Source: Patescibacteria group bacterium | GTDB taxonomy: Bacteria; Patescibacteriota; Minisyncoccia; Phycocordibacterales; UBA9973 | Assembly: GCA_040390725.1 (NCBI GenBank) | Contig: JAZJXT010000001.1 | Location: 6,896 to 70,895 of the forward strand | Direction of reading: 5' to 3' | Length of the DNA: 64,000 nt | In this document: one piece after another, positions 1-64,000 of the stretch | Position numbering within the stretch: position 1 is the stretch's first letter | Layout of the letters: every line of letters begins with the position of its first letter | The notes under the pieces: generated by a model | Databases searched by the model: none | What the model saw: only the letters and a program-made list of their open reading frames with translations | Told to the model about the DNA's origin: nothing | Position numbers and translations under genes: made by a program

Positions 1-53
1 AAAAAAGTATTTTTTAGCAATATTTTGCAAAGTTTATTAGTATTGCGTTAATC

Positions 54-134
54 TTGACATTAATTGGGGTTTTCGTCTGTGGATAACTTTGCTTGCCAAA
101 TGCCTGAGGGGGGGGGGTATTATATAGATGTCGG
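54..134 (+). promoter_or_regulatory. Conserved upstream element (copy 1): TTGACA...TGTGGATAACT...CTTGCC-N19 (includes G10 run 108-117)-TATTAT; a second copy lies at 33675-33750.
   Basis: The G10 homopolymer lies between the -35-like cttgcc and the -10-like tattat. An approximately 80-bp alignment with 33675-33750 shares tgtggataact, cttgcY, G10 and tattatataNatgtcg. Confidence 0.45.
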
Positions 135-164
135 TTTAGAAATAGTTTAATTAACATAAAATAT

Positions 165-791
165 ATGGGTAAAGGAATGGAGAAAGGATATCATGCGGAT
201 TTAAATGAAAGAACAGAAAAAGTACAGGCAAAAATAAGAGCTGGTGGGGACGAGGCGCTTAGTGCTCAATCTGAACTTGGCAAAATTCAAAATGAAGCCA
301 ATGAAAACCTTATGGGCGAAGCATCGCTGGAGCTAAAAGATAGAGAAGAAAGAGAAAATGTTATATCTGAACTTACTGAAAAATATGGTTGGGAAAAATC
401 CGGGGAAAAATCCGAATCACTCAGTAAATTACTTAAATACGGAGGTGAGGAAGCTAAAATATTAGGGAATAGATGGAGTGCCGCCTACAATCGTTTTTTT
501 AATGATAGTGGGGGAAATAAAAATTTTGTTGATAATTTTAAATTAAAAACCCCTGAAGCTAGGCAGTACGAAAGAGAACATTATAATCAAGCTTTTAATA
601 GTTTTAATCTTTCTAATTATGATTGTAAATTTCTTTATAATAGATTTATGAATCAGCTAACAATGGAAGAGCTAAAACTTTTAGAGAAAATAGCAGAAAT
701 AAAAGATGTTTTTTTTGAAGGACATGTGGGTGAAGATTGTCGCTTAAGAATTGATCTTTCTACTCCTAAATATGAAACTTCGGCAGATTAA
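165..791 (+). CDS. hypothetical protein (208 aa)
   Basis: ORF with an ATG start downstream of the G10 promoter element. No recognisable domain. Confidence 0.55.
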   Translation: MGKGMEKGYHADLNERTEKVQAKIRAGGDEALSAQSELGKIQNEANENLMGEASLELKDREERENVISELTEKYGWEKSGEKSESLSKLLKYGGEEAKILGNRWSAAYNRFFNDSGGNKNFVDNFKLKTPEARQYEREHYNQAFNSFNLSNYDCKFLYNRFMNQLTMEELKLLEKIAEIKDVFFEGHVGEDCRLRIDLSTPKYETSAD

Positions 792-840
792 TTTCTATTG
801 ATTTTTGCCGGACGTCCAACGTCCGGCAATTTTTGGTTTA

Positions 841-873
841 CTTAAAATAGAGTGATCGCAGAAATTTAAGTTT
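841..873. repeat. 33-bp dispersed repeat ttacttaaaaYagagYgatcgcagaaaWttaagtt (copy 1)
   Basis: A near-identical copy lies at 6834-6866. Both sit just 3' of hypothetical genes. Confidence 0.6.
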
Positions 874-900
874 TGCAAAGTTTATTAGTCTTGCTATAAT
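873..900 (+). promoter_or_regulatory. Sigma70-like promoter TTGCAA-N16-TATAAT. The start codon is 6 nt downstream, so the mRNA is probably leaderless.
   Basis: ttgcaa 873-878 and tataat 895-900, with ATG at 907. A degenerate copy of the same module lies at 26-53. Confidence 0.4.
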
Positions 901-906
901 GTCAAA

Positions 907-2103
907 ATGCAAACACCAAAAGTATCAAACAGGGGAGTTAACGTCATAGCTTCGCCACTTCGCAAGTTCTTGCCCTTCGTGCAGGATGCGGAGAATAGGG
1001 GGATAAAAGTCTATAAATTAAATACAGGGGATCCGGATCTAGATACACCGGCGGAGTTTTTTAATGAGATTAAGAATTATAAAAGCAAGAATTTGCCTTA
1101 TGCGCCGAGCCCGGGGATTTCCGAGCATATGACTGCTTGGCAGAAATACTACAAACAATTCGGCGTGGAGCTAGAAAAATCAGAAATGATTCCAACTGTC
1201 GGTTGTGCTGAAGCGATACTGCTTGCGTTAATGGCGGCTGCCGATGTCGGTGATGATGTTTTAGTTTTCGAACCTTTATATGTGAGCTATAAATCTTTTG
1301 CAGTGATGCTAGGCATTAACCTCGTGCCTATTACCTTAAAAACTTCTGAGAATTTTGTTTTACCAACAGAGGAAGAAATACAAAATAAAATAACCCCGAA
1401 AACTCGCGCGATAGTCATCATCAACCCTGACAACCCTACCGGCAAGCTTTGGACCGACGAAGAACTTTCCAAAATTTTAAATATTGCGAAAAAGAATAAT
1501 ATTTTTGTAATTGCGGATGAGACTTATCGCGAGATACGTTTCAAAGGCGAGCCGTCTTGTTTATTAACTCAAAAAGAATACAGTGAAAATATTATTTTGG
1601 TGGATAGTGTTTCCAAAAGATTTTCAATGCCCGGCGCACGCGTCGGCTGTGTGGCTTCTTATAATAAAGAGGTTATGAATGCTGTTTTGAAATTTGCGCA
1701 GGCACGCCTTTCAGTCGGAACACTCGAACAATACGGGCTCATTCCGCTTCTTGAGAATTCTAAAAAATACACCGACCCGGTAAAAGTAGAATATGAAAAA
1801 AGATGCGAAGTAGTTTATCAATCTTTGGCGAATGTTCCCGGCGTAGTGGTGAACAGGCCTTTCGGAGCATTTTATATTTATGCCGGTTTGCCTGTAGACT
1901 CTGCAGAAGAATTCGTAAAGTTTTTGATAAGAGATTTTTCTGACAACAACGAAACGGTGATGATCTCCCCAATGCCTGATTTTTATATCACACCTGGGCT
2001 AGGTAAGAACGAAATCCGCATCGCCTATGTCCTCGAATCAGACAAATTAAAACGTGCAATGGAAATCTTGGTTAAAGGATTGAATGCTTATTTAAAAAGA
2101 TAG
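907..2103 (+). CDS. PLP-dependent class I/II aminotransferase (aspartate/aromatic aminotransferase-like)
   Basis: 398-aa ORF. Fold-type I aminotransferase features are present, including the SKRFSMPGARVG lysine region. Confidence 0.82.
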   Translation: MQTPKVSNRGVNVIASPLRKFLPFVQDAENRGIKVYKLNTGDPDLDTPAEFFNEIKNYKSKNLPYAPSPGISEHMTAWQKYYKQFGVELEKSEMIPTVGCAEAILLALMAAADVGDDVLVFEPLYVSYKSFAVMLGINLVPITLKTSENFVLPTEEEIQNKITPKTRAIVIINPDNPTGKLWTDEELSKILNIAKKNNIFVIADETYREIRFKGEPSCLLTQKEYSENIILVDSVSKRFSMPGARVGCVASYNKEVMNAVLKFAQARLSVGTLEQYGLIPLLENSKKYTDPVKVEYEKRCEVVYQSLANVPGVVVNRPFGAFYIYAGLPVDSAEEFVKFLIRDFSDNNETVMISPMPDFYITPGLGKNEIRIAYVLESDKLKRAMEILVKGLNAYLKR

Positions 2104-2106
2104 AAT

Positions 2107-2134
2107 TTGACATTATTTTTTAATTTGCTAGTAT
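2107..2134 (+). promoter_or_regulatory. Promoter AATTTGACATT-N-TTTGCTAGTAT upstream of tuf
   Basis: TTGACA-N16-TAGTAT. Nearly the same module lies at 13623-13650 upstream of rpsS. Confidence 0.45.
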
Positions 2135-2263
2135 ATGACCTAACTGCACTTTTGGCAGTTTTTATATTGGTTTTTTTAAAAATTATTAGTTTAATTAAGT
2201 TAGTGACTAGGCCTTAGCAACTGGTTCTCGTATGCTGAGTTTTAGCCATTAAATAATAAATAT

Positions 2264-3457
<1,194 letters not shown>

Positions 3458-3467
3458 TTCGGTTAGG

Positions 3468-3497
3468 CCCGATGTCGGACATATGTCCGACATCGGG
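3468..3497. repeat. Perfect 30-bp palindrome cccgatgtcggacat|atgtccgacatcggg (family copy 1)
   Basis: Read directly from the sequence. Further copies lie at 16448-16488 (full) and 41707-41726 (one arm). No U-tract follows. Confidence 0.8.
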
Positions 3498-3505
3498 ACA
3501 AATTT

Positions 3506-3898
3506 ATGACAACAGAAGAAACAAAAATAAAAAAAGTGAAAACAGCAAAGGCAAAGTCTTCTTCTAAAAAAGAAAAGACTGGCGATGAGGGAGCAGTTGT
3601 TCTTCGCATCAGAGTTCGTGCTTACGAGAGCAAGATCTTGGATGCGTCGGTAAAGCAAATCATCGACACGGCTATGCGTTATGATGCAAAGATTGTAGGA
3701 CCAGTACCTCTTCCGACTGAGATAAAAAAATACACGGTGAACCGCGCTTCTTTTATTTACAAAAATGCGCGAGAACAATTCGAAATGCGAATACACAAAA
3801 GAGTTATCGACATTTTGAATCCCGGAGCAAAGACAATCGAGGCGCTTACCAATTTATCTTTACCTTCCGGTGTTGATATTGACGTAAAGATGCTATAA
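3506..3898 (+). CDS. rpsJ: 30S ribosomal protein S10 (N-terminal Lys-rich extension)
   Basis: LRIRVRAYE...GPVPLPT...REQFEMRIHKRVIDI matches the S10 core. Confidence 0.92.
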   Translation: MTTEETKIKKVKTAKAKSSSKKEKTGDEGAVVLRIRVRAYESKILDASVKQIIDTAMRYDAKIVGPVPLPTEIKKYTVNRASFIYKNAREQFEMRIHKRVIDILNPGAKTIEALTNLSLPSGVDIDVKML

Positions 3899-3905
3899 AA
3901 AATAT

Positions 3906-4529
3906 ATGAAATTCATTCTTGGAACAAAAGAAAATATGACGGAGTATTTCTCTGAAGACGGCACAGTTATTCCTGTGACTATTATTTCAGCTGGCCCTGT
4001 GATTGTGACTCGTGTTTTTGAGGCGTCTAAGGACGGATACAATGCAGTGCAGGTAGGCTTTGGAACTCAAAAAGACAGCAGAATTGCAAAAGCTCAAAAG
4101 GGTGAGAAGGCTCAAATGAAAGGTGGACTTTACAGAACTTTGAAAGAATTCAGATTAAAACCTACTGATACTAATGATGCAAAAGAAGGCGATGTTATTG
4201 ATGTTTCCGCTTTTGCTCCGGGTGATAAATTACAAGTTTCCGGTGTTTCAAAAGGTAAAGGTTTTCAAGGTGTTGTCAAAAGACACGGTTTCGGGGGAGG
4301 TCCTCGTACACACGGTCAAAAGCACTCTGAAAGAGAGCCGGGAAGTATCGGAGGAGGTCTTCGTACACACGTGCCAAAAGGCATGCGTATGGCTGGTAGA
4401 ATGGGTTCCGATAGAATTACTTACAAGAATTTGAAAGTTGTTTACGTTGATCAAGAAAATAACGTTATGCTTATCAAAGGCGCATTACCAGGAAAGAGAG
4501 GTACTTTAATTGAAATAGTTTCAAGATAA
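3906..4529 (+). CDS. rplC: 50S ribosomal protein L3
   Basis: ILGTKENMTEYFSEDGTVIPVTII...GKGFQGVVKRHGF matches L3. Confidence 0.93.
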   Translation: MKFILGTKENMTEYFSEDGTVIPVTIISAGPVIVTRVFEASKDGYNAVQVGFGTQKDSRIAKAQKGEKAQMKGGLYRTLKEFRLKPTDTNDAKEGDVIDVSAFAPGDKLQVSGVSKGKGFQGVVKRHGFGGGPRTHGQKHSEREPGSIGGGLRTHVPKGMRMAGRMGSDRITYKNLKVVYVDQENNVMLIKGALPGKRGTLIEIVSR

Positions 4530-4533
4530 TAAT

Positions 4534-5193
4534 ATGGAAGCAAAAATATACAATCAGAAAGGGGTAGAAGCAGGGAAGATAACTCTTCCGGCAAAAGTTT
4601 TTTCCGCAAAATGGCGCGCTGACTTGGTGCACCAAGTTGTAGAAGGAATGCGTTCAAACAAGCGCGCTGGCACAGCTGACACAAAAGGACGCGGTGAAGT
4701 TCGTGGAGGAGGCAAGAAGCCTTGGAAACAAAAAGGTACAGGACGCGCTCGTCACGGATCTTCTCGTTCACCTATCTGGGTGGGTGGAGGTGTCACACAC
4801 GGTCCTTTGGCTGAGAAAAATTACAAGAGAAAAATCACTCGCAGTATGCGCGCGCAAGCATTGTTCTCAGTGCTTTCCAAGAAATTCAAAGACGGCGAAA
4901 TTATTTTTGTTGATACTCTGGCACCATCTGACATTAAGACAAAAACAGCTTTGGAAACAATGAAGAATTTATCAAAAGCAACAGGCGCAAAGCCATTGGC
5001 AAATTCAAAGAAGCCTAGAGTTTTGGTGGCATTGGGAGGACGCAGTGAAAAGACTGAAAAAAGTTACCGCAATTTGCCTCAGCTCGAAATAGCTTTTCTT
5101 AAAAATATAAACCCGTTAGACGTTTTGAATTATCAATATCTTTTAATCGAGAATCCGGAAGAATCCGTAAAGTTTTTGGAGGCCCGCGGTTAA
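4534..5193 (+). CDS. rplD: 50S ribosomal protein L4
   Basis: Position in the S10 operon plus an L4-like sequence (KPWKQKGTGRARHGS). Confidence 0.9.
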   Translation: MEAKIYNQKGVEAGKITLPAKVFSAKWRADLVHQVVEGMRSNKRAGTADTKGRGEVRGGGKKPWKQKGTGRARHGSSRSPIWVGGGVTHGPLAEKNYKRKITRSMRAQALFSVLSKKFKDGEIIFVDTLAPSDIKTKTALETMKNLSKATGAKPLANSKKPRVLVALGGRSEKTEKSYRNLPQLEIAFLKNINPLDVLNYQYLLIENPEESVKFLEARG

Positions 5194-5206
5194 TTTTTAA
5201 ATTTTT

Positions 5207-5491
5207 ATGTCAAAAATAATTTCAATGAAAATAATAAATAAGCCGAGAGTTACCGAGAAGTCTTCTATGTTAGCAGAAGCGAATATTTACAGTTTCAATG
5301 TTGCAAAGAGTACCACAAAAAGTGAAATCAAAAAGGCAATTTTTGAACTTTACAAAGTAAAGCCTGTCAAAGTAAATACGATTTCATTTGCCGGAAAGAA
5401 GATAACAGTACGCGGTAAAAAAGGAGTAAAAGCGGGAGGCAAGAAAGCTTTCGTTTATTTGAAAAAAGGGGATAAGATAGAAGTAATTTAA
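5207..5491 (+). CDS. rplW: 50S ribosomal protein L23
   Basis: Operon position, 94 aa, L23-like. Confidence 0.85.
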   Translation: MSKIISMKIINKPRVTEKSSMLAEANIYSFNVAKSTTKSEIKKAIFELYKVKPVKVNTISFAGKKITVRGKKGVKAGGKKAFVYLKKGDKIEVI

Positions 5492-5502
5492 ATTAAAATA
5501 AG

Positions 5503-6351
5503 ATGAAAACATACAAACCTACAAGTAAATCAAGAAGACAAATGACCAACGTCACTTATCGTGGTGTTCTGACAAAAACAGAACCTACGAAATCTTTGAC
5601 GCACGGTTTCCGCCGATCAGTCGGACGCAATAGCCAAGGACGCATTACCACTCGCCACAAAGGTGCAGGACACAAGCGTTTGTATCGCGATGTTGATTTC
5701 TTATACGATAAAAAAGATATTCCTGCGAAGATAACATCCGTAGAATACGATCCAAACCGTTCCGCATTCATCGGACTCGCTGTTTATGCTGATGGTGAAA
5801 AGAGATATGTAGTTCTTCCTAAGTCAGTAAGACCTGGAGACAAATTTCTAGTTTCCGAAAAAGCAGAAGTTTCCACAGCAAACAGATTACCTTTGAAAAA
5901 TATTCCTGTCGGTACTTTTGTTTACAATGTTGAGATAAAGCCTCGCGGTGGAGCAAAGATAGGCCGTTCAGCGGGAATCTTCGCGCAAGTTGTGGCAAAT
6001 GCTGACGGTTATACAAACTTGAAAATGCCTTCTACTGAAGTTCGCAAAGTTTCTGAGAATTGTTGGGCATGCGTAGGTACAGTTTCAAACGAAGAACATC
6101 ATTTGGAAAATTACGGTAAAGCGGGACGTTCTCGATGGAAAGGTATTCGTCCGACAGTTCGTGGTACTGCTATGAACCCTGTGGATCACCCATACGGAGG
6201 AGGTGAAGGCCGACAAGGACGCGGAACAAAGCGACCAAAAACAATGTGGGGTAAAGTTACCGGAGGACGCAAGACCAGAACTCCAAAGAAATATTCAAAC
6301 GTATTCATCGTCTCTCGCCGAAAGACAGGCAAGTCTCGAAAATCTCAATAA
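5503..6351 (+). CDS. rplB: 50S ribosomal protein L2
   Basis: HKGAGHKRLYR and GTAMNPVDHPYGGGEG motifs. Confidence 0.95.
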   Translation: MKTYKPTSKSRRQMTNVTYRGVLTKTEPTKSLTHGFRRSVGRNSQGRITTRHKGAGHKRLYRDVDFLYDKKDIPAKITSVEYDPNRSAFIGLAVYADGEKRYVVLPKSVRPGDKFLVSEKAEVSTANRLPLKNIPVGTFVYNVEIKPRGGAKIGRSAGIFAQVVANADGYTNLKMPSTEVRKVSENCWACVGTVSNEEHHLENYGKAGRSRWKGIRPTVRGTAMNPVDHPYGGGEGRQGRGTKRPKTMWGKVTGGRKTRTPKKYSNVFIVSRRKTGKSRKSQ

Positions 6352-6358
6352 CATCCAT

Positions 6359-6383
6359 AAAAAGCGCCGATTGGCGCTTTTTA
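6359..6383 (+). terminator. Rho-independent terminator hairpin aaagcgccGATTggcgcttttt after rplB
   Basis: 8-bp GC stem, 4-nt loop and a T-run. An almost identical hairpin lies at 7106-7130. Confidence 0.6.
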
Positions 6384-6444
6384 GTTAACTATATTTTATT
6401 TATTGCCTATTGCAAAAGATTATATAAAATAATATAATTGAAAG

Positions 6445-6795
6445 ATGAGTGAACAATTGGGCATGAGTAATAATTCAAAACCACTAGAAAAATCAAATGA
6501 TTTATCATTTGATCCATTTAACCTTAACCTTGCCCCAATACAAATAGGAACTTCACAAGTTAATGGTAATAAACTATTTCAAGATCACGTTGTAATAGCA
6601 TACAGAATGCTTGCATCAGGAGATAAAAAAATAACTTATAAGTCAATTGTTGAAAAAATTATAGAACTTTACCACTACCCTAATGATAAACTTTTACACG
6701 ACTCAATAGGGAAAATTTTTAGTAAATTAGATCTCGATACTAATAAAGTGCTTAGGTATAATGATTTAGAAGATAAATTCAAACCATTTAGTTAG
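6445..6795 (+). CDS. hypothetical protein (116 aa)
   Basis: ORF lying between the duplicated terminators. No recognisable domain. Confidence 0.5.
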   Translation: MSEQLGMSNNSKPLEKSNDLSFDPFNLNLAPIQIGTSQVNGNKLFQDHVVIAYRMLASGDKKITYKSIVEKIIELYHYPNDKLLHDSIGKIFSKLDLDTNKVLRYNDLEDKFKPFS

Positions 6796-6833
6796 ATAGA
6801 AACTTTCAAGGATAGTCCTTTAGAAAGAAAATT

Positions 6834-6866
6834 ACTTAAAACAGAGCGATCGCAGAAAATTAAGTT
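6834..6866. repeat. 33-bp dispersed repeat (copy 2 of the 841-873 element)
   Basis: acttaaaacagagcgatcgcagaaaattaagtt. Confidence 0.6.
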
Positions 6867-6924
6867 CTTTGCGTGTTTTTAGTTTTTATTTGGTGGTTTT
6901 TTGCTTGTGTGATATAATGTTGGA

Positions 6925-7095
6925 ATGATAACTGATTTTGTATTGAAACAATTAAATAAAGCTAAATACAAGACATTAGCAGACGGCACTTGTTTTGCTT
7001 CTATTCTCGGAATTAAAGGTGTTTGGGCAAATGCAAAGAATAAAAAACTTTGCCAAAAAGAACTACAAGAAGTACTTTCAGAATTCTCTCAATAA
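6925..7095 (+). CDS. small hypothetical protein (56 aa), probably leaderless
   Basis: Extended -10 tgATATAAT at 6910-6918 lies 6 nt upstream of ATG 6925. The ORF is below the ORF-track size cutoff. Its stop lies 10 nt upstream of the terminator hairpin. Confidence 0.35.
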   Translation: MITDFVLKQLNKAKYKTLADGTCFASILGIKGVWANAKNKKLCQKELQEVLSEFSQ

Positions 7096-7105
7096 TAATA
7101 TCCCT

Positions 7106-7130
7106 AAAAAGCGCCAATTGGCGCTTTTTA
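7106..7130 (+). terminator. Rho-independent terminator hairpin aaaagcgccAATTggcgctttt (duplicate of 6359-6383)
   Basis: Same stem sequence as the rplB terminator; the loop differs by 1 nt. Confidence 0.55.
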
Positions 7131-7159
7131 GCTTTTTGTGTTATATTTAAAGGGCTTTT

Positions 7160-7915
7160 ATGGAAACACAGAAAAATATAGTGATAATAGGCGGTGGAGT
7201 GATGGGCGAATGTATCGCTTCAGCTATTTTGAGTGCAAAAAATAATTGGAAGGTTGGTGTTATTGGAAGAAATGACAATAAAACAAAAATTCAAAATGCG
7301 GACGTGATTATTTTAGCTGTAAAGCCTCAGTCATTTTTAGAATTGGCAAAAGAAATAAAAGGGTTCGTGCCGAAGAATGCTTTATGTATTTCTGTGATGG
7401 TAGGTATAACTTTGGCGAGTATCAAAAAAGAATTGGGAGTTGAGAGGGTTATCCGCTCAATGCCGAACTTGGGCGCGCGGATTTTAGAATCAATGACCGT
7501 CTGGACTGGGACAAAAAATTTAACAAAAATAGATAAAACTTTTGCCGAGGAACTTTTTTCACTATTAGGGAAAAATGTTTATGTGAAAAATGAAGATATG
7601 GTGGACAAGGCTACAGCAGTAAACGGCAGTGGTCCGGGTTTTATGTTTTCATTTATTGAAAGTTACATCGAGGGTGCAGTAAAGCTCGGTTTTTCTAAAA
7701 AAGACGCGACCATTTTTGCTAAGCAAGTTTTGAAAGCTACAAATACTTTATTGCAAGAAAAAAATACAGATGTAAAAACTTTGCGCGAACAAGTGACTTC
7801 AAAAGGAGGCACGACAGAAGCAGGATTAAAAATATTAATGGATAAATCTTTTAAAAATAAAATTTCCGGTGCTTTAGAAAAAGCATATAAACGTGCGAAA
7901 GAATTATCAAAATAA
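7160..7915 (+). CDS. proC: pyrroline-5-carboxylate reductase
   Basis: N-terminal Rossmann GGGVMG, AVKPQ, and C-terminal VTSKGGTTEAGL motif. Confidence 0.85.
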   Translation: METQKNIVIIGGGVMGECIASAILSAKNNWKVGVIGRNDNKTKIQNADVIILAVKPQSFLELAKEIKGFVPKNALCISVMVGITLASIKKELGVERVIRSMPNLGARILESMTVWTGTKNLTKIDKTFAEELFSLLGKNVYVKNEDMVDKATAVNGSGPGFMFSFIESYIEGAVKLGFSKKDATIFAKQVLKATNTLLQEKNTDVKTLREQVTSKGGTTEAGLKILMDKSFKNKISGALEKAYKRAKELSK

Positions 7916-7919
7916 ATTT

Positions 7920-9002
7920 ATGCGATTAGTAATAAAAATAGGAACATATGCAATATTTAACGAGAAAGGTCTCGATCTTTCTCGTATTAAACAGATAACG
8001 AGTGAGATAGCTGAACTAATGAAAATGGGACATGAAGTTATTTTGGTTAGTTCTGGTGCTGCTGGATACGGAATGCATAAAATTCCAGAGCTCGGTCCTC
8101 CATTCAGGAAAAAAATTTGGGCATCAGTCGGTCAGCCTATGATATTTAATAGTTATATGCGTGAAGCCGAAGAACATGGTTTTTCTGTCGGGCAAATGCT
8201 TTTACTTCGCGATGATTTTACTAATCGTGAAAGTTTTTCTAACATGACCGGTGTCATCGAATCAATGCTCGCATTTAAAATTTTACCAATACTAAATGAA
8301 AATGATGTTTTAAAAACTGAAGATTTAACGGTGGGGGACAATGATATTTTATCTGCAATGGTGGCCATAGCTTTGTCTGCTGATAAGCTAATAATAATAA
8401 CCAATAAAGATGGGCTATTTAGTGATAACCCAGACAAGAATAAAGATGCGGAATTAATAAAAGTTGTTTCCGATATTGATTTCGAAATCGAGAAATTTTG
8501 TTCAAAAGAAAAATCAAATCTCGGTACGGGCGGAATGCTTTCGAAAGTTCGCGCCGCGAAGCATGCAGTTTCTTCCGGGGTGGAAGTACTCTTAGGTAAC
8601 GGTACAAAAAAAGGAATAATTTTATCTACTTTGGAAAAAGATTTTTATGGTACGAGGTTTGTACCTAGTGAAAAAATTTCTATGAATGAAGCAAAGAGGT
8701 GGATGATGGCGACAAAAGGTGTAGGGCTGTTGGCTATTGATGACGGTGCGATAGAGGCTTTGCGTGGGGGCAAGAGTTTGCTTTTACCGGGGCTTATTTC
8801 CGCTAAGGGAGAATTTTCTGCGGGAGAGATAGTGGAAGTTGTTTCAAAATTCGGGCAAGCGGTAGCATATGGCAGAGTTAATTATCCTGCAAATGAAATA
8901 AAAAAAGCTATAATTACTCAGAAAAAATCACTAGAGAAAGGCGTGAGAATTTTAGAAAAAGAAATAATTCATCGTGATTATATGGTAATCTTAAAGAAGT
9001 AA
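7920..9002 (+). CDS. proB: glutamate 5-kinase (with C-terminal PUA domain)
   Basis: MRLVIKIGT...VILVSSGAAGYG kinase motifs. The start is moved from the ORF-track 7893 to ATG 7920 to remove the overlap with proC. Confidence 0.85.
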   Translation: MRLVIKIGTYAIFNEKGLDLSRIKQITSEIAELMKMGHEVILVSSGAAGYGMHKIPELGPPFRKKIWASVGQPMIFNSYMREAEEHGFSVGQMLLLRDDFTNRESFSNMTGVIESMLAFKILPILNENDVLKTEDLTVGDNDILSAMVAIALSADKLIIITNKDGLFSDNPDKNKDAELIKVVSDIDFEIEKFCSKEKSNLGTGGMLSKVRAAKHAVSSGVEVLLGNGTKKGIILSTLEKDFYGTRFVPSEKISMNEAKRWMMATKGVGLLAIDDGAIEALRGGKSLLLPGLISAKGEFSAGEIVEVVSKFGQAVAYGRVNYPANEIKKAIITQKKSLEKGVRILEKEIIHRDYMVILKK

Positions 9003-9016
9003 ATTGAAATAGAATT

Positions 9017-10273
9017 ATGGATAAAAAACTTTTAAAACAATTACAGAATGCAAAAACTGCTTCAGCAGAGCTCGGGCTTCTTTCTGGTGCGAAAAGAAAT
9101 TTAATTTTAAAAAACTTGGCGCAACTTTTACGCAAGAATAAAAAATTAATTATTTCTGCCAATCAAAAAGACGCAAAGAATTTTGACATTAATAACCCGA
9201 TGCGCGATAGGTTGCTCTTAAATGATGAACGCATCGAAGGCATGGCAAAAGAAATCGAAGGCATTATTGCATTGCCTGACCCAATAGGCGAGCTTTTTGA
9301 TTGCAGAGAAAGAGGTGAGTTAAATATTTGCAGGAAACGAGTACCGCTTGGCGTAGTTGGAATTATCTACGAATCTCGCCCAAATGTGACGACGGATGTC
9401 TCGGCTATTTGTATCAAGTCTGGCAATGCAGCTGTATTAAAAGGCGGAAAAGAAGCTCGAAATAGCTATATTGTTTTACATAATTTAATTAAAAAAGCAT
9501 TTGTTTCTGCTGGTGCAAATCCTGATGCGATACAATTTATTGACCCGAAAGACAGGGAAATAGTAAATCAAATTATCAAAGCTAATGATTATATAGATAT
9601 GATAATTCCTCGTGGAAGTCATCGCTTGATAAGTTTCGTTCGTGATAATGCCACAGTGCCTATGATAGAAACAGGCGCTGGAGTTTGCCACACATTTGTG
9701 GATGAAAGTGCGAAATTAATTCCTTCAGCAAAAATAATTTTCAATGCCAAAACTCAAAGACCCAGCGTGTGCAATGCGTTGGATACTTTGCTCGTGCATA
9801 AAAAAATAGCTGAAAAGTTTTTGCCAATGACTGCGAAACTTCTAGCTGAAAAAGAAGTGGAGATTTTTGCCGATGCTGAGAGTTTTAAAATTTTGAAAAA
9901 TGTTTATCCTAATAATCTTTTGAAAAAAGCAGTAGAGGCTGACTTTGGTAGGGAATTCTTGAGTCAAAAAATGTCTGTAAAAATTGTCTCCGGTGTGGAT
10001 GAAGCTATAAAACACATTAGTAAATTTTCTTCCAAACATTCCGAAGCCATTCTTTCTGAAAATAAACAAAATTGCCAAAAGTTTTTGGATAAAATAGATT
10101 CTGCTGTTGTATATGTAAATGCTTCCACTCGTTTTTCTGATGGGGCGGTTTTTGGATTGGGTTCTGAAATAGGGAATTCCACTTCCAAGCTTCACGCTCG
10201 TGGCCCGATGGGCCCGAAAGAGATAACCACTTACAAATGGATTGTAAAAGGTAAATATTCTACGAGAAAATAA
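9017..10273 (+). CDS. proA: gamma-glutamyl phosphate reductase (glutamate-5-semialdehyde dehydrogenase)
   Basis: VPLGVVGIIYESRPNVTTD...LKGGKEA with catalytic Cys region; 418 aa. Confidence 0.88.
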   Translation: MDKKLLKQLQNAKTASAELGLLSGAKRNLILKNLAQLLRKNKKLIISANQKDAKNFDINNPMRDRLLLNDERIEGMAKEIEGIIALPDPIGELFDCRERGELNICRKRVPLGVVGIIYESRPNVTTDVSAICIKSGNAAVLKGGKEARNSYIVLHNLIKKAFVSAGANPDAIQFIDPKDREIVNQIIKANDYIDMIIPRGSHRLISFVRDNATVPMIETGAGVCHTFVDESAKLIPSAKIIFNAKTQRPSVCNALDTLLVHKKIAEKFLPMTAKLLAEKEVEIFADAESFKILKNVYPNNLLKKAVEADFGREFLSQKMSVKIVSGVDEAIKHISKFSSKHSEAILSENKQNCQKFLDKIDSAVVYVNASTRFSDGAVFGLGSEIGNSTSKLHARGPMGPKEITTYKWIVKGKYSTRK

Positions 10274-10276
10274 AAA

Positions 10277-12058
10277 ATGCAAAACAAAAATTGCCAAAAT
10301 TGTAAAAAAGATTTTACTGTAGACCAGGAAGATTTTAATTTTTACGAAAAAATGAAAGTTCCAGTTCCGACATTTTGTCCTATGTGCAGGGTGCAGAGGA
10401 GGTTTACATTTAGGAATGAACGCGTGCTTTACAAGAGGAAATGTGATTTTTCTGGTGAGGAAATTTTTTCAATGTATGCATCGGATTCTCCAGTAAAAAT
10501 TTATGAACGAGATATTTGGCTTTCTGATAAATGGGATGCATTGGACTATGGCAGAGACATTGATTGGTCCAGGCCGTTTTTGTCTCAGCTCTATGAACTC
10601 ATGCTTCAGGTGCCTTTTAAATCAAATAATGTTATTCGTGGAGTAAATAGTAATTATTCTAACAATGCCACTGACCCAAAAAATTGTTATTTAGTTTTTA
10701 ATACTACTAGTCCGGAGGATTGTATGTATTCAAATGGTGTAAATTTCTCACGGGACTGTGTGGACGTGTCACATGTTTCCAAGGCGGAAGGTTGTTACCA
10801 GAGTTTTTGGCTCAGTGGATGTTTTAAGACTCACTACTCTTCTCAGTGTGCAGAGTCCAGTGATTTATGGTTTTGTAAAGATTGCCAGGGATGCATGAGT
10901 TGTTTTGGTTGTGTTGATTTAGTTAATAAAAATTATTATTTTTTTAATCAAAAATGTAGTAAAGAAGAATATGAAAAAAAAGTAAAAGAATATAATCTTC
11001 ACACCAGAGAGGGGATTAAAAAAGCACAAGACGAGGCACTCGCTTTTTGGAAGAAATTCCCTAATAAGAATTTTCAAGGCGTAAAGAATTTAAATTGTAC
11101 TGGTTCTTATGTGACTAACTCTAAAAATGTACATGACTCTTTTCTCGTACGTGAAGGAGAAAATCTACGATACTGCCAATATTTACAAGAAATGCCAGCT
11201 CCAAAAGATTGTTATGATTATTCGGGCTGGGGTTCAGGTGCTGAAATGGTATACGAAGCAGTGTCCACTGGATCAAATGCTCAAAATGTAAAATTTACGT
11301 GGCTAACTCAAGAGAATGTGCATGATATGGAATATACAATGGCTTGTTCAAACGGCTCTCAAAATTTATTTGGCTGTGTGGGATTACGCCATAAAGAGTA
11401 TTGTATTTTAAATAAAAAATATACAAAAGAGGAATATGAAATTTTAATTGAAAAAATAAAAAAACATATGGATGAGATGCCTTATGTGGATAAAGTTGGT
11501 CGTGTATATAAATACGGAGAGTTTTATCCTGCTGAAATGAGTCCTTGGGCATACAATGAAACTATTGCATATGAATATTTTCCTTTAACTAAAGAGGAAG
11601 CTCTCGCGAAAGGCTACAGATGGCGTGATCCAGATGCAAAAGATTATACGCCTACAATTTTAGCAGAAAATATACCGGTAGATATCATAAAGGTAGATGA
11701 CTCAATCACGGGAGAGGTATTTGAATGTGCCCACAAGAGGGAATGCAATCATAATTGTACAAAAGCATTTCGGATTATTCCAAATGAATTAAATTTTTAT
11801 AGAAAAATAGGTGTTCCTTTGCCTACTTTGTGTCCCGCTTGTCGTACAATGGAGAGGTTAAAAATGCGTTTAGGTGTAGAACTTTATGATAGGAATTGCA
11901 TGTGTACTGGAGAATTTTCAGAAGATAAAGAATATAAAAATTCAGTTTCTCATACTCACGGCAACAGTCATTGTGAAAACAAATTTAAAACAGGATACAA
12001 TCCGACAAAGAAGGATATAGTCTACTGTGAGCAGTGTTATCAGCAAGAGGTATATTAA
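10277..12058 (+). CDS. Cys-rich zinc-ribbon protein of unknown function (593 aa)
   Basis: N- and C-terminal CxxC...FYxKxxVPxPTxCPxCR zinc-ribbon modules are duplicated, and internal FGCVxL...KEEYE repeats are present. Confidence 0.65.
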   Translation: MQNKNCQNCKKDFTVDQEDFNFYEKMKVPVPTFCPMCRVQRRFTFRNERVLYKRKCDFSGEEIFSMYASDSPVKIYERDIWLSDKWDALDYGRDIDWSRPFLSQLYELMLQVPFKSNNVIRGVNSNYSNNATDPKNCYLVFNTTSPEDCMYSNGVNFSRDCVDVSHVSKAEGCYQSFWLSGCFKTHYSSQCAESSDLWFCKDCQGCMSCFGCVDLVNKNYYFFNQKCSKEEYEKKVKEYNLHTREGIKKAQDEALAFWKKFPNKNFQGVKNLNCTGSYVTNSKNVHDSFLVREGENLRYCQYLQEMPAPKDCYDYSGWGSGAEMVYEAVSTGSNAQNVKFTWLTQENVHDMEYTMACSNGSQNLFGCVGLRHKEYCILNKKYTKEEYEILIEKIKKHMDEMPYVDKVGRVYKYGEFYPAEMSPWAYNETIAYEYFPLTKEEALAKGYRWRDPDAKDYTPTILAENIPVDIIKVDDSITGEVFECAHKRECNHNCTKAFRIIPNELNFYRKIGVPLPTLCPACRTMERLKMRLGVELYDRNCMCTGEFSEDKEYKNSVSHTHGNSHCENKFKTGYNPTKKDIVYCEQCYQQEVY

Positions 12059-12118
12059 TTAGTTGCTTTAAATATAATTATTCTAGCGTGTAGTCAATAA
12101 ATATGTTAAATTAAGTTT

Positions 12119-12472
12119 ATGGGAATAATAATTTTAGACAAACAAATAGGAATGGACGAAGTGAAAGAACTCGCAAAAAGCTGGTATGGCACAATGATAA
12201 AAGGTGCGGTTGATATTATGGACGGGCGGGTAGCTCTAGGCGGGGATTATCATATTGAAGACTCTGAAATGCTTACAAGCACAGGTTCAAAATTTGAAAA
12301 TGTTTGGGGCTTTAATATAAGATTTGAAGAAAATGAAAACGGTGTTTTAGAATTTGATTCTATGGTAAATATCAAGCCAAATCTCGGCAATCGTTCTCGA
12401 AATATCAGTGACCCGGAAGTTATAAAAAAAGGCGAAGAAATAATTTACAAACTTATTAAATTTGTCAGTTAG
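12119..12472 (+). CDS. hypothetical protein (117 aa)
   Basis: ORF only. Confidence 0.45.
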   Translation: MGIIILDKQIGMDEVKELAKSWYGTMIKGAVDIMDGRVALGGDYHIEDSEMLTSTGSKFENVWGFNIRFEENENGVLEFDSMVNIKPNLGNRSRNISDPEVIKKGEEIIYKLIKFVS

Positions 12473-12785
12473 TTTTTTTTGTAATTTTATGGAGAAAAAT
12501 TCTTTATTTTACATGGCAAATCTTTACCCAGAAATAGGGCGACTTTTTTCTTTTTATGATTCTGGGAAAAATGAAGCGGCAGAAAATGCAAAGACCAGGG
12601 CGTTAGGCATAGTTGATCAAATATTATCTTTTCGAGATATTATCCCTGCTGGACGTGAAGAATGGAGTGTTATTAAAAATTTTATTTTAGGTTATCAAAA
12701 CCTTGATTCATACGAACGAAGAATTTTGGAAAAATACGCCGAGCCGTTTTCCTATAAATTTATGAATCAGTATTCTTCGGTATAA
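12462..12785 (+). CDS. hypothetical protein (107 aa)
   Basis: ORF only; overlaps the previous ORF by 11 nt. Confidence 0.4.
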   Translation: MSVSFFCNFMEKNSLFYMANLYPEIGRLFSFYDSGKNEAAENAKTRALGIVDQILSFRDIIPAGREEWSVIKNFILGYQNLDSYERRILEKYAEPFSYKFMNQYSSV

Positions 12786-12789
12786 AAAA

Positions 12790-13569
12790 TTAAACTTTAA
12801 ATATAATTCCAACCAGGTATCCTACAAAAGCGGAGAGCATTCCTATCAAGAGCATTTTTATAGCTTCTTTCATGAAATTTCTGCCTAGGGTGACTTTTGC
12901 TTTATAGTATCCCGCTGCGAATAAAACTCCCGCCGCTAAAATCAAACTAAAAATAGTGGCATATGTAATAGGAAGGAAAAAGTAAGCGGTCAGTGGAATA
13001 AATGATCCGATAAGAGCAGAAATGCCGACAAGGAAACCGGAAGGCAATGCTTGCTTGCGGTCTACACGCTGGAGTTTTAATTCTTGTTCCATCATTATTT
13101 TTAGCCAAATATCTTTATCACTCGTTATTTTTTTCACTATGTCTTCCAAGATTTCTCCTTCAAAACCATAATCTCGATATAGAACTCGGATTTCTTCCAC
13201 TTCACCTTCGGGCGCATTTTCTATTTCCCATTTTTCTCGTTCCATTTCGGATTGATAATAATCCGCTTCGGCGAGCTTGGATGTATAAGCAACTGCCGCC
13301 ATCGAGACACTTTCGGCAAATGTCGCGGCCAGTCCGGCGACGATGACGACTTTTGAAGAAGCTGTCGCGGCGGCGACACCTAGAATAACTCCCAAAACAT
13401 TTACCAAACCGTCCTGCCCGCCCAATATTATTTCCGGAAGGTTAAAACCTACAAGATGTTTTTCTTTATGTTCCGCATCTTTGTCCACAACATTTTTTAA
13501 ATGAGAAGCTTTTAATTTATTAATATCTTTTTCTAAATATGCTTTTCGGGCATCTTGTATCCTTGTCAT
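12790..13569 (-). CDS. VIT1/CCC1-family iron/manganese transporter
   Basis: GGQDGLVNVLGVILGVAAA motif and C-terminal transmembrane helices typical of the VIT family. Confidence 0.78.
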   Translation of the reverse strand: MTRIQDARKAYLEKDINKLKASHLKNVVDKDAEHKEKHLVGFNLPEIILGGQDGLVNVLGVILGVAAATASSKVVIVAGLAATFAESVSMAAVAYTSKLAEADYYQSEMEREKWEIENAPEGEVEEIRVLYRDYGFEGEILEDIVKKITSDKDIWLKIMMEQELKLQRVDRKQALPSGFLVGISALIGSFIPLTAYFFLPITYATIFSLILAAGVLFAAGYYKAKVTLGRNFMKEAIKMLLIGMLSAFVGYLVGIIFKV

Positions 13570-13622
13570 GGTTGGATTATAACATATTATTGTTTTGTTC
13601 TACTTCTCATGAAGCCATAAAT

Positions 13623-13650
13623 TTGACATTTTAGCTGTATTTGCTAGTAT
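13623..13650 (+). promoter_or_regulatory. Promoter TTGACA-N16-TAGTAT upstream of rpsS (same module as 2107-2134)
   Basis: aatttgacatt...tttgctagtat is shared with the tuf promoter. Confidence 0.45.
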
Positions 13651-13688
13651 GGGTATCAGCTCGATTTCGGGCTTTTTATTTAATAGAA

Positions 13689-14036
13689 ATGACAAGATCA
13701 ATCAAAAAAGGAATAAATGTCGACGAAAAATTGCTAAAGAAAATAGCGGGTAAAAACCCATTGGAAACAGCAATGATCAAGACATGGAAAAGAGCTTGTC
13801 AGATAGCCCCTGAGATGGTTGGTTTCGTTTTTGGTGTTTACAATGGCAAGGTTCATATCGAAGTATTAGTTACTGAAGACATGGTAGGACACAGATTGGG
13901 TGAATTTTCTCCTACAAAGAAATTCTTGAAACACGGAGGAAAGATGCAAAAGGAAATGGAGCAGAAAAAGAAAGAAGCTGAAATAACAGCAGCTAAAGGA
14001 GCGACAGCAGCCGCAGCTGACACAAAGAAGAAATAA
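13689..14036 (+). CDS. rpsS: 30S ribosomal protein S19 (Lys/Ala-rich C-terminal extension)
   Basis: MTRSIKKG...IKTWKR...VYNGKVHIEVLVTEDMVGHRLGEF. The ORF-track start at 13641 is an alternative-start artefact; the true ATG is 13689. Confidence 0.9.
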   Translation: MTRSIKKGINVDEKLLKKIAGKNPLETAMIKTWKRACQIAPEMVGFVFGVYNGKVHIEVLVTEDMVGHRLGEFSPTKKFLKHGGKMQKEMEQKKKEAEITAAKGATAAAADTKKK

Positions 14037-14045
14037 AATAATCAT

Positions 14046-14444
14046 ATGAAAGCCTTTTTGAAAAATTATAGACAGTCCCCAAGAAAAGTCCGCCTTGTAG
14101 CGGGTCTTGTTCGTGGTAAAGACGTTTCTGAAGCTTTGGTAGAATTGGATTTCTTGGCGAAGCGCGCAGGTGAACCGATTCAGAAATTGATTAAATCCGC
14201 AGTTGCAAATGCAAAACAAATCGGTTTAGACGCTGAGAATTTATTTATAAAAGAAATTACAGTTGATAAAGGGATAGTCATGAAAAGAATGATGCCTGCA
14301 GCCATGGGTTCCGGACACAGAATAAACAAGAGAACGAGCCACATCAATGTAGTGCTCGCAGAAAGAGTTGCAAAAGTTAAAAAAGTAAAAACAGTTAAAG
14401 CAAAAGTCGCAACAAAAAAAGTAGTTACAAAAAAAGCAAAATAA
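14046..14444 (+). CDS. rplV: 50S ribosomal protein L22 (Lys-rich C-terminal tail)
   Basis: L22 core and operon position. Confidence 0.9.
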   Translation: MKAFLKNYRQSPRKVRLVAGLVRGKDVSEALVELDFLAKRAGEPIQKLIKSAVANAKQIGLDAENLFIKEITVDKGIVMKRMMPAAMGSGHRINKRTSHINVVLAERVAKVKKVKTVKAKVATKKVVTKKAK

Positions 14445-14448
14445 TTTT

Positions 14449-15132
14449 ATGTCAAAAATAGTACACCCATATGCGCATAGATTAGTAATTCTCCGAGACT
14501 GGAAGTCTCGCTGGTTTGCTGAGCCTAAAAAATATTGTGATTTCTTAAAAGGGGATGTGCTTATTCGCGAGTACTTGGAAAAGAAATTGCGAGGAATGTA
14601 TCTTTCTTCTATTGAAATAGAAAGAAGTCAAAAGGCGACTCGTTTTATGATCAAGACTTCACGACCTGGTTTGATAATCGGCAGAAATGGTGAAGGCGCG
14701 ACAAAACTAAAAGAAGAAATTTTGAAGAAAATGCAAAAGTTGAAACTTTCCAAGCCGGAAGAATTCAAATTGGAAATAATCGAAGTTACAAATCCTGAAT
14801 CTGATGCTGCTATCGTGGCTTATATGATCGCTGAAGGATTGGAAAAAAGAATGCCATATCGCCGAGTTATCAAGCAAGTTTTGGAAAAAGTTATGACTGC
14901 TCGTGGCGTAGAAGGTGCCCGAGTTACTCTTTCCGGACGTCTTGGTGGAGCTGAAATTGCTCGTACGGAAGATTTGAAACGAGGTTCTATCCCGCTTCAG
15001 ACTTTCCGCGCGGATATTGATTTCAAGCGAGAAAAAGCGCATTTGCCTTATGGTGATGTGGGTATAAAAGTTTGGATTTACCGAGGTAAGATTTTTTCTG
15101 AAAAGAAAAAGCAAGAAGTAGTAAATAATTAA
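14449..15132 (+). CDS. rpsC: 30S ribosomal protein S3
   Basis: KH domain and an S3 C-terminal domain. Confidence 0.93.
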   Translation: MSKIVHPYAHRLVILRDWKSRWFAEPKKYCDFLKGDVLIREYLEKKLRGMYLSSIEIERSQKATRFMIKTSRPGLIIGRNGEGATKLKEEILKKMQKLKLSKPEEFKLEIIEVTNPESDAAIVAYMIAEGLEKRMPYRRVIKQVLEKVMTARGVEGARVTLSGRLGGAEIARTEDLKRGSIPLQTFRADIDFKREKAHLPYGDVGIKVWIYRGKIFSEKKKQEVVNN

Positions 15133-15141
15133 TATAAATAT

Positions 15142-15570
15142 ATGTTAGTACCAAAAAAAGTAAAATTTAGAAAGTGGCAGACAGGACGCATGAACAAAAA
15201 GGCGATGACTGCAGATACCCGCGGAACAAAATTAGCCTTCGGTTCTTTCGGATTGAAAGCCGAGACTCAAGCTCGCGTCAAATCAAATCAAATAGAATCC
15301 GCCCGCAAGGCAATGTCTCGCGCACTTACAAAAGCCGGCAAATATTGGATCCGTATTTTTCCTGACAGACCTTATACAGCAAAAGCCGCAGAAGTAGGTA
15401 TGGGAAAGGGAAAGGGTGATCCGCAAGGGTATTGTTTTGAGGTTTTTCCTGGACGCATAATTTTCGAAGTTGATGGAATAGATGAAAAAATAGCACGTGA
15501 AGCCTTGAGAAAAGCTGGTACAAAATTGCCGATCAAGTTTAGAATAGTTTCCAGAGTTAAAAAACAATAA
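15142..15570 (+). CDS. rplP: 50S ribosomal protein L16
   Basis: MLVPKKVKFRK start typical of L16. Confidence 0.93.
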   Translation: MLVPKKVKFRKWQTGRMNKKAMTADTRGTKLAFGSFGLKAETQARVKSNQIESARKAMSRALTKAGKYWIRIFPDRPYTAKAAEVGMGKGKGDPQGYCFEVFPGRIIFEVDGIDEKIAREALRKAGTKLPIKFRIVSRVKKQ

Positions 15571-15579
15571 TAAAATTAT

Positions 15580-15771
15580 ATGGCAAAAAAAGTTGAAAAT
15601 TTAAAAGGAATGAAAAAAGCGGAACTCGAGTCTACTCTCGCTACTTTACGAGAAAATGTACGAGGAATAATGTTTAAGGCTGAAGGTTCAAAATCAAAAA
15701 ATGTGAAAGAATTAGCAACCTTAAAAAAACAAATCGCCCGAGTAATGACAGAGTTAAACAAAAAGAAATAA
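15580..15771 (+). CDS. rpmC: 50S ribosomal protein L29
   Basis: 63 aa, operon position. Confidence 0.82.
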   Translation: MAKKVENLKGMKKAELESTLATLRENVRGIMFKAEGSKSKNVKELATLKKQIARVMTELNKKK

Positions 15772-15774
15772 TTT

Positions 15775-16050
15775 ATGAAAAAAGCAACAACAAAAACAAA
15801 TACAGAAAGTACGGAAAACAAAGGCACAGTTTTAAAAGGTACAGTTGTTTCCGACAAGATGAACAAGACAATTGTCGTTTCCGTTTCTCGTTTTATCAAG
15901 CACCCTAAATACGGCAAGTTTTATCAGAAGAATAAAAAGTACAAGGTGCATGATGAAAATAACACATACAAAGTAGGTGATAAAGTAGAAATAATAGAAA
16001 CACGACCAATTTCAAAAGATAAAAAGTTTAAAGTTTTAGAAAAGAATTAG
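15775..16050 (+). CDS. rpsQ: 30S ribosomal protein S17
   Basis: S17 OB fold; operon position. Confidence 0.88.
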
Positions 16051-16068
16051 AAAATTTAATTTAAATTT

Positions 16069-16440
16069 ATGATACAACCAGAAACATTAGTAAAAATAAC
16101 AGACAATGCCGGAGGCACTATCGGAAAAGTGTTCAAGGTTTTAGGCAGTGCTCACAAGAGATACGCTACTCTAGGCGAGCTTGTTATTATTTCCGTCAAA
16201 GTCGCTTCACCTCGTAAGGGAGTTAAGAAGAAAGATGTGCATCAGGCAGTCGTTGTACGTACTCGCAATGCTTATCGCCGAAAGGACGGTTCATACATTC
16301 GTTTTGATGACAACGCTGTAGTTATTTTGGAAAAAGGAAAGAAAGATCCAAAAGCAGGACGCGTATTCGGACCTATCCCTCGTGAGCTCGCTGAGAAAGG
16401 TTTTCAGAAGATTATTTCTTTGGCACCGGAAGTTATTTAA
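16069..16440 (+). CDS. rplN: 50S ribosomal protein L14
   Basis: MIQPETLVKITDNAG start typical of L14. Confidence 0.95.
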   Translation: MIQPETLVKITDNAGGTIGKVFKVLGSAHKRYATLGELVIISVKVASPRKGVKKKDVHQAVVVRTRNAYRRKDGSYIRFDDNAVVILEKGKKDPKAGRVFGPIPRELAEKGFQKIISLAPEVI

Positions 16441-16447
16441 AAATAGC

Positions 16448-16488
16448 CCCGATGTCGGACATATGGAAACCATATGTCCGACATCGGG
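16448..16488. repeat. Palindrome family copy 2: 19-bp arms cccgatgtcggacatatgg / ccatatgtccgacatcggg with loop aaa
   Basis: Read directly from the sequence, between rplN and rplX. Confidence 0.8.
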
Positions 16489-16503
16489 ACAAAAGAAAAA
16501 CAT

Positions 16504-16809
16504 ATGAAATTAAAAAAAGGAGACAATATAATAATCATCACAGGAAAAGACAAAGGCAAGAAAGGTAAAATTACCAAAGTTTTTCCTGATTTAAACAAAG
16601 TCGTAGTAGAAGGCGCAAATACAATGAAGAAGCACCAACGTCCTAGAAAGTCCGGCGAAAAAGGCCAGATGGTTTCCATTTCTATGCCGATGCATGCTTC
16701 CAATGTAATGATTGCAGATCCAAAATCAGGCAAGCCTTCCAAGATCGGCAAGAAAAAAGTAGGCGATAAAATGGTCAGAATCGCCCGAAAAAGTAAACAA
16801 GAAATTTAA
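16504..16809 (+). CDS. rplX: 50S ribosomal protein L24
   Basis: MKLKKGDNIIIITGKDKGKKGKITKV. The ORF-track start at 16474 lies inside the palindrome; the true ATG is 16504. Confidence 0.88.
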   Translation: MKLKKGDNIIIITGKDKGKKGKITKVFPDLNKVVVEGANTMKKHQRPRKSGEKGQMVSISMPMHASNVMIADPKSGKPSKIGKKKVGDKMVRIARKSKQEI

Positions 16810-16814
16810 AAAAT

Positions 16815-17381
16815 ATGAAACACTTAACCGTAAAAGAAAAAGAAGCAGAGGCATTTTCAAAAATGAAAGGTACTTTTGGTTACAAGAATGCAATGTCTGC
16901 GCCAAGATTAAAAAAGATAGTTATCAACGTAGGCACAGGCACCGCTGTTAAAAAAGATAAAAACAAAAATACTGCAATTGCAGAACGTTTAACAAAAATA
17001 ACAGGCCAGAAGCCAGCTCTTCGCGGAGCAAAGCAATCTATTGCATCTTTCAAAATCCGTCAGGGCGACCCTGTAGGTATCGTGGTTACTCTTCGTGGCA
17101 AGAGAATGTATGCTTTCTTGGAAAAATTAATTAACGTATCTCTTCCTCGTACAAAAGACTTCCGTGGTATCAATCGCACAACTGTGGACAGTATTGGAAA
17201 CCTTACTCTCGGCATCAAGGAACACACTATTTTCCCTGAAACAGCTGATGAAGACATCAAAGACGTATTCGGTATGGCTATCACCATGGTATCCTCGGCA
17301 AAAACTAAACCCGAAGGTTTCGCATTTTTCGAATTGCTAGGTATTCCTTTTAAAAAGGAAGAGGCAGGTAAGAAAAAATAA
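16815..17381 (+). CDS. rplE: 50S ribosomal protein L5
   Basis: L5 signature and operon position. Confidence 0.93.
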   Translation: MKHLTVKEKEAEAFSKMKGTFGYKNAMSAPRLKKIVINVGTGTAVKKDKNKNTAIAERLTKITGQKPALRGAKQSIASFKIRQGDPVGIVVTLRGKRMYAFLEKLINVSLPRTKDFRGINRTTVDSIGNLTLGIKEHTIFPETADEDIKDVFGMAITMVSSAKTKPEGFAFFELLGIPFKKEEAGKKK

Positions 17382-17384
17382 ATT

Positions 17385-17408
17385 CTATTTTTCTATTTTT
17401 CTATTTTT
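17385..17408. repeat. Simple sequence repeat (ctattttt)x3
   Basis: Read directly from the sequence. Confidence 0.5.
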
Positions 17409-17445
17409 TATTTCTTTTTTAGGTTTTTTATGCTACGATAGCCAG

Positions 17446-19362
17446 ATGCAAATGCAGAATTTTTTTAATCAAAAAGACCAGAAAAATATGGGTATGCCAA
17501 AGAAAAAAGGGGAGAAAGAGCCAAAGTTTGCGGGCAGTATTGCCGGCGCTATTTTATTTTTTATGCTTTTGACAGGGCTTTATTTGGTTATTTCTGATAA
17601 TTCCGCAAAACCGACAACGGAAGTTTCTATTTCAGATTTGGCAAAAAGCGTGTCAGCAGGGGAAGTGAAAGGTATTACTGTGGAGACTGACAAACTTTCT
17701 ATTGAGTATAAAAATGGTGACAAAAAAACAGCAAAAAAAGAAATTGAAAGTTCTTTGTCGCAGACTTTATTTAATTACGGTGTAAAACCAGAAGCAGTAC
17801 AGGCTACTGAAATAACTGTGAAAGATGACAGCGGGTTTATTTTTTGGGCGGGGAATATCATTCCATTTCTTTTGCCGGTTTTGTTTGTTATTTTTTTCTT
17901 TTGGTATCTTTCAAAACAAGTAAAGGGTGCGGGGATGCAAGCATTTTCCTTTGGGCAATCAAAAGCGCGCATCACCGACCCAAATGACAATAATAACAAA
18001 GTGACATTTAAAGACGTCGCCGGAAATAAAGAAGCGAAAGAAGAATTGACGGAGATTGTGGATTTTTTGAAAGCTCCGAAAAAGTTTTTAGATATCGGTG
18101 CTAGAATTCCTAAGGGAGTTATTTTAACAGGTTCGCCGGGTACAGGGAAGACATTGCTCGCGAGGGCAGTAGCGGGGGAGGCCGGCGTGCCATTCTTTCA
18201 TCTTTCTGGTTCGGAATTCGTGGAGATGTTCGTAGGTGTTGGGGCGAGTCGTGTGCGCGACCTTTTCAAAATGGCAAAGAAAGCCGCGCCGGCTATTATC
18301 TTCGTGGATGAACTCGATGCTATCGGACGCACTCGCGGGGGAGGTTTTGGCGGAGGCAATGATGAACGCGAGCAAACTTTAAACCAAATTCTTGTGGAGA
18401 TGGATGGTTTTGAACCGGCAGATAAAGTAATAGTAATGGCTGCGACGAATCGCGCGGATGTCCTCGACCCTGCTCTCGTGCGACCGGGGCGTTTCGACAG
18501 AAAAGTAATTCTTGATTTGCCTGACCGCGCTGACCGTGAAGAAATTTTGAAAATTCACGCAGTGAAAAAACCTTTGGCGGAAGATATTAATTTGAAATTA
18601 ATTGCCGAGAGGACACCTGGTTTTTCCGGAGCGGATTTATCATCGCTCATGAACGAAGGCGCAATATTGGCAGCACGAGAAAATAGAAAAAAAGTTTTCC
18701 AATTTGACCTCATTCGTTCTATCGAAAAAGTGATGATGGGTCCTGAGCGCAAGAGTCATTTACTGACGAAAAAAGAAAAAGAAATAACTGCATATCACGA
18801 AGCCGGACACGCACTTGTGGCTTCTGTTCTTCCGCACGCTGACCCGGTACACAAAGTTTCCATTGTTGCTCGTGGACGAGCCGGTGGATACACTATGAAG
18901 CTTCCACTCGAAGAAAGAAAATTGCAATCTAAAAAAGAATTTATCGATGACATAGCGATGTCTCTAGGCGGATATGTCGCGGAGAAAATGATTTTCGGAG
19001 ACATCACTACCGGACCTTCGAGTGATTTGCAAGTGGCGACTAACCTCGCGCGCGCGATGGTGACGAGATGGGGGATGTCGGATGTTATCGGACCGATTGC
19101 TTTAAATGGAGAAGGAGGAAAATCTGCTTGGGGTATGCCGGAAGAAAAAGAATATTCCGAAGCAATGTCTGAAAAAATAGATGAGGAAGTTTCTAAAATA
19201 ATAAACAACGGAATAAAATCCGCGGAGAAAGTTTTGACCGAACACAAAAAAGCTTTGGCTTCTATCGCGAACAAGCTTATCGAAGTCGAGACATTGGAAA
19301 AAGACGAATATGAAAAAATAATTATAGCACATGGTATTTTGCCAAAGAAGATTGAAGGATAA
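17446..19362 (+). CDS. ftsH: ATP-dependent zinc metalloprotease FtsH
   Basis: Two N-terminal transmembrane helices, AAA Walker A GSPGTGKT, and the HEAGH zinc motif. The exact start is uncertain (ATGs at 17446, 17488 and 17494). Confidence 0.92.
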
Positions 19363-19375
19363 TTTGTTTTATTGT

Positions 19376-19449
19376 CCGCCCTCTTGGATTCGAACCAAGG
19401 ACCCCAGAGGTATAAGCTCTGTGCTCTAACCAACTGAGCTAAGGGCGGA
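19376..19449 (-). tRNA. tRNA with anticodon loop CUUAUAC (anticodon UAU, Ile-type)
   Basis: Folded by hand into a cloverleaf: acceptor CCGCCCT/AGGGCGG, D arm GCTC-AGTTGGTTA-GAGC, anticodon stem CAGAG/CTCTG, T arm CTTGG-TTCGAAT-CCAAG. No CCA is encoded. Confidence 0.7.
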
Positions 19450-19450
19450 T

Positions 19451-19530
19451 ATTTACTTATCGCCTAACCAAAACAGTTAAAAACGGATTACTTACTTATC
19501 GCCTAACCAAAACAGCTAAGGGTGGATTAC
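19451..19530. repeat. Tandem 39-bp repeat x2 (ttacttatcgcctaaccaaaacag + 15-nt variable part). The second unit ends with ctaagggtggattac, a diverged copy of the tRNA 5'-end flank.
   Basis: Read directly from the sequence, immediately upstream of the tRNA. Confidence 0.6.
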
Positions 19531-19640
19531 TAATTTTTTAACTATATAGAATATAATAGTTTATGCGACATTTTGCAAGCTATTCAATTTAAGAAATTCC
19601 TCTTTTCCCTTTGAAACTTTCTCGGTGAGTGATACAATAT

Positions 19641-22600
19641 ATGTATATGAAGCTGGGAGTGAGTAGCACCAAGTTTAAATTTTTTGCAATTTTTGCTGTT
19701 GCTTTTTTTTGTTTCTTTTTTTCTGCGCATAGCGCGAGCGCTACGGCGAAGTTTGCCGTAGCTTCTGGAAACTGGAGCGCTACTTCTGGCGTTTGGGCGC
19801 TTACATCTTGCGCGACTGGCGCCGGAAATAATGTGCCGACTAGTAGTGATGCAGTGACTATTTGTAATGGAGTTACAGTTACAGTGGACGGTGCTGACGT
19901 TGCTTCTAGTATTACGGTTAATGCACCTACCACCGCAAATGGAATTACAATTAGCGGAACGAATACTCTCACTGTTACAAATGCGATTACCATGAATGCT
20001 CCGACGGCGGGAGTAAATGATACAATCGCTGTCGGCGCTGGGACTCTTTCTTCCGTAGGTATTACTATTAATGGAGGAGGTTCTTCAGGGTTTAATTCAA
20101 TTTTAAGTTTAAGTACGGGAACTATTACAACTACGGGTGGAATATCTTTTGGTGGTACAGTTGCTCAAGCACAATTGACGACGACCGACGTGGCGACGAT
20201 AAATCTGACTGGTACGATTTCTTCCGGCGGGACTCTCAGTATAAATTCCGGTACGCTTTTGAAAGCCACAGGTAGCAGTACTATAAACATTAGTAGCTCT
20301 TCTACTAATTGGGGCAAGGTTCAAGTTAATACGGGTACTCTCGGGTTGGGTGCTGCATTTACTGTGGCGACAGGTTTGCAAATTGATTCCGGCGCAACCT
20401 TGTCAGCAGGAGCAAATCTTGTAACTGATAAATGTGCGAGTACGGGATTGTCAGGGTTTACTATTAACGGAACATTATCCGGATCTGGCGGAGTAACTTT
20501 AGATACGGCGAGTTGTACTTTGGATGGTACCGGGTCAGTGACGAATACTGGCACATTTACTATGACAAATGATAAAACTATAGCTGGGACTGCGAGTTTG
20601 ACTGTGGGGGGCAGTGCTAGCGCTTCTACAATTTCTGCAGGTACAACAATAACAAATAATGGAACTTTTATTTTTGCAGGCACAGGGGCAGTGACGGGTG
20701 GTAATGCCACGACTACTATTTGGATTAACGCAGCGAATTCAACTTTGAAAATAGCAGGTACTGCTTTTTTGGCAACAGGAGTTTTAACAGCGACAGCGAG
20801 TGGTAATACTGTGGACTATAATAATAGTGCAGGGGTAGCAACAACACAAACACTTTTTAATACCACTTATTATAATTTTAATTTCGGAGGTACTAGCACG
20901 AAAGCTCTTCCTGCCGGCGGTATACAAGTTACTAATACTCTTTCTGTCAGTTCCGGTATTACGGCTACACTTAGTACTGGTGATTTTTTGACTACTAATT
21001 TAACTGTGACGGGCAGTGGAATATTTACTGGTACTGGTAGGACTATAACAATGAACGGAAATGGCGTTGGTACAGCAGGTAGATGGTTACATACTACAGG
21101 GGCAGGACAAATACGAACTAATTTAACTTTTAACTCGGCGGGAAATATTACTTTAGGAGATGGCACTACGGGATCAGCGGGTACAGTATTATGGGGGAAT
21201 TTTGGTTCTACTTTAACATGGACTGCTGGTACCATGATAACTACAAACTCTACATTAAATTTACATATGGATAATGCCCCTACAATATCTACAAATGGAA
21301 TGAAGTGGAACAATGTAACCTTGCTTAATACTGGTGGTGGAACACTTACATTGGGAAGTGACTTAGATATCGGGGGTAATTTAACTTGGCCTACTACTTC
21401 TACTGCGACTACTTTTGTCGGGGCAAATCGTATTATTACGTTACAAGGTAATTTAGTGATGGGAACTTCTTCTGCTGCAACTAACGCAGTGGCATCCGGA
21501 GCTTCTACTCAGACTATAAAAATGAATGCTAGTTCCGGTGCTCAAACTTGGTCAGGTCAACAAGCAATATCTGCAATCAGATTAACAGTAATACAGACAG
21601 GTTCGGCTTCATTCGCAATTAGCGGTACAGTGACACTTGCCACTACTGGATTTACTATTACTAGTGTTGGTTCTGGAGGATTTTCAGCAGCCGGAAGTAC
21701 CTTAAATTCATATAACAATGTTATTTTTAATACGAGTGGTTCAACATACCCCCTCTATAATGTGACTACTTGGGATGGTGGCAATACTATTCCTTTGAGT
21801 AGTAACTTATATATGACGGGAAATCTCGTTATGAATGGTAATACAAATGGTAGTAATGCTACTACTACATGGACTGGTCCATATTCAGTTACTGTTGGTG
21901 GTAACTTAACGCAAAGTTCAACTTCACTTAATATTACTGGTTCCACTAGCGGTGGTAATGTATTTCTTGGAATTATTATGAATGGCACTGGTACTTGGTC
22001 TAATGCTGCAGGTGCAACGAGCGTGATGACGGTGCCTTTGACATTTAATACTTCTGGTACGATTACTATCGGTAGTAGTGTGTATTATAGTACGGGAACT
22101 TTGTTGTATACTTTAGGCACAATTGATACATCTGCAAATAGTTCGACACTTAACATCGCAGGCTCGGCAACTTTAAATACTCCTACGGCAAGTATGAGTT
22201 GGTATAATTTAAACCAATCTACTACGGGAACTTTAACCTTGACGAGTGCAATAACCATTTCAAATACTCTTTCTGTCGCAAGTGGAGTGACTGAAACTAT
22301 TGCAACCAGTAATATAACAACAGTCAATTTAACCGTAACTAATACTGGTGTATTTTCTGGTAATGGAAGAACGATAACAGTAAGTGGAAGGTGGAGTCAC
22401 ACACAAGCCGGCTCAGGGAAAATAAGGTGCAATATAACTTTAACAAGCACTGCAACAATATCAGGAACAGTGTATTTTACAGGTGATAGTTTTCCAGTAA
22501 CATTAACAGGCGCAAGTGGAGTCACTACAACTGGAAGTATATTGGATATTGATGCTAGTGTCACATTAAATACTTCTACGATGTCATTCCAAGATATAAC

Positions 22601-25600
22601 CCATGTTGGTTCTATCGGAACGTTAACTCTTACAAGTGACTTAAACATAAATGGAAATTGGACAATGTTAGCAGGGGCAGCTGGTCTCGCAGGTGCAAAT
22701 ACAAATATATATTTAAAAGGTAATCTTAATATGGCTGCATCTGGTAGTGTTCAAGGACTTAGTACTCAAATATTATATATGAATGCAAGTTCTGGTACAC
22801 AGACTTGGTCTGGCGCACAAACTTGGAAATTTACAAAATTTATTGTCATTCAAACTGGGACAGCAGCATTTACAATGTCAGGCAGTCTCGCTCTTGATGG
22901 TGGCACATTCACTTTTACCTCTGTTGGAAGTGGAGGATTTACTAACACATCTACTGTCACAATGCTTGCCTCTTCAGGAAATATTTCATTAAGTTCCGCT
23001 AGTTCTTCTTATTCATTTAATAATGTGACAATGACTCTTTCAGCAAATAACATAACACTTCTAACAGATATTTATATTCTTGGAAATTTGGCTATAAATG
23101 GAACTGCCTCAACTCCAACAATAGGAGCATTCACCCTTTATGTAGCTGGTAATCTTTCTCAAGGTGGAACATCAACTAATGTTACCGGTACCGTAGGAAT
23201 TGTAATGAATGGATCGGGAACTTGGAGTAATACCGTAGGTGCAACGAGTGTGATGCAGGTGCCTTTGACATTTAATACCTCGGGGACGATAACACTTTCC
23301 GGAAACCTATACTATAGTACCGGAACTTTGACATACACAGCAGGCACATTATCTCCTGGCAGTTCTACTTTGAATATTCCGGCGAATACTACTTTTGCCG
23401 GAGGAATGAGTGGTAGTAATGCATTTAATAATATTGCAGTGTCAGCAGGAACTTTGACGAATAATGCGACGGCTGGTACGACAGGTTTAGCCATCACAGG
23501 AAATCTTACCGGCGCCGGGGCATTAACTCAAGGAACTAATTCTATTTTAACTTTAGGTGGAACTTCGACAATTACAACTTTGACGGCAAACACAACAGGG
23601 AATACTGTAATTTATAATGGTACGGCGGGGCAGACGGTAAAAGTACCCGCGAGTTCTACTTATATGAATTTAACTATTAACGATAGTGGACAAACAGCGA
23701 CTCTTGGCGGAGCTATTACTGTGAGTGGGAATTTAGCAATCAATACTGGAACACTGGATGATAATGGAACACAGATTACAGGTAATGCTACAAATAATTT
23801 AACGATGGCATCAGGTACGACTTTGAAAATTGGTATTGCCGGTACGGCGACGACTTTTCCTACGCTTTACACGACAGGACATACGACATTAAATTCTGCT
23901 TCGACCGTCATATATAATGCAGGAGTAACTCAAACTATTTCGTCGACGCCTGCTTATGGCAATTTGCAACTCTCTCGCGCATCCGGTACCCCGACGAAAT
24001 CTTTGAATGGTACAACGACAATAAATGGATCTTTGACTATTGACGCGAGCAATACGCTCTCTGCCGGAGCAAATCAAATAGCGCTCGGCGGAAATTATTC
24101 TAACAGTGGAACATTCACTGCAGGTACTGGAACATTTTTATTATCTGGGTCAGTGGCGCAAACTTTGTCGGGGACGATGACTAGCGGTTCGGCATTTTAC
24201 GATCTAACAATTACGAATTCTTCCGGTGCTTCAGCTAGTGATTGTGGACTCACAGGATTCACTGCTGGAATTATTTTCGGAGGATCAGCGACATCAACAC
24301 ATAACTATGTTATTACTACTGCTAATGTGCGAGTGACTTATAATGCCGGGTCAACTTATACTTTTGCAAATATAAATTGGAGCGGACAAGCCAGCGGAAC
24401 AAAAATTTATTTTAGGTCTTCGAGTGCAGGGTCCGCTTGGAATTTAAATGTTTCCGGCACACAGACTGCGGTGTCATATATAGATGTGTCTGATTCGGAT
24501 GCTCACACAGGAAGCTCTATAAATAGTGATACTACTGTGACCGATTGTAATAATAATACAAATTGGGTTTTTATTATGACGATTTCTGGTACGGCAAATG
24601 GTAATGATGGGGGCACAGTAAAGGTTGCTTTTAATAATTCTATTGATGCACACACTACTACTATTTCGGGTGGAGCTTGGACTATCAGTAATATTACGAA
24701 GCCAGCTGCGGGAGTTATTGTGACTGTTTTTGTTGATGGTGCTACTCTTGATTCAAATGAAACTACCGCTATTACAAAATACAGTTCAGGTGTTATTTCC
24801 GGTATGGTTTTGAATACAAATGTTTTAACAATTGGAAGTAATCAAAATACAAGTTTGACTACGACTAACCTCGGTCAATATACTTCTAGTAATGACGAAG
24901 ACGTAATGCAATCAGTTTCCAGCGGAGCATTATCAGTGCAGGGAACAAGTAATACATATGTAAATCCAATTCTTGCTGTTCTTAATAATAATACTCTTAC
25001 TGTAGATAGCGCTTCTACTGAAAGCATAACGACTGGTCAGTTGTATATATATGGTAGCGCTACTTTGACTGCTACCGGTACGCCGACTATTACTTTGAAT
25101 GGAACTTCCGGAACATTATTTACAAACTCAGGTACATTTACTCCAGCAACTTCTACTGTTACGCTTTCTGGCAATGGAGATGCTACTATAAATTCCGGAG
25201 CGATAACATTTTACAATTTAACTTCAAGCGGGACGGGAGTGAAAAGTGTAGATGCTTCTTCTGCATTAACATTTGCAACTTCTGGAACACTGACAGTTTC
25301 TGGGGGGACTTTTGATCCGGTGACAGCTCTCGTCGCAAGTGGTTCAAATACTTTAACTGCTTCGGCTGTACTTCGTGTTGAAGCATCTACTTTTGCCGGA
25401 TCGTATCCTGCAGGTTTCGGCACTTTGAATTTAAATTCCGGTTCTACTGTTGATTATCATTCCAGTGGAGCGCAAACAATTTCCAGCACAATTTCACCAT
25501 ATTATAATTTAACAACTTCGACAGGTGGGACAAAAACTTTAGGAGGTAATGTGACTATTTCAAATGTTTTAACAATCGGTGCTAGCTCAACACTTTCTGC

Positions 25601-28600
25601 AAGTTCTAATAATATTACATTATCAGGAACTACGGGAACACCTTTTATAGATTCTGGAACATTTTCTTCCGGCACGGGGACAGTTTCTTATACTGGAAAT
25701 AATGGTTCGGGAAATACTACGGTCTTGCCGGAAACTTATCACGATTTAACTTTAAATAATGCGAGTGAGACTTATGTATTAGGCGGAGCTACGACCATAA
25801 ATAATTTATTAACTATTACCGACGGAACACTCGATACTGATAGCACGAATCATTACAACTTTTCTACGAGTGATATTTTGATTGACACATCCGGCACGCT
25901 TTTGGGACGTGCTTCAAATATTACAGTCACAGAAAACTGGGTAAATACTGGGACATTTACCCGAGGCACTTCTACGGTGTTATTGAACGGAGACATTACG
26001 GATAACATAGCTGGAGATACTAATTTTAATAATTTAACTATTTCTAGCACTGTCGCAAAAACTGTTTACTTTACGACTACTGGCACTACTAGTGTTTATG
26101 GCATTTTTACTGTGACAGGGCATAATAGCCAGTTAATAAGTTTACTTCCAGAGCTTGCTCACCCAACAACTCAATTTCCTTTTCGGGTAATATCGCCTGG
26201 TACAGCTAGTATTAGTTATATAAATGTTTCTTATGGAGGATGCGCGGCTACCGCTATAAATATGTCACCCGTTAATTCTGTTGATGGTGGAAATAATGAC
26301 ACTTGTTGGTCTTTTGGAATTGCGATTTCCGGAACAGCAAATGGCAATGATGGAGAGACTGTAAAAATTGCAATCAATGGCACGGCGGATAGTCACACTA
26401 CTACGATATCGAGCGGAGCGTGGTCCTTTACAACTATTACTCAACCATCTTCCGGTGATATTGTTACTGTTTGGGTTGAAGGTGCTTCTGCTCCAAATAA
26501 AACAACTGCTATCACAAAATATTCTTCTGGCTCAGTTTCTGGAATGGTTTTGGATACAAATACACTGACTGTCGGGGATGCAGGTGGAGTGAGTTTGGCT
26601 GTTTCTGATTTTTCACATTATACTTCTGCTGATGACAGTTATGTGATGCATTCATATTCGAGCGGAGATTTGTCAGTGGCAGGGACTAATCCGACTTTGA
26701 AAATTTTATCTGGAAATACTTTAACTGCTTCTACTGGAGAAAGTGTAACAACAGGGAAAATTGATAATGCTGGCACTATTACTGTTACAGCTTCCAACAC
26801 TCCGAGTTTTACTTTGAACGGAACTTCGGGAACTTTGTTTACTAACTCTGGCACATTTACACCGGCGAGTTCTACGGTCACACTTTCCGGTAATGGCGAT
26901 GCGACTGTGAATTCCGGCGCTATTACTTTTTACAATTTAACAAATTCTGGCACGGGAGTGAAATCTTTGGGTGATGCGAATATTACTGTGAACCACAACA
27001 TGACAGTTTCTGGCGGTACTTTTGATCCGACTGCTTCTCGTACTATTACAGGGTCCGGCACAAATACTCTGGCTGTTTCTAGTGGAGCTACTATTCGCGC
27101 GGAGCATTCTTTATTTTCCGGTGATTGGATTTCTTTTGAAATTACGACTTTGAGTTCCGGCTCGACGGTGGATTATTATTTAAATAATGCTCAAACTATA
27201 GACAACACTCTTTCATATTCTAATTTAAATTTATCAAATAGTGGTACGAAAACTTTGGGAGGGGACACAACCATTGCAAATGTTTTGACTGTCGGCAGTA
27301 GTGCGACTCTTGATGGTAGCTCACATACTTTGACTCTTTCTGGGGCAACCGGTACGCCGTTTGTAGATTCTGGTACATTTACTTCCAGCACGGGAACTGT
27401 TTCTTATACGGGGAATTATGCGAGCGGTAATACGACGGTCTTGCCGGAAACTTACCACAATTTAACTTTAAATAATGCAAGCGAGACTTATGTTTTGAAT
27501 GGAACGACGCCAATAAATAATTTATTGACTATCACCGCAGGTACACTCGACACTGTCAGTCATAATTTTTCTACAAGTGATATCACCATTGGCGCTTCCG
27601 GCATGCTTAATGCAAATGCTTCCATTGCAACTGTCACAGAAAATTGGACAAACAATGGCACATTTAATTCTGGTACTTCTACCGTGTTGATGAATGGTGA
27701 TAATGCTCACGATCTAGTCGCTGGGACTACGAGTTTTTATAATCTTACTATCACCACTACCACTCCAAGCGTTGCCAAGGAAGTGGATTTTCCATCTACC
27801 ACTACCACAGTGATGAATGCTTTTAATGTTACAGGACATGGAGGCGCATTGATTAGTTTGTACTCTACGCCTTCTCCGACCAAGTGGAATTTTTATCCGA
27901 TGTTGGGTACTAACAATAGCGTGCGTTATGCAAAAATAAAAGATGGAGGCTGCGCTAATAATGCTATTGCTATTCGCCCGGCTAATTCCGTGGACGATGG
28001 CAACAATGATTCCTGTTGGGTTTTTTCTCCTTATGTTTACAAGCTCACAAATGCCAACACAGTAGAAGTTTACAATGATACAAATACTTCCAATCCTTCT
28101 CCGGTAAAAACTATTCAATTTTCAGATGACTATGCTTTGCCTACAAATAGTTTAGTAAAGCTAACAAGCTTGGCAGTCGATACTCACTTCAACAGACTTT
28201 ATGTGACGACAGATGATCCATCAGCTGGTCTGAAAGTTGTCGATATTAGTAATCCTTCTCCTTCCAGTTGGGTATGTTGTGCTAGTACTGTAGTTCTCTC
28301 TGATAATAGTGTGAATTTCCCCGGGCGTGATGTATATGTAGACAGTGCTGGTGTGCCTACAGTGTTGGGAGCTACGAGTTCCAAGGGCGGAATTTTTGTA
28401 ATAAATCCAAGCACTCTCGGTATTGCTTATTCAAATGTTCATAATGTTTCCGATCCTTCAGATGTCGCTCTCATTGTTCATGAACATGCCGGAATATATG
28501 ACAACACTGCTACCGGATTTATTTATGAATCAAATTATCACACATCACAACTTTATATTTATCCTTATAGCAATGTGACTCCGAGCGTAATCAGAGAAAC

Positions 28601-28994
28601 TACAAATGATATTTCGTCTTACGGTAAACCCACTGCTATTTCAGTGCATAGTATCAGTAATGGAAATACTTATTTTATGTTAGCCAATAATTCCCAAGTC
28701 GTGCATTTCTTCCCGGTTGATTATTCCACATCAAGTATTGCGGATTTAGTTTCTGCGCATGATTCTTCTTCGGTCGGTACAAATGTGATAAATGATTTGG
28801 CTTCGGCTTTGAATGATTATTTATATATCGCAGGAGGAACCGGGATTTATAAAATAGGTATTCCGTCTTCATCGCCTGCTTCTTCGTTTTATGTATTAGC
28901 GGATGGTTTTTCAAGTGTTGCGCAGGCTTCCGCCTCCGGACTCATCTTTGGCGTATCAAATGGAAATAGTACATTGTATCCTTTTACTCCATAA
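19641..28994 (+). CDS. Giant secreted repetitive surface protein (about 3,118 aa), a putative adhesin with a C-terminal LVIVD-like beta-propeller region
   Basis: Signal peptide MKLGVSS...FSAHSASA, Thr/Gly/Ser/Asn-rich beta-helix-like repeats, large internal duplications, and C-terminal LKVVDISNPSP-type motifs. The ORF-track start at 19629 is a GTG; ATG 19641 or 19647 is more likely. Confidence 0.85.
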   Translation: MYMKLGVSSTKFKFFAIFAVAFFCFFFSAHSASATAKFAVASGNWSATSGVWALTSCATGAGNNVPTSSDAVTICNGVTVTVDGADVASSITVNAPTTANGITISGTNTLTVTNAITMNAPTAGVNDTIAVGAGTLSSVGITINGGGSSGFNSILSLSTGTITTTGGISFGGTVAQAQLTTTDVATINLTGTISSGGTLSINSGTLLKATGSSTINISSSSTNWGKVQVNTGTLGLGAAFTVATGLQIDSGATLSAGANLVTDKCASTGLSGFTINGTLSGSGGVTLDTASCTLDGTGSVTNTGTFTMTNDKTIAGTASLTVGGSASASTISAGTTITNNGTFIFAGTGAVTGGNATTTIWINAANSTLKIAGTAFLATGVLTATASGNTVDYNNSAGVATTQTLFNTTYYNFNFGGTSTKALPAGGIQVTNTLSVSSGITATLSTGDFLTTNLTVTGSGIFTGTGRTITMNGNGVGTAGRWLHTTGAGQIRTNLTFNSAGNITLGDGTTGSAGTVLWGNFGSTLTWTAGTMITTNSTLNLHMDNAPTISTNGMKWNNVTLLNTGGGTLTLGSDLDIGGNLTWPTTSTATTFVGANRIITLQGNLVMGTSSAATNAVASGASTQTIKMNASSGAQTWSGQQAISAIRLTVIQTGSASFAISGTVTLATTGFTITSVGSGGFSAAGSTLNSYNNVIFNTSGSTYPLYNVTTWDGGNTIPLSSNLYMTGNLVMNGNTNGSNATTTWTGPYSVTVGGNLTQSSTSLNITGSTSGGNVFLGIIMNGTGTWSNAAGATSVMTVPLTFNTSGTITIGSSVYYSTGTLLYTLGTIDTSANSSTLNIAGSATLNTPTASMSWYNLNQSTTGTLTLTSAITISNTLSVASGVTETIATSNITTVNLTVTNTGVFSGNGRTITVSGRWSHTQAGSGKIRCNITLTSTATISGTVYFTGDSFPVTLTGASGVTTTGSILDIDASVTLNTSTMSFQDITHVGSIGTLTLTSDLNINGNWTMLAGAAGLAGANTNIYLKGNLNMAASGSVQGLSTQILYMNASSGTQTWSGAQTWKFTKFIVIQTGTAAFTMSGSLALDGGTFTFTSVGSGGFTNTSTVTMLASSGNISLSSASSSYSFNNVTMTLSANNITLLTDIYILGNLAINGTASTPTIGAFTLYVAGNLSQGGTSTNVTGTVGIVMNGSGTWSNTVGATSVMQVPLTFNTSGTITLSGNLYYSTGTLTYTAGTLSPGSSTLNIPANTTFAGGMSGSNAFNNIAVSAGTLTNNATAGTTGLAITGNLTGAGALTQGTNSILTLGGTSTITTLTANTTGNTVIYNGTAGQTVKVPASSTYMNLTINDSGQTATLGGAITVSGNLAINTGTLDDNGTQITGNATNNLTMASGTTLKIGIAGTATTFPTLYTTGHTTLNSASTVIYNAGVTQTISSTPAYGNLQLSRASGTPTKSLNGTTTINGSLTIDASNTLSAGANQIALGGNYSNSGTFTAGTGTFLLSGSVAQTLSGTMTSGSAFYDLTITNSSGASASDCGLTGFTAGIIFGGSATSTHNYVITTANVRVTYNAGSTYTFANINWSGQASGTKIYFRSSSAGSAWNLNVSGTQTAVSYIDVSDSDAHTGSSINSDTTVTDCNNNTNWVFIMTISGTANGNDGGTVKVAFNNSIDAHTTTISGGAWTISNITKPAAGVIVTVFVDGATLDSNETTAITKYSSGVISGMVLNTNVLTIGSNQNTSLTTTNLGQYTSSNDEDVMQSVSSGALSVQGTSNTYVNPILAVLNNNTLTVDSASTESITTGQLYIYGSATLTATGTPTITLNGTSGTLFTNSGTFTPATSTVTLSGNGDATINSGAITFYNLTSSGTGVKSVDASSALTFATSGTLTVSGGTFDPVTALVASGSNTLTASAVLRVEASTFAGSYPAGFGTLNLNSGSTVDYHSSGAQTISSTISPYYNLTTSTGGTKTLGGNVTISNVLTIGASSTLSASSNNITLSGTTGTPFIDSGTFSSGTGTVSYTGNNGSGNTTVLPETYHDLTLNNASETYVLGGATTINNLLTITDGTLDTDSTNHYNFSTSDILIDTSGTLLGRASNITVTENWVNTGTFTRGTSTVLLNGDITDNIAGDTNFNNLTISSTVAKTVYFTTTGTTSVYGIFTVTGHNSQLISLLPELAHPTTQFPFRVISPGTASISYINVSYGGCAATAINMSPVNSVDGGNNDTCWSFGIAISGTANGNDGETVKIAINGTADSHTTTISSGAWSFTTITQPSSGDIVTVWVEGASAPNKTTAITKYSSGSVSGMVLDTNTLTVGDAGGVSLAVSDFSHYTSADDSYVMHSYSSGDLSVAGTNPTLKILSGNTLTASTGESVTTGKIDNAGTITVTASNTPSFTLNGTSGTLFTNSGTFTPASSTVTLSGNGDATVNSGAITFYNLTNSGTGVKSLGDANITVNHNMTVSGGTFDPTASRTITGSGTNTLAVSSGATIRAEHSLFSGDWISFEITTLSSGSTVDYYLNNAQTIDNTLSYSNLNLSNSGTKTLGGDTTIANVLTVGSSATLDGSSHTLTLSGATGTPFVDSGTFTSSTGTVSYTGNYASGNTTVLPETYHNLTLNNASETYVLNGTTPINNLLTITAGTLDTVSHNFSTSDITIGASGMLNANASIATVTENWTNNGTFNSGTSTVLMNGDNAHDLVAGTTSFYNLTITTTTPSVAKEVDFPSTTTTVMNAFNVTGHGGALISLYSTPSPTKWNFYPMLGTNNSVRYAKIKDGGCANNAIAIRPANSVDDGNNDSCWVFSPYVYKLTNANTVEVYNDTNTSNPSPVKTIQFSDDYALPTNSLVKLTSLAVDTHFNRLYVTTDDPSAGLKVVDISNPSPSSWVCCASTVVLSDNSVNFPGRDVYVDSAGVPTVLGATSSKGGIFVINPSTLGIAYSNVHNVSDPSDVALIVHEHAGIYDNTATGFIYESNYHTSQLYIYPYSNVTPSVIRETTNDISSYGKPTAISVHSISNGNTYFMLANNSQVVHFFPVDYSTSSIADLVSAHDSSSVGTNVINDLASALNDYLYIAGGTGIYKIGIPSSSPASSFYVLADGFSSVAQASASGLIFGVSNGNSTLYPFTP
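20890..23450 (+). repeat. Intragenic tandem duplication, 2 x roughly 1.28 kb (protein-level repeats of about 430 aa)
   Basis: Paired blocks, for example TNTLSVSSGITATLSTGDFLTTNLTVTGSGIFTGTGRTIT versus SNTLSVASGVTETIATSNITTVNLTVTNTGVFSGNGRTIT, and TWSNAAGATSVMTVPLTFNTSGTIT versus TWSNTVGATSVMQVPLTFNTSGTIT. Boundaries are approximate. Confidence 0.5.
24570..28030 (+). repeat. Intragenic tandem duplication, 2 x roughly 1.73 kb (roughly 80-85% nucleotide identity by eye)
   Basis: ISGTANGNDGGTVKVAFNNSIDAHTTTISGGAW... matches AISGTANGNDGETVKIAINGTADSHTTTISSGAW... Both units end in NSVDGGNNDTCW and NSVDDGNNDSCW. Confidence 0.6.
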
Positions 28995-29003
28995 TGATAA
29001 ATT

Positions 29004-29558
29004 ATGAAAATAAAAATGTTAAATAAAATTATAAATAAAAAATCAGGTTTTACTCTCATCGAGCTTGTTTTATATGTGAGCTTGGTGTCAGTGTTGGTGC
29101 TGGGTGTAGCTTCTTTTTGGAATGTGATAAGGAGTATTGGATTAAAAAATAAATCAGTGTCTGCTGTCGAAGAGCAGGGGGCATTTGTTTCTGATATTAT
29201 GAATGAGCGTATTCGCCAAGCGACGCACGTATGCACTCCGACGAGCGCTGGTGACACTGCACACACTCTCGACCTCGATACCAATTGTACTGTGCACACC
29301 GGCAGTGAAGTGAGTCTTGCGTTAGACATTCATGGGATTTTAATTCTGACAGAGGGAGGGCAGGATTATTCATTGACTGATGAGAGGGTCAGCATGCCTT
29401 CGAGTTCTATTAATTTTACCAAAGCGCAAGACACAGTGCATGGAGGAGCAGAGAGCGTGAATTATACTTTTGTAATGCAGTCGAAAGATTATTCTTCCAG
29501 TTCTCCTTTTAGTTATGAGAAAACATTTTCCGGCGGGGGAGTATTGAGAGTTTATTAA
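29004..29558 (+). CDS. type IV pilin-like protein (prepilin N-terminus G|FTLIELV)
   Basis: Class III signal peptide KSGFTLIELVLYVSLVSVLVLG with Glu at +5. Confidence 0.7.
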   Translation: MKIKMLNKIINKKSGFTLIELVLYVSLVSVLVLGVASFWNVIRSIGLKNKSVSAVEEQGAFVSDIMNERIRQATHVCTPTSAGDTAHTLDLDTNCTVHTGSEVSLALDIHGILILTEGGQDYSLTDERVSMPSSSINFTKAQDTVHGGAESVNYTFVMQSKDYSSSSPFSYEKTFSGGGVLRVY

Positions 29559-29563
29559 AATTT

Positions 29564-29959
29564 ATGAAAATAAAAAAACAAAAAGGATATGTGACTCTCA
29601 TGATGATGATTATCATCGGAGCTCTGACTGCGGGCATAGTTTATACTATTATGTCCGACAGTATCAGTAGTTTGCAGATGGGGGTTTCTTTTAGTCAGAC
29701 TTATAAAGCACGAAGCTATGCGAATGCTTGCGCCGAAGAGGCTTTATTTAGAATTCATAATGGCGACATAACTGCACATGAAGACAATACAAGCTCACCG
29801 ATTTCTTTTGGCACAAATGAAACTTGCACTTATGATGCGACAGTGTCAGGTGGAAATGTTACAATAACTGTGACAGGTAATGCAAAAAGGGCGATTGTTT
29901 CTGAAACGGTAAACGGCACTGTTTCAGGTGGTGCTGTACACATTACAAGTTGGCAATAA
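29564..29959 (+). CDS. PilX-like minor pilin / pilus assembly protein (putative)
   Basis: N-terminal hydrophobic segment QKGYVTLMMMIIIGALTAG without the conserved Glu; sits within the pilus operon. Confidence 0.4.
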   Translation: MKIKKQKGYVTLMMMIIIGALTAGIVYTIMSDSISSLQMGVSFSQTYKARSYANACAEEALFRIHNGDITAHEDNTSSPISFGTNETCTYDATVSGGNVTITVTGNAKRAIVSETVNGTVSGGAVHITSWQ

Positions 29960-29974
29960 TTTTTAAAATTAAAA

Positions 29975-31111
29975 ATGAAAAAACAAAATTCGGGTTCGAT
30001 AATAATTTTTGGAATAGTTTTTCTTTTAATCCTTACCGGTTTTTATTTTGGTTACAAAAAAGGACTTTTCTCTCCGACAAAAGAGCCCGCTATCAAAACT
30101 TTGATTCCTGCTCCGGTTGTTATTCCGGCATCAGACATAACTCCAGCACCAAAACCAACCGTAGTAGCTCCGAAAAAAACTTCTACCACTACAACAGTTA
30201 AAAAAACAACCGCCCCTGTCGTAAAAGTCACAACTCCTCCTGCGCCCACAGCACCACTTCCGCCTCCTTTACCAAAGATTGTTTCTGCTACTGCCACGAA
30301 TCCGGGGACTTCTACGATTATAATAACTTGGAAAACAAACGTGCCTACCGTAGGGCAAATTCTTTACGGCGAACAAAGCTCTTTGACTGGGACATATCCG
30401 TTATCGACTAATCAGGAAAATGTTTTATCTACGGATCACACGTATACATTTTCTGACCTTATCCCGGAAAAAAAATATTATTATAAAATTTATGTGACGG
30501 ATGCATCAGGGAATAAAACCAATTCTTCAGAAAATTCTTTTGTACCGGCATTGGCCACTATATCCGGGGTAAAAACTGACAATATTTCTGCTACCGGAGC
30601 GACTATTTCTTGGACAACAAATTTTAAGACAAAAGGGCAGGTAGTTTATAGTACAGAAAGTTCGTCTACCGGAGTTTATTCTTTTAGTACTCCTTTGACC
30701 AACACTTTTGAAACATCTCATAGTGTTGACCTTTCCAATCTTACTTATAATACAAAATATTACTATCGAGTTATTTTTGTTGATGCGGCTGGCATTAAAG
30801 TTTCTTCTCAGGAATATTCTTTTTCTTCTTCTATTATTTATAACGTTTCTTATAGCAAGAGCTACTCAGGGATTTCTGGAGTTATTATTTCTTGGAGTAC
30901 CAGTGTTCCGACTAAGACAGAAATAAGATATGGCACCCAAAGATCAACTGCCGGCATTTATCCTTTTAGCGCTACCGACAGTAGTCTTTTGATGTATCAC
31001 AATATGACACTTTATAATTTGGATATAAATGCAACTTATTATTATAGGATTATTACCACTGACGCCAATAATAAAAAAACCACTTCTGTGGAGTATAGTT
31101 TCAATGCATAG
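29975..31111 (+). CDS. membrane-anchored protein with four tandem Fn3-like beta-sandwich repeats
   Basis: N-terminal transmembrane segment, a Pro/Thr linker, and four repeats of the form TxISWTTNxxTxGxVxYG...YYYRV. Confidence 0.65.
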   Translation: MKKQNSGSIIIFGIVFLLILTGFYFGYKKGLFSPTKEPAIKTLIPAPVVIPASDITPAPKPTVVAPKKTSTTTTVKKTTAPVVKVTTPPAPTAPLPPPLPKIVSATATNPGTSTIIITWKTNVPTVGQILYGEQSSLTGTYPLSTNQENVLSTDHTYTFSDLIPEKKYYYKIYVTDASGNKTNSSENSFVPALATISGVKTDNISATGATISWTTNFKTKGQVVYSTESSSTGVYSFSTPLTNTFETSHSVDLSNLTYNTKYYYRVIFVDAAGIKVSSQEYSFSSSIIYNVSYSKSYSGISGVIISWSTSVPTKTEIRYGTQRSTAGIYPFSATDSSLLMYHNMTLYNLDINATYYYRIITTDANNKKTTSVEYSFNA

Positions 31112-31129
31112 TGGCATGAGGATGAGTGC

Positions 31130-31157
31130 TTGCTTATTTTTTAGCATAGATTATAAT
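31130..31157 (+). promoter_or_regulatory. Promoter-like TTGCTT-N16-TATAAT upstream of the pilin gene
   Basis: ttgctt 31130-31135 and tataat 31152-31157. Confidence 0.35.
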
Positions 31158-31200
31158 TGGGGTATTACAATTTTTAGAAAATTTTTAATCAAATAAATAT

Positions 31201-31710
31201 ATGCGAAATTTTGGGAATAAGAACAAAAAATTATCAAAGGGTTTTACATTACTTGAACTCCTCTTGGTTATAGCCGGTATTGGTATCTTGGCGACTATCG
31301 TTTTCGTGGTTTTGGACCCGGCAACAACTATTACTAAAACTAACAATGCAAAAAGGTTGAGTGATGTTCAGGGTATTTTATCCGCGATGGAATTGTATTC
31401 TTTTGATCATGATGGCAACAGAGCTGGAACAAGCTGGGATACTGTTACTTATGACTATGAGCCTATTTGTTATGGTACGACAAACGACATGCCTATTACT
31501 TGCACATCCGGTTCTATAGATTTAACCGCTCATCTTTTGACTGATGCAAAATATTTGTCAGCAGTTCCGTTTGATCCTTCATTAATATCAACTCCGCCTT
31601 CAGTTGGAGGTGATAGCGGATATGAAGCCAAAGTACTTGCTACCGGAGTCGTGACTATTCGCTCTGAGACCAATACTGCAGCATCAGTGACTGCTAAATT
31701 TAATCCGTAA
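31201..31710 (+). CDS. type IV pilin (candidate major pilin, PilA-like)
   Basis: KGFTLLELLLVIAGIGILATIV prepilin motif with Glu at +5; 169 aa. Confidence 0.8.
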   Translation: MRNFGNKNKKLSKGFTLLELLLVIAGIGILATIVFVVLDPATTITKTNNAKRLSDVQGILSAMELYSFDHDGNRAGTSWDTVTYDYEPICYGTTNDMPITCTSGSIDLTAHLLTDAKYLSAVPFDPSLISTPPSVGGDSGYEAKVLATGVVTIRSETNTAASVTAKFNP

Positions 31711-33147
31711 ATGGAGCCGAATAAAAAATTAAAAAAAATAAATCCTATTTTAACTGCAACTGTTGTTTTGGTTTTATCTCTTTTTGTGACTGTGGCGATG
31801 TTTTTGTATGAAAAGAATATTTTTGAATCAGCCAATTCTGCAGATGTTACCAAGGTTTTAGTTTCAAGTTTCCCTGAGTATATTGCGCTATTTGGTTTTG
31901 CCGGGTCTCTTGCTTTGTTTGGAATAATTTTATCATTACTTACAGCACGCAGTCGCGCGGTGGACTTGGCAGACATCATGACGGCTTCTTTGAAAAAACG
32001 CACGGAAGAACTCGAATACGCGAAAGATAAAATTGAAAATGAAAAAAGAAAATTGAGCACGATTCTTTCTTCGATGGGGGAATGCTTAATAGCTGTGTCT
32101 GACGCAGGTGAAATAGTTTTGATGAATCAAATGGCTCAGGCTACCCTGGGCAGGGCAGAGGCAGATTCTACCGGAGAAAAAATCGAAGATGTTTTGACTC
32201 TTGTGAAAGATGGAAAATTAATACCGCAAAGGAGTCATCCCGTTTATAAAGCTATCAAGGGCAAAGATATTGCGCGTGTTTCTTTGAATGACAATGTTTC
32301 TATTAAAGATAAATCCGGGCGAGTTTTTCCCGTTGTTCTTTCTGCTGTTTCTACTTTGGGTAAAGTTGATGATGGGGAAGTTTCAGTTATTATAGTTTTC
32401 CGTGATGTATCTACGGAGAAAGCCGTGGACGAAGCAAAAACAGAATTCGTTTCTCTCGCTGCGCATCAGTTACGTATGCCACTTACTTCTATTCGATGGT
32501 ATTCCGAAATGCTTATTTCCGGTGATGCGGGAGTTCTTAATCCTGATCAAAAATCATATCTTGATGAAATTTATCAGAATAATAAACGCATGGTGAACCT
32601 AGTCAATCAGCTTCTTTCTGTTTCTCGTATTCGCCTCGGTACTTTTAAAATAGAACCTGTGCCGACCGATATGAATGAAATAGTGGAAAGTGTTTTAGGA
32701 GAATTAAAACCTGATATCACTAAAAAAAATATGCAGGTGGTAAAAAATTATACAAAAGATTTGGAAAAAATGAATGCTGATCCGGGGCTCTTGCGAGTGG
32801 TTTTGCAAAACCTTATTTCAAATGCGATAAAGTATACTCCGGAAAAGGGAACTATAACCATAGCTATCGAAGAAGGCAAAGAATTTTCAATAAAAGTTTC
32901 TGATACGGGCTACGGTATTCCGGAAGCTGACTCAGGAAAAATATTTTCCCAACTTTTCCGCGCGGAAAATATAAAAGGCAAAGATGTCGAAGGCACAGGC
33001 TTAGGACTTTATATGGTAAAAACAATCGTCGAACAAGTCGGCGGAGCCATTAGTTTCCATTCCGAAGAAAACAAAGGCACCACTTTCCGTGTAACTTTCC
33101 CAAAAATTGGAATGAAAGCCAAAAAAGGGGCTACGACGCTAGGATAG
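31711..33147 (+). CDS. sensor histidine kinase (2 TM, PAS, HisKA, HATPase_c)
   Basis: H-box LAAHQLRMPLTSI and N/G1/G2 boxes. Its start codon abuts the stop codon of the pilin gene. Confidence 0.85.
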   Translation: MEPNKKLKKINPILTATVVLVLSLFVTVAMFLYEKNIFESANSADVTKVLVSSFPEYIALFGFAGSLALFGIILSLLTARSRAVDLADIMTASLKKRTEELEYAKDKIENEKRKLSTILSSMGECLIAVSDAGEIVLMNQMAQATLGRAEADSTGEKIEDVLTLVKDGKLIPQRSHPVYKAIKGKDIARVSLNDNVSIKDKSGRVFPVVLSAVSTLGKVDDGEVSVIIVFRDVSTEKAVDEAKTEFVSLAAHQLRMPLTSIRWYSEMLISGDAGVLNPDQKSYLDEIYQNNKRMVNLVNQLLSVSRIRLGTFKIEPVPTDMNEIVESVLGELKPDITKKNMQVVKNYTKDLEKMNADPGLLRVVLQNLISNAIKYTPEKGTITIAIEEGKEFSIKVSDTGYGIPEADSGKIFSQLFRAENIKGKDVEGTGLGLYMVKTIVEQVGGAISFHSEENKGTTFRVTFPKIGMKAKKGATTLG

Positions 33148-33191
33148 TATTTTGAGTTTGCATTTTACTTAAAAATTGGTACAATATAAAT

Positions 33192-33425
33192 ATGAAATTG
33201 CCAATGCAAAAATTTACTGCTGTATATAAAAAATCAGGCAAGTGGTACTCCGCTTGGATTGAAGAAATTCCCGGTGTAAATAGTCAGGGCAAAACACTAT
33301 CCGAAGCTAAGCAAAATCTAAAAGAAGCATTGATGCTTATTCTTGAAACTAATCGTTTCTTATCTAGAAAATCCGAAGGACGCTCTTCTTTTATTCGAAG
33401 AGAAAGTCTATCGGTTTTCGCTTAA
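33192..33425 (+). CDS. hicB: HicB-family antitoxin
   Basis: YSAWIEEIPGVNSQGKTLSEAKQNLKEAL is typical of the HicB/UPF0150 fold. Confidence 0.65.
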   Translation: MKLPMQKFTAVYKKSGKWYSAWIEEIPGVNSQGKTLSEAKQNLKEALMLILETNRFLSRKSEGRSSFIRRESLSVFA

Positions 33426-33431
33426 TTATTT

Positions 33432-33626
33432 ATGAAGCAAATTGACCTTATTAAACATATCAGAAAATATGGTTGTATGTTTGTGCGGGAAGGCGGTTCA
33501 CATAGTGTTTGGTATAATAGCCTGACAGGCAGGACTTCTACAATACCGAGACATAGTGAAATAAATAATCACACAGGTAAAAAGATTTGCGAAGACTTAG
33601 GAGTGCCGATAATTAAAAAGCGGTAA
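33432..33626 (+). CDS. hicA: HicA-family mRNA interferase toxin
   Basis: FVREGGSHSVWYN...TGRTSTIPRHSEIN matches the HicA motif; 64 aa. Confidence 0.78.
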   Translation: MKQIDLIKHIRKYGCMFVREGGSHSVWYNSLTGRTSTIPRHSEINNHTGKKICEDLGVPIIKKR

Positions 33627-33674
33627 TAACTTTTTTTGAGTTTTGCTTAAAAATTGAATATATGTTCAAAAAAC

Positions 33675-33750
33675 TAGACATTTTTATGTGTGGATAACTG
33701 CACTTGCTAAAAGGCTACGGGGGGGGGGTATTATATATATGTCGTTTACC
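33675..33750 (+). promoter_or_regulatory. Conserved upstream element (copy 2) with G10 run 33719-33728 between -35-like cttgct and -10-like tattat
   Basis: Aligns with 54-134. The spacer is 19 nt in both copies. Confidence 0.45.
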
Positions 33751-33773
33751 AGTAGCTTAATTTTAATTAATAT

Positions 33774-34478
33774 ATGAAAGAAGGATTACCAAAGGCAGTA
33801 GAAAATAGTGGGGTAGAATCAAAAGGAATAAAAGGTTTTTTGGGGGATATAAAAGAATTAGGTAGAAAAGGATTGCTTGCCATTGGAACAGTGGTCGCAT
33901 TTACGGCACTTTTTTCTTCAGATGCATCTGCTCAGACAATTGAAAAAGAAGTTAGGCAATATCTTCCAGAGAATCCAGTTCTATTAAAGGCATCTGAGGT
34001 GCAGGCTATTAGAACCGTAGCTAGCGGGGATGCATTTTTAGATCATTTAAAAAAAAGTGGAGCAAAATTTACTACAGAAAAGACGAAATCAGGTGTTTCA
34101 GCAATGAAGTCAGGAGATGTTTCTTATATTTCGCTTTCCGAAGATCACGCAATCTTGGAATTACATAAAGATACCAGTGAAAATTCTGATAACTTTATGC
34201 TAGCTAAATTAGGGGAACATCATCACGTTGTTAGTGGGAAACATGGAGATACCACTGAAATTTTTAATGCAACATTTGATCCACATGCAGACGGTGACGG
34301 GGTTTTAACATTTACTCATTTAGTTAAGATTGGAGACAAGCTCGTGAGTGATGTACAAATAACTAATCCACTTAATGTTGAACTAGTAGAATATACTTCA
34401 CTTTTATCTAAAATTGAGGCTGATATTGCAGAAAGAGAAGCGAAACTTTCTAAGTCTCAATCCGGCGTAAAAAAATAA
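33774..34478 (+). CDS. hypothetical secreted/membrane protein (234 aa)
   Basis: ORF with an N-terminal hydrophobic segment. Confidence 0.5.
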   Translation: MKEGLPKAVENSGVESKGIKGFLGDIKELGRKGLLAIGTVVAFTALFSSDASAQTIEKEVRQYLPENPVLLKASEVQAIRTVASGDAFLDHLKKSGAKFTTEKTKSGVSAMKSGDVSYISLSEDHAILELHKDTSENSDNFMLAKLGEHHHVVSGKHGDTTEIFNATFDPHADGDGVLTFTHLVKIGDKLVSDVQITNPLNVELVEYTSLLSKIEADIAEREAKLSKSQSGVKK

Positions 34479-34514
34479 AAACTAAAATCTTATTGTTGCG
34501 AACTATAACACTTA

Positions 34515-35102
34515 TTGTCTTTTCTAGTTCGTATTTGTTATAATAAACTGATGGAATTTAGTAAGAGAAATATAATACTTTGGGTTGTGGTAGTCATAGT
34601 TTTGATTGTCAGTGTTTATTCTTTTTTGCATTTTAACAATTCAAATGAAATTGGAATACCGGCAAGTAAAAAAGTGAACCCTGTAGCTAAGCCTGTTCTG
34701 ACGGGAGCATTGCCGTTAGACACTAGCACTTTGTCTGCCGCTGATAAAAAAGCATATGATGAACTTGCAAAATGGGTGGATATAAAAATTACCAATCAGC
34801 CTACTGTTTCTAAAAATCCTCAAACTGTAAAACTTCCAGCGGATTGGACTGCTCGAGAAGATTATTTGCTGACCGTGGTTCCGTCAAAAATGCCCGCGAA
34901 TATTCGCAATTTTCGTTCGGTTATTATGCGTCCTTCCAGATTTAAAATTTTATCTCGCGAAGATGCCATATACAGCGTCCCTGATGCCACGGATCCATAT
35001 TTCAAAGACCACTGCCATGCCGGCACAGTTATTGTTTGTTATGGAGGGAAGAATCCCGAGGTCAAGCATGTTTTTGATTTGATGTTTTATTTTAATAAGT
35101 AA
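34515..35102 (+). CDS. hypothetical membrane-anchored protein (195 aa)
   Basis: ORF with an N-terminal transmembrane helix. Confidence 0.45.
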   Translation: MSFLVRICYNKLMEFSKRNIILWVVVVIVLIVSVYSFLHFNNSNEIGIPASKKVNPVAKPVLTGALPLDTSTLSAADKKAYDELAKWVDIKITNQPTVSKNPQTVKLPADWTAREDYLLTVVPSKMPANIRNFRSVIMRPSRFKILSREDAIYSVPDATDPYFKDHCHAGTVIVCYGGKNPEVKHVFDLMFYFNK

Positions 35103-35136
35103 TTAGGATTTGTGATACAATAAATTATAAGAAATT

Positions 35137-35511
35137 ATGGAAGAAAAAAAGAAAAAAATTTTAGTATGTGATGATGAACAAGCTATTAATCATGCTCTCC
35201 GATTAAAATTAGGCCATGAAGGCTTTGATGTTTCTTCGGCGCTTGACGGTGATGAATGCGTCGCAGCGTTAAATAAAGATAATTATGATCTTCTTTTGTT
35301 GGATTTAATTTTACCAAAGAAAGATGGTTTTGAAGTTTTAGCAGAAATGAAAAATATGGCATACAAAGTTCCCGTGGTTATCGTTTCGAATTTGGGACAA
35401 GAAGAAGATATTGCGCGAGTCAAACATCTCGGTGTGAGTGATTATTTAATAAAATCCAATACTTCTATTTCCGATATGGTTGCAAAAGTAAAAGAAGTTT
35501 TAAGTAAATAA
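35137..35511 (+). CDS. single-domain response regulator (CheY-like receiver)
   Basis: DD...LLLLDLILPKKDG...K receiver motifs. Confidence 0.8.
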   Translation: MEEKKKKILVCDDEQAINHALRLKLGHEGFDVSSALDGDECVAALNKDNYDLLLLDLILPKKDGFEVLAEMKNMAYKVPVVIVSNLGQEEDIARVKHLGVSDYLIKSNTSISDMVAKVKEVLSK

Positions 35512-35541
35512 AAGTAATAATAAAAAATAGTAAAAATAATT

Positions 35542-37188
35542 ATGACAAATGAAGAAATAAAAAAAATACTCATAGATGGAAATTACGCAACTCCGGAAGA
35601 TATAACAAAAGTCGAAGATGAGATGAATCGCGCTGATTCTTTGTCTGATGCATTGATAAGGGAAGGCATAGTCACTAGCACTATCTTGGGGCAAGCCATC
35701 GCCGAGTTTTATGGAGTTCCTTTTGCAGATTTGAATTCACATCCTCCATTTCGTGAAAGTGTTTTGAAAATACCTGAAGATACGGCTCGAAAATATCGGC
35801 TTATTGCAGTGAGTGAAGACCAAGACGGGGTGACGATAGCCACTGACAATCCAAAACAAGAAGATTTAATAAAAATTCTACCTACTCTCTTTAAAGATGT
35901 AAAAATTTATTTGGTTTATTCTACATCAGAACAAATCGATGAACAATTTTCTGCTTACCAAAAATCCCTCGAGACAAGATTTTCAAAAATCATAAAAGAA
36001 AACAGTCGTGTTGCTCCGGAAATTATCGACCAAATTATCGGTGATGCTCTCGGCCTTCATTCTTCCGATGTGCACTTTGAACCGATAGGGGAAGATGTGG
36101 TGATTCGTTTTCGTATAGACGGGGTGATGCATGAAGCTGGAAAATTCAAAAAACTTTTTTATGAAAATATTTTAAACCGTGTGAAAGTTCAGGCAAAGCT
36201 GCGTATTGACGAGCATTATGCCGCGCAAGACGGATCTATTCGTTATCAAAAAGACGGACATTTTATTGACTTGCGTGTATCTATCGTGCCGACAGTCGAT
36301 GGAGAAAAAATAGTTATTAGAATTTTGGGTGAATATGTGCGTGGTTTTACTTTGGGAGATTTAGGTCTTTCAAAAGAAGATGAAACAATTATCCGTGAAG
36401 CTGCAGACAAGCCATTCGGCATGATACTTGTCGCAGGTCCGACAGGTTCCGGAAAAACTACGACACTTTATGCACTCATTCGTTTATTAAATAGTCCAAA
36501 AGTGAATATTACTACTATTGAGGATCCTGTGGAATATCATTTGGCAGGTATAAATCAAATTCAGGTGAATCCCGCTACTGATCTTACTTTTGCAAAAGGT
36601 TTGCGTTCGATTGTGCGTCAGGATCCGGATGTAGTATTGGTAGGTGAAATACGCGACAGGGAAACAGCTGAGATAGCCGTGAATGCGGCATTGACCGGGC
36701 ACCTTTTGCTCTCTACTTTTCACGCCAATGATTCCGCGACGGTTATCCCTAGACTTTTAAATATGGGCATCGAGCCATTTCTGCTTTCTTCTACATTCGA
36801 ACTTATTATTTCTCAGCGCTTGGTGCGAAAGATTTGCATGCAATGCAGATACGGCGTGGAGTATACCGACACCAAGCTTGTTGAAAAATTTAAACAAGCA
36901 AAAACATTTTTCTCGGAAAAGAAAATAACTTTATATGAAGGCAAGGGTTGTGATGCTTGCAATCATACGGGCTTTACCGGACGCAGTGCTATTTTTGAAT
37001 TTATTAAAATTTCTCCGGGTATAGAGGATTTGATTATAAAGAATCCTTCCTCGGGGCAGATCTGGGAATTGGCGCGCAAGGAAGGCGCTATATCAATGTT
37101 TGAAGACGGTATTAGAAAAGTAAAAAATGGCATCACTACTATAGATGAACTCTTGCGTGTCGCCGAGCCTCCGCGAGATATTATTTAA
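35542..37188 (+). CDS. pilB: type IV pilus assembly ATPase PilB (GspE family)
   Basis: N-terminal GSPII_E_N-like domain, Walker A GPTGSGKTTTLYA, and a C-terminal CxxC zinc site. Confidence 0.92.
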   Translation: MTNEEIKKILIDGNYATPEDITKVEDEMNRADSLSDALIREGIVTSTILGQAIAEFYGVPFADLNSHPPFRESVLKIPEDTARKYRLIAVSEDQDGVTIATDNPKQEDLIKILPTLFKDVKIYLVYSTSEQIDEQFSAYQKSLETRFSKIIKENSRVAPEIIDQIIGDALGLHSSDVHFEPIGEDVVIRFRIDGVMHEAGKFKKLFYENILNRVKVQAKLRIDEHYAAQDGSIRYQKDGHFIDLRVSIVPTVDGEKIVIRILGEYVRGFTLGDLGLSKEDETIIREAADKPFGMILVAGPTGSGKTTTLYALIRLLNSPKVNITTIEDPVEYHLAGINQIQVNPATDLTFAKGLRSIVRQDPDVVLVGEIRDRETAEIAVNAALTGHLLLSTFHANDSATVIPRLLNMGIEPFLLSSTFELIISQRLVRKICMQCRYGVEYTDTKLVEKFKQAKTFFSEKKITLYEGKGCDACNHTGFTGRSAIFEFIKISPGIEDLIIKNPSSGQIWELARKEGAISMFEDGIRKVKNGITTIDELLRVAEPPRDII

Positions 37189-37194
37189 TAAATT

Positions 37195-38292
37195 ATGGAA
37201 CCTAAAAAGAAAAAAATATCAAAAAGTTCTTTTGGAATATATTTGGGACTGGCCAAAGAAAAAGAATATTTAATGGAAAATTTGAGTTTTCTTATTTCTT
37301 CCGGAATGCCGATAGGGGAAGCGCTTCGCTCTATTCAGGTCGAACTCAAAAGCAATTTTATGAAAAAAATTGTCGAGCAAGCAGTGGAAGACGTCGAAAA
37401 TGGCGTACCACTTTATCGGGCGCTCGACGATACCGGGCTTTTCGGAATGCATGAAATTTCCTTGATAAAAAATGGAGAAGAGTCCGGACTCCTGGTGGGG
37501 AATTTAAAAGTAATCTCTGAGCAGGCTGCCAAGAATCGTATTTTCAGATCTCGTTTGTCTTCGGCTTTGATGTATCCGACGCTTATATTGTCTGTCACCT
37601 TTTTGGTGGGTACAGGGGTGGCTTGGTTTATTTTACCCAGATTAGCGACGATGTTTTCTCAGCTTCATATAAAGCTCCCGCTTATCACTCAGATTTTTAT
37701 TTCTGTCGGTATTTTTTTGAGTAAATACGGTTCTATATTTTTCCCTTTTTTAATTGCTTTTGTTGTTTTGGCCATTTACTTGCTTTTTTATTTTCCAAAG
37801 ACACGTATAGCCGGGCAGTATCTTTTATTTTCGATTCCGGGCATCAGCAGATTGATTCAAGAATTGGAAATTTCCAGAATGGGATATCTTTTAGGATCAC
37901 TTAATAATGCCGGATTGCCTTTACTGCAAGCTATCGGCTCGCTTCGCGAATCTACACTTTCTCCTTTTTATGCGAAGTTTTATGATTTCTTATATATAAA
38001 AATAGAAGAAGGTTTTTCTTTTGAGGAAAGTTTTAAAGCATACAAAAATATTCGCAAGATATTGCCTTTATCCATTCAGCAAATAATAACTATCGGAGAA
38101 CAATCAGGCAATCTTTCGACTGCTCTTTTGAAAATAGGCCAAGCTTATGAAGAAAAAACAGAAGTCACCAGTAAAAATATTTCTATTGCCCTCGAGCCTA
38201 TTTTGCTTGTGATAGTTTGGGGGGGAGTGATGTTGGTGGCTATCGCTGTTATTTTGCCTATTTATAGTTTGGTTGGCGGAATAGGAAAGTAA
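37195..38292 (+). CDS. pilC: type IV pilus platform protein PilC (GspF family)
   Basis: Two GspF-like repeats with transmembrane helices. Confidence 0.88.
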   Translation: MEPKKKKISKSSFGIYLGLAKEKEYLMENLSFLISSGMPIGEALRSIQVELKSNFMKKIVEQAVEDVENGVPLYRALDDTGLFGMHEISLIKNGEESGLLVGNLKVISEQAAKNRIFRSRLSSALMYPTLILSVTFLVGTGVAWFILPRLATMFSQLHIKLPLITQIFISVGIFLSKYGSIFFPFLIAFVVLAIYLLFYFPKTRIAGQYLLFSIPGISRLIQELEISRMGYLLGSLNNAGLPLLQAIGSLRESTLSPFYAKFYDFLYIKIEEGFSFEESFKAYKNIRKILPLSIQQIITIGEQSGNLSTALLKIGQAYEEKTEVTSKNISIALEPILLVIVWGGVMLVAIAVILPIYSLVGGIGK

Positions 38293-38293
38293 A

Positions 38294-38755
38294 ATGAAAT
38301 TAAAAAATAATAAATTTTTTAATAGGGGCTTCACTTTATTTGAGCTTTTGCTCGTGGTGGCGGCATTCGCTACTATCGCGCTCATCGTCGGTCCTTTTTC
38401 CAGCTCGTCGGTAATACGCAGTAATTTAGATGTAGCATCTCGCAATGTGGAATCTTCTTTGCATCGGGCGTATACTTATGCCAGATCAGGAGAAAATAAT
38501 TCTGATTGGGGAGTGCATATTACCAGCACTGATGTGATTGTATTTTCCGGCTCAACTTATTCTGGACGAGATGCTGACCTTGATGAAGATGCAAAGATTG
38601 CTTCTTCGGTTACCTTGGGTGGATTAAGCGATGTTATCTTTATGCAAAAAACCGGCACTCCGACCAATGACAGTATCGGCGAGATTACTTTGGAGTCAGA
38701 TCAAGTTACAAAACATATTAATATAAATGGAGCGGGTGCGGTGACTGTAAATTAA
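38294..38755 (+). CDS. type IV pilin-like protein
   Basis: NRGFTLFELLLVVAAFATIALIV prepilin motif. Confidence 0.75.
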   Translation: MKLKNNKFFNRGFTLFELLLVVAAFATIALIVGPFSSSSVIRSNLDVASRNVESSLHRAYTYARSGENNSDWGVHITSTDVIVFSGSTYSGRDADLDEDAKIASSVTLGGLSDVIFMQKTGTPTNDSIGEITLESDQVTKHININGAGAVTVN

Positions 38756-38756
38756 A

Positions 38757-40628
38757 ATGCAAAATAAAATTAAAAATAAATATAATAAAAAAAGTACCGG
38801 TTTTTCAATTATTGAAATTATTTTATCTATTTCTTTATTTTCTATAATAACTCTGGGTGCTATATCTTCCGCCTTATACGGAGAAAGTGCGCAAATACAA
38901 TCCGGCGCTCGCAAGCGTGCGACCCTCATCGCGGATCAGACAGTAGAAATTCTCCGTGCAATTCGTGATTCCTCTTCGAGGGGTTTTGGAGCTATTACTA
39001 TTTCCGGCAGGCATCAAGGCTTGGGCATGCACAATGGCGCATGGACATTGATAGCGGACCCGGATACTGTTGATGATTATTTTTTACGCACTGTGGATGT
39101 CACCTTAGCTGATGATGGTATTGCAAAAAAAATCACCACCACTGTTTGTTGGCCGGCTACTGATTGCCCCAGTGCCGGGGATTCTGTTTCTATAGTTACA
39201 TATTTGACCGACTGGCGCAGTGGCGGGACGGGAACTGCAGGAGGAATAAAAGTTGCGGTCGCTGGTGATGGACAACATGCTTATATGATTACTGATCACA
39301 ACAGTCTCGAAGTTTTTAATATCACTAATCCGGCTCTTAACTCTTGGACACCAATGGGCACAGCGTCACTAGGAGGGGATATCAACGGACTTCCTACCAA
39401 TCTTTTTTATAGTGCTTATGGTGGTCAAAAATTTGTTTACGTGTCATCGAGTAATCCTTCAGCTGGATTTCAAATTGTAAATGTTTCCGATCCTACTTCA
39501 CCGCAAGTTTACGGCACTGCGTATGTCACGGTAGAAGGGGATAGTAATTCTACTGTTGATTCTGTCTGGGCTGATACGCAAACAGGGGAAGCATTTTTAC
39601 TCGCGCACAATAGTGACAGCAGTGTCAGTGAAATTTTTATGGTTGATGCTAGGGATCCTTCGGCTCCTAATATAATTTTACTTCCTACGGCGACATATTC
39701 GGTCGCGAATCAAGTCATAGGAGGTCTAGCCGTCGGAGATATTTCTTCACAACCTAAAATGTGCACGACCGCAGGAGGATCGGTAGCTACAGGTTATTCC
39801 TTGTATTGTTATGATTACAATTTTGATTTTTCTAATCCTACACCAGCGCCTTCTCTGGCTGAAGATGGTGTTTTGAGTACTTCGCATGGTTCTTGGGCTC
39901 CATCTCATACGATTGCTATTTATAATAATGATTATTACACGACTCCTGGAGGACAAATAAGTAAAAATGATTCCACTCCTGTGACTATTTCCAGCAATGA
40001 TATTTATGATATGTCGTTGACCACTCGCGAGGGCAGGCCTTATGCATATTTGGCTGTGCCTAGTGACACGACTGGCTTTAAAGAAGTTGATATTTTTGAT
40101 ATTAATAATCCTGTAATTATAACTGCTAGGAATACTGTCGGTGCACTTTACGGTGTTGTTTATGATAGTACTACAAGTACTCCATATGCTTTTGGTTCGG
40201 ATTCCATCGATGGTTTTGTTTCTTTTTTGCCGACTACTGTAGGAATAAACATGACGCCTTTTGATGGCATAGATGCGACGACGATAAAAGGTTCAGATTT
40301 TGTGCATTGTCTGCCTGTTGTTTCACCGAGTACTGATCATGGTTGTCCGGTAACTTATAGATTAACAAATGTCAGTAGTGGAAATTTAGCTTATACAATA
40401 TCTTCGGACGAGTCATGGGTAGTTCTTTCTGGTTCAGGTAATACTCTTTCACCTACTGATCATGACGATATTATTGCATCTGTGGATGTTGCAGAAGTTA
40501 ATACTGCTAATTTGAGTGAAGGCACTCATTCTGCCACTATTACTTTGACTTATGGTTCCACGCACATTACTCGTACGGTTTCTTTAATAGTGAATCCTGC
40601 AGTAGGAACAAAAGTCCGCGCGCAGTAA
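38757..40628 (+). CDS. large pilin-like protein with C-terminal LVIVD-type beta-propeller (putative pilus tip adhesin)
   Basis: Prepilin N-terminus STGFSIIEIILSISLF, then repeated hxVxDxSNPxxP motifs (LEVFNITNPALNS, FQIVNVSDPTSPQ, IFMVDARDPSAPN, KEVDIFDINNPV). Confidence 0.7.
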   Translation: MQNKIKNKYNKKSTGFSIIEIILSISLFSIITLGAISSALYGESAQIQSGARKRATLIADQTVEILRAIRDSSSRGFGAITISGRHQGLGMHNGAWTLIADPDTVDDYFLRTVDVTLADDGIAKKITTTVCWPATDCPSAGDSVSIVTYLTDWRSGGTGTAGGIKVAVAGDGQHAYMITDHNSLEVFNITNPALNSWTPMGTASLGGDINGLPTNLFYSAYGGQKFVYVSSSNPSAGFQIVNVSDPTSPQVYGTAYVTVEGDSNSTVDSVWADTQTGEAFLLAHNSDSSVSEIFMVDARDPSAPNIILLPTATYSVANQVIGGLAVGDISSQPKMCTTAGGSVATGYSLYCYDYNFDFSNPTPAPSLAEDGVLSTSHGSWAPSHTIAIYNNDYYTTPGGQISKNDSTPVTISSNDIYDMSLTTREGRPYAYLAVPSDTTGFKEVDIFDINNPVIITARNTVGALYGVVYDSTTSTPYAFGSDSIDGFVSFLPTTVGINMTPFDGIDATTIKGSDFVHCLPVVSPSTDHGCPVTYRLTNVSSGNLAYTISSDESWVVLSGSGNTLSPTDHDDIIASVDVAEVNTANLSEGTHSATITLTYGSTHITRTVSLIVNPAVGTKVRAQ

Positions 40629-40699
40629 AATGCAGATTGGGTAAAAAAATAACCATTCACGATTGTAAATGGTTATAATGCCGAATCTCGGCAAAAAAA

Positions 40700-41542
40700 T
40701 TATCTGTGGTGCATGCCACCATGACCACCTGATGGTCCTTGGGTAGCATTACCTTGATGTATTCCAGGGCTCCCGTGCACTCCAGGGTTTCCTTGATGAT
40801 TAACTCCAACATTGGTATTAGCACGAGGAATTGTTACAATCCCTGTACTTTTTACACCCGTCGTGTTTTGGTGCCACTGCATCGTCTGGTTGTTGGGCTG
40901 AGTAATTTGCCCATTGCCACGACTAGGTGTAGTGGTAGTAGTGATCAAGCCCTTATTATTAGTTACAGGATTTGTAACTGCTGCAGGGCGAGACTTACTT
41001 TCCTCATAGCGCTTAGCGGCTTCTGTTGTTGTGGGTGTGCGGTTGGCAACATTGTTGGGCGAAGAAACTTTTGTATAATTTCTTGTACCATTTGTGTTGC
41101 CGGATCTTCCGGTAGAAGAGTTTCGGTTTGGGTTGTTAGCGAACAATGTGGTCGTTCGGTGTCCATGATTCCCGCTAATGGTATTAGAAAAAATACCATT
41201 CCCTTTGGAAAACATTCCACTATTCCGATAAAATCCATTAATACCATACATGCCATAATAGCCCATACCGTAATAACCTCCCATAAATCCATACCCCATA
41301 CCAACTCCCCAGCCATAGCCGAAGAATCCTAGGTATGGTAAACCAAATCCGTATCCCATCATGCCATATCCATACCCCATGTACGGATAACTCCATACAT
41401 TATTTAGGCCTTGATAATTGCCTATGTTGTTCGTATGGAAAACGACTTCATGCACGGTGTGCACAGTTGTTGTGGTTTTTCTACCACAAGAAACTAGGGC
41501 CATCATCACGATGGCGAACGAAATCAAAACTGAGTTTTTCAT
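40700..41542 (-). CDS. Gly/Tyr/Met-rich low-complexity lipoprotein
   Basis: Lipobox LVSC, then GYGYGMMGYGFG...GMGYGFMGGYYGMGYYGMYG and an Asn/Thr-rich disordered tail. Confidence 0.6.
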   Translation of the reverse strand: MKNSVLISFAIVMMALVSCGRKTTTTVHTVHEVVFHTNNIGNYQGLNNVWSYPYMGYGYGMMGYGFGLPYLGFFGYGWGVGMGYGFMGGYYGMGYYGMYGINGFYRNSGMFSKGNGIFSNTISGNHGHRTTTLFANNPNRNSSTGRSGNTNGTRNYTKVSSPNNVANRTPTTTEAAKRYEESKSRPAAVTNPVTNNKGLITTTTTPSRGNGQITQPNNQTMQWHQNTTGVKSTGIVTIPRANTNVGVNHQGNPGVHGSPGIHQGNATQGPSGGHGGMHHR

Positions 41543-41706
41543 AAGTGAAATATTAAAAGTTTTTTAGATTCAAAGTTAAAATACACGAACCAAATTTTAT
41601 TTTAGTTGTTGTATTTTAACTTCAAAATCTTTAAAACTCATATTTTCAAGGAACTAAAGACCTCGATAAGTATACACCTTTCATTCAAAAATGTCAAGGT
41701 CATAAA

Positions 41707-41726
41707 CCCCGATGTCGGACATATGG
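41707..41726. repeat. Palindrome family copy 3 (single arm ccccgatgtcggacatatgg)
   Basis: Left arm only; the partner arm is absent. Lies 3' of recG. Confidence 0.6.
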
Positions 41727-41746
41727 AAAAGCCTTATTTATAAGCT

Positions 41747-43981
41747 TTATTCGAAATGAAACTCGCCAGCTTTTGATTTTACTGTTTGTTTTAAGAGGGG
41801 ATATTTTATAAGTTCCGGATCTTCATAAATAAGTCGCACGGCTTCATTGCGGGCTGCTTCAACCATTTTTATATTTTTTATCGCTTCCATGCCGAGGTCG
41901 GTGATGCCCCATTGTTTTCCGCCGGAAAGCTCGCCGGCTCCGCGCAAAGTCAAATCAAGCTCTGCCAGTTCAAAACCATTTTTGGCATTTTTCAAAGCTT
42001 TTAACCTTTGCAAAGTTTTATCAGTTTTAGCATCAGCAAAAACATAACAGTAGGCTTGGTGTGAACTGCGGATGACGCGTCCACGGAGCTGGTGGAGTTG
42101 TGCTAGGCCGAATCTTTCCGCGCCCTCTATTATTATTACTGTGGCATTTGGTACATTCACTCCGACTTCAACCACAGACGTGGCGCACAAAATATTTATT
42201 TTGCCATTTGTAAAATCTTCCATTACTTCTTCTTTTTTTTGCTTGGACATTTTTGAATGAAGCACGCCGATTTCATATTCCGGGAAAATTTCTTTTTTTA
42301 ATCTTTTTGCTTCTGATGTTACGGATTTTAGGTCAAGCTTCACCCCTTGAAATTTTTCCACCTTGCGCCCTTCCCGGAGTACCGGTTGGGACCCTCGGGC
42401 AGGAAAAATTTCAAGGGATTCAGCTTCTTGGTCTTCGAAAATCCTCGGACAAATAACATAAAGCTGTCTGCCTTTTTTCATTTCTTCTTTTATTTTTTCA
42501 TAAGTTTCATTTCTTTTATCCGGCGTGATTATCTCGGTAATTATTTGTTTTCTACCAGCGGGCATTTCTTCGAGTAGTGATAAATCCAAATCGCCATAAA
42601 TTGTGAGGGCGAGTGTGCGGGGGATAGGCGTCGCTGTCATGGATAGTAGATGTGGCGCAACGCCATCTTTCCTGGTTAATTTTCTTCTTTGCATTGTGCC
42701 AAAGCGATGCTGTTCATCTATCACAACTAATGCCAAGTTTTTAAATTTAACGGATTTTTGGATCAGGGCGTGCGTGCCTATTAAAATAGGTATTTCGCCA
42801 TTTGCTGTCCATTTTAAAAGTTGTGCGCGGGAAATGTCAGTCCAGCCCGAAGGGTTTACTTTTGATGGGAATTTTTTACATCCCGATCCGGTAATAAGCC
42901 CTATGCTTATACCGGTGTTAACAAAATATTTTATAAATGATTCGAAATGTTGTGATGCTAATATTTCTGTCGGAGCCATGTAGCCCACTTGTAAATTACC
43001 GAATTTTTGTCCATCGGGTCTTTGCATAACCGTAGCATAAGTCGCTGTCGCGGCGACGGCTGTTTTACCGGACCCGACATCACCCTCGAGGAGCCGAGAC
43101 ATGGGGAAATTTTTCCCAATGTCTTCCAGAATTGTTTTTATGGATTTTTCTTGGGAATTAGTCGGCATGAAGGGGAACTTAGAAATAAAATTCTCAACAT
43201 TTTTTTTATCCGGAGTAATTTGGAATGATTTATTTTTTCTGTATATAAATTTATCATGCTGGCGTTCAAGCTGGATGCAAAAAACTTCTTCAAAAGCGAA
43301 ACGCTTGCGCGCCACCTCGGCATCATTTTTATTTTTTGGTTTATGCACCCAGACTAGTGCTGTTTTTAGGGTTGGTAAATTATATTTTTTTAAAATCTCT
43401 GCCGGAATGTAGTCTATGATATCATCCAAAGTTTTATCATTTAATATTTTTACAATCGCGTGATAGAACCATTTGCTCGTGATGCCTCGGGTTTCCGGAT
43501 AAACAGGATAAGAGAAGCCTTCATTTTTTATGCCTTCTTTGGCAAATAAATTATCATGTGAATCTATCGGCATATTTGGTATTTTTACAAATTCAGGATT
43601 GGCTAAATATACTCCATTTTTTCCTTCTGTTATTTTCCCTGTGAGCATCACGGTGTCGCCTTCATGTATCATTTTTGCCAGGTAGGCCTGGTGGAACCAT
43701 GTAATTTTTATTTTTCCTGAGAGGTCTTCGACTTCACCTTCGCCCATCGGTATCTTGGAATGAAAACTTTTTTTGGTTTTTAGTTTTGAAATTTTTCCAC
43801 AAACTGTGGCAGTTTCACTCGGTATGAGTTCTGATATTTTTTTTATTTGGCTGATATCTGAATACCTGACAGGGAAGTGAAAAAGTAAGTCGTGCACCGA
43901 AAAAAGGTTGAGCTTGCGCAGGGCTTTTTTCTGATTTTCGTCCAAGCGGAATTTAGATTCAAGCTTGTCGTGTAGTTCCAT
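41747..43981 (-). CDS. recG: ATP-dependent DNA helicase RecG
   Basis: OB-fold wedge domain, helicase motifs GDVGSGKT and DEQHRFG. Confidence 0.92.
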   Translation of the reverse strand: MELHDKLESKFRLDENQKKALRKLNLFSVHDLLFHFPVRYSDISQIKKISELIPSETATVCGKISKLKTKKSFHSKIPMGEGEVEDLSGKIKITWFHQAYLAKMIHEGDTVMLTGKITEGKNGVYLANPEFVKIPNMPIDSHDNLFAKEGIKNEGFSYPVYPETRGITSKWFYHAIVKILNDKTLDDIIDYIPAEILKKYNLPTLKTALVWVHKPKNKNDAEVARKRFAFEEVFCIQLERQHDKFIYRKNKSFQITPDKKNVENFISKFPFMPTNSQEKSIKTILEDIGKNFPMSRLLEGDVGSGKTAVAATATYATVMQRPDGQKFGNLQVGYMAPTEILASQHFESFIKYFVNTGISIGLITGSGCKKFPSKVNPSGWTDISRAQLLKWTANGEIPILIGTHALIQKSVKFKNLALVVIDEQHRFGTMQRRKLTRKDGVAPHLLSMTATPIPRTLALTIYGDLDLSLLEEMPAGRKQIITEIITPDKRNETYEKIKEEMKKGRQLYVICPRIFEDQEAESLEIFPARGSQPVLREGRKVEKFQGVKLDLKSVTSEAKRLKKEIFPEYEIGVLHSKMSKQKKEEVMEDFTNGKINILCATSVVEVGVNVPNATVIIIEGAERFGLAQLHQLRGRVIRSSHQAYCYVFADAKTDKTLQRLKALKNAKNGFELAELDLTLRGAGELSGGKQWGITDLGMEAIKNIKMVEAARNEAVRLIYEDPELIKYPLLKQTVKSKAGEFHFE

Positions 43982-43995
43982 ATTGAAGTTTTAAA

Positions 43996-44373
43996 CTAGG
44001 ATCCGATCAGACCTTTAATTTTAGTTGCCAGTTCATCTAGAGTAAAATTAGACTTTACCATGAATTCACTGATACCGAGCTTTTGAGCGCGCTTGATGTC
44101 TTTTTCTTCGGATAGGTTTGAGAATACAATAACAGGAATAGTTAGGAATTCTTTATTTTGTCTGATTCTTTCTAGGATCATAAAACCGTCTACTTCGGGG
44201 AGCAAAAGGTCGAGAAGTATGAGGTCTAGCTTGTTCTTTGGGTCGTCTATTATTTTAAATGCTTCTACGCTATTGCCCGCAGCTAAAACATCGTAGCCTT
44301 CCTTTTTTAGCTTTGTAGCTTCGAGTCCTTGCAAGAAATTGTCATCTTCTATTATAAGTATTATTTTTGCCAT
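43996..44373 (-). CDS. single-domain response regulator (CheY-like receiver)
   Basis: Paralogue of 35137-35511 (..VIVFSNLSEEKDIKRAQKLGISEFMVKSN). Confidence 0.8.
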   Translation of the reverse strand: MAKIILIIEDDNFLQGLEATKLKKEGYDVLAAGNSVEAFKIIDDPKNKLDLILLDLLLPEVDGFMILERIRQNKEFLTIPVIVFSNLSEEKDIKRAQKLGISEFMVKSNFTLDELATKIKGLIGS

Positions 44374-44432
44374 GTTTTTATTATGCTATTGATACATTAC
44401 TATTATATTACTACTGAAAATAAATGCAACCA

Positions 44433-45200
44433 TTAAATTTGGGCTTGTTTAAATTCCGGTATTTTAAAGAAAAATGTAGTGCCTGCTTCTTTTTCACTTT
44501 CAAACCAGATTTTCCCTCCATGATCCTCAACTATTTTTTTAATAGTAAAAAGCCCTATACCTGAACCGATGATTTCTTTTTTTTGAGCTTCCGGGTCGCG
44601 ATAAAACTTTTCAAAAAGTTTCTTTTTTCCGTCTTCTGATATACCTATACCGGTGTCTTTGACGGAAATTTCCATAAATCCGTCGCCGTCTTTTCTGATA
44701 GTTATAAAAACTTTTCCGTGATCGTTGCTGTACTTTATCGCATTCTCTAAAATATTTTGAAACACTACTCTGATTTTTTCTTTGTCTGCCCTTAATGCGG
44801 GCATTTTTTCTTCGGGTTTTAAGAATATTATTTCAATGCCTTTATTGTAAGCTTCTCCGGAAAAGTCGAAAATAGAGTGCTCGATTATTTCTGCCATATC
44901 TACAGATTCGAAAACATATTTTTTTTCTGTGGTATTTTCTGTTTTATTTGCTAAAAGTAGTTCATTGACTATGCCTATCGCTCGGTCATTGCCTTCATAA
45001 GCTTTACGCATTAAATTTTCTTGTTCGGGTGTAGCCTTACCCAAGTCACCATCAAGGAACATTTTAATAATCCATTTCAATGCGGAAAGGGAAGTACGTA
45101 TCTGATGCGCGCTGATAGAAACGATATCAGACTTTACTGAAAGTGATTGCTTTAATTTATCATTTTCCTCCTGCAGATTTTTTATTTCATTTTCATCCAT
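44433..45200 (-). CDS. cytoplasmic histidine kinase (HisKA + HATPase_c, no sensor domain)
   Basis: H-box SAHQIRTSLSALKW and G-boxes. Confidence 0.82.
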   Translation of the reverse strand: MDENEIKNLQEENDKLKQSLSVKSDIVSISAHQIRTSLSALKWIIKMFLDGDLGKATPEQENLMRKAYEGNDRAIGIVNELLLANKTENTTEKKYVFESVDMAEIIEHSIFDFSGEAYNKGIEIIFLKPEEKMPALRADKEKIRVVFQNILENAIKYSNDHGKVFITIRKDGDGFMEISVKDTGIGISEDGKKKLFEKFYRDPEAQKKEIIGSGIGLFTIKKIVEDHGGKIWFESEKEAGTTFFFKIPEFKQAQI

Positions 45201-45257
45201 GATTATATTGTAGCATTTCTTATATAAAACTAGAAATAAACTAAAATTTATGTTAAG

Positions 45258-46004
45258 TTGTTATATATGATTCTATTTTTTATAGCAATAGCGACTGCTT
45301 TATCTACTTTTTTTGGCGGGTTGTTTGCTCTTAAGTTTAAAGATAAAACACATTTAATAGTTGGTTTTTCGGCTGGTGCTGTGATAGGTGTGGCGTTTTT
45401 TGATTTACTTCCGGAGGCACTTGAGCTTAGTTCTTCTTATGTTATTTCAATAGTCACTGGAGTCGTAGCTCTGGGTTTTGTTACATATTTAATTTTAGAC
45501 AGAATGTTGGGTTTGCATGCTCACACTGAAAGCATTTGTGAAGATGAAGAAAATCACGTCCATGAACATATGCACAGGGGAATATTGCGAGCGAGCAGTT
45601 TGTCAGTGCATAGCTTTTTGGACGGGCTTGGTATAGGGTTGGCATTTAAAGTTTCTCCGGCACTTGGCGTCGTCGTTGCCGTAGCAGTACTCGCTCATGA
45701 TTTTTCCGATGGTATAAACACTGTGACTGCTATTTTTAAATCCGGCGGAAATAAAGCTCGCGCATTCAAATGGCTTTTAGTTGATGCAATTACTCCGGTT
45801 TTGGGAATTATTTTTTCTTTATTTATTACAGTTAAAGAATCAACCCTAGGTTTGATTCTCGCTCTTTTTGCCGGTTTCTTTTTTTACATTGGCGCTTCTG
45901 ACCTGGTGCCCGAGAGTTATCACGCACACCCTACAAAATGGACAACCATTGCCACTGTTTTAGGAATAGCGTTTATTTTTGTCGTTATAAATTTAGCGCA
46001 ATAA
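45258..46004 (+). CDS. ZIP-family (ZupT-like) metal transporter
   Basis: HxHxH loop and LAHDFSDGIN motif; eight predicted transmembrane helices. Confidence 0.78.
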   Translation: MLYMILFFIAIATALSTFFGGLFALKFKDKTHLIVGFSAGAVIGVAFFDLLPEALELSSSYVISIVTGVVALGFVTYLILDRMLGLHAHTESICEDEENHVHEHMHRGILRASSLSVHSFLDGLGIGLAFKVSPALGVVVAVAVLAHDFSDGINTVTAIFKSGGNKARAFKWLLVDAITPVLGIIFSLFITVKESTLGLILALFAGFFFYIGASDLVPESYHAHPTKWTTIATVLGIAFIFVVINLAQ

Positions 46005-46014
46005 TAAATAAATT

Positions 46015-46278
46015 TTACTTTTCTATTTCTTTAGTTTCTAAAGTTTTTAAAACATATTTACTGATAAAAACTATTAGCATTGTTAAAATAATTGCGTATA
46101 AAAACTTTGCTGTTATGGAATTTTGATTGAGAGGGAAAAGGTATTCGATCGATGAGCGGATGGCATCATTCCAAGCTAGACCCACCACCAACCCAAGTGC
46201 TGTCAAAATATACCCGAAAGTTTGTCTTTGTATATCTCTATTTACTTTTGCAATTTTTTTGATTACCTCTTCTTTCAT
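46015..46278 (-). CDS. small membrane protein (87 aa)
   Basis: ORF with two hydrophobic helices. Confidence 0.4.
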   Translation of the reverse strand: MKEEVIKKIAKVNRDIQRQTFGYILTALGLVVGLAWNDAIRSSIEYLFPLNQNSITAKFLYAIILTMLIVFISKYVLKTLETKEIEK

Positions 46279-46420
46279 TGGTTTATTATAGCATTTTTAG
46301 TGTTTAATTTTAGTTTGACAAGTAGAATTATTTACATTAGTATGCTGTTTAGATTTATAACCTTTGTTCGGTTAAAAAATCCCGCAAATTCTCGAATTTT
46401 TAACTTTTTAAAACTGAATA

Positions 46421-48040
46421 ATGAAAGCAAAAACTTTAGTTAAGACACAGCCCTTTAAGGTTGTGTTAAATGGAGGCAGTGACATAATGGAATCTGCAAC
46501 CATTCCGGTGACTTTTTTCTTTGATGATTCTATCATTGAAAAAGAACCGCATTTTATCCTAGTGATTGAGCAGAGTGAAAAAGAATCAAAGCTCGATGAT
46601 GGCAATGCTCCTACTCAAGGGCATAGGCAAATCGTGAAAGTTGAAGATGGAGTAATCCATATTCAATTTTTGTCATCCGGATGGCATAGGATTGTTTTTA
46701 TTGTGGTGGGTGATATTGATTCCGACACAAGAAAAAAATTCCTTAAAAAAGTTGATCGTAAAAATTATGATTACAATTTGCCATGGCAAGACATGACTTC
46801 GACTTCGTTGTCTGAAAAGTGGTCTAATTATCATTTTCTAACTTCTACTGTTGCAGAACCAGAGGTGCCTAAAGAATTATTCTCTAAAAAAGGAGGTGGC
46901 ACGGTTCTCGGAAAAGCTTTTTATGATTACGTAAATCGTTGGTACGAAGTTGAAACCAAAGATCCATGCAAGCTAAGAAGAAGAATACCGTTTACTCTTT
47001 TTGTCCAAACGCCATTGATACTTTTAGGCAGAATTTTTACTTTTATTGCAGCCTCGATCATTTTTTTATTTCTTTTTATTTGCCGTGTTGTAATGTCTTT
47101 TCTTGGATTTATGCCTGCAGGACTTACTGATACAAACAAGGTTTTATGGAGAGATTTATTTTGGCGAGGAATGCTGAAAAGCTCAGAAAAAATCGAAAAT
47201 GTTTGCAAGTTTCCATTTGATTTGGAAAATTACAGGAGATTTACTAATGAAAAAAGACATTCTAATTTGGAATATGTTCCGACTACTCCGCTTGAACTGT
47301 CCATTATTGGCGGTTTAATTTATTTCTTAGTTTATGACTTTAAGAATATAAACTGGCTGGAGTGGGGATGGTGGATTCCGGAATGTTGTGGTATTGTTAT
47401 GTTTCTTTCAAGTATAGTAAGTCGTATTCTAAAAATGAAAAACGAAGCAAGATGGGGTACTCGAGTTATCGGCACGGGTATTCTTTTCGCCTTGTGGTTT
47501 CTGATGTGGTTTGTTCTCAATACCTGGAAACCAACTCTTTGGTTCTTTGGTAAGATTGGAGAATTTTTTGGTTATATTTGGGAGGCTCTTTTTTCAGCCA
47601 CTTATCGTGTTCCTCAAATAGACACACACCAAGTTGTTCAATCTTTTGATTTTCCTTGGATGAATGTTTTACTGGTTCTTTTTTCAGTTGTTTTGATCGT
47701 TTCTGTATTTAAAAAATACAGTTTATGGGAGAAGCTTACTCAGGCATGGAATAAATGGCTCGAGCAGATGAAGGAAAAAAATGCCTTAATAAGGATCGAA
47801 AGACAGAAAACTCTTGATGCTAAAAATAAATTAAAGAGAGAAGCAAGAGAGGAAAGAAAAAGAAGACAGAATACAACTTATAAGGAATGGCTTTCAGGGT
47901 TTCATATTAAGAATGCTACCGAAAAAGTTGAACTTTCCAAGATTCCGGTTCCAATGGAAACAACAAGACAAGTTGTGCAAAAATTTAAAGTTGCATTTTG
48001 GTTCACAAAGGCTCGCATTTGCAAGCCTTATGAGGAGTAA
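46421..48040 (+). CDS. hypothetical integral membrane protein (539 aa)
   Basis: N-terminal soluble domain, multiple transmembrane helices, and a C-terminal Lys/Arg/Glu-rich coiled coil. Confidence 0.55.
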   Translation: MKAKTLVKTQPFKVVLNGGSDIMESATIPVTFFFDDSIIEKEPHFILVIEQSEKESKLDDGNAPTQGHRQIVKVEDGVIHIQFLSSGWHRIVFIVVGDIDSDTRKKFLKKVDRKNYDYNLPWQDMTSTSLSEKWSNYHFLTSTVAEPEVPKELFSKKGGGTVLGKAFYDYVNRWYEVETKDPCKLRRRIPFTLFVQTPLILLGRIFTFIAASIIFLFLFICRVVMSFLGFMPAGLTDTNKVLWRDLFWRGMLKSSEKIENVCKFPFDLENYRRFTNEKRHSNLEYVPTTPLELSIIGGLIYFLVYDFKNINWLEWGWWIPECCGIVMFLSSIVSRILKMKNEARWGTRVIGTGILFALWFLMWFVLNTWKPTLWFFGKIGEFFGYIWEALFSATYRVPQIDTHQVVQSFDFPWMNVLLVLFSVVLIVSVFKKYSLWEKLTQAWNKWLEQMKEKNALIRIERQKTLDAKNKLKREAREERKRRQNTTYKEWLSGFHIKNATEKVELSKIPVPMETTRQVVQKFKVAFWFTKARICKPYEE

Positions 48041-48118
48041 TTGATTTGATACCGTTGTGATTTTCGAAAGGAAACGCACGGTATTTTTTTTTGCCTATTT
48101 ATTTGTTATACTTGCACA

Positions 48119-49267
48119 ATGCACGAAGAGTTATATAAAAAAGCGTTGGAGATGCATGCGAAATATCACGGCAAGATAGAGACTGTGAGCAAAGCAAAGC
48201 TCGATTCTTTGGATACTCTTTCGTGGGCATATACTCCGGGAGTGGCGGAAGTTTGCAGGGAAATAGTTCGTGATCCTAGCCTCGCACGTGAGTATACTTT
48301 GAAAAGAAATACTGTGGCTATCGTTACTGACGGCTCAGCTGTTTTGGGCTTGGGGAATCTTGGCGCTCTTGCATCAATACCGGTGATGGAAGGCAAGGCT
48401 GCTATTTTTAAAGAATTCGCCGGCGTGGACGCATTTCCAATTTGCTTGGATACGCAAGACATAGAAGAAATTATAAAAGCTGTAAAACAAATTGCTCCTG
48501 TTTTCGGCGGGATAAATTTAGAAGATATTTCCGCGCCGAGGTGTTTTGAAATTGAAGAAAGATTGAGGAAGGAATTAAATATTCCCGTAATGCATGATGA
48601 CCAGTGGGGTGCGGCGACTGTCGCCCTCGCGGGGATGATAAATTCTTTAAAACTTTCCGGACTGGAAAAAGAAAATGCACGTGTGGTGATAAATGGCGTC
48701 GGAGCGGCGGGTGTCGCTACTGCGAGATTATTTTTCGCATATGGAGTTAAAAATATTATTTTCTGCGACAGGCATGGCATCATTCACCATGGCGAAGAAG
48801 GGCTGACAATTCAGAAAAAAGAATTATTGGAAAAAAGTTCTTGGGCGCATGAGGCAGGCACATTGGCTGATGCGGTAAAAGGCGCAAATGTTTTCATTGG
48901 CCTTTCTGTGCCGAATGTTTTGACGGGGGAGATGGTGCGCACTATGGCGGACAAGCCGATAATTTTCGCACTTGCAAACCCTACACCTGAAATAATGCCT
49001 GACGAGGCGCGTGAGGCTGGCGCATTTATAGTCGCCACCGGGAGGAGTGATTTCCCGAATCAATTAAATAATTCTCTCGTTTTCCCCGGTGCATTCAAGG
49101 GTATGCTTGAAAATAATATATCGCAATTTAAAACTGAAATGTTTTTGGATATTGCCGAAGCTTTGGCGAACTCTGTTACTGACCTATCTCCGCAGAAAAT
49201 TTTGCCTTCTATGTTTGATAAAGAAGTGGTGAAAATTGTTTCAGAAGTTGTGAAGAAATTTAAATAA
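48119..49267 (+). CDS. NAD(P)-dependent malic enzyme (small form)
   Basis: YTPGVAEVC and VTDGSAVLGLGNLG malic-enzyme motifs, plus the Rossmann GVGAAG. Confidence 0.9.
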   Translation: MHEELYKKALEMHAKYHGKIETVSKAKLDSLDTLSWAYTPGVAEVCREIVRDPSLAREYTLKRNTVAIVTDGSAVLGLGNLGALASIPVMEGKAAIFKEFAGVDAFPICLDTQDIEEIIKAVKQIAPVFGGINLEDISAPRCFEIEERLRKELNIPVMHDDQWGAATVALAGMINSLKLSGLEKENARVVINGVGAAGVATARLFFAYGVKNIIFCDRHGIIHHGEEGLTIQKKELLEKSSWAHEAGTLADAVKGANVFIGLSVPNVLTGEMVRTMADKPIIFALANPTPEIMPDEAREAGAFIVATGRSDFPNQLNNSLVFPGAFKGMLENNISQFKTEMFLDIAEALANSVTDLSPQKILPSMFDKEVVKIVSEVVKKFK

Positions 49268-49444
49268 AATGTGCTGGCGGAAGCGGTGAGAATTTCTCCC
49301 TCGACTAAATTTTTTGTCGTCACAAAAAATTTGTCTGGTCACCGACTCATGGATTTTTTCTATTGAAAAAATCACATTCCGTCGTTCTCATCTCACTCAA
49401 AAGCCAAGCAGTTGGCTTTCTCGCTTCCGCAGTTTTTCACTGCG

Positions 49445-49529
49445 TTTAAAACTGCGGAAGCGGTGAGATTCGAACTCACGGTCCGGTTAGGGACGACGGT
49501 TTAGTAAACCGTTGATTTAAGCCACTCAT
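49445..49529 (-). tRNA. type II (long variable arm) Ser-like tRNA; anticodon loop reads UUACUAA (anticodon ACU if canonical)
   Basis: Folded by hand: acceptor GGAAGCG/CGCTTCC, discriminator G, 3-bp D stem, anticodon stem ACGGT/ACCGT, 16-nt variable arm, T arm GTGAG-TTCGAAT-CTCAC. No CCA is encoded. Confidence 0.65.
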
Positions 49530-49934
49530 CCACGCTTCCAATATACAGTTGTCAGGATTCCGCGGATGAGTGGCTCTCTCGCTTTGCTCGCGGGTGAAAG
49601 CAAAGTAGTTTGCTTTCACCCCATCTCATCCACGCTTCCAATACTTAATTTTTTTCGGATTTTTAAACTTAAAAATCCGATTGCGGGACACTCGAGTTAA
49701 GTACCCACGCGTTCAACTACCGTAAGGGTATTCTAGCATATTTTATGGTGGCAAAACTAGGCACTCGGGTCGCTAGGCGGTTTTTCAAAATGAGACAAAT
49801 GAGACACTAAATGTGTTTTTTGTGTTTGTGTCTCATTTTTGTCTAGGCAAAAACTTACCCACTTAATTATTTGACTATAATATCTTTTATTTGTTATCAT
49901 TAAACTATTATAATTTTAAAAAAAGTTAATAATC

Positions 49935-50137
49935 TCCTCCCAGAGTCGATTTAGGGACCATCTTCATTAAGACCGGAGGTGCGCTATCAGGGGTCGGGGA
50001 TCCCTGCCAGGTAGGTATCATTGGGAAGCTACCATTTCATCTTACATTCAATTGATCAATCAATCCATGTAGGTTGCGATGGTAGCATTCTAGAGCTTCT
50101 TCGCAAACTGCAATTCGTAAGAGTGCAGTTTTTTTTA
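49935..50137 (+). ncRNA. Candidate structured small RNA, GC-rich for this genome, ending in a hairpin plus T8 terminator
   Basis: Stems cctcc/ggagg, caggg/ccctg, gctaccat/atggtagc; terminal ctgca...tgcag followed by tttttttt at 50108-50137. Confidence 0.25.
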
Positions 50138-50159
50138 TTACTAATTTTCTAATAAATGT

Positions 50160-51485
50160 ATGAAACATGAAAACATAAAAATTGTTGAAGTTCCAATCAA
50201 TGAACTTCGAGAGTCGGAATATAATCCTCGCCAGCATTCCAAAGAGCAGAGTGACCAGCTCAAAGAATCAATTAAAAGATTTGGTCTAGTCGATCCCATA
50301 ATATGCAATGATGCGTCAGGTCGTGAGAATGTAATTATCGGCGGACATTTCAGAGCTGAAGTGGCGAAAGAAATGGGCATGGCAACTGTGCCGGTGGTGT
50401 ATGTAAAAGTTGAAGAGTTAGAAAAAGAAAAAGAGTTAAACATTCGTCTTAATAAAAACCAAGGTGAATTTGACCTAGATCTTTTGGCTAGTTTTGATGA
50501 ATCTTTTTTGTCTGATATTGGATTCGATTCAGAAGAAATTGATGAAATTTTTTTAGAAGATGCAATCGAAGAGCAGTTTGATTTAACCAAAGAGTTAGAC
50601 AAACTAGACATTAAAAGTATTTCGGTAAAGAAAGGAGATGTCTATGAAATTAATGGGTCGAGGTTGTGCTGTGGGGATTCAACCATTGAGGCAGACGTAC
50701 TAAGGTTAATGGGAGAAGAAAAAGCAGACATGGTATTTACTGATCCACCATATATTCTCGACTATCTTCACGGAAAAACAAGGAAAGGAAAAGCTACTGA
50801 AGGTTTTGGTTCAAAAAAGAACAGAAGGTATCTTGAAACAGAATCTCTGCCTGATAATTTTACAGATCTTTGGATGGCTAATGTTGCCAAAGTTCAGAAA
50901 CCCGATTTCTCTATTATTGTTTTTGAGAATCCAAAAAATCTTAGAATTATTTGGAATGAGTTAGAAAAATATTGGAAATACAGAAATACAATTACATGGC
51001 ATGTTCCAAACCGTGTCCAAGGATTTTCAGCAAAATATAAATTGTTTAATAAACATGATATTGCTGTGGTTGGAACTGGCGGAAATGTTGCATTAAACCT
51101 TGAGGAAGAAGATGAGTTGTTTCAAAATGAATATGAAAATGCCATTCTTGCAACGTCGGGCAAGCCACATTGGGAAGGTTATGGAAAAAATAAAAAATAT
51201 TGCCCAACTGATTTTATAGAACACATTGCCGCTGATGAAAAAAGTTCAGGTCAAGGGATTATTTTTGGAACTAAACCGTTAGAACTACTTATTCCGTACA
51301 TTAAGGTGTTAACAAAGAGAAATGACTTAATTTTGGAGCCATTTGGTGGATCCGGAAGTACTTTAATTGCAAGCATTAAAATGGGTCGAAGGTGTTTTCT
51401 GATGGAAAAATCGACTGTATATACTCAGGTTATTCTGAAACGCTGGGAGAAAGAAACTAATCAAAAAGCGATAAAAATAAAATGA
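50160..51485 (+). CDS. ParB-like nuclease domain fused to a DNA methyltransferase (N4-C/N6-A class, DPPY motif); no restriction endonuclease is evident nearby
   Basis: N-terminal IIGGHFRAEVA (ParB/Srx) motif; FTDPPYIL motif IV; C-terminal AdoMet-binding EPFGGSGST. Confidence 0.8.
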   Translation: MKHENIKIVEVPINELRESEYNPRQHSKEQSDQLKESIKRFGLVDPIICNDASGRENVIIGGHFRAEVAKEMGMATVPVVYVKVEELEKEKELNIRLNKNQGEFDLDLLASFDESFLSDIGFDSEEIDEIFLEDAIEEQFDLTKELDKLDIKSISVKKGDVYEINGSRLCCGDSTIEADVLRLMGEEKADMVFTDPPYILDYLHGKTRKGKATEGFGSKKNRRYLETESLPDNFTDLWMANVAKVQKPDFSIIVFENPKNLRIIWNELEKYWKYRNTITWHVPNRVQGFSAKYKLFNKHDIAVVGTGGNVALNLEEEDELFQNEYENAILATSGKPHWEGYGKNKKYCPTDFIEHIAADEKSSGQGIIFGTKPLELLIPYIKVLTKRNDLILEPFGGSGSTLIASIKMGRRCFLMEKSTVYTQVILKRWEKETNQKAIKIK

Positions 51486-51946
51486 GAGATATAGAAGACA
51501 AAAAGAGACTCATAGAAATACTTTCTGAGGTTCCATATATTATATATGCTTGCAAAAAAATTGGTATTGCAAGAGCCACTTTTTACCGTTGGTGCTCGGA
51601 AGATGAAGACTTTCACCAAGCTGTTTTAAAGGCTATGAAGTATAGCAGACAGGATGAATCAGAAAAGATAGAAATGAAAATGGCAAAAAGAGCCAAAGAA
51701 GGAGATTTTAATTCTGGAAAATTTTTCCTTGAACATAATGATGACAGATATAGGAAATACAAGCCAGAAAGAAATCCATATGATTTTGACCCGGTGCCTC
51801 TTTTAGAGTATTGTATTCCATACTTGGAATTTATGTTTGGACCGAATTTTGATCACAGTGCGATGCTTAAAAAAATTGAAACGATTGATATATCAGATCC
51901 AGAAGATAATCCGTCAAAGAAAAGCCTAAGATATGAAGTAAAGTAA
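51482..51946 (+). CDS. HTH protein resembling a phage terminase small subunit N-terminus
   Basis: ACKKIGIARATFYRWCSED HTH; overlaps the methyltransferase stop by 4 nt. Confidence 0.45.
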   Translation: MRDIEDKKRLIEILSEVPYIIYACKKIGIARATFYRWCSEDEDFHQAVLKAMKYSRQDESEKIEMKMAKRAKEGDFNSGKFFLEHNDDRYRKYKPERNPYDFDPVPLLEYCIPYLEFMFGPNFDHSAMLKKIETIDISDPEDNPSKKSLRYEVK

Positions 51947-51953
51947 AATATCT

Positions 51954-52646
51954 TTAATTGTTGCCAACTTTTCTAATTAGGTCAGCAATTTCGTAAGAAT
52001 CTTTAATGGCTTGCTGGTCTTTTTTAGAGAGGGTTATATCTTTTAATCCTGACCCACCAGTAAATCTGACTTTAATAATTGCGTCACCGCTTTCCGCAAT
52101 AGCTTTTATTATTCCATTATCTCTACCATTTGTATAAAGAATTTTTTCCCATACACTACCGCTTCCATTGTTCTCAAGGTTATTAGGATCAGATATTGAA
52201 ATATTTTCGGTTTCATAAACAGTGTCACCAATTTTAACTTGAACTCTAGTATGGAAAATCCAATCTTCACCAAAGTAATTACTTTCAAGGCATAAATTAC
52301 CGTCTGACCCTACTGTCACTGATAAATAATTTCTGTTATATGAGTTATCTGTTGTTTGATTTTTATGTATATACAAACCATCTTTTTCAAATTCATCATA
52401 GTCATAGTTGAAATTTCTTTTTAGGATTTCAAGTCTTTCCTTGTATGCTTTTAAAGTTGCAGGATCTAGTGGAGCAGAGTGTTGTAGAATTTTATTTTCA
52501 CTCAATGTCTGATTTCTTAGAGATATGGTTTTACGAATTATAGGTACGAGAATGAATATGAATAAAATAATTATAATTATGTAATATTTCTTTAAAAAGT
52601 TTTTCATTTTAGTTTTTTTGTTCGATACGTTTATTTTTTCGACCAA
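51954..52646 (-). CDS. hypothetical membrane-anchored protein (230 aa)
   Basis: ORF with an N-terminal transmembrane helix. Confidence 0.5.
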   Translation of the reverse strand: MVEKINVSNKKTKMKNFLKKYYIIIIILFIFILVPIIRKTISLRNQTLSENKILQHSAPLDPATLKAYKERLEILKRNFNYDYDEFEKDGLYIHKNQTTDNSYNRNYLSVTVGSDGNLCLESNYFGEDWIFHTRVQVKIGDTVYETENISISDPNNLENNGSGSVWEKILYTNGRDNGIIKAIAESGDAIIKVRFTGGSGLKDITLSKKDQQAIKDSYEIADLIRKVGNN

Positions 52647-52803
52647 GATAAACTAATACATATGCTCCTTCAATTATCATAGGCAAACCTACGAGCAATG
52701 CTTGACCCATTTCTTTGCCATTACTTTCTGTTAAAAGCGGAAGTGATTCCAAAACCCCTATAATTAATATTAAGATAGACCAGACCTGTAAAAATCTTTT
52801 CAT
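52609..52803 (-). CDS. small membrane protein (about 65 aa; the ORF-track N-terminal extension was rejected)
   Basis: MKRFLQVWSILILIIGVL transmembrane helix. The upstream part of the track ORF overlaps a hairpin-rich intergenic region. Confidence 0.35.
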   Translation of the reverse strand: MKRFLQVWSILILIIGVLESLPLLTESNGKEMGQALLVGLPMIIEGAYVLVYLGRKNKRIEQKN

Positions 52804-53132
52804 ATTTTTTCTATTGCGTTTTATTAGTAAGCCCTTGAGTAGGACGCAAAAAGCCCACCACAGGTAGAGACCGAAGTCTCTCGTATCCGTTTCCAGATAC
52901 GGCGTATGAAGCACCCCATGATGGGTTCTTTATGCTTCATACGACTTTTGACCATATCCTTTGGAAATCCAAAGGGGTTAGGTCTTCTATTAATTTGTCT
53001 AATAATTCTAGCACATTTTTAGTGCTTTTGGCATCCTAGCTTAGATCAAAGGATTTGTGTAGTCGAGTTATCAACAGTTAGTAAATACAAGTAAACTCAC
53101 TTTAATTGTAATTTTTATTATATAATTTAAAT

Positions 53133-53576
53133 ATGATAATCAGATTATTAAAAAAGAAAGATATAAAAAGCGCATCTGTTATTGCTCGATTAAATTATTC
53201 CAAAAAAGAAGAAAAGCTTGCAAAGATAGAGTTAAAAGAAATGTTTACAAAAGGACCATTTCGACCTGTATTTTATGTTGCCGAAGAACAAGGAAAAATA
53301 TTTGGCTTTGCCGGATATGCTCAAGCGTGGATGGAATACAGTGTATATCAAATCTTTTGGGTGAATGTTGCTCCCAACGAAAAAGGTAAAGGCGTAGGCA
53401 AAGCTCTTATATCAAAAGTCATTACTGAAATAAAAAAGAAGAAAAATGCAGACTTGATTTTAATCAGTGCCGACGAAAATGCAAAAAATCACGAATACTA
53501 CAAAAAGCATTTCGGATTTAAAACTTTGGATTTATTTAACAAAAAAAGATATCATTTGATGTCGCTTAAGGTTTAA
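53133..53576 (+). CDS. GNAT-family N-acetyltransferase
   Basis: FWVNVAPNEKGKGVGKALI acetyl-CoA-binding motif. Confidence 0.75.
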   Translation: MIIRLLKKKDIKSASVIARLNYSKKEEKLAKIELKEMFTKGPFRPVFYVAEEQGKIFGFAGYAQAWMEYSVYQIFWVNVAPNEKGKGVGKALISKVITEIKKKKNADLILISADENAKNHEYYKKHFGFKTLDLFNKKRYHLMSLKV

Positions 53577-53611
53577 TTACAAATACCTATTAATTATGCT
53601 ATTATCTTAAT

Positions 53612-55105
53612 ATGAAAGAATGGGCGCCACAGCTTAAATACCGAAAGGAAGACACAGAACCAAAGCCTAACTTCGGCGTGCTAGCTTCCCCGGAGGGGGG
53701 GGCAACAATAAAGAATTTGAAGGAGAAAAATGAAGCGCTGGAAGCTCTTATTAAGGAAGCTATTGTGAAACTTATACCCATACTTGAAAAACATAATCCT
53801 GATAAATTTGGTACTGGATTTATTACTAAATACTTAAGGTATAATTATAATAAGCTAGTAAAAAATCTTCCTGGGAATAAGGAAAATAAAACGGACTGGA
53901 TGCCATTTGACAGTCAGTTGCCAAAGAAATGGCAAGAAAGGTTTTATCTTCCGGAAAAAAGGTTAAAATTTTTTGCGGCTAAAATTGTTTCAATTTTAGA
54001 AAAAGAAAAGCCAGAATTTTTTACTCCGGGTTCAATAAAAAAAATGGATCCAAGTATCTATATGATATTGACACAGATGCTACCGAGGGATGAAGAAGAT
54101 AATATTGACTATAAACCCTTTGAAGAAGAATTACCGGAGGAATGGAAAAACAAATTTGAATATGGGAATATTTCTTTTCCGTATGTTGTCTTGAAATTTG
54201 TTTTATTACTTGAAAAAGAAAAACCTGAAGAGTTTAATGTGACTTATATAAGAGATTACGCACCTGACATTTATGGCATGCTAGATCGGATTTTGCCAAA
54301 AAATCAAAAAGGTGAGCCTGATTGGTTATACTTTAAAAGCCAATTGCCGGAAAAATGGCAAGAAAGGTTTACATATGAGGAAAAAAAACGTTTATCTTTC
54401 GAAGAATGTGTTTCAAAAGTAGTTGAAAAGTTAAACGAAAAAAAGCCGGAGCAATTTGGACCTATTTGGATTAAAGAAAATTGCGGGGATATTGTATATA
54501 ATGAACTGCGTAGAATTTTACCAAGAAAGGATAACCAAGATGACCAAATTGATTGGCAACCCTTTCTTGATAAGTTACCTAAGGAGTGGCTAGCAAAGTG
54601 GAAACATAAAAAAGATCCATATTACAAGCATCTAAAAGAGTTCCCGAGTAAGAAAGAATTAAGGCAGATATTATTAAAATACAAAAATTATGGAGATGCA
54701 CATGAAAATAAACTTTATGTTTTGCCTTATTATCCGAATCTTTCAAAAGATGACAGGATAATTGCCAATAAAATTGTAGGGGAAATAATAAAGTTGGCAC
54801 AGAAAGGCAGTAGTGCCGCACGAGAAATGCTCGAGTTAGACTTAAATTTTGTCTGTGAGGAATGGATACAAAAATACCCCGGATACCCTTTTGAATTGAA
54901 GCCGTGGAAGGATAAACCGGAACAGTTAAAGAAACTTATACGGGGCTGTATTTATAATTATCAGAATAAGGGATCATTCTTTTCATACTTGTTTACGGCT
55001 TTAAAAATGGGCAGACCAACTTCAATTAAAATGGTAGAATTTGATGAGGGCTACATGAAAAAATTAAATGATTCAATGATGGAAGGGTTTGAGGATCAGT
55101 TATAA
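53612..55105 (+). CDS. hypothetical protein with 3.5 tandem roughly 70-aa repeats (DWxPFxxxLPxxWxxxF...LEKEKPExF)
   Basis: The repeats are visible in the translation. A G8 homopolymer lies at 53695-53702 near the 5' end. Confidence 0.6.
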   Translation: MKEWAPQLKYRKEDTEPKPNFGVLASPEGGATIKNLKEKNEALEALIKEAIVKLIPILEKHNPDKFGTGFITKYLRYNYNKLVKNLPGNKENKTDWMPFDSQLPKKWQERFYLPEKRLKFFAAKIVSILEKEKPEFFTPGSIKKMDPSIYMILTQMLPRDEEDNIDYKPFEEELPEEWKNKFEYGNISFPYVVLKFVLLLEKEKPEEFNVTYIRDYAPDIYGMLDRILPKNQKGEPDWLYFKSQLPEKWQERFTYEEKKRLSFEECVSKVVEKLNEKKPEQFGPIWIKENCGDIVYNELRRILPRKDNQDDQIDWQPFLDKLPKEWLAKWKHKKDPYYKHLKEFPSKKELRQILLKYKNYGDAHENKLYVLPYYPNLSKDDRIIANKIVGEIIKLAQKGSSAAREMLELDLNFVCEEWIQKYPGYPFELKPWKDKPEQLKKLIRGCIYNYQNKGSFFSYLFTALKMGRPTSIKMVEFDEGYMKKLNDSMMEGFEDQL

Positions 55106-55116
55106 GATTTATTATT

Positions 55117-56208
55117 TTATTTCCCCTTAAGTTTTAAAACCAAAACCCCCGCTAAAACCCCAGCCACAGCACAAGACAAAATCGCAATAAGAATTTCGTT
55201 AGTTGTAAATACAAAATTCGGATGAACTAAATATGATGCCCCGACATAGAAAATAACAGCCGAGAGAATGCCCATTATCAAACCTTTAATAACTAAATTA
55301 AATTTTGGAATAGTTTCGACTACGATTGCCGGCAGAATGTAGGAGAAAAGGAAAAGCCAAAATGGAGGATTAAAGAATTCATTTATCATTACTCCCGGAG
55401 CAGGGTGAATGAGGGTAGCCGGACCGACGGAAGAAATGAAAGCGTAAAAGATTGTCGTTAAAAGAATTGATTCTGATTTTTTCTTTTGTTGTCCTAAATA
55501 CAGCATCACGGCAATCCAGGCAAATACTACTATTCCCGCTCCCCAGAATCCCATTACTCTGTATGCCCCCAAAGGGAAAAATGGCAAAGTAAAAATGAGA
55601 ATGTATCCTAAGAATGTCGCCCAAAGTCCGCAATCCAAAAGCCAATCAACAGTATGGTCAGAGCCGAGTTTAGCTATTTTTCTAGAAAATAAAGTCAGGG
55701 TAATAAGTGAGCCGAGGATTAAAAGATGCGGAGGCGACCAGACTACGATAGGGCTTAGTAAGTTCTCAGTGCCGAAAACAGAGTGCCAAGCTTGGTCCAA
55801 GACTCCGGTGATAGGAAAAAGCAAACTCACCCAAAAGGCATTTCTGTATATTTTATTTTTCGTTTTTCTCCAAGCTACAAATGAACATATTATGACGACA
55901 CTAAGACAAAGATACAAAGCAGTATGCGGAGGAATAAAAAATTGATCCCTGCCTATGGCCACATGCCACCAAGCATCCCACAATAATGCCGTAGCCATGC
56001 AAATGCTCATAAAGGGAATAAGTCGTGTGTAAATTTTGTTGTGCATAGGGGAATTATAGCAAGAAATGCTAGAGATTAGTAAGAGTTGAATGTACCCAAA
56101 AAAAGCTTGACAAATAGGTATTAAATGTGCTATACTTTCATTGGTCTTTGTTCGTTGAAAAATATTGATTTTTAAGAGGTGAATTGAAAAGTTGTTATAT
56201 AAAAACAT
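55117..56208 (-). CDS. hypothetical polytopic membrane protein (363 aa)
   Basis: About ten predicted transmembrane helices. Confidence 0.55.
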   Translation of the reverse strand: MFLYNNFSIHLLKINIFQRTKTNESIAHLIPICQAFFGYIQLLLISSISCYNSPMHNKIYTRLIPFMSICMATALLWDAWWHVAIGRDQFFIPPHTALYLCLSVVIICSFVAWRKTKNKIYRNAFWVSLLFPITGVLDQAWHSVFGTENLLSPIVVWSPPHLLILGSLITLTLFSRKIAKLGSDHTVDWLLDCGLWATFLGYILIFTLPFFPLGAYRVMGFWGAGIVVFAWIAVMLYLGQQKKKSESILLTTIFYAFISSVGPATLIHPAPGVMINEFFNPPFWLFLFSYILPAIVVETIPKFNLVIKGLIMGILSAVIFYVGASYLVHPNFVFTTNEILIAILSCAVAGVLAGVLVLKLKGK

Positions 56209-56211
56209 ACT

Positions 56212-56724
56212 TTGTATAATAGCTTTTCAATTTTTCTCACTATTAATCATTTATTTAAACTCAGTATTATGAACTTTTTATCTTCAATCTCGAAAGTTTC
56301 GCATTTTTCTGTAAAAAATGGCGTTGGACAAGTTTTATGCTTTGTCGCTACATTTATAGCTGGCTTTGCATTTGCAAACAATATAATGGAGAAAGAGATA
56401 GTTTCTCCAAGCGACAGATTGTTTTTCTTTCTTATTGCCATATTTGTTTTTGGAATAGGTATGATAGTAAGATACAAGGCCTATTTTTGGCCAAACAAGT
56501 TGTTGGGTGAAAATATGATTCACGGCTCTGGATTTTTTTTGGGGATTTGGTATTTAGGTACATTAATGAGTACCACTTCCTTCTCACCAGTCGAGCAGTT
56601 GGTAGAAACAATGCCCGATGATTTTCTGTGGATGATGGCAGGAATGTCATTTGCCCTTGGAGTTATTTTTCGCATTCTTGGGCGTAAACCCAAGATAGCG
56701 AAGACGTGTCTCGAAATTGGGTAA
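56212..56724 (+). CDS. hypothetical membrane protein (170 aa)
   Basis: ORF with four hydrophobic helices. Confidence 0.45.
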   Translation: MYNSFSIFLTINHLFKLSIMNFLSSISKVSHFSVKNGVGQVLCFVATFIAGFAFANNIMEKEIVSPSDRLFFFLIAIFVFGIGMIVRYKAYFWPNKLLGENMIHGSGFFLGIWYLGTLMSTTSFSPVEQLVETMPDDFLWMMAGMSFALGVIFRILGRKPKIAKTCLEIG

Positions 56725-56843
56725 CCCACTAACCTTAATAGTGGAAAAAAGAATCGATTGCACGGCTTTATGTCTGCTCTCGATTCTTTTTAATTTTGGC
56801 AGGTAAATTTATCCATACTAAGGCGAATCTATTTTGTAAAAGG

Positions 56844-57596
56844 TTATACTATTAAAAATACATCAATAGCTAAATGATCCGAAATCCTATCGGGAAGTAA
56901 TTTACAGTTTACTTTTAAATTTTGTGTTATAAATTTATTTACATAAATATGGTCAGTTTTTAATTTCACAGATATTCCTATTGACGCAAAAAAGTTTGCA
57001 ATTTTTGTTATAAAAAATGGTGTTTGTTCGGTATATCTACTGTCGAGAGTAGGACCTAATGTTTTGTTAATTCTTGAAAATTCCGGAGAAAGTATTTTTT
57101 CTTGGTTAGTAATTTCAAAAGGAAATCCAGTATTGAAGTCCCCGCCGATAACTATAGGATTATTTAAATTTTCTTCTAAAATTTTTGCTTTTATAATTTC
57201 CAACTGCTTTAATCGTTTGTGCGGTCTTAGCCCCGGGTGCAGGTGAATTGTACTTATAAATATTACCTCATTGTCTTTTGTAAATTTTCCACCAACAAAA
57301 CCCCAACCTCTGCGTGGCGAGTCAGTATTTAATATTGCAAATGACAAAAAAGTATCGTCAGTTAAAACAAATTCTTTTTTGTATAAAATACACACACCTG
57401 TATTTTCTCCTAAATTAGAATCGTAAGAGTTAAGTATTTTATAATTTTGAGAAGCGTTTTTTATTAAAACAATAATTTGTTCCGTTATCTCTTGTAAAAG
57501 TAAAAAATCATATTTTTCTTCTTTTAAAATATGAATAATAAAGTTTTCAAAATTTGGTTGGTATGCTTTTTGGCAATTGAGGGTGAAAATTTTCAT
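56844..57596 (-). CDS. endonuclease/exonuclease/phosphatase (EEP) family protein
   Basis: N-terminal LLLQE, GGDFNTG, and C-terminal SDHLAI motifs. Confidence 0.7.
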   Translation of the reverse strand: MKIFTLNCQKAYQPNFENFIIHILKEEKYDFLLLQEITEQIIVLIKNASQNYKILNSYDSNLGENTGVCILYKKEFVLTDDTFLSFAILNTDSPRRGWGFVGGKFTKDNEVIFISTIHLHPGLRPHKRLKQLEIIKAKILEENLNNPIVIGGDFNTGFPFEITNQEKILSPEFSRINKTLGPTLDSRYTEQTPFFITKIANFFASIGISVKLKTDHIYVNKFITQNLKVNCKLLPDRISDHLAIDVFLIV

Positions 57597-57599
57597 TTT

Positions 57600-58394
57600 T
57601 TAATTAGAAACTTCTTTTGAAGTAAAATACTGATAAACATAAATAAAAGCTGGCACGCCAAATAGTATCCACGATAACTCTTCTATGGGAAAACTAAGAT
57701 CTCCAATATGGACCATTCCCAAATACTGACTACCGAGAAATCCCCATTGATGTGTTGCTAACGCGGAAAGTTCTATGATAAAAAGCATCATGCTGAACGG
57801 TAAACATTGTAGCCAAAGCTTACAAAAGCGCTTAGCTGATTTAAGAAGTCCAATAATGGTGGGTGTACAGAAGAAGATAAGAACAAACCATAGATAAAAA
57901 TACGGAATTGTTAGTAATTTACTGTTTGTGTAAAGTATGAAAATTTCAACAAAAAGAACGGTGAATAAAATAATTACAAATTTATTAAATCGAGGTAGAA
58001 TTTTTATTTGCAAATTTTGTTCAGTAAAAAAGTAATTATATAAAGACACAATTAAATATACATAGACAACTGCCCATATAACTGTTTCAAACGGAATTAA
58101 ATTAAAAATTCGTCTAGGAAAAACAGATGTCTCCCACCAGGCATTATTAAACAAAGCGAGACTGTCAGTCAAAAGAACAAATGGTAAACCCGTAAGCAAT
58201 GCGAACTTTGCGGTGGATTTAAATAAACTAGGACGACGAAATGTTATGTAAATTGAGGGAACCAAAAAATAAAGACCGGTAGAAATTAAATAATTCAGTT
58301 TAAAAGTAATAGTAAAGTAAGCAATAATAGCTGTATAAATGACTACTCCAATCAGCTCAATTATTTTTTTATTAGACCTAGGTATTGGAAACAT
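57600..58394 (-). CDS. hypothetical integral membrane protein (264 aa)
   Basis: Seven or eight transmembrane helices; family uncertain. Confidence 0.5.
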   Translation of the reverse strand: MFPIPRSNKKIIELIGVVIYTAIIAYFTITFKLNYLISTGLYFLVPSIYITFRRPSLFKSTAKFALLTGLPFVLLTDSLALFNNAWWETSVFPRRIFNLIPFETVIWAVVYVYLIVSLYNYFFTEQNLQIKILPRFNKFVIILFTVLFVEIFILYTNSKLLTIPYFYLWFVLIFFCTPTIIGLLKSAKRFCKLWLQCLPFSMMLFIIELSALATHQWGFLGSQYLGMVHIGDLSFPIEELSWILFGVPAFIYVYQYFTSKEVSN

Positions 58395-58483
58395 ATTTTT
58401 ATGATAGCCTATAAAAGTAATGAATTCAAGCTATAGTCTTAGATTAGATAAAAAGATTTGTGCAGTTGAGTTACAATAGTTTT

Positions 58484-59044
58484 TTACCTGCTTAAATATC
58501 TTCTTATAATTCTTTCTTTTGATTCTTGTTGCTTTGTTTTAGTTAGCATCTTTTCCCAGTCCCAAATCTTTCCACTGGGACCAAAAGCTTTGAGATAATA
58601 TTCAAGATAAATTTTAGGATTTATAAAAATAACATCATCTATTTTTTTCCAACCCAAAGCCATTTTATAATCATAGCCAATTCTGTGACCAATTGATCCT
58701 ATCCATTGATGAGCAAGAACGTTTCTCCAGTCGTGGATTGACTTGGCAATGGTGGAAAACTTAGTATCAGCAGTATCACCATCAACAAACTTTTTAAGAA
58801 ATAACTTATATCCTTTTAAACTAGTTTTATTAAACAATCCTTCAGAAATAGTAAGTGCCACCGAATGGACACCAAGAAACAGTAAAGACGTCTGATAGTT
58901 ATCTTGTTGAGCTGTTAGGGTAATTTCATTATTAAAGAAATTTGCTATTGAGTTAAGTAGGGTTGCAATAATTTCATATGGTGGACCGTTCTGAAATCTT
59001 TCTAGGCGTTTTTCTTTTGTTTCTCCGTGGGAATTATTTTTCAT
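58484..59044 (-). CDS. HEPN-like protein (186 aa), a candidate toxin or defence component
   Basis: DWRNVLAHQ matches the HEPN Rx4-6H motif (R-N-xxx-H form). The size fits HEPN domains. Forms an operon with 59056-60666. Confidence 0.5.
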   Translation of the reverse strand: MKNNSHGETKEKRLERFQNGPPYEIIATLLNSIANFFNNEITLTAQQDNYQTSLLFLGVHSVALTISEGLFNKTSLKGYKLFLKKFVDGDTADTKFSTIAKSIHDWRNVLAHQWIGSIGHRIGYDYKMALGWKKIDDVIFINPKIYLEYYLKAFGPSGKIWDWEKMLTKTKQQESKERIIRRYLSR

Positions 59045-59055
59045 TTCATTTAAAA

Positions 59056-60666
59056 TTAAAGTAGGTTTTCTTTCTTAGGAAGAAAACGACTTTCCATCGT
59101 ATTAAGTACTTGGATGCATTTTATGAGAATATCTTCAAAAACTACCCAAAGGTCTTTACTATCTATGTCAAAGAATTTTTTAATCTTTTCATAATTACTA
59201 CCTTTTAGATGAGCAACGCTTGTCGAACGCAAAGTTTGTAGGTTTCTAAAAAATTCAATCATTTTAGGCGCAGAAAATCCATGAGCCATAGAAAAAGCTT
59301 CAAACTTATCTATGCCTTTAGGATTAACTTTACTAATGGTTAACCCTTTTTTAAGTTCTTTTTCGTTGAGTGAGTCGATCATAATTTTTGTTATTGATGC
59401 TACCTGATCATCAAACTCTTTTTGCTCATTTGTCGTCGGAACATGAAGTGATTTCATGTGATGCGTATCACCAATAGATAGCGGTTTAAATAGATACCAT
59501 CCAAATTGTTTATTCCATGCCTCTTGAAAAATTTCAAATTTCTCTTTGAAATAAAGTTCTGGATGTTCAGAGTCTGCAAAATTACCTTCAATATTTCGTG
59601 TAAAATCTGCATGACTAATTTTTCTCCTACTTGGAGTGAGGTTAAAAGCTTTCCAGTGAGTCTGTTCCTTGTATGGCAAGGATTTTAAGTCTCCCAACCA
59701 TATTACCACGTGATCCCTATGATTAATCATAGCCCTTAAGCCCCAGAAACCTTCAAATTTTATATATCCATCTTCAACAGAATATTTACCTGGATTATCA
59801 TAGTATTTTTTGAGTACCTCTCGCTTAAAAAAGACTGGTGTTAGAAAACCAGGACTGGACTGATAATCAGTATTACAACTATAATTAACTTCTTTTCCAT
59901 TTTCATCTACTCCAATTATAAATTCTTCAAACTTTTCATCAGCTCTCGTTTGCCAAATAGTTGGATTAAAGTCTTTTAGTCCTGCAATCAATTTTTTACC
60001 AAGCAACCATCCCTGAGATTTATTATCACCTAAATTAAGACTTCGAATGCATAGTGAATAGGTATAATTATCTCCCTTTTTAATTTCGTCGATTTTTTGC
60101 TGATTTAATTCCTCGAGTGTTTTGTCTAAAAATCTCATGGCTTCAAAATAAATTGCGAGATGCATTTGTTTTGCTGATAAAAACTCTTTTATAAATTTTA
60201 ATTTGATTTCTACCTTATTCTTACTAATTTGAACAACTTCGTCTTCATCTCCATAGTCGTTAGTATAAGTAAATATTTTTTTATCATCGATGATTTTTTC
60301 AAAGAGATTAAAATACAACCGAAATTCTTCTGAGACCTCAAGACAGGCTTTTTCTTTACCACTAAATGATCTCCAATATACTAATGACTCTATACCTTCA
60401 TCGGAAAAACGATAATATTCAGTTTTTGATTTCCCCGCCAGATAGTGGGTCATAAAACCTGGACGTCCTCCATCGATTCGTAAATCCCAGTCGTATTTTT
60501 CCAAAACCTCTTTTACTTTATTATCAGCTATCAGTGCAGAAAAATAGGTACCCCTATCAATGTCAACGGAATCTAAAAATTCAAAAACTGTGACCCATTC
60601 CGTTTTTCCTAGATCACCTTCAATGTTTTTTATTAAATCGGTAAATTTTAAATCTTTTGTATTCAT
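59056..60666 (-). CDS. hypothetical protein (536 aa) with a C-terminal HEPN-like Rx5H motif
   Basis: C-terminal LRSTSVAHLKG; no other recognisable motif. A 12-nt gap separates it from the downstream HEPN-like gene. Confidence 0.5.
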   Translation of the reverse strand: MNTKDLKFTDLIKNIEGDLGKTEWVTVFEFLDSVDIDRGTYFSALIADNKVKEVLEKYDWDLRIDGGRPGFMTHYLAGKSKTEYYRFSDEGIESLVYWRSFSGKEKACLEVSEEFRLYFNLFEKIIDDKKIFTYTNDYGDEDEVVQISKNKVEIKLKFIKEFLSAKQMHLAIYFEAMRFLDKTLEELNQQKIDEIKKGDNYTYSLCIRSLNLGDNKSQGWLLGKKLIAGLKDFNPTIWQTRADEKFEEFIIGVDENGKEVNYSCNTDYQSSPGFLTPVFFKREVLKKYYDNPGKYSVEDGYIKFEGFWGLRAMINHRDHVVIWLGDLKSLPYKEQTHWKAFNLTPSRRKISHADFTRNIEGNFADSEHPELYFKEKFEIFQEAWNKQFGWYLFKPLSIGDTHHMKSLHVPTTNEQKEFDDQVASITKIMIDSLNEKELKKGLTISKVNPKGIDKFEAFSMAHGFSAPKMIEFFRNLQTLRSTSVAHLKGSNYEKIKKFFDIDSKDLWVVFEDILIKCIQVLNTMESRFLPKKENLL

Positions 60667-60791
60667 TCTATATTTTTATAATAGCATTTTTTGCTAGAAA
60701 ATAAAGAGTTTTTTATGAATATTAGTTACCAACACTCTACCAACTGGGTCGCACTAGACTCCTGGAGCAAGTTGCGTCATTCATTAGGTAT

Positions 60792-62114
60792 ATGAATAAC
60801 ACAATATCAATACCAATTGGGACAATGGTAAAAGAAGTAGTCCCCGTAAGAGTAAAGTACTGTTTGTATGCAAGAAAATCAACGGAATCGGAAGAACGCC
60901 AAGTCCTATCAATCGATAGCCAAATAAAGGAAATGTTGCAGATGGCAGAAAGAGAAGGGCTTGAGATTGTAACAATGAAAAGAGAAAGTCACTCCGCCAA
61001 AGAAACAGGACAGCGACCAATCTTTAATGAAATAATAGAAGAACTAAGGCAAGAGAAATTTAACGGAATACTAACTTGGGCACCGGATAGAATAAGTAGA
61101 AATGCAGGCGACCTTGGTAAAATAGTAGATTTGATGGATTCAGGAAAACTTCATGAGATACGAACTTTTGGACAAAGATTTACAAACAGTCCAAGTGAAA
61201 AATTCTTGTTAATGATTTTAGGAAGTCAGGCAAAACTTGAAAATGACAACCGAGGAATAAATGTAAAAAGAGGATTACGCACACGAGCCGAGATGGGGCT
61301 ATGGGCAGGAATGGCACCATTGGGATATTTAAATCAAAATCGAATGGACAAGAAGTGTCAGGTAATAATTGATCCATTAAGAGGTCCGGTAATTAAAAGA
61401 ATGTTTGAAAAAGTCGCATATGAAAAGTATTCAGGAAGAAGGATATATAACTGGTTAAAATTTGAATTGAATTTTTACACAAGAGGAAATAAACCACTTA
61501 CCCTGAGTGGAATATACCGACTACTGGAAAACCCTTTTTACTACGGAGTGTTTGAAAAACCATTAAAGAGTGGAAATTGGTATCAAGGTAAACACGAACC
61601 TCTAATAACTCAAGAATTATTTGAAAAATCCAAAGCACAACTGAAGAGAGACAACATACAAAGAGAAAACAAAGAATTTGCATTTACCAAATTATTCACT
61701 TGTGGGTACTGCGGAAGTGGAATATCCGCAGAAGAAAAATGGAAACAACTTAAGAACGGAACAGATGCAAGATATATTTACTATTCTTGTAGTAGGGCAA
61801 GAGATAGGAATTGTAAAAACAAATATATACGAGAAGAAGAATTAATAACTGAATTGCTTAAAATTATAGACAAGGTAAATATTAATGAGCTTGGAATGAG
61901 GCAAAAACTCGAAGATGAAATTGCACGATTTAATATTTTTCAAAGGTCAGTATTGGGCAGTACGGATAAAATTAAAAATAATCAGGAGACGGACATACGA
62001 AATTATGCTAAATATATTCTCAAAGAAGGTTCGACGAGTGAGAAAAGAGAATTGCTTGGGAATTTGAGGAGTAGGATAGTTTATAAGGATAAGATACTTA
62101 CATTACTAAATTAA
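60792..62114 (+). CDS. large serine recombinase (resolvase/invertase catalytic domain + recombinase domain + zinc ribbon)
   Basis: YARKSTESEE...SIDSQ catalytic Ser region, and a C-terminal CGYCGS...C zinc ribbon. Confidence 0.85.
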   Translation: MNNTISIPIGTMVKEVVPVRVKYCLYARKSTESEERQVLSIDSQIKEMLQMAEREGLEIVTMKRESHSAKETGQRPIFNEIIEELRQEKFNGILTWAPDRISRNAGDLGKIVDLMDSGKLHEIRTFGQRFTNSPSEKFLLMILGSQAKLENDNRGINVKRGLRTRAEMGLWAGMAPLGYLNQNRMDKKCQVIIDPLRGPVIKRMFEKVAYEKYSGRRIYNWLKFELNFYTRGNKPLTLSGIYRLLENPFYYGVFEKPLKSGNWYQGKHEPLITQELFEKSKAQLKRDNIQRENKEFAFTKLFTCGYCGSGISAEEKWKQLKNGTDARYIYYSCSRARDRNCKNKYIREEELITELLKIIDKVNINELGMRQKLEDEIARFNIFQRSVLGSTDKIKNNQETDIRNYAKYILKEGSTSEKRELLGNLRSRIVYKDKILTLLN

Positions 62115-63352
62115 GAATATTTGTTTTTATATTTATACTTTTTCTTTTGTAAATTTAAATGATATTGGTGAAATTTATCGTCGTCCTTTTCTGGATCTAA
62201 GCTCATTGCTTGAAATGACCTTCCTCTTCTGTGTGGACCAAATAAATGAGCAAATTCACCCTTGAACCAATTAAGAGTTCTATGCTCACTGTAAGTATTT
62301 GTTTCTTTGTTATAATCTGGATCTTCAGGTACTCTTCCGTATTCATCCATTGATCCTCCTGGTCCAGGCCCACCACCCCAGAATATTTCTCCTCCCAGGT
62401 GTATGGGGCGAGGGTCAGGCATTAATAAATAACCTTCACCGTATTTATTCCAATTTGATTTTGAAACATATTTTTCTGGATATAACCAATCTTTTTTTGC
62501 TCCAGCAATATGACGGAAAGCCCTATTTTTTATAATGAAATTTATTTCACGTACCTCTTGCTCATTTAAATGACGCATAGTTTGTATATCAGTAAATTTA
62601 AAAATTGCGTTGCGAAATAAGTTTGAATTTGGTCGAGGCTTAGTAGCGGATTGATATGGGTTTCGTACCCATGAAAGATTTGTAAGTATTAGTATCTTGT
62701 CTAAAGACAAAGGAAATATAGTATGACTACCTTGAAGAAATATATCAGGATCATTCGCATTTCGACATTGCTGGGACCTTGGTCCGCATTCACGATTATA
62801 TATAGTTATTGGATGGTCAGAAATAATAAATTTGGTTTCTGAATTAGAAGCATCAGCAATTAACCATACTGATTCGGTCCATATTGCACAATTCATTCTT
62901 CCAAGTGTTGTCATTGATGACAGTATATTATATTTATTATCAGTATTTAACTTGTCTTTAAGCCACGTCAAACCTTTTGGGGTTCTTAACTTTTGAGTAC
63001 TCATATAGATCATAATATCCTCAAAGTACGTTTTCCAGTCTTTGAGTGGATAAGCAAATTTTTCAAAATATTCCACAGCTTCTTGTCCTTTTCGGTCTAT
63101 TTTTCCGAAAAAGTATTTTTCAATATCTTTAGATTCAATAGACTGAATTTTTGTTGTATATAAATCCTTTTCCACAAAACATTTTTTAGATCCTTGTTTT
63201 ATAAGGGCTTTACTGTGGTACGGTATTTTATCAGGACTCATGAAAGTATTTGGTTTCATATCTAAGTAAAAAAGTTCCGACTCACTGGGTAACATAAACT
63301 TTTTTTGGTACCATTGAGGCACATAATGATGATTTTTATATTCTTCAGGCAT
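62111..63352 (-). CDS. hypothetical protein, DUF4238-like (N-terminal HHYVPQWY motif)
   Basis: The N-terminal motif resembles DUF4238, recalled from memory and unverified; convergent with the recombinase and overlapping its stop by 4 nt. Confidence 0.5.
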   Translation of the reverse strand: MPEEYKNHHYVPQWYQKKFMLPSESELFYLDMKPNTFMSPDKIPYHSKALIKQGSKKCFVEKDLYTTKIQSIESKDIEKYFFGKIDRKGQEAVEYFEKFAYPLKDWKTYFEDIMIYMSTQKLRTPKGLTWLKDKLNTDNKYNILSSMTTLGRMNCAIWTESVWLIADASNSETKFIISDHPITIYNRECGPRSQQCRNANDPDIFLQGSHTIFPLSLDKILILTNLSWVRNPYQSATKPRPNSNLFRNAIFKFTDIQTMRHLNEQEVREINFIIKNRAFRHIAGAKKDWLYPEKYVSKSNWNKYGEGYLLMPDPRPIHLGGEIFWGGGPGPGGSMDEYGRVPEDPDYNKETNTYSEHRTLNWFKGEFAHLFGPHRRGRSFQAMSLDPEKDDDKFHQYHLNLQKKKYKYKNKYS

Positions 63353-63422
63353 TAACCTAATTTAGCATGATTTATAGAAAATGTTTATAAAATATTCTTT
63401 AACAGTATGGTATATTTAATCA

Positions 63423-64000
63423 ATGAAATATATATTTATTGGTTTTCTTGGGTGGCCAGAACCCGCAATGAAACAAGACGAAAGAATCTATGAAATAGAT
63501 AATGGCTTTGAATGTTGGAATTTGACTAAATTTTCTGCTACAGAATTTGTAGAAGCTATAAAAATTAAGATACCACCTTTTAATGATAATATTCTCAGAA
63601 ATTATATAAATAATGGAAAAGATTTTTATGGAATAAGTGAGGAGCAGTACGGTAAATGTCTTTGGGGTATTTTAGTTCCAGACCCAGATGAATTTTTTGT
63701 TGTGTATAAAGAAGTACTTTCTATTTTAAATCTTTTTTCAACAAAATATATGCATCCTGCTTTTTTTATTACAAACACAGGGATAAATAAAGGGGAAGAG
63801 TTTAATCAAAATTATGTTTTACCGAACGATTATCAAGGCTACGAATATTTTAAAACTTTAAGTTTTGTTTCTTTCTTTAAGACCATGGCTGATCAAATGA
63901 AGTACTTTGCTTGGGTTAGAAATAGAGTTACAAGTTGGGGAAAAGAAGACTGGCGACTATTTATGGCTTGTGGTTTTTATGAAGGGTTAGAAGAATACGA
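63423..64000 (+). CDS. hypothetical protein, 5' portion (runs off the window end)
   Basis: Open frame from ATG 63423 to the window end with no stop (hand-translated MKYIFIGFLGWPEP...). Absent from the ORF track because it is truncated. Confidence 0.4.
   Translation, partial: MKYIFIGFLGWPEPAMKQDERIYEIDNGFECWNLTKFSATEFVEAIKIKIPPFNDNILRNYINNGKDFYGISEEQYGKCLWGILVPDPDEFFVVYKEVLSILNLFSTKYMHPAFFITNTGINKGEEFNQNYVLPNDYQGYEYFKTLSFVSFFKTMADQMKYFAWVRNRVTSWGKEDWRLFMACGFYEGLEEY

Follow-up and report, generated by a model that had tools for sequence, protein, structure and literature searches.

Homologous propeller-type modules on a modular pilin-like protein and a giant secreted protein co-encoded in a patescibacterial type IV pilus locus

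Introduction

Patescibacteria are ultrasmall and live on other microbes, yet little is known of the means by which hosts are recognized and held. Among their attachment organelles, the type IV pilus has the best support.

Modular pilins have been proposed as adhesins presented at the filament tip, with PilB (vWA module) and PilC (lectin module) of Streptococcus sanguinis as examples (PMC8179133). A survey of pilins with extra domains includes a Candidatus Falkowbacteria pilin with 12 copies of IPR013211 (PMC8179133), which corresponds to LVIVD (PMC10210494). Fusion of a pilin to LVIVD repeats is already catalogued in that survey. Here, we describe a 623-aa protein encoded in a patescibacterial window of 64,000 nucleotides (the whole stretch of DNA analyzed) that has the plan of these modular pilins (PMC8179133), in which a functional module is grafted through a short linker onto the pilin module at the N-terminus; tip display and binding are proposed for both. 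It differs from the surveyed proteins in that its LVIVD region is a divergent one that Pfam misses, in an extra Ig-like domain, and in that a giant protein encoded with it carries a conserved paralog of its module, a feature not described in PMC8179133.

Among patescibacterial proteins, PilX2 of Nanosynbacter lyticus TM7x (Saccharibacteria) is a minor pilin with a C-terminal seven-bladed propeller that is needed for host binding (PMC11623550). The 623-aa protein is likewise patescibacterial, minor pilin-like, encoded in a pilus locus, and equipped with a putative seven-bladed propeller, and both are candidate tip adhesins for episymbiosis. However, the blades of PilX2 are of the RCC1 type and its prepilin signal is not canonical, whereas the window protein has LVIVD-type blades, a G|FxxxE site, and a GspI/PilV-like module; furthermore, no giant partner is reported for PilX2 (PMC11623550).

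The giant protein is comparable to PilY1/PilC of type IVa pili in being a large, Sec-secreted non-pilin that is encoded among minor pilin genes and ends in a predicted seven-bladed propeller, but this propeller belongs to another family (no PF05567/IPR008707 signal). PilY1 also combines a constant C-terminal propeller with a variable N-terminus, whereas the giants combine a constant stalk type with a variable C-terminal module. The CofB-CofJ pair of ETEC (PMC8179133) offers another parallel, since CofB, a minor pilin enlarged by additional beta domains at its C-terminus, is proposed as an adapter for a co-encoded secreted protein. CofB and CofJ share no homologous module, whereas the window pilin and giant carry paralogous propellers. 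Omnitrophota, too, encode very large secreted proteins next to GspE/GspF-type genes and small genes whose products have class III signal peptides (bioRxiv 10.1101/2023.11.21.568195); the phylum and the domain content of these giants are different, as is the role proposed for them (cell wall degradation in predation), and no module shared with a pilin is reported for them.

Results

The features of the pilus locus are collected in Table 1. The PilB-PilC operon, in which gaps of 1 to 6 nt separate PilB, PilC, a small pilin, and the 623-aa gene, ends with the 623-aa gene, 1 nt behind the preceding pilin gene, and the orthologs are arranged alike with T2SSE and T2SSF matches. This position, at the end of a compact PilB-PilC-pilin-pilin operon, supports the assignment of the 623-aa protein as a probable pilin-type subunit. 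The small pilin matches ComGD with an E value of 2e-5, below the curated cut-off, and the candidate major pilin of 169 aa likewise has sub-cut-off matches to GspG/GspH (E 1e-5 to 2e-6). The J-like pilin has weak matches to several pseudopilin models and an ortholog in every related locus. The 131-aa K-like protein has a pilin-like hydrophobic N-terminus (KG|YVTLMMM) without Glu5 and matched none of the family models (Pfam and pilin classes). The 378-aa protein is conserved in related loci of the window lineage and in L004 (orthologs in L001, L003, and L004). Genes for a prepilin peptidase, PilT, and PilMNO were not found in the 64-kb window.

Table 1. Features of the pilus locus and of the two propeller-bearing proteins (positions in the window)
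Feature	Coordinates	Strand	Evidence or description
Giant secreted protein (MES2023086.1, V4439_00180)	19629..28994	+	Signal peptide, Thr/Ser/Gly-rich stalk with repeated units, C-terminal propeller
Predicted seven-bladed propeller formed by the last 324 aa of the giant, paralog of the pilin propeller	28020..28991	+	AF2, Foldseek, hhalign, reciprocal HMM
J-like (by position) minor pilin, 184 aa	29004..29558	+	9 nt after the giant's stop; N_methyl 24.9 bits, above cut-off
K-like (GspK/PilX/ComGG-type) protein, 131 aa	29564..29959	+	Position, size, missing Glu5
Membrane-anchored 378-aa protein, three FN3/purple-acid-phosphatase-N-like domains	29975..31111	+	Pfam Pur_ac_phosph_N 70.3 bits, fn3
Candidate major pilin, 169 aa (KG|FTLLELLLV)	31201..31710	+	TIGR02532 21.2 bits, above cut-off
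PilB/GspE-type assembly ATPase	35542..37188	+	Walker A GPTGSGKT; orthologs with MshEN + T2SSE
PilC/GspF-type platform protein	37195..38292	+	ORF; orthologs with T2SSF
Minor pilin, 153 aa, GspH/ComGD-like	38294..38755	+	Directly upstream of the 623-aa gene; TIGR02532 22.8 bits, above cut-off
623-aa modular minor pilin gene (NCBI V4439_00250)	38757..40628	+	ORF; identical to P0001
Class III (prepilin) leader, aa 1-15, ending at Gly15; predicted cleavage G|FSIIE	38757..38801	+	Direct sequence reading
Putative pilin module, aa 16-155, GspI/PilV/ComGE-like ("I-class") minor pilin type	38802..39221	+	Sub-cut-off model matches
Putative LVIVD-type beta-propeller, aa 162-492, seven blades inferred	39240..40232	+	Motifs, orthologs' Pfam matches, hhalign
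C-terminal Ig-like (BACON-like) domain, aa ~497-623	40245..40625	+	Weak Pfam BACON_2/BACON matches

The N-terminus of the 623-aa protein (...NKKSTG|FSIIEIILSISLFSIITLGAISSAL) combines a basic leader ending in Gly at -1 with a hydrophobic Phe at +1, Glu at +5, and a hydrophobic helix of ~20 residues, the features expected of a prepilin. The residues G15, F16, and E20 are invariant across an eight-member alignment of pilin relatives. The Pfam N_methyl model (PF07963) scored 19.2 bits, just below its cut-off of 21.2, and TIGR02532 scored 11.9 to 14.4 bits against a cut-off of 16.3, while more distant members of the pilin-module family pass the N_methyl cut-off (30.4 bits in L009 and 29.2 bits in L028). 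The canonical G15|FSIIE site thus agrees with the prepilin N-terminus (G|FSIIEII) that an earlier note on this DNA had read from the sequence, with N_methyl remaining sub-cut-off. The XpsI model was matched by all eight family members and the GspI, PilV, and ComGE models by seven of eight each, in every case below curated cut-offs; models of the H, J, K, or G class were matched by only one or two of the eight. The 623-aa protein itself covers positions 1 to 96 of the 101 positions of the GspI model. The regularity of these sub-cut-off matches is consistent with a GspI/PilV/ComGE-like pilin module.

A Gly-rich linker (SGGTGTAGG) joins the pilin module to the propeller region. The protein is therefore a modular pilin as the term is used in PMC8179133, where a short linker connects the pilin module at the N-terminus to a module without specificity for pilus biology. 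The propeller region, which the earlier note had taken for the C-terminal domain, in fact lies in the middle of the protein, and the Ig/BACON-like domain occupies the C-terminus. Profile positions 364 to 451, within this Ig-like domain, match tandem copies in many very large proteins, and P0062 and the L009 K-like pilin also contain the domain. It was rejected as a module common to the giants, which lack it in HMM searches.

The 623-aa protein contains four copies of the motif [LIVMF]x[LIVMF]x[DN]x[STRN][DN]P (aa 184, 238, 293, and 444), against 0.0075 copies expected from shuffles (>500-fold enrichment), and the giant contains one (LKVVDISNP at aa 2868, nt 28230), against 0.02 expected. It is absent from every other ORF of the window, and the two proteins have the motif in common, as had been noticed. 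The description of the blades as LVIVD-like fared less uniformly. Pfam LVIVD (PF08309; cut-off, 20.2 bits) has no match in the 623-aa protein itself at E<=1 and a single sub-cut-off match of 16.1 bits in the giant C-terminus; the pilin orthologs P0002 (24.4 bits) and P0003 (20.3 bits) pass the cut-off. Profile comparison with canonical LVIVD pilin propellers by hhalign gave 99.8% (E 2.7e-28) for the pilin family and 98.4% (E 7e-15) for the giant family. Given strong profile matches alongside absent or sub-cut-off Pfam matches, both propellers are divergent relatives of LVIVD and not Pfam-recognized members, so that the LVIVD-like character of the 623-aa protein stands through its profile and orthologs but not through a Pfam match of its own. 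Clear LVIVD repeats (37 to 103 bits) are present in 7 of 10 long metagenomic relatives of the pilin module. An AF2 model of the full 623-aa protein, with three orthologs in the input, reached a pLDDT of 35.5 and was unusable; the fold of the pilin propeller therefore rests on homology, by which the region probably forms a seven-bladed LVIVD-type propeller. Sequence searches of the PDB with the pilin, the giant C-terminus, and the pilin-module profile returned pilin N-terminal helices or noise only.

The giant protein is 3121 aa long from a GTG start or 3117 aa from the ATG at 19641, the NCBI start. It has a Sec signal peptide (...FFFSAHSASA|TAKF, read from the sequence) and two copies of the stalk-end motif NN[DQ]xCW (aa 2221 and 2791), and its sequence past the signal-peptide cleavage site has no recognizable anchor. 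AF2 modeling of its C-terminal module gave a pLDDT of 78.9, a pTM of 0.81, and 28 strands, and Foldseek matched the model to seven-bladed propellers with TM scores of 0.62 to 0.67. The module is accordingly predicted to be a seven-bladed propeller of four-stranded blades. A Pfam scan of the last 364 aa yielded sub-cut-off LVIVD only, with no PF05567/IPR008707 (PilY1/PilC) signal, and membership of the giant in the PilY1 family was rejected for want of PF05567, even though the giant is a Sec-secreted non-pilin whose gene is set among minor pilin genes. At 90% identity, the sequence cluster of the window giant has a 46-aa fragment as its representative.

The two propeller families aligned end to end in hhalign (99.4%, E 1.7e-21, 277 columns), and a reversed-sequence control gave 0.2%. 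Identity across this profile alignment is ~21%, and the best BLASTP segment has 33% identity over 79 aa (E 3e-6). In reciprocal HMM searches of all ORFs of the window and six related loci, only the pilin and giant propeller genes were matched. The earlier note had located the module in roughly the last 330 aa of the giant; the last 324 aa are homologous throughout, and its observation is confirmed well beyond the motif from which it started. Unrelated folds, named there as the outcome that would speak against a shared module, were not obtained, because the giant's module is predicted to fold as a seven-bladed propeller; this outcome is indirect, as the fold of the pilin module follows from the end-to-end alignment. 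Phylogenetically, pilin and giant propellers form separate, well-supported clades with congruent branching, which led us to reject recent gene conversion between them. As judged from these alignments and clades, the two propellers are old paralogs that were inherited together.

Four genomes, those of the window, L001/L010, L003, and L004, have both genes within a single type IV pilus locus, which bears out the co-occurrence suggested as a check on the pairing. The window pilin is 51 to 57% identical to its orthologs P0002 and P0003, and identity among the giant modules of these genomes falls to 26 to 46%. A fifth genome (L009) has the giant-type propeller on its giant B and an I-class pilin that carries a different module in place of a propeller. 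All five genomes in which the giant-type module was found are Nomurabacteria-like. Pilin propellers also occur in loci with no giant in the readable flanks, and simpler relatives have the order PilB-PilC-pilin(~150 aa)-[pilin+propeller]-pilin(~175)-~135 aa-pilin(~160). The LamG similarity of the H-like pilin and the giant in L004 was considered as a further specific pairing and rejected, as it is generic (31 to 33% over 65 to 78 aa).

Discussion

On balance, we favor the reading in which the 623-aa protein is a modular minor pilin with a propeller head at the tip and a related head sits on a co-inherited giant fiber. The pilin would belong to a type IV filament of a Nomurabacteria-like patescibacterium, would be processed by a prepilin peptidase as are other modular pilins, and would then enter the minor-pilin priming complex. 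It would thereby reach the filament tip with its propeller as the binding head, the likely target of which would be a surface structure on the host cell of the episymbiont. The giant is a Sec-secreted fibrous protein ending in an ancient paralog of the same propeller. Most economically, one kind of binding head would sit on two scaffolds, one of them a retractable pilus and the other a long fiber. Against the second scaffold speaks the giant itself, which has no recognizable anchor to keep it on the cell once the signal peptide is cleaved. The sub-cut-off I-class matches, the homology-based fold of the pilin propeller, and the absence of prepilin peptidase, PilT, and PilMNO genes from the window also weigh against the favored reading. 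The analysis shows how the two proteins are built, that their propellers are homologous from end to end, that the giant's module is modeled with seven blades, and how the genes are arranged in the operon and inherited together; a place of the pilin at the tip, a function as an adhesin, and related ligands are what we infer. As the earlier note proposed, the shared propeller may point to a common ligand or to an interaction between pilus and giant. An identical ligand is not implied, because the paralogs are only ~21% (profile) to 33% (best BLASTP segment) identical and fall into separate clades, and on these sequence identities a shared ligand is far from assured.

To our knowledge, LVIVD propellers have no established ligand, and we know of no structural or functional study of any LVIVD pilin. 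No earlier description of the conserved pairing between a propeller pilin and a giant protein appears to exist. An LVIVD-type propeller on a GspI/PilV-like minor pilin may be a common solution, as suggested by the 7 of 10 long metagenomic relatives. One lineage would have placed the same head on a giant fiber encoded inside the pilus operon and then retained it, and the two proteins are thus a concrete candidate partner pair for attachment. The pairing may also offer a functional handle on LVIVD repeats and giant surface proteins, both of which lack an established function.

A chance or compositional match of the motif in two Ser/Thr/Asn/Pro-rich proteins would fit their compositional bias and the Pfam LVIVD result (sub-cut-off in the giant, absent in the window pilin), but it is refuted by the end-to-end hhalign match with its reversed control and by the specificity of the reciprocal HMM searches among all ORFs, and the strong enrichment of the motif in the pilin also speaks against it; we give it practically no credence. 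A different matter is what the homology means. The giant's propeller could seat the giant on the pilus tip complex by pairing with the homologous propeller of the I-class pilin, so that the pilus would extend and retract a 3,000-residue fiber. Such docking, which we consider possible but rather unlikely, would suit a giant with a Sec signal and no anchor, whose C-terminal propeller is conserved behind stalks that differ widely in length, in proteins of 1732, 1820, 1897, 3117, and 3281 aa. The giant always has minor pilin genes of its own strand as neighbors; in the window, a pilin gene begins 9 nt after it, and in L004 and L009 it is likewise next to minor pilin genes. The I-J-K-giant order of L009 mirrors pilV-pilW-pilX-pilY1. 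In P0109, a relative, a single pilin bears a tandem of two LVIVD propellers, which means that pairs of propellers at the tip are known to occur. PilY1 on minor pilins and the secreted CofJ on the minor pilin CofB are functional precedents (PMC8179133), and the recurrence of giant/small-neighbor matches with three other modules is more easily explained if a match is required. Yet giant B of L009 has the propeller while the I-class pilin there bears a different module, and the giants of the Saccharibacteria loci have a partner other than a pilin. The stalk type of the giants is constant across loci and the C-terminal module variable, the reverse of PilY1 (PMC8179133), and the giant's module has no Pfam PilY1/PilC match.

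We think it improbable that the two neighbors merely exchanged or duplicated a propeller segment long ago and are now independent, with their co-occurrence reflecting the shared ancestry of few genomes. The restriction of the giant-type module to five Nomurabacteria-like genomes would fit such shuffling, as would the deep separation of the two clades with no recent exchange visible, the pilin propellers that lack a giant in readable flanks, and the merely generic LamG similarity in L004. However, both copies were kept while four genomes diverged to the pilin and module identities given above, and pairings of this kind that involve other modules had independent origins in L009, L011, and L012. 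Still less probable, in our estimation, is that the operon builds no surface pilus and instead makes a short Com or type II secretion pseudopilus, with the propeller working at the envelope, for example, in DNA uptake or export of the giant. The ComGD match of the upstream small pilin, the family matches to ComGE and GspI, which are as good as those to PilV, the lack of a PilT gene in the window, and the position of ComEC directly upstream of a related giant in the Saccharibacteria locus L011 would all be compatible with it. So would the giant genes of Omnitrophota, which are reported to adjoin T2SS/T4P-like loci that include genes for class III signal peptides (bioRxiv 10.1101/2023.11.21.568195). 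On the other hand, the gene order of the window is unlike that of com operons, in which the major pilin comes after ComGB, an extracellular extension of ~470 aa would be hard to accommodate in an envelope pseudopilus without a periplasm, and the giant has its own Sec signal. Patescibacteria also produce surface pili that are long and have elaborate minor pilins (PMC11623550).

In three other loci (L009, L011, and L012), the C-terminal module of the giant matches that of a small surface-protein neighbor, with modules unrelated to the propeller. In a more general reading, which strikes us as unlikely, the C-terminal modules of giants are matching modules, each pairing with a small co-encoded carrier of the same module; the carrier could be an I-class minor pilin in the Nomurabacteria-like genomes or a Sec-secreted surface protein in Saccharibacteria. 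If so, the window pilin propeller would dock that of the giant, and a retractable pilus tip would carry a 3,000-residue fiber. This would amount to an independently invented functional equivalent of PilY1 in Patescibacteria, with one module duplicated onto both partners. The recurring matches between terminal modules hint at a rule by which giants are integrated with smaller surface proteins.

The 623-aa protein as a modular minor pilin

The N-terminus of the 623-aa protein (...NKKSTG|FSIIEIILSISLFSIITLGAISSAL) carries Gly at -1, Phe at +1, Glu at +5, and a hydrophobic helix; these features make up the class III signal of type IV pilins and agree with the bona fide prepilin N-terminus (G|FSIIEII) read in the earlier note. 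The Pfam N_methyl score falls slightly short (19.2 bits; cut-off, 21.2), and the cut-off is reached by remoter members of this pilin-module family. In the family of the first ~155 aa, XpsI is matched by all 8 sampled members, GspI, PilV, and ComGE by 7 of the 8, and the H, J, K, and major-pilin models seldom. Because all 8 members score under the curated class cut-offs, assignment of this module to the I class (GspI/PilV/ComGE-like) is consistent but weak. The propeller, previously described as the C-terminal domain, is the middle one and is followed by a separate Ig/BACON-like domain (see table); the protein qualifies as a modular pilin.

The motif [LIVMF]x[LIVMF]x[DN]x[STRN][DN]P was counted in all ORFs of the window, with the expectation taken from shuffled sequences. 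It occurs four times in the 623-aa protein (aa 184, 238, 293, and 444; expected, 0.0075), once in the C-terminus of the 3121-aa secreted giant protein (aa 2868, nucleotide 28230), and in no other window ORF, so the LVIVD-like motif proposed to be common to the two proteins is real. The window pilin itself has no Pfam LVIVD match, and its orthologs P0002 and P0003 score above the cut-off; it is related to the LVIVD propeller family but divergent, and itself stays below the Pfam threshold.

A profile of the propeller and C-terminal domain matched 9378 proteins among 1.84 billion representatives (E<=0.001), one class with many repeats over the first ~100 profile positions, corresponding to LVIVD blade pairs, and another with repeats over the Ig-like domain. 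Prepilin N-termini were present in 7 of the best 150 of these 9378 matches. A metagenome scan with the pilin module yielded 29 loci, and 7 of the 10 longest proteins contain clear LVIVD repeats (37 to 103 bits). Window-type and canonical LVIVD pilin propellers aligned at 99.8% (E 2.7e-28) in a profile alignment. Judged from these comparisons, the LVIVD-type propeller appears to be a widespread pilin module. The architecture is not new in itself, as a published InterPro survey of modular pilins includes an 860-residue Candidatus Falkowbacteria pilin with 12 copies of IPR013211 (PMC8179133), the LVIVD repeat (PMC10210494).

Coordinates of the pilus, giant, and neighboring genes in the window and related loci
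Feature	Position	Strand	Remarks
Giant protein	19629-28994	+	3121 aa; heads second block
J-like minor pilin	29004-29558	+	second block
K-like gene	29564-29959	+	second block; without Glu5
FN3-domain protein	29975-31111	+	
Candidate major pilin	31201-31710	+	second block
PilB	35542-37188	+	operon with 623-aa gene
PilC	37195-38292	+	operon with 623-aa gene
GspH/ComGD-like pilin	38294-38755	+	153 aa; directly before 623-aa gene
623-aa protein	38757-40628	+	identical to hypothetical protein V4439_00250, Patescibacteria MAG
Propeller of 623-aa protein	aa 162-492	+	middle domain
Ig/BACON-like domain of 623-aa protein	aa ~497-623	+	separate, after propeller
Gly/Tyr/Met/Asn-rich protein	40700-41542	-	280 aa
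Mobile element or prophage (suggested)	50160-62114		
H-like pilin	L004:8851-10038		395 aa
Gene at K-like position	L004:18120-18500		126 aa
Giant A	L009:2-2020		5' end cut off by locus start
I-class pilin	L009:2056-3021		321 aa
J-like minor pilin	L009:3027-4328		433 aa
K-like minor pilin	L009:4352-5314		320 aa
Giant	L011:4361-10555		Saccharibacteria
ORF after giant	L011:10650-11705		
Giant	L012:2324-9961		Saccharibacteria
ORF after giant	L012:10010-11128		

The genes from PilB to the 623-aa protein are successive, with gaps of 1 to 6 nt, and the following gene lies on the opposite strand; the product of that gene, directly downstream, has a lipoprotein-like signal (…MALVSCG) and a low-complexity body extremely rich in Gly, Tyr, Met, and Asn. 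Simpler relatives (L005, L006, and L008) have the order PilB-PilC-pilin(~150 aa)-[pilin+propeller]-pilin(~175)-~135 aa-pilin(~160), which seems to resemble the H-I-J-K order of core minor pilins known from GspH-K and FimU-PilVWX. A membrane-anchored protein with three FN3/purple-acid-phosphatase-N-like domains, which could be an anchor or adaptor, is conserved in the window, L001, L003, and L004, where its gene separates the minor pilin genes from that of the candidate major pilin.

The giant protein ends in the same propeller

BLASTP of the 623-aa pilin against the C-terminus of the giant gave 33% identity over 79 aa (E 3e-6). Alignment of three pilin orthologs with two giant C-termini by hhalign reached 95.4% (E 1.7e-8, 116 columns), and that of five giant modules with six pilin propellers reached 99.4% (E 1.7e-21) over 277 columns (positions 5-324 versus 13-331), compared with 0.2% (E 0.29) in the reversed-template control. 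When all ORFs of the window and of six related loci were searched with HMMs of each propeller family, these two gene families alone were matched. The AlphaFold2 model of the giant's last 324 aa (12-sequence alignment; pLDDT 78.9, pTM 0.81) has 28 strands in seven four-stranded blades, and its Foldseek matches in the PDB were seven-bladed WD40-type propellers (TM 0.62-0.67). The earlier note had named unrelated folds as the outcome that would speak against a shared module; a propeller was obtained instead, and the agreement of the two folds is indirect, since the pilin's own AlphaFold2 model reached a pLDDT of only 35.5. Seven LVIVD-equivalent strands are legible in each propeller, with the full motif in the giant limited to blades 1 and 2. 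At the sequence level, the giant's C-terminus is the same module as the pilin propeller.

Giant C-termini used as queries in word-based homology searches gave no match, even where a giant represents its own cluster, so that absence there is uninformative; the protein collection includes the window giant (MES2023086.1, 19641-28991), with a 46-aa fragment representing its 90% cluster.

Co-occurrence across genomes had been proposed as a check on the link. Both genes are present in the window, in L001/L010 and L003, the two closest genomes (where the whole locus is syntenic and the giants have 1732 and 3281 aa), and in the more distant L004, ordered PilB-PilC-pilin(LamG)-[pilin+propeller P0008]-giant(1820 aa)-pilin..., whose giant ends in the same module (84 bits). 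When one genome per species was scanned, one further module-bearing giant turned up (L009, 1897 aa), its gene immediately following I-, J-, and K-like pilin genes; its I-class pilin carries a module different from the propeller, and pilin-propellers also occur in loci with no giant within readable flanks. By neighbor joining, giant modules form a clade (93-99% support), support for the pilin-type clade is only 52%, and the branching orders of both groups agree. The two propellers are therefore paralogs of old standing that have been passed on jointly, and nothing points to recent exchange between them.

Matched terminal modules recur with other domains

All these giants carry a conserved stalk-end motif, Y-x-D-V-x-D-G-G-C ... 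G-N-N-x-x-C-W or, more strictly, Y-x-D-V-x-D-G-G-C ... G-N-N-[DQ]-x-C-W, just before the last module. In the window giant it lies at aa 2221 and 2791 and also ends an internal unit; judging by the translation, two ~570-aa units that begin with ISGTANGNDG... are tandem duplicates.

In L009, the last ~163 aa of giant A match the C-terminal module of the I-class pilin, whose gene starts 36 nt downstream (33% identity, E 7e-12). This module, unmatched in Pfam, is something other than a propeller, and the pair is an independent instance of a giant terminus equal to a pilin module. In the two Saccharibacteria loci, the last ~170 aa of the giants, located after the GNNDSCW motif, match the C-terminus of the next ORF (58% identity, E 2e-52 in L011; 42%, E 3e-30 in L012), which encodes a protein with a Sec signal that is not a pilin. 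A giant terminal module equal to that of a small neighboring surface protein has thus arisen several times with different modules, which is the most interesting aspect of the system.

The J-like pilin of L009 carries SBBP/NHL propeller repeats and its K-like pilin a BACON-like Ig domain, a relative of the domain that ends the 623-aa protein; therefore, several minor pilins of one tip set are modular. In L004, the H-like pilin has a LamG_3 lectin-type module, and the adjacent giant has LamG_3 and DUF2341, with only generic similarity to that pilin. For the L004 gene in the K-like position, precomputed Pfam matches include bAvd/23S_rRNA_IVP; Avd is an accessory protein of diversity-generating retroelements. 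L011 has ComEC upstream and proteins with dockerin and cohesin domains downstream.

Possible roles of the shared module

The 623-aa protein would be processed as a pilin, join the minor-pilin priming complex, and display the propeller as a binding head on the tip of the filament. We infer this role from the modular-pilin precedent (PMC8179133) and from TM7x, in which host binding requires PilX2, a minor pilin with a propeller (PMC11623550).

Three readings of the giant-pilin link can be set beside the observed architecture, homology, fold of the giant's module, operon context, and co-inheritance. The most economical is that one type of head is carried on two scaffolds, although the identity of the two copies is low and the giant has no visible anchor. 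That missing anchor favors the reading ranked second, in which the giant docks on the pilus tip through propeller pairing and functions like PilY1 or CofJ; the gene position of the giant, the repeated appearance of matched modules, and pilins with propellers in tandem, of which P0109 is one, point the same way. Docking fits poorly with L009, where a propeller giant accompanies a different module on the I-class pilin, with the Saccharibacteria partners, which are not pilins, and with the fact that it is the terminal module that varies among these giants. Plain domain shuffling between neighbors with no functional link ranks third, behind both docking and a head shared by two scaffolds.

The giant shares its general layout and gene neighborhood with PilY1; membership in that family was ruled out because Pfam gave no PF05567 signal in its C-terminus. 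Full-text literature searches found no description of a conserved pairing between a pilin-borne module and the terminal module of a co-encoded giant, the closest report being Omnitrophota giant genes beside T2SS/T4P-like loci (bioRxiv 10.1101/2023.11.21.568195). The pilin alone is ordinary for the phylum, and the pairing and its recurrence with other modules are the part worth pursuing.

Further downstream in the window, an integrated mobile element or prophage is suggested by a large serine recombinase, several ORFs without a Pfam match, a fusion of ParB-N with a DNA methylase, and a small HTH protein similar to a transposase or to the small subunit of a terminase.

Follow-up and report, generated by a model that had tools for sequence, protein, structure and literature searches.

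Textbook wobble rules and published surveys treat an unmodified adenosine at position 34 (A34) as nearly absent from nature, so that most studies of its decoding have used engineered tRNAs (PMC11066159). In Escherichia coli, such a tRNA with anticodon ACU read AGU, the reading of AGC and AGA being below detection (PMC11066159). The closest described tRNAs are: (i) tRNA-Arg(ACG), the standard bacterial A34 tRNA and the substrate of TadA, which in bacteria requires UACG/YUACGAA (PMC11472039); (ii) tRNA-Leu(AAG) of Streptococcus, Oenococcus and other Lactobacillales, an extra A34 gene that is conserved in its clade, tied to codon usage and deaminated to I34 by an adapted TadA (PMC11472039, PMC13249217); and (iii) tRNA-Thr(AGU) of Mycoplasma which, as summarised in PMC11066159, has an unmodified A34 and is encoded by a reduced genome from which the inosine system has reportedly been lost. 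The tRNA-Ser(ACU) gene found in the window (i.e. the whole stretch of 64,000 nucleotides that was analysed, taken from a Patescibacteria assembly) shares traits with each of them. Indeed, its anticodon loop UUACUAA differs from the YUACGAA of tRNA-Arg(ACG) at position 36 only, it is, like tRNA-Leu(AAG), an extra A34 gene kept within a clade, and it would be, like the Mycoplasma tRNA, a natural bacterial tRNA that retains its wobble adenosine. However, it has the marks of serine identity (class II, G73, long variable arm) and U36 in place of G36; the Mycoplasma tRNA serves, according to the same summary, a four-codon family box in which misreading is harmless, whereas ACU belongs to AGN, a box split between Ser and Arg, and is found together with a G34 isoacceptor; and, unlike for tRNA-Leu(AAG), inosine would be harmful for ACU, and the TadA substrate tRNA-Arg(ACG) is reported missing from the group. 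The initial annotation had noted that A34 is unusual for a bacterium, and the literature agrees.

With regard to the sequences around the gene, the closest systems are the 178-bp repeats of E. coli tyrT/tyrV with the rtT RNA (rttR), and the tRNA-targeted integrative elements (islands and prophages with att sites). As in the former, the units found in Patescibacteria follow a tRNA in the same orientation, can be tandem (locus L006) and end in tRNA 3'-terminal nucleotides, the tyrV-proximal unit overlapping the last 19 nt of its tRNA. Unlike the former, they add an H1 hairpin and a closing stem formed with an inverted tRNA-end copy, they may also occur at the 5' end of the gene, and they are present or absent between relatives. 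Neither the RtT covariance model nor the rtT sequence gave a match, with Rfam E-values up to 10 for the window and up to 1 and 0.1 for the loci. As in integrative elements, a 15-20-bp direct repeat runs from the T loop to the 3' end, the insert lies between an intact tRNA and a displaced 3' fragment, and an empty site occurs in a relative. Unlike these elements, the inserts are only 116-260 bp long across the module copies, are non-coding, have a conserved fold and have no linked integrase. In brief, the locus probably combines a functional tRNA-Ser(ACU) with an unmodified A34, fragments of this tRNA that act as the closing stems of modules, and a separate island of ~15 kb (Table 1).

Table 1. 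Features of the tRNA-Ser(ACU) locus (positions in the window)
Feature	Position	Strand	Basis
tRNA-Ser(ACU) gene, 86 nt	49454-49539	minus	ARAGORN; Rfam tRNA, 55 bits; cloverleaf
Anticodon ACU in loop UUACUAA	49503-49505	minus	A34 is the complement of T49505
3' module, 177 bp (162 bp plus one 15-bp repeat)	49277-49453	minus	empty site in L035; model R1; fold
Displaced copy of tRNA 3' end in direct orientation (T-stem and acceptor-stem 3' strands followed by GC)	49277-49291	minus	chance expectation 0.04
Conserved core of type B module	49303-49384	minus	near column-for-column alignment with L010 and L018 copies
Hairpin H1, 9 bp, loop CUGC, hallmark of the module family	49399-49420	minus	fold
Inverted copy of tRNA 3' end and trailer	49422-49436	minus	15 nt, 100%; folds
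5' unit, 100 nt	49544-49643	minus	repeats; fold
Inverted copy of tRNA 5' region (3' part of acceptor, D arm)	49561-49575	plus	15 nt, 93%
Hairpin H1', 13 bp, loop CUAC	49592-49621	minus	inverted repeat; fold
Displaced copy, in direct orientation, of tRNA nt 1-15 and the preceding 4 nt	49625-49643	minus	chance expectation 0.00
Accessory island	49644-64000, continuing to ~64576 outside the window		GC content; genes; L032
Large serine recombinase (no other recombinase seen in the island)	60792-62114	plus	Pfam Resolvase, Recombinase, Zn_ribbon_recom

The tRNA-Ser(ACU) gene and its conservation

A serine-type class II tRNA with A34 had been proposed from the sequence, and this proposal was borne out by ARAGORN, which called a tRNA-Ser with anticodon (act) on the minus strand and not GCU, GGA or a pseudogene, by the Rfam tRNA model (RF00005; gathering score 29) and by the minus-strand fold. 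On this strand, GGAAGCG/CGCTTCC forms the acceptor stem and ACGGT/ACCGT the anticodon stem of 5 bp; the variable arm has 16 nt and includes a covarying 4-bp stem, the T arm is GTGAG-TTCGAAT-CTCAC and the discriminator is G73. The long variable arm, G73 and 3-bp D stem are those of class II bacterial tRNA-Ser. CCA is not encoded, and the gene ends in ...GC-A. The A34 base call was reproduced in a separate Logan assembly of run SRR26324628, whose contig L031 corresponds to positions 49491-52869 of the window with 100% identity. A scan of 49100-50200 revealed a single promoter-like site, on the plus strand and pointing away from the tRNA, and no terminator-like site. The gene call, fold and base call indicate that this is a real gene, neither an error nor a pseudogene, and a predicted functional serine isoacceptor kept by Patescibacteria, the uncultured, ultra-small bacteria of the Candidate Phyla Radiation (CPR), beside the usual tRNA-Ser(GCU). 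The primary transcript, comprising the tRNA and the flanking inverted copies, has a predicted minimum free energy (MFE) of -120.5 kcal/mol (z = -9.8), and the long hairpins formed with the inverted copies could trap both ends of the tRNA and impair its maturation in this genome.

Genomes were scanned with a pattern in which the D arm and the remainder of the loop (TTNCTAA) were fixed and position 34 was free, so that the scan samples only this type of tRNA and is silent on Patescibacteria devoid of the gene. It retrieved 28 loci, 17 with ACT and the other 11 all with GCT. A34 was present in 17/17 scan loci from Patescibacteria-type assemblies, labelled Paceibacterota, Paceibacteria, Nomurabacteria, Saccharibacteria, Patescibacteria group, unclassified (three) and Flavobacteriaceae (one, L020); the tRNAs of the latter are identical to those of the Saccharibacteria locus L013. 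The GCT loci include eight labelled Bacteroidota, two labelled 'uncultured bacterium' or 'Bifidobacterium sp.' and one unlabelled contig. A separate tRNA-Ser(GCT) lies within ~1.2 kb in 16 of the 17 ACT loci. Furthermore, two ACU orthologues found through synteny, independently of the anticodon pattern (L033, L035), have the same A34. In the alignment of 13 distinct orthologues, the cloverleaf is 98.4% paired with nine compensatory pairs, values reached by 0/500 shuffles, and the anticodon loop, with U33 and A37, has the canonical form and does not vary. These comparisons show that at least two Patescibacteria classes conserve tRNA-Ser(ACU), with compensatory changes and without variation at A34; judging from the alignments, the ACU anticodon is a conserved trait across Patescibacteria and no local oddity. 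A literature search retrieved no paper on Ser(ACU) or A34 in CPR, Patescibacteria or Saccharibacteria, a mention in two Rafels-Ybern surveys being possible.

The partner tRNA-Ser(GCU) was not found inside the window. It lies on the minus strand just beyond the window end, ~15 kb from tRNA-Ser(ACU): the sequence is prolonged to 64616 by Logan contig L032, the last part of which is the 3' half of this gene. A metagenome scan with the window-specific acceptor and D arm retrieved nothing but an unrelated tRNA-Ser(GCU) that belongs to a cluster of three tRNAs (L030). The tRNA pair is not kept beside the malic-enzyme gene in the genomes of the homologues P0008, P0017 and P0019, so wider synteny sampling was uninformative.

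Stem-closed modules at the ends of serine tRNA genes

The tRNA is ringed by pieces of itself, as initially annotated. All four repeats exist, one of which had gone unseen, and the sub-coordinates first given for the others were off by ~4-20 nt. Indeed (i) the 19-nt upstream copy CTCATCCACGCTTCCAATA, covering tRNA nt 1-15 and 4 upstream nt, is present, 100 nt from 49525-49543 instead of 90 nt away at 49606-49624; (ii) the opposite-strand partial copy CGCGGATGAGTGGCT is present, 15 nt long and 93% complementary to 49520-49534, although not at 49552-49566; (iii) the inverted repeat of the 3' acceptor end is present with its partner at 49448-49462 (15 nt, 100% complementary), although not at 49418-49431; and (iv) the fourth fragment, GCGGAAGCGGTGAGA, is a 15-nt direct copy of the tRNA 3' end lying 10 nt past the malic-enzyme stop codon. 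The 19-mer and the 15-mer occur exactly twice each in the window, against the shuffle expectations given in Table 1, and chance is no explanation for these repeats.

In each module, an inverted tRNA-end copy lies beside the gene, a conserved hairpin (H1) and a core follow, and a displaced direct copy lies at the far side. The 3' module, located between tRNA-Ser(ACU) and the malic-enzyme gene, has a predicted stem-closed fold (MFE -62.2 kcal/mol, z = -8.1) in which the copy at 49277-49291 supplies the 3' strands of helices P2 and P1. Positions 49422-49430 (GCGGAAGCG) form the 5' strand of P1 and have, in the predicted folds, two possible partners, the 3' end of the tRNA itself and the displaced copy. 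The order of the type B core is GAACGACGGA, H2 (49349-49377), GAGTCGGTGACCAGAC, H3 (49303-49335) and AGTCGAGGG. The module is bounded by a 15-bp direct repeat (49277-49291 and 49454-49468); in the alignment with the relative L035 it is missing at the same site, and its displaced copy sits where L035 has its intact tRNA 3' end. It aligns as a homolog with modules after tRNA-Ser(GCU) in L010 and L018. The module family is defined by the covariance model R1 (acceptor-strand P1, H1 hairpin, T-stem-strand P2 and terminal tRNA 3'-end copy), and the 3' module has these elements: R1 matched 49276-49430 with 44.2 bits (E=2e-7), with P1, H1 and P2 aligned. These comparisons show a 177-bp insertion with a 15-bp duplication relative to the close relative L035, and a family of modules located after Ser tRNAs in other Patescibacteria.

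Outside the window, the family was found in five other genomes, namely L006 (two copies), L018 (two copies), L008, L010 and L020, and every copy has the orientation of the Ser tRNA that it directly follows. The H1 stem covaries in type A copies (7/8 pairs), and the consensus fold of three sequences has compensatory changes in 9/38 pairs. The distribution is patchy (6 of ~20 genomes), with presence and absence between near-identical tRNA contexts; the window and L035, and L020 and L013, are pairs of occupied and empty sites. No integrase is encoded in the 162-bp non-coding insert, and no recombinase or transposase could be linked to the modules. Scans of viral contigs with the ACU tRNA pattern and four module motifs, as well as a distant BLAST search against phages, were empty and therefore lend no support to a phage attP origin. 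Rfam searches of the window (E up to 10) and of five loci (E up to 1 and 0.1) returned tRNAs only. A reading of the module as a small ORF was rejected, since a 1-nt indel separates the copies.

The 5' unit mirrors the 3' module, its closing stem being made of the displaced tRNA 5'-end copy and its complement (MFE -43 kcal/mol, z = -6.0). It shares GCAAACU(A/G)CUUUGC and GCGAGCAAAGCGAGAG with the L018 module; R1 matched it weakly, with only 13 bits (E=2.9), so that it is a candidate member of the family. A second, degenerate tRNA within the 5' unit was considered and rejected, as no model supports it.

Taken together, the tRNA fragments appear to be the closing stems of two small structured modules, one per gene end. 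The modules would have arisen by insertion at the T-loop/3' end of the gene, and the 5' unit by insertion at its 5' end; since the inserting DNA would bring a new tRNA-end copy, the tRNA would remain intact. In a broader, tentative reading, AGU would be decoded group-wide by a tRNA with unmodified A34, and both Ser tRNA genes would be the targets of undescribed stem-closed elements of 120-260 nt. The tRNA part would represent a naturally occurring A34 tRNA of a split codon box, unreported in the literature searched, which would have become possible after the loss of the inosine system. The elements would rebuild the tRNA end at insertion and carry a folded mimic of that end, and could act either as attachment sites in the form of folded single-stranded DNA or as RNAs that resemble tRNA. 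The modules mark the Ser tRNA pair as a hot spot of rearrangement, where DNA has been inserted and inverted, the GCU gene gutted and an island captured, and constitute a structured non-coding family missing from Rfam and phage collections. The inverted copy matches the acceptor variant A4:U69, which is private to this lineage; this is unexpected for a recently imported element and counts against the insertion view.

It is also conceivable, although rather unlikely, that the modules are RNA genes, which would be transcribed together with the tRNA and released by processing as stable structured RNAs whose end resembles the acceptor/T stem of a tRNA. This would parallel the rtT RNA from the repeats after E. 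coli tyrT/tyrV, with rttR inside the 178-bp units of tyrV, and is compatible with an insertional origin. The location of all copies just 3' of a Ser tRNA in one orientation, the covariation of the helices, a sense-strand fold that equals or exceeds the antisense one in strength in 10/10 units and, in L006, a hairpin and T-run of its own after each unit are in favor of RNA genes. However, the L010 copy is without the 5' acceptor strand, so that a tRNA-like closing stem is not universal, a terminator-like hairpin lies between the tRNA and the first unit in L006, and the patchy distribution described above also argues against them.

The accessory island

The locus borders an accessory region, as predicted from the sequence: the GC content falls from 0.42 to 0.31-0.36, and the region encodes a ParB-DNA methyltransferase, a small-terminase-like protein and the large serine recombinase, together with a LOOT RNA, a GNAT protein and many ORFs without family match. 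The phage-like island of the initial annotation corresponds to the interval between tRNA-Ser(ACU) and tRNA-Ser(GCU), which in the syntenic relative L033 are separated by merely 172 nt.

The tRNA fragments could in principle be attachment-site remnants left by the integration of this 15-kb island: tRNA genes are classic integration sites, the distal 5' copy is at the island edge, and the island carries a large serine recombinase. Such an origin is nevertheless improbable. Indeed, the tRNA lies between the 3' module and the island, only 100 nt separate the two 5' copies, and the same modules occur without the island in L010, L018 and L008. Neither tRNA end is copied at the far end of the island: no direct repeat of the tRNA 3' end was found at this boundary, nor any copy of the tRNA-Ser(GCU) 3' end in the window. 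No significant inverted repeat links the two ends of the island, and the 7-mer AAGTACC that they have in common is not above chance. Furthermore, large serine recombinases exchange strands at a 2-bp core and are not known to produce duplications of 15-19 bp.

Decoding of AGU and the wobble adenosine

AGU is the commonest AGN serine codon. The core genes contain 198 AGT, 69 AGC, 82 AGA and 51 AGG codons, i.e. an AGU:AGC ratio of ~3:1, and the genes for EF-Tu and five ribosomal proteins contain nine AGT, three AGC and 26 AGA codons. AGA represents 24% of the Arg codons in core genes and 26/85 in the highly expressed genes. Under the preferred reading, A34 would be left as an unmodified adenosine that reads the frequent AGU by Watson-Crick pairing, and AGC would be covered by tRNA-Ser(GCU). 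CPR bacteria are reported to be without tRNA-Arg(ACG) and to use GCG instead (PMC8629427); an unmodified A34 would be affordable because this tRNA is reported missing, there being therefore presumably no working TadA deaminase. A clade-wide conserved tRNA-Ser(ACU) beside tRNA-Ser(GCU) would be a natural test case for A34, and could show what A34 reads in a two-codon box, how misreading of AGA is avoided and how a tRNA set is reshaped once the inosine system is lost. The ACU gene also has a bearing on how Patescibacteria assemblies are annotated and their genetic code is inferred; in such assemblies it risks dismissal as an error.

Alternatively, A34 could be deaminated to inosine, the tRNA then reading AGU, AGC and partly AGA, like eukaryotic I34 tRNAs and the tRNA-Leu(IAG) of Streptococcus. 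The loop differs from the Arg loop at a single position, and in some bacteria TadA has come to accept a second A34 tRNA as substrate (PMC11472039, PMC13249217). However, both the UACG motif and the UAMG motif of Streptococcus need G36 (PMC11472039), and the loop UUACUAA fails the TadA substrate motif, with U at this position. Given the 3:1 excess of AGU over AGC and the frequency of AGA (Arg), inosine at position 34 would be harmful: AGN is a split box in which ICU would put Ser at AGA, and, AGA being abundant in highly expressed genes, I34 would misread a common Arg codon. Since tRNA-Arg(ACG), the reason for keeping TadA, is also reported missing in CPR, deamination appears quite improbable.

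A non-ribosomal role, in which charged tRNA-Ser(ACU) would serve as aminoacyl donor, e.g. for cell-wall or lipid modification, is very improbable. Dedicated non-ribosomal isoacceptors are known in Gram-positive bacteria, and ACU is redundant on paper because GCU can read AGU by wobble, but the anticodon loop is invariant and canonical, the T loop is a standard TTCGAAT, AGU is the leading AGN serine codon, and the neighbourhood gives no hint of a transferase. Finally, that the gene is a broken tRNA-Ser(GCU), through a G34-to-A mutation, an assembly error or decay into a pseudogene, is scarcely credible and refuted as far as sequence data reach: A34 outside tRNA-Arg is rare in bacteria and the gene is wrapped in repeats next to an island, but the same A34 occurs in the 17 scan genomes and the two synteny genomes, the base is identical in a separate assembly, the stems covary, the ACU gene differs from the adjacent GCU gene in four parts (D arm, anticodon stem, variable arm and T stem), and a true GCU gene lies nearby.

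The tRNA-Ser(ACU) gene and its conservation

The initial annotation had described, from the sequence, a serine-type class II tRNA with an ACU anticodon surrounded by fragments of itself, and both parts of this description were upheld. Indeed, ARAGORN calls two tRNAs in the window, one of which is a tRNA-Ser with the anticodon (act), and this gene scores 55 bits against the Rfam tRNA model (gathering score 29) and folds on the minus strand as a standard class II tRNA (see table). Every repeat that had been listed around the gene is present, at positions differing by about 4-20 nt from those first proposed, and one further repeat, a second copy of the tRNA 3' end, had been overlooked. The number of chance matches expected from shuffles is 0.00 and 0.04 for the two direct repeats. 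Three Logan contigs of run SRR26324628 are 100% identical to the window, and one of them covers the anticodon.

Features of the window and parts of the modules flanking the tRNA-Ser(ACU) gene (window coordinates)
Feature	Position	Strand	Detail
tRNA-Ser(ACU) gene	49454-49539	-	
Acceptor stem		-	GGAAGCG/CGCTTCC
D stem		-	3 bp
Anticodon stem		-	ACGGT/ACCGT
Anticodon loop		-	UUACUAA
Variable arm		-	16 nt
T arm		-	GTGAG-TTCGAAT-CTCAC
3' end		-	G73; CCA not encoded
Direct repeat, 19 nt	49525-49543 = 49625-49643		100 nt apart
Inverted repeat, tRNA 5' side	49520-49534 complementary to 49561-49575		
Inverted repeat, tRNA 3' side	49422-49436 complementary to 49448-49462		15 nt, perfect
tRNA 3' end GCGGAAGCGGTGAGA, second copy	49277-49291		missed in the initial annotation
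3' module	49277-49453		
5' unit	49544-49643		
Module part 1			trailer
Module part 2			5' acceptor strand, complement of tRNA 3' end; absent in L010
Module part 3			hairpin H1, loop usually CUGC
Module part 4			T stem, 5' strand
Module part 5			inner hairpins
Module part 6			tRNA copy, T loop to 3' end
tRNA-Ile (anticodon UAU)	19374-19448	-	69 bits against the Rfam tRNA model
ORF of 3121 aa	19629-28994	+	
LOOT RNA (RF03000)	52866-52984	-	89 bits; gathering score 46.4

The structure of the window tRNA is ordinary and its anticodon is unusual, and this anticodon is a conserved lineage trait. Each GTDB species was represented by a single genome in a scan with the pattern GTGGATGAGTGGCTTAAATCANNNNNTTNCTAA, in which position 34 was left free, and 28 loci were obtained; since the D arm is fixed in this pattern, the locus counts are not a prevalence figure for all Patescibacteria. 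A Ser(ACT) gene is present in 17 of these loci, whose record titles give Paceibacterota, Paceibacteria, Nomurabacteria, Saccharibacteria, Patescibacteria group or no taxon, plus one labelled Flavobacteriaceae whose tRNAs do not differ from those found at a Saccharibacteria locus. In 16 of the 17, a separate tRNA-Ser(GCT), usually divergent, is located no more than about 1.2 kb away. The matching tRNA of the remaining 11 loci is Ser(GCT), and eight of these are Bacteroidota by title. Two further ACU orthologues, in the syntenic relatives L033 and L035, were reached by synteny and not by the tRNA pattern. In an alignment of 14 ACU genes (13 distinct), the cloverleaf is 98.4% paired, compensatory change occurs at nine pairs in four of the five helices, and the loop UUACUAA is invariant; the observed cloverleaf values were reached in none of 500 shuffles, and the covariation signal disappears once the 3' partners of the pairs are shifted by 1-3 columns. 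The differences between the ACU and GCU genes are spread over the whole sequence, which indicates that the ACU gene is an old paralogue rather than a recent mutant. No description of a bacterial tRNA-Ser(ACU) was found in a literature search whose coverage of relevant surveys was incomplete. The ACU tRNAs of L008 (4301-4388) and L026 (2904-2991) end in ...CACATCCTCC, so that two pairs at the foot of the acceptor stem are mismatched, a pattern that would be compatible with an imported, non-matching copy having replaced the tRNA 3' end.

Codon usage and decoding

Core genes use AGU about three times as often as AGC (198 versus 69), and EF-Tu plus the ribosomal proteins contain 9 AGU and 3 AGC. 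Arginine is commonly encoded by AGA, with 82 occurrences in core genes and 26 in the highly expressed set. If position 34 of tRNA-Ser(ACU) were inosine, AGA would be decoded as serine, so that A34 should stay unmodified. Three findings from the literature are consistent with this. Bacterial TadA requires UACG, or UAMG in Streptococcus, with G36 needed in both motifs (PMC11472039), whereas the window tRNA has U at position 36. Furthermore, tRNA-Arg(ACG) is apparently missing from CPR bacteria, GCG being used instead (PMC8629427). In E. coli, an engineered tRNA with the ACU anticodon decoded AGU, and its reading of AGC and AGA was below the detection limit (PMC11066159). A division of labour is likely, in which AGU would be read by the ACU tRNA and AGC by the GCU tRNA.

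A tRNA-Ile with the anticodon UAU (tat) is encoded in the window and in L019 (3745-3818), and ATA makes up 33% of the Ile codons of the core genes, which suggests that AUA is decoded by a U34 tRNA rather than by the lysidine route. Stop codons are TAA (15), TAG (4) and TGA (0) in 19 core genes of the window, and TAA (11) and TGA (1) in 12 island ORFs; the scarcity of TGA may be due to chance at 37% GC.

Modules built on the tRNA ends

Alignment of the window with L035 reveals a 177-bp insertion in the window, bounded by a 15-bp repeat, and the displaced copy of the tRNA 3' end sits exactly where L035 has its intact tRNA 3' end. The insert, here called the 3' module, is homologous over its length to segments following tRNA-Ser(GCU) in L010 and L018, with which it shares a conserved core (GAACGACGGAGTRT, hairpin H2, ACGAGTCGGTGMCCAGAC, hairpin H3, AGTCGAGGGAGAAATTC). 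Modules of a related type are found downstream of the ACU gene in L018 and, as two tandem copies, in L006, and downstream of the GCU gene in L008; L020 has a third type after its GCU gene. The tRNAs of L013 are identical to those of L020, the module is absent and the downstream flank can still be aligned, so that L013 and L020 are a second empty-site pair. All copies follow a common plan of six parts in fixed order (see table).

The RNAalifold consensus fold of three type A copies comprises helices P1 (9 bp), H1 (8 bp), P2 (10 bp), H2 and H3, with compensatory change in 9 of 38 pairs overall and in 7 of 8 in H1. A covariance model built from these copies recovers the 3' module of the window, which is of type B, at 44.2 bits (E=2e-7); its fold has -62.2 kcal/mol (z = -8.1). 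The 5' unit mirrors the 3' module and is based on the 5' end of the tRNA; its fold has -43 kcal/mol (z = -6.0), and it shares two motifs with the L018 module. It had no significant match to this covariance model. Comparable 5'-end duplications are present at the ACU gene of L006 and the GCU gene of L033.

An origin of the modules by insertion is favoured, because empty sites exist in relatives and the distribution is patchy. Three features suggest that the modules act as single strands with the orientation of the tRNA: their helices covary, the sense fold equals or exceeds the antisense fold in 10 of 10 units, and every unit of L006 has a hairpin plus T-run of its own behind it. A reading of the modules as RNA genes, which would be compatible with an origin by insertion, has the patchy distribution against it. 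The closest known layout is that of the 178-bp repeats distal to E. coli tyrV, the last of which shares 19 nt with tRNA-Tyr and which encode rtT RNA. The modules of the window and of five loci had no Rfam match, either to the rtT RNA family or to any other, no recombinase was linked to them in the window and the module-bearing loci examined, and no copy was found in the viral and phage collections searched. The inverted copy in the window bears the private acceptor variant A4:U69 of the lineage. Such agreement with the tRNA, which extends to the displaced copies, implies that the sequences were templated locally, underwent gene conversion or have long co-evolved. Were the whole region transcribed as one RNA, the predicted long hairpins could trap both tRNA ends.

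Other motifs recur in the 3' flanks of Ser tRNAs, namely (A)GTATCGG..GAC..AAGTACCTAAAT in the window extension (about 64530-64576), L002, L003, L012 and L020, and GATAGCACGAGATGCTTAGTT in L005, L008, L017 and L019; both may represent the termini of further element families. The former is found at the edge of the island here and also in L012, about 3.3 kb from a gene for a large serine recombinase.

The island and the partner tRNA

The window encodes EF-Tu, ribosomal proteins, ProBA, FtsH, type IV pilus proteins and RecG, and a single ORF of 3121 aa directly follows the tRNA-Ile gene. The Logan contig L032 carries the window on to 64616 and breaks off within a minus-strand tRNA-Ser(GCU), whose 3' half, ...CCCCTCGACGGTTCGAATCCGTCCGTCTCCGCC, it contains as the reverse complement. 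The locus order is malic enzyme, 3' module, tRNA-Ser(ACU), 5' unit, an island of ~15 kb and tRNA-Ser(GCU), which bears out the accessory region initially placed at the tRNA. The island encodes a ParB-methyltransferase, a small-terminase-like protein, a LOOT RNA, a GNAT protein, a large serine recombinase and many ORFs without a family match; attachment sites were sought in the window plus the L032 extension and none could be defined. The LOOT RNA match is full-length and lies between an unknown ORF and the GNAT gene, and the Logan contig L031 stops at 52869, 4 bases inside its lower (3') end.

The island is absent from both syntenic relatives. L033, whose malic enzyme is 84% identical, has the two tRNAs 172 nt apart with neither island nor module, and 7 nt separate the malic-enzyme stop from the ACU gene in L035. 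What is left of the GCU gene in L035 (4012-4100) is a pair of 5' fragments (32 nt, 84% alike and 39 nt apart) joined to the 3' end AATCCGTCCGGCTCCGCC, and ARAGORN does not call it; if the genome has no other GCU copy, the ACU tRNA would be its sole reader of AGY codons. The tRNA pair is flipped relative to the malic-enzyme gene between L033 (9191-9542) and L035 (3802-4100), and a 24-nt inverted repeat (83% complementary), made up of the 3' ends of the two divergent genes, could mediate such flips. In L018, a 350-aa ORF with a LAGLIDADG-like domain (5938-6990) lies between the ACU and GCU genes, both of which bear modules. Finally, the metagenome contig L030 (Ga0114959_10152533) has tRNA genes for Arg(UCG), Glu(UUC) and Ser(GCU) in a tight cluster (582-1072), whose Ser tRNA has exactly the acceptor strand and D arm of the window's ACU tRNA.

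Follow-up and report, generated by a model that had tools for sequence, protein, structure and literature searches.

The stretch at 49531–63352 of the 64,000-nt segment of a Patescibacteria chromosome analysed here (the window) is most of a foreign genomic island of roughly 15 kb, and it belongs to a widespread, tRNA-Ser-sited island family that combines an unusually conserved large serine recombinase (LSR) with swappable genes of defence type. We consider it likely that ~49.68–64.0 kb of the window, together with a continuation to ~64.58 kb outside it, forms a single island, and that its family occurs at the 3' ends of tRNA-Ser genes throughout the Patescibacteria. The architecture was found again in dozens of other genomes, with a recurring order of backbone elements: a conserved terminal block, a DNA methyltransferase, a TerS-like gene, sometimes TerL, the LOOT RNA, variable cargo, the LSR with its leader, more cargo, a conserved site abutting a tRNA (T site), and the tRNA itself. 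Cargo occupies two slots, one upstream of the LSR leader and one running from the LSR stop codon to the T site. The family is apparently undescribed, as no description of it was found in the literature searched on serine recombinases, terminases and tRNAs in Patescibacteria/CPR.

Base composition and comparison with related genomes set the region apart from its surroundings. Its AT-richness, initially a visual impression, was borne out by calculation: GC content is 33.4% at 49540–64000 against 38.5% at 1–49453, the lowest in the window and below that of every same-size window to the left of the island (minimum 36.9%). Around malic enzyme in related genomes, counterparts of the island genes are missing apart from an EEP gene in locus L012 and a ParB-methyltransferase/TerS pair in L032. 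As to the empty tRNA site that the initial annotation proposed to look for in relatives, tRNA-Ser(GCT) directly adjoins malic enzyme in L004; since the relatives are only ~75% identical in malic enzyme, this comparison does not amount to a strain-level empty site. Scanning metagenomes with a 539-aa neighbouring protein specific to the lineage, in search of near-identical strains with an empty site, gave no match, and neither an excised circle nor a truly empty site in a near-identical strain was seen, which counts against the island model.

The island encodes its own recombinase (60792–62114, plus strand), with the Pfam domains Resolvase, Recombinase and Zn_ribbon_recom. The catalytic domain (PF00239, E = 3.6e-20) contains a YARKS motif that aligns with YLRRS of SprA, placing the nucleophilic serine, and the C-terminal domains (PF07508, E = 5e-12; PF13408, E = 1e-9) are accompanied by CxxC...C...C cysteines visible in the translation; the window copy apparently encodes an intact enzyme. 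SprA (YokA) of the SPbeta prophage is the closest solved structure: over residues 26–381 the domain organisation is the same and the catalytic serine aligns, but identity is low (E = 2e-10) and SprA targets spsM whereas this LSR family is associated with tRNA. The island showed no directionality factor of the SprB type. Thousands of LSR homologues exist at 78–92% amino-acid identity, and with omega < 0.03, dN of 0.08–0.26 and saturated dS, the codon comparisons show very strong purifying selection on the gene. Conservation extends a short way upstream of the gene: among loci, nucleotide homology starts 40–95 nt before the LSR ATG, and alignments and consensus define there a leader, or L site (60698–60791, plus strand), of the form GTTACCAAC..TACCAACTGGGTCGC..CTAGACTCC..GTTGCGTCATTCATTAGGTAT directly before the ATG, which is palindromic at the consensus level and has one arm in common with the T site.

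Across the family, this recombinase is linked to tRNA-Ser. Among 83 dereplicated LSR loci, a downstream tRNA was present in 57, and in 53 of these 57 the first such tRNA was a tRNA-Ser on the opposite strand, with five different anticodons (GCT 27, TGA 11, GGA 6, ACT 5 and CGA 4). In related loci the tRNA-Ser almost always lies 0.1–9 kb downstream of the LSR, with 0 tRNA genes in 426 kb of sequence upstream of the LSR against 81 in 363 kb downstream. Between LSR and tRNA stands the T site, a conserved element of 40–65 bp that abuts the CCA end of the tRNA; of the 70 tRNA-Ser genes that belong to LSR loci, 59 have it, compared with 3 of 26 where malic enzyme had served to select the loci. A covariance model (R1) detected 62 T sites. 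All 61 of those in LSR-selected loci (61/61) were on the tRNA strand and downstream of the LSR, and the remaining one abuts tRNA-Ser(ACT) in L011, a locus that has no LSR. tRNA-targeting serine integrases are rare.

The tRNA that anchors the window's own island lies just beyond the window. Locus L082 is 100% identical to window positions 56008–64000 and extends 616 nt further, and this extension carries a T site followed by a tRNA 3' end (L082 positions 8531–8609, equivalent to ~64538–64616 of the window). The T site corresponds to 64538–64576 and the tRNA starts at ~64577, ~0.58 kb past the window end; to judge from similarity over the 41 nt before the contig ends, it is probably a tRNA-Ser(GCT). 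Its position outside the window and its coverage by these 41 nt only count against the island model. Exact-sequence look-ups with the LSR, malic enzyme and DUF4238 matched only short Logan contigs, all from one sample. No second T site was detected in the window by nhmmer or the covariance model, and the 3' part of tRNA-Ser(GCT), looked for across the window, gave 0 matches; the lack of both at the distal junction likewise speaks against the model.

At the other end of the island, tRNA-Ser(ACT) (49454–49539, minus strand; ARAGORN and Rfam), with its unusual anticodon, is a flank of the distal end only and not the integration target. Its 5' side points towards the island and the T site is absent at its 3' end. 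Orthologues of this tRNA adjoin tRNA-Ser(GCT) in L004, L011, L013 and L043, and because order and orientation in the window differ from those in the relatives, one has to suppose that the locus was rearranged or that its ancestral order was another one, a further point against the island model. The junction zone between tRNA and island contains a 100-nt unit (49544–49643, minus strand) whose last 19 nt exactly repeat the tRNA 5' end (direct repeat D20) and which folds into a very stable hairpin (–43 kcal/mol, z = –6.0). The distal end proper is a block at 49681–49807 (plus strand; alignment A2), of ~125 bp, whose nhmmer profile matches 13 loci, with E = 1.8e-28 for the window copy. In appearance it is like the 3' half of a tRNA, with a pseudo T-arm (GGGTACTTAACCC) and an acceptor-like GCGGG, and carries the arm motif shared with the other sites (CACTCGGGTCGC, 49762–49773). 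Besides the window, the block stands at the distal end in L139, L157, L132, L138, L167, L165 and L032. With one end at this block and the other at the tRNA past the window, the island spans ~49.68–64.58 kb and the LSR is internal. A structured non-coding stretch follows at 49925–50140 (plus strand), upstream of the methyltransferase operon; it ends in a terminator-like hairpin with a T-run, and its fold (z = –3.96) was equalled by 0 of 200 shuffles.

These ends revise the boundaries of the initial annotation, which had rightly recognised an integrated, tRNA-linked island with an LSR but had placed the element at tRNA-Ser(ACT) near 49.5 kb and closed it with the convergent LSR/DUF4238 pair at 63.35 kb. 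That exact arrangement is already contradicted and retains hardly any probability, although the tRNA is adjacent and marks a change in both gene content and GC: it is the 5' side of tRNA-Ser(ACT) that borders the island, in 53 loci it is the 3' end of the tRNA that faces the LSR, and neither a T site nor a repeat connects the two proposed ends. The att-like direct repeats expected near 49.5 and 62–63.4 kb did not materialise; a repeat search over 48–64 kb found no such pair joining the proposed ends, only the 19-nt duplication of the tRNA 5' end, 100 nt apart. Nor does the LSR bound the element or the element stop at 63352, as both DUF4238 and a 356-aa gene lie between LSR and tRNA, and the latter, LSR-linked in four other loci, is in turn followed by the T site.

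The backbone genes next to the block are of phage type. The methyltransferase (ParB_N and N6/N4 DNA methyltransferase; 50160–51485, plus strand; Pfam, PADLOC and PHROGs) precedes the LSR, co-oriented with it, in 17 loci. In line with the initial note of a missing partner restriction enzyme, profile searches detected no restriction-endonuclease family among the neighbouring genes. It is followed by a TerS-like HTH protein (51482–51946, plus strand), which remains below the Pfam cut-off and matches five PHROG terminase-small families (E down to 6e-7); the corresponding cluster 3 is present in 15 loci, always directly 3' of the methyltransferase. Both genes had been read as mobile-element functions, and they are indeed present, but as part of a backbone conserved with the LSR rather than as incidental cargo. 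Next come a gene for a 230-aa membrane-anchored protein (51954–52646, minus strand), located downstream of LOOT, and the LOOT RNA itself (RF03000; 52866–52984, minus strand), which scores 89 bits against a gathering threshold of 46.4 over model positions 1–121. LOOT was found in six of eight related islands scanned, and there too it precedes a minus-strand gene for a secreted or anchored protein. This gives an orphan RNA a genomic home.

TerL is absent from the window copy and present in compact relatives, where the LSR follows directly. The phage-type methyltransferase–TerS–TerL module suggests, speculatively, that complete members could be packaged into phage capsids in the manner of satellites; the window copy, having lost TerL and gained ~8.8 kb of cargo, would probably be packaging-defective. 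Searches turned up neither capsid or portal genes nor replication genes, so support for the satellite idea is weak, and the PICI-type components in the window are limited to the integrase and the TerS-like gene.

Profile searches confirmed the remaining named genes of the initial annotation (GNAT, EEP and DUF4238, in addition to the ParB-methyltransferase, the TerS-like gene and the LSR), as well as several membrane or unknown proteins. In the slot upstream of the LSR leader, cargo starts with a GNAT acetyltransferase (53133–53576, plus strand; Pfam), a singleton in cross-locus clustering, and a 497-aa protein with internal 426-nt repeats (53612–55105, plus strand; repeats D1 and D3), which is recurrent cargo (cluster 9, seven loci). 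Two divergent membrane-protein genes without family matches (363 aa, minus, and 170 aa, plus; 55117–56724) precede a minus-strand pair (56844–58394) made up of an EEP nuclease/phosphatase (56844–57596; Pfam) and a 264-aa membrane protein; an EEP homologue with 51% identity lies directly 3' of tRNA-Ser(ACT) in L012. The slot ends with genes for 186-aa and 536-aa proteins (58484–60666, minus strand), divergent from the LSR, which fill the position that holds defence systems in other islands. Their proposed identity as a HEPN-like pair (58484–59044 and 59056–60666) was not upheld: four profile libraries (Pfam, NCBIfam, PADLOC and PHROG) gave no match, leaving Rx4-6H motifs picked out by eye. A homologue of the 186-aa protein with 53% identity sits beside a Hypoth_Ymh gene in L084. 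In the slot between LSR and tRNA, the DUF4238 gene (62111–63352, minus strand; Pfam) is convergent with the LSR as described, the two overlapping by 4 nt, and occupies the same position in L129, L159 and L166. The 356-aa gene, of which the window end cuts off all but the 5' part (63423–64000, plus strand), has homologues directly after the LSR in L124, L136, L143 and L144. In other genomes the two slots are occupied by defence systems, and the cargo of the family includes type I R-M, Hachiman and CBASS.

T site, block and leader are candidate recombination sites, defined by comparison alone. All three contain an arm motif, TA(SS)TACTYGGGWCRC, each time in the same orientation. Tested as a possible T-site homologue, the leader is missed by the T-site covariance model and has an arm of only 12–16 nt in common in consensus comparisons. 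Block, short T site and leader fold no better than shuffled sequence, so we treat them as DNA sites rather than RNAs. Extended T sites have conserved arms and a central hairpin; under a hand-given structure, covariation is confined to this hairpin, and RNAalifold returned no consensus structure for them. Junctions between sites are preserved in several loci. L139 has direct repeats ~13.2 kb apart at both flanks, each comprising a T site and 21 nt of tRNA 3' end, in contrast to the distal end of the window copy, which has the conserved block and a half-site and no tRNA-Ser(GCT) fragment. In L123 and L107 a T site is joined directly to a block, as at tandem junctions; L123 was considered as a circle, but it has no terminal overlap and is read as a tandem junction. 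L004 and L011 contain mini-islands of ~1.1 kb with both ends and no LSR, and L109, L128, L133 and L136 contain extra internal T sites.

These arrangements suggest a mechanism in which the LSR would integrate a circular form into the acceptor/3' end of a tRNA-Ser gene. In the attP, a ~9-nt copy of the last nucleotides of the tRNA (TGGCGGAGA) would link block and T site, as at the tandem-island junctions, with a candidate layout of T site end, TGGCGGAGAT and block start, and repeated integration at the same site could yield tandem arrays and LSR-less derivatives. Canonical LSR att sites measure 40–50 bp. The combined length of T site and block far exceeds this, the variable hairpin of the extended T form is unusual for LSR sites, and in L083 the essential gene alaS lies between the LSR and the T site–tRNA pair, all of which count against the island model.

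Some of the same observations would suit a host-maintained platform following an integron- or SCC-like logic, in which a long-resident, vertically kept LSR exchanges cassettes at the tRNA-Ser site and the 15 kb are an accreted array. Conservation of the LSR exceeds that of host core genes (in L140, 82% identity against 61% for RecG), its dS is saturated and omega is < 0.03, and the conserved unit comprises leader and coding sequence only, with variable genes abutting or overlapping both edges. The uniformly oriented arm of block, leader and T site, the extra internal T sites, LSR-less mini-islands and tandem junctions, and the covarying hairpin of the extended T site, reminiscent of attC, point the same way. 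Most cargo genes, however, have no individual flanking sites, the covariance model passes over the leader, and block and T site fold no better than shuffles; we regard this reading as unlikely. There is likewise a minor chance that the LSR is a phylum-wide, long-conserved recombinase running a cassette-exchange platform at tRNA-Ser genes, where three related sites (block, leader and T site) would let it take up, stack and exchange cargo, defence genes included, with the LOOT RNA and the phage-derived methyltransferase/terminase module as what may be fixed accessory parts; such a platform would be a serine-recombinase counterpart of integron/SCC logic in ultra-small bacteria.

Less probable still is a decayed prophage, in which methyltransferase/TerS and integrase are the non-functional remains of a temperate phage integrated at the tRNA and altered by later deletions and insertions. 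The absence of TerL and of any structural gene from the window is compatible with it (none of ten proteins of the region has a PHROG or Pfam match to capsid, portal, tail or large-terminase genes), as are the ~40% identity between TerL of related islands and that of viral contigs of 30–35 kb and the classification of five related loci as viral in IMG/VR. Yet an architecture free of structural genes is repeated in >15 divergent loci, its compact form being TerL followed by the LSR, and neutral decay should not preserve LSR, leader, T site and block, all of which are strongly conserved.

Patescibacteria are a large and mostly uncultured group with tiny genomes and few described mobile elements. 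A single conserved island family at their tRNA-Ser genes would be a major channel for gene flux and phage defence among these bacteria. An LSR that would accept five tRNA-Ser isoacceptors and remains 80–90% identical across deep lineages also provides a candidate attP/attB pair and, possibly, a tool for genome engineering.

The closest analogues of the island are SCC elements, tycheposons and PICI-like satellites. Integrons differ from it in their tyrosine recombinase IntI, with attI and attC-flanked cassettes, whereas the recombinase here is a serine enzyme and most cargo has no flanking sites. With SCC elements of staphylococci (SCCmec; CcrA/B/C LSRs) it shares variable cargo, tandem accretion and recombinase-less derivatives (pseudo-SCC), and probably also site-specific insertion, driven by an LSR, where a single conserved housekeeping gene has its 3' end. 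Among NCBIfam models, CcrB matches the LSR best (E = 2.6e-36), but at 125 bits against a cut-off of 900; the single LSR is only distantly Ccr-related, and the target is tRNA-Ser rather than rlmH. Unlike SCC, the island has a phage-type methyltransferase/TerS/TerL module, the LOOT RNA, large conserved ends and a Patescibacteria host. Phage satellites (PICI and P4-like, with defence hotspots) resemble it in combining an integrase and packaging genes without capsid genes, and in placing variable defence cargo beside conserved backbone genes. In comparison with them, regulator, replication and capsid-redirecting genes were not identified here and no helper phage is known, and relative to classical PICIs, the TerL of compact members is unusual; the integrase, an LSR, differs as well. 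Tycheposons of Prochlorococcus and other marine bacteria, 910 of 937 of which use tyrosine recombinases, a minority having an LSR, share with the island family tRNA anchoring that includes tRNA-Ser, a modular build (either with cargo or PICI-like with terS), ends bearing partial tRNA copies, and tandem arrays (bioRxiv 10.1101/2020.12.28.424599). Many of them encode replication genes (bioRxiv 10.1101/2020.12.28.424599), whereas no replication module was seen in the present family, which is distinguished from tycheposons by different end elements and by an LSR that is both universal and extremely conserved.

The window is a chromosome segment of Paceibacteria-like Patescibacteria encoding EF-Tu, FtsH, RecG, type IV pilus genes and a 3121-aa protein; its malic enzyme reaches no more than ~76% identity with those of Patescibacteria MAGs in GTDB. 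In the stretch that the initial annotation had read as an integrated element next to a tRNA, profile searches confirmed a ParB_N + N6_N4 methyltransferase (50160-51485), a TerS-like HTH protein (51482-51946; below the Pfam cut-off and matched by five PHROG terminase-small families), a GNAT protein (53133-53576), an EEP protein (56844-57596), a large serine recombinase (LSR; 60792-62114, plus strand) with Resolvase, Recombinase and Zn-ribbon domains, and a DUF4238 gene (62111-63352), which converges on the LSR with a 4-nt overlap. The suspected AT-richness was borne out, with a GC content of 33.4% in 49540-64000 versus 38.5% to the left, below every other same-size window of the sequence. Two proteins labelled HEPN-like had no match in four libraries, and a repeat search found no att-like pair joining 49.5 kb to 62-63.4 kb. 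The core reading of an integrated, LSR-bearing, tRNA-linked element was correct; its boundaries (49531-63352) and the role given to the nearby tRNA were misjudged. Elsewhere in the window, the 3121-aa protein is a single ORF (19629-28994, plus strand) adjoining a tRNA-Ile gene with anticodon TAT (19374-19448, minus strand), which is kept in the relatives L004 (1403-1477) and L012 (2889-2963); most bacteria decode AUA with a lysidine-modified CAT tRNA.

A protein search with the LSR returned thousands of homologues, the best 120 being 83-100% identical and coming from many Patescibacteria sources, and 80 metagenome and five IMG/VR loci were fetched for comparison. Between loci, nucleotide identity is only 72-79%, and homology covers the CDS and 40-95 nt upstream, ending at the stop codon. 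With dN at 0.08-0.26 and saturation at synonymous sites, omega comes out below ~0.03. In one comparison locus (L140), the LSR is 82% identical to that of the window and RecG only 61%. The LSR is an old gene under strong constraint, not one spreading recently. The metagenome contigs (L093-L172) tend to break where the LSR gene begins or ends, or shortly past tRNA-Ser, and have a long flank upstream or downstream, seldom both, as expected if co-occurring populations share the LSR and the tRNA but differ in their flanks.

The islands are anchored at the 3' ends of tRNA-Ser genes. Among 83 dereplicated LSR loci, 57 have a tRNA downstream of the LSR, and in 53 of these 57 the first is a tRNA-Ser on the opposite strand, so that its 3' end faces the LSR (distance 103-8752 nt, median 1645). 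All five isoacceptors are represented, 16 contigs stop within 60 nt past the tRNA, and the upstream flanks contain no tRNA in 426 kb. Directly past the CCA of these tRNAs lies a conserved motif, the T site, with a short form (AGACAATTTAGTATCGGAGTGACCCGAGTACCTAAAT), an imperfect palindrome, and an extended form in which a ~20-nt hairpin of variable sequence stands between TATCGGAGTCAAC and TGCGACCCGAGT, with covariation in six of its seven pairs. Of 70 tRNA-Ser genes in LSR loci, 59 have the TATCGG core, versus only 3 of 26 in loci selected by malic enzyme. Of the 62 sites detected by a covariance model, 61 fall in LSR-selected loci, without exception downstream of the LSR and on the strand of the tRNA, a few adjoining tRNA-Asp or tRNA-Ala; the remaining one abuts tRNA-Ser(ACT) in L011, a relative lacking the LSR. 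In locus L083, alanyl-tRNA synthetase and other apparent host genes (18053-19975) lie between the LSR and the T-site-bearing tRNA-Ser; either this slot can be very large or rearrangements part the LSR from its site.

The model found no T site inside the window. Two Logan contigs from sample SRR26324628 match window 41885-49312 and 56008-64000 at 100% identity, and the second (L082) reaches 616 nt past the window end, with a T site at 8531-8569. It terminates in TGGCGGAGACGGACGGATTCGAACCGTCGAGGGGTTTTGAA, the 3' part of a minus-strand tRNA-Ser beginning at window-equivalent ~64577; its last 35 nt match the tRNA-Ser(GCT) of locus L109 at all but one position. Over its full length the segment closely resembles its counterpart in L004, the relative nearest to the window by RecG (77%, with 76% for malic enzyme).

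The other end of the island is a ~125-nt block (window 49681-49807) with homologues in L139, L157, L132, L138, L167, L165, L032, L123, L107, L177, L004 and L011. On the tRNA strand it resembles a tRNA 3' half, with a pseudo T-arm (GGG-TACTTAA-CCC) leading into an acceptor-like strand, and contains the motif CACTCGGGTCGC. The ~13.2-kb island of L139 is complete. At its distal end, beside a host gene, stand a short T site and a 21-nt piece of the tRNA-Ser(GCT) 3' end, and from there the order is block, two methyltransferases, TerS, TerL, cargo, LSR, further cargo, extended T site and complete tRNA. Tandem and LSR-less derivatives also occur. The T site is fused directly to the block in L107 and L123 (via TGGCGGAGA in the latter), as an attP-type junction in a tandem array should look, and in L004 and L011 both ends lie ~1.1 kb apart at tRNA-Ser(ACT) without an LSR. 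Spacing in other loci is ~4 to 13 kb. With block and T site taken as ends, the window island runs from 49681 to ~64576 (~14.9 kb).

Selection is strong on the LSR and the end elements. The ~95 nt preceding the LSR ATG are conserved and contain a consensus palindrome, TACCTACTYGGGACGC-N22-GCGTCATTCATTAGGTA, continuing into the ribosome-binding site and start codon; the arm TA(SS)TACTYGGGWCRC is common to leader, T site and block in identical orientation. The T-site model did not detect the leader, which has no significant RNA folding and may serve as an operator, a third recombination site or in translational control.

In relatives, island genes are missing within 10 kb of malic enzyme, except for an EEP homologue directly 3' of tRNA-Ser(ACT) in L012 and, in L032, a ParB-methyltransferase/TerS pair that has a block of its own and sits across malic enzyme on its other side. 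In L004, 6 nt separate malic enzyme from a minus-strand tRNA-Ser(GCT), which a plus-strand tRNA-Ser(ACT) follows; the two tRNAs are also adjacent in L011, L013, L043 and L141. The window order, malic enzyme, ACT (minus), island, GCT (minus), presupposes a tandem GCT-ACT ancestor or else a single inversion starting from an L043-like arrangement. Many tRNA fragments lie in the junction zone (49272-49680), among them an inverted copy of the tRNA-Ser(ACT) 5' part at 49556-49575.

The tRNA-Ser with the unusual anticodon ACT (49454-49539, minus strand) is itself conserved in L004, L011, L012, L013, L043, L098, L116, L121, L125, L130, L134, L136 and L141, usually adjoining tRNA-Ser(GCT), already a reader of AGY codons; A34 outside tRNA-Arg is unusual in bacteria. 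Directly 5' of it, a 100-nt unit (49544-49643, minus strand), bounded by an exact 19-nt repeat (49625-49643) of the first 15 nt of the tRNA plus 4, forms a hairpin of very high stability (-43 kcal/mol, z = -6) pairing the repeated 5' segment with an anti-sequence; at the homologous position L043 has exactly 100 N (3205-3304), next to which 15 nt of its tRNA 5' end are repeated. Towards malic enzyme (49272-49453, minus strand) lies a hairpin-rich 163-nt stretch that begins with the acceptor 5' strand of tRNA-Ser(ACT) and ends in a 16-nt copy of its 3' end (49276-49291; GCGGAAGCGGTGAGA at 49276-49290) plus CCA; it may represent a pseudo-tRNA or a scar left by an earlier island. The break of Logan contig L001, at 49312, falls within it, and in L116 a comparable insert of ~150 nt separates tRNA-Ser(ACT) from the T site.

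The islands share a backbone. In 15-17 loci the LSR is preceded, at -3 to -10.6 kb, by a DNA methyltransferase and a TerS-like gene encoded on its strand, and a compact form (L083, L103, L105, L156, L162, L173, L175) consists of ParB-methyltransferase, TerS, TerL, a ~100-nt leader and LSR; L164 keeps this order but has a longer, Terminase_6C-type TerL. Island TerL is ~40% identical to that of 30-35-kb viral contigs. The window copy has no TerL, and ~8.8 kb separates TerS from LSR. LOOT RNA (RF03000) is present in the window (52866-52984, minus strand) and in six of eight related islands scanned, all six with a ParB-type methyltransferase: L083 6245-6365, L115 3222-3348, L128 6335-6455, L135 4051-4174, L164 5312-5427 and L168 4428-4552. 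Rfam classes it as an sRNA gene. In every case a minus-strand gene whose product is secreted or membrane-anchored (SNase, OB-fold tRNA_anti-like, unknowns) begins 50-220 nt 3' of LOOT, which may therefore act in cis as a leader and not as a free sRNA.

Cargo occupies two slots. Just upstream of the LSR leader are type I R-M genes in at least ten loci, Hachiman in L089, unannotated genes in L090 (with a CBASS-like SMODS/SAVED pair farther upstream, past the methyltransferase module) and, in the window, the 536-aa/186-aa pair labelled HEPN-like. Between LSR and T site lie DUF4238 (four loci), a 356-aa protein (five loci) or others, frequently overlapping the LSR stop codon. A 497-aa window protein (53612-55105, plus strand), with no family match, consists of ~142-aa repeats (426-nt period, 70-75% nucleotide identity) and has relatives in seven islands, placed before or after the LSR. 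A candidate small RNA or leader with no Rfam match lies upstream of the ParB-methyltransferase: a GC-richer non-coding stretch (49925-50140, plus strand; folding z = -3.96 versus shuffles) that terminates in a terminator-like hairpin and T-run. A SAM riboswitch (RF00162, 67 bits; 5130-5240, minus strand) precedes genes for 137-aa and 261-aa proteins immediately beyond the compact island of L083.

We infer that the LSR would join the acceptor end of tRNA-Ser genes, by recombination, to an attP composed of the block, a ~9-nt tRNA-like core and the T site; more speculatively, complete members might be packaged by their own TerS/TerL into helper-phage capsids. What lifts the island above the routine is its family: an extremely conserved serine integrase aimed at tRNA-Ser genes, large structured end elements, two defence-gene-rich cargo slots, a fixed LOOT RNA and a phage-packaging module. 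The literature searched on Patescibacteria/CPR together with serine recombinases, terminases or tRNA integration yielded no description of it. Its closest analogues include PICI and P4-type satellites; it resembles tycheposons in tRNA anchoring and in cargo or PICI-like forms, and SCC elements in having an LSR, a target at the 3' end of a conserved gene, accretion and recombinase-less derivatives.
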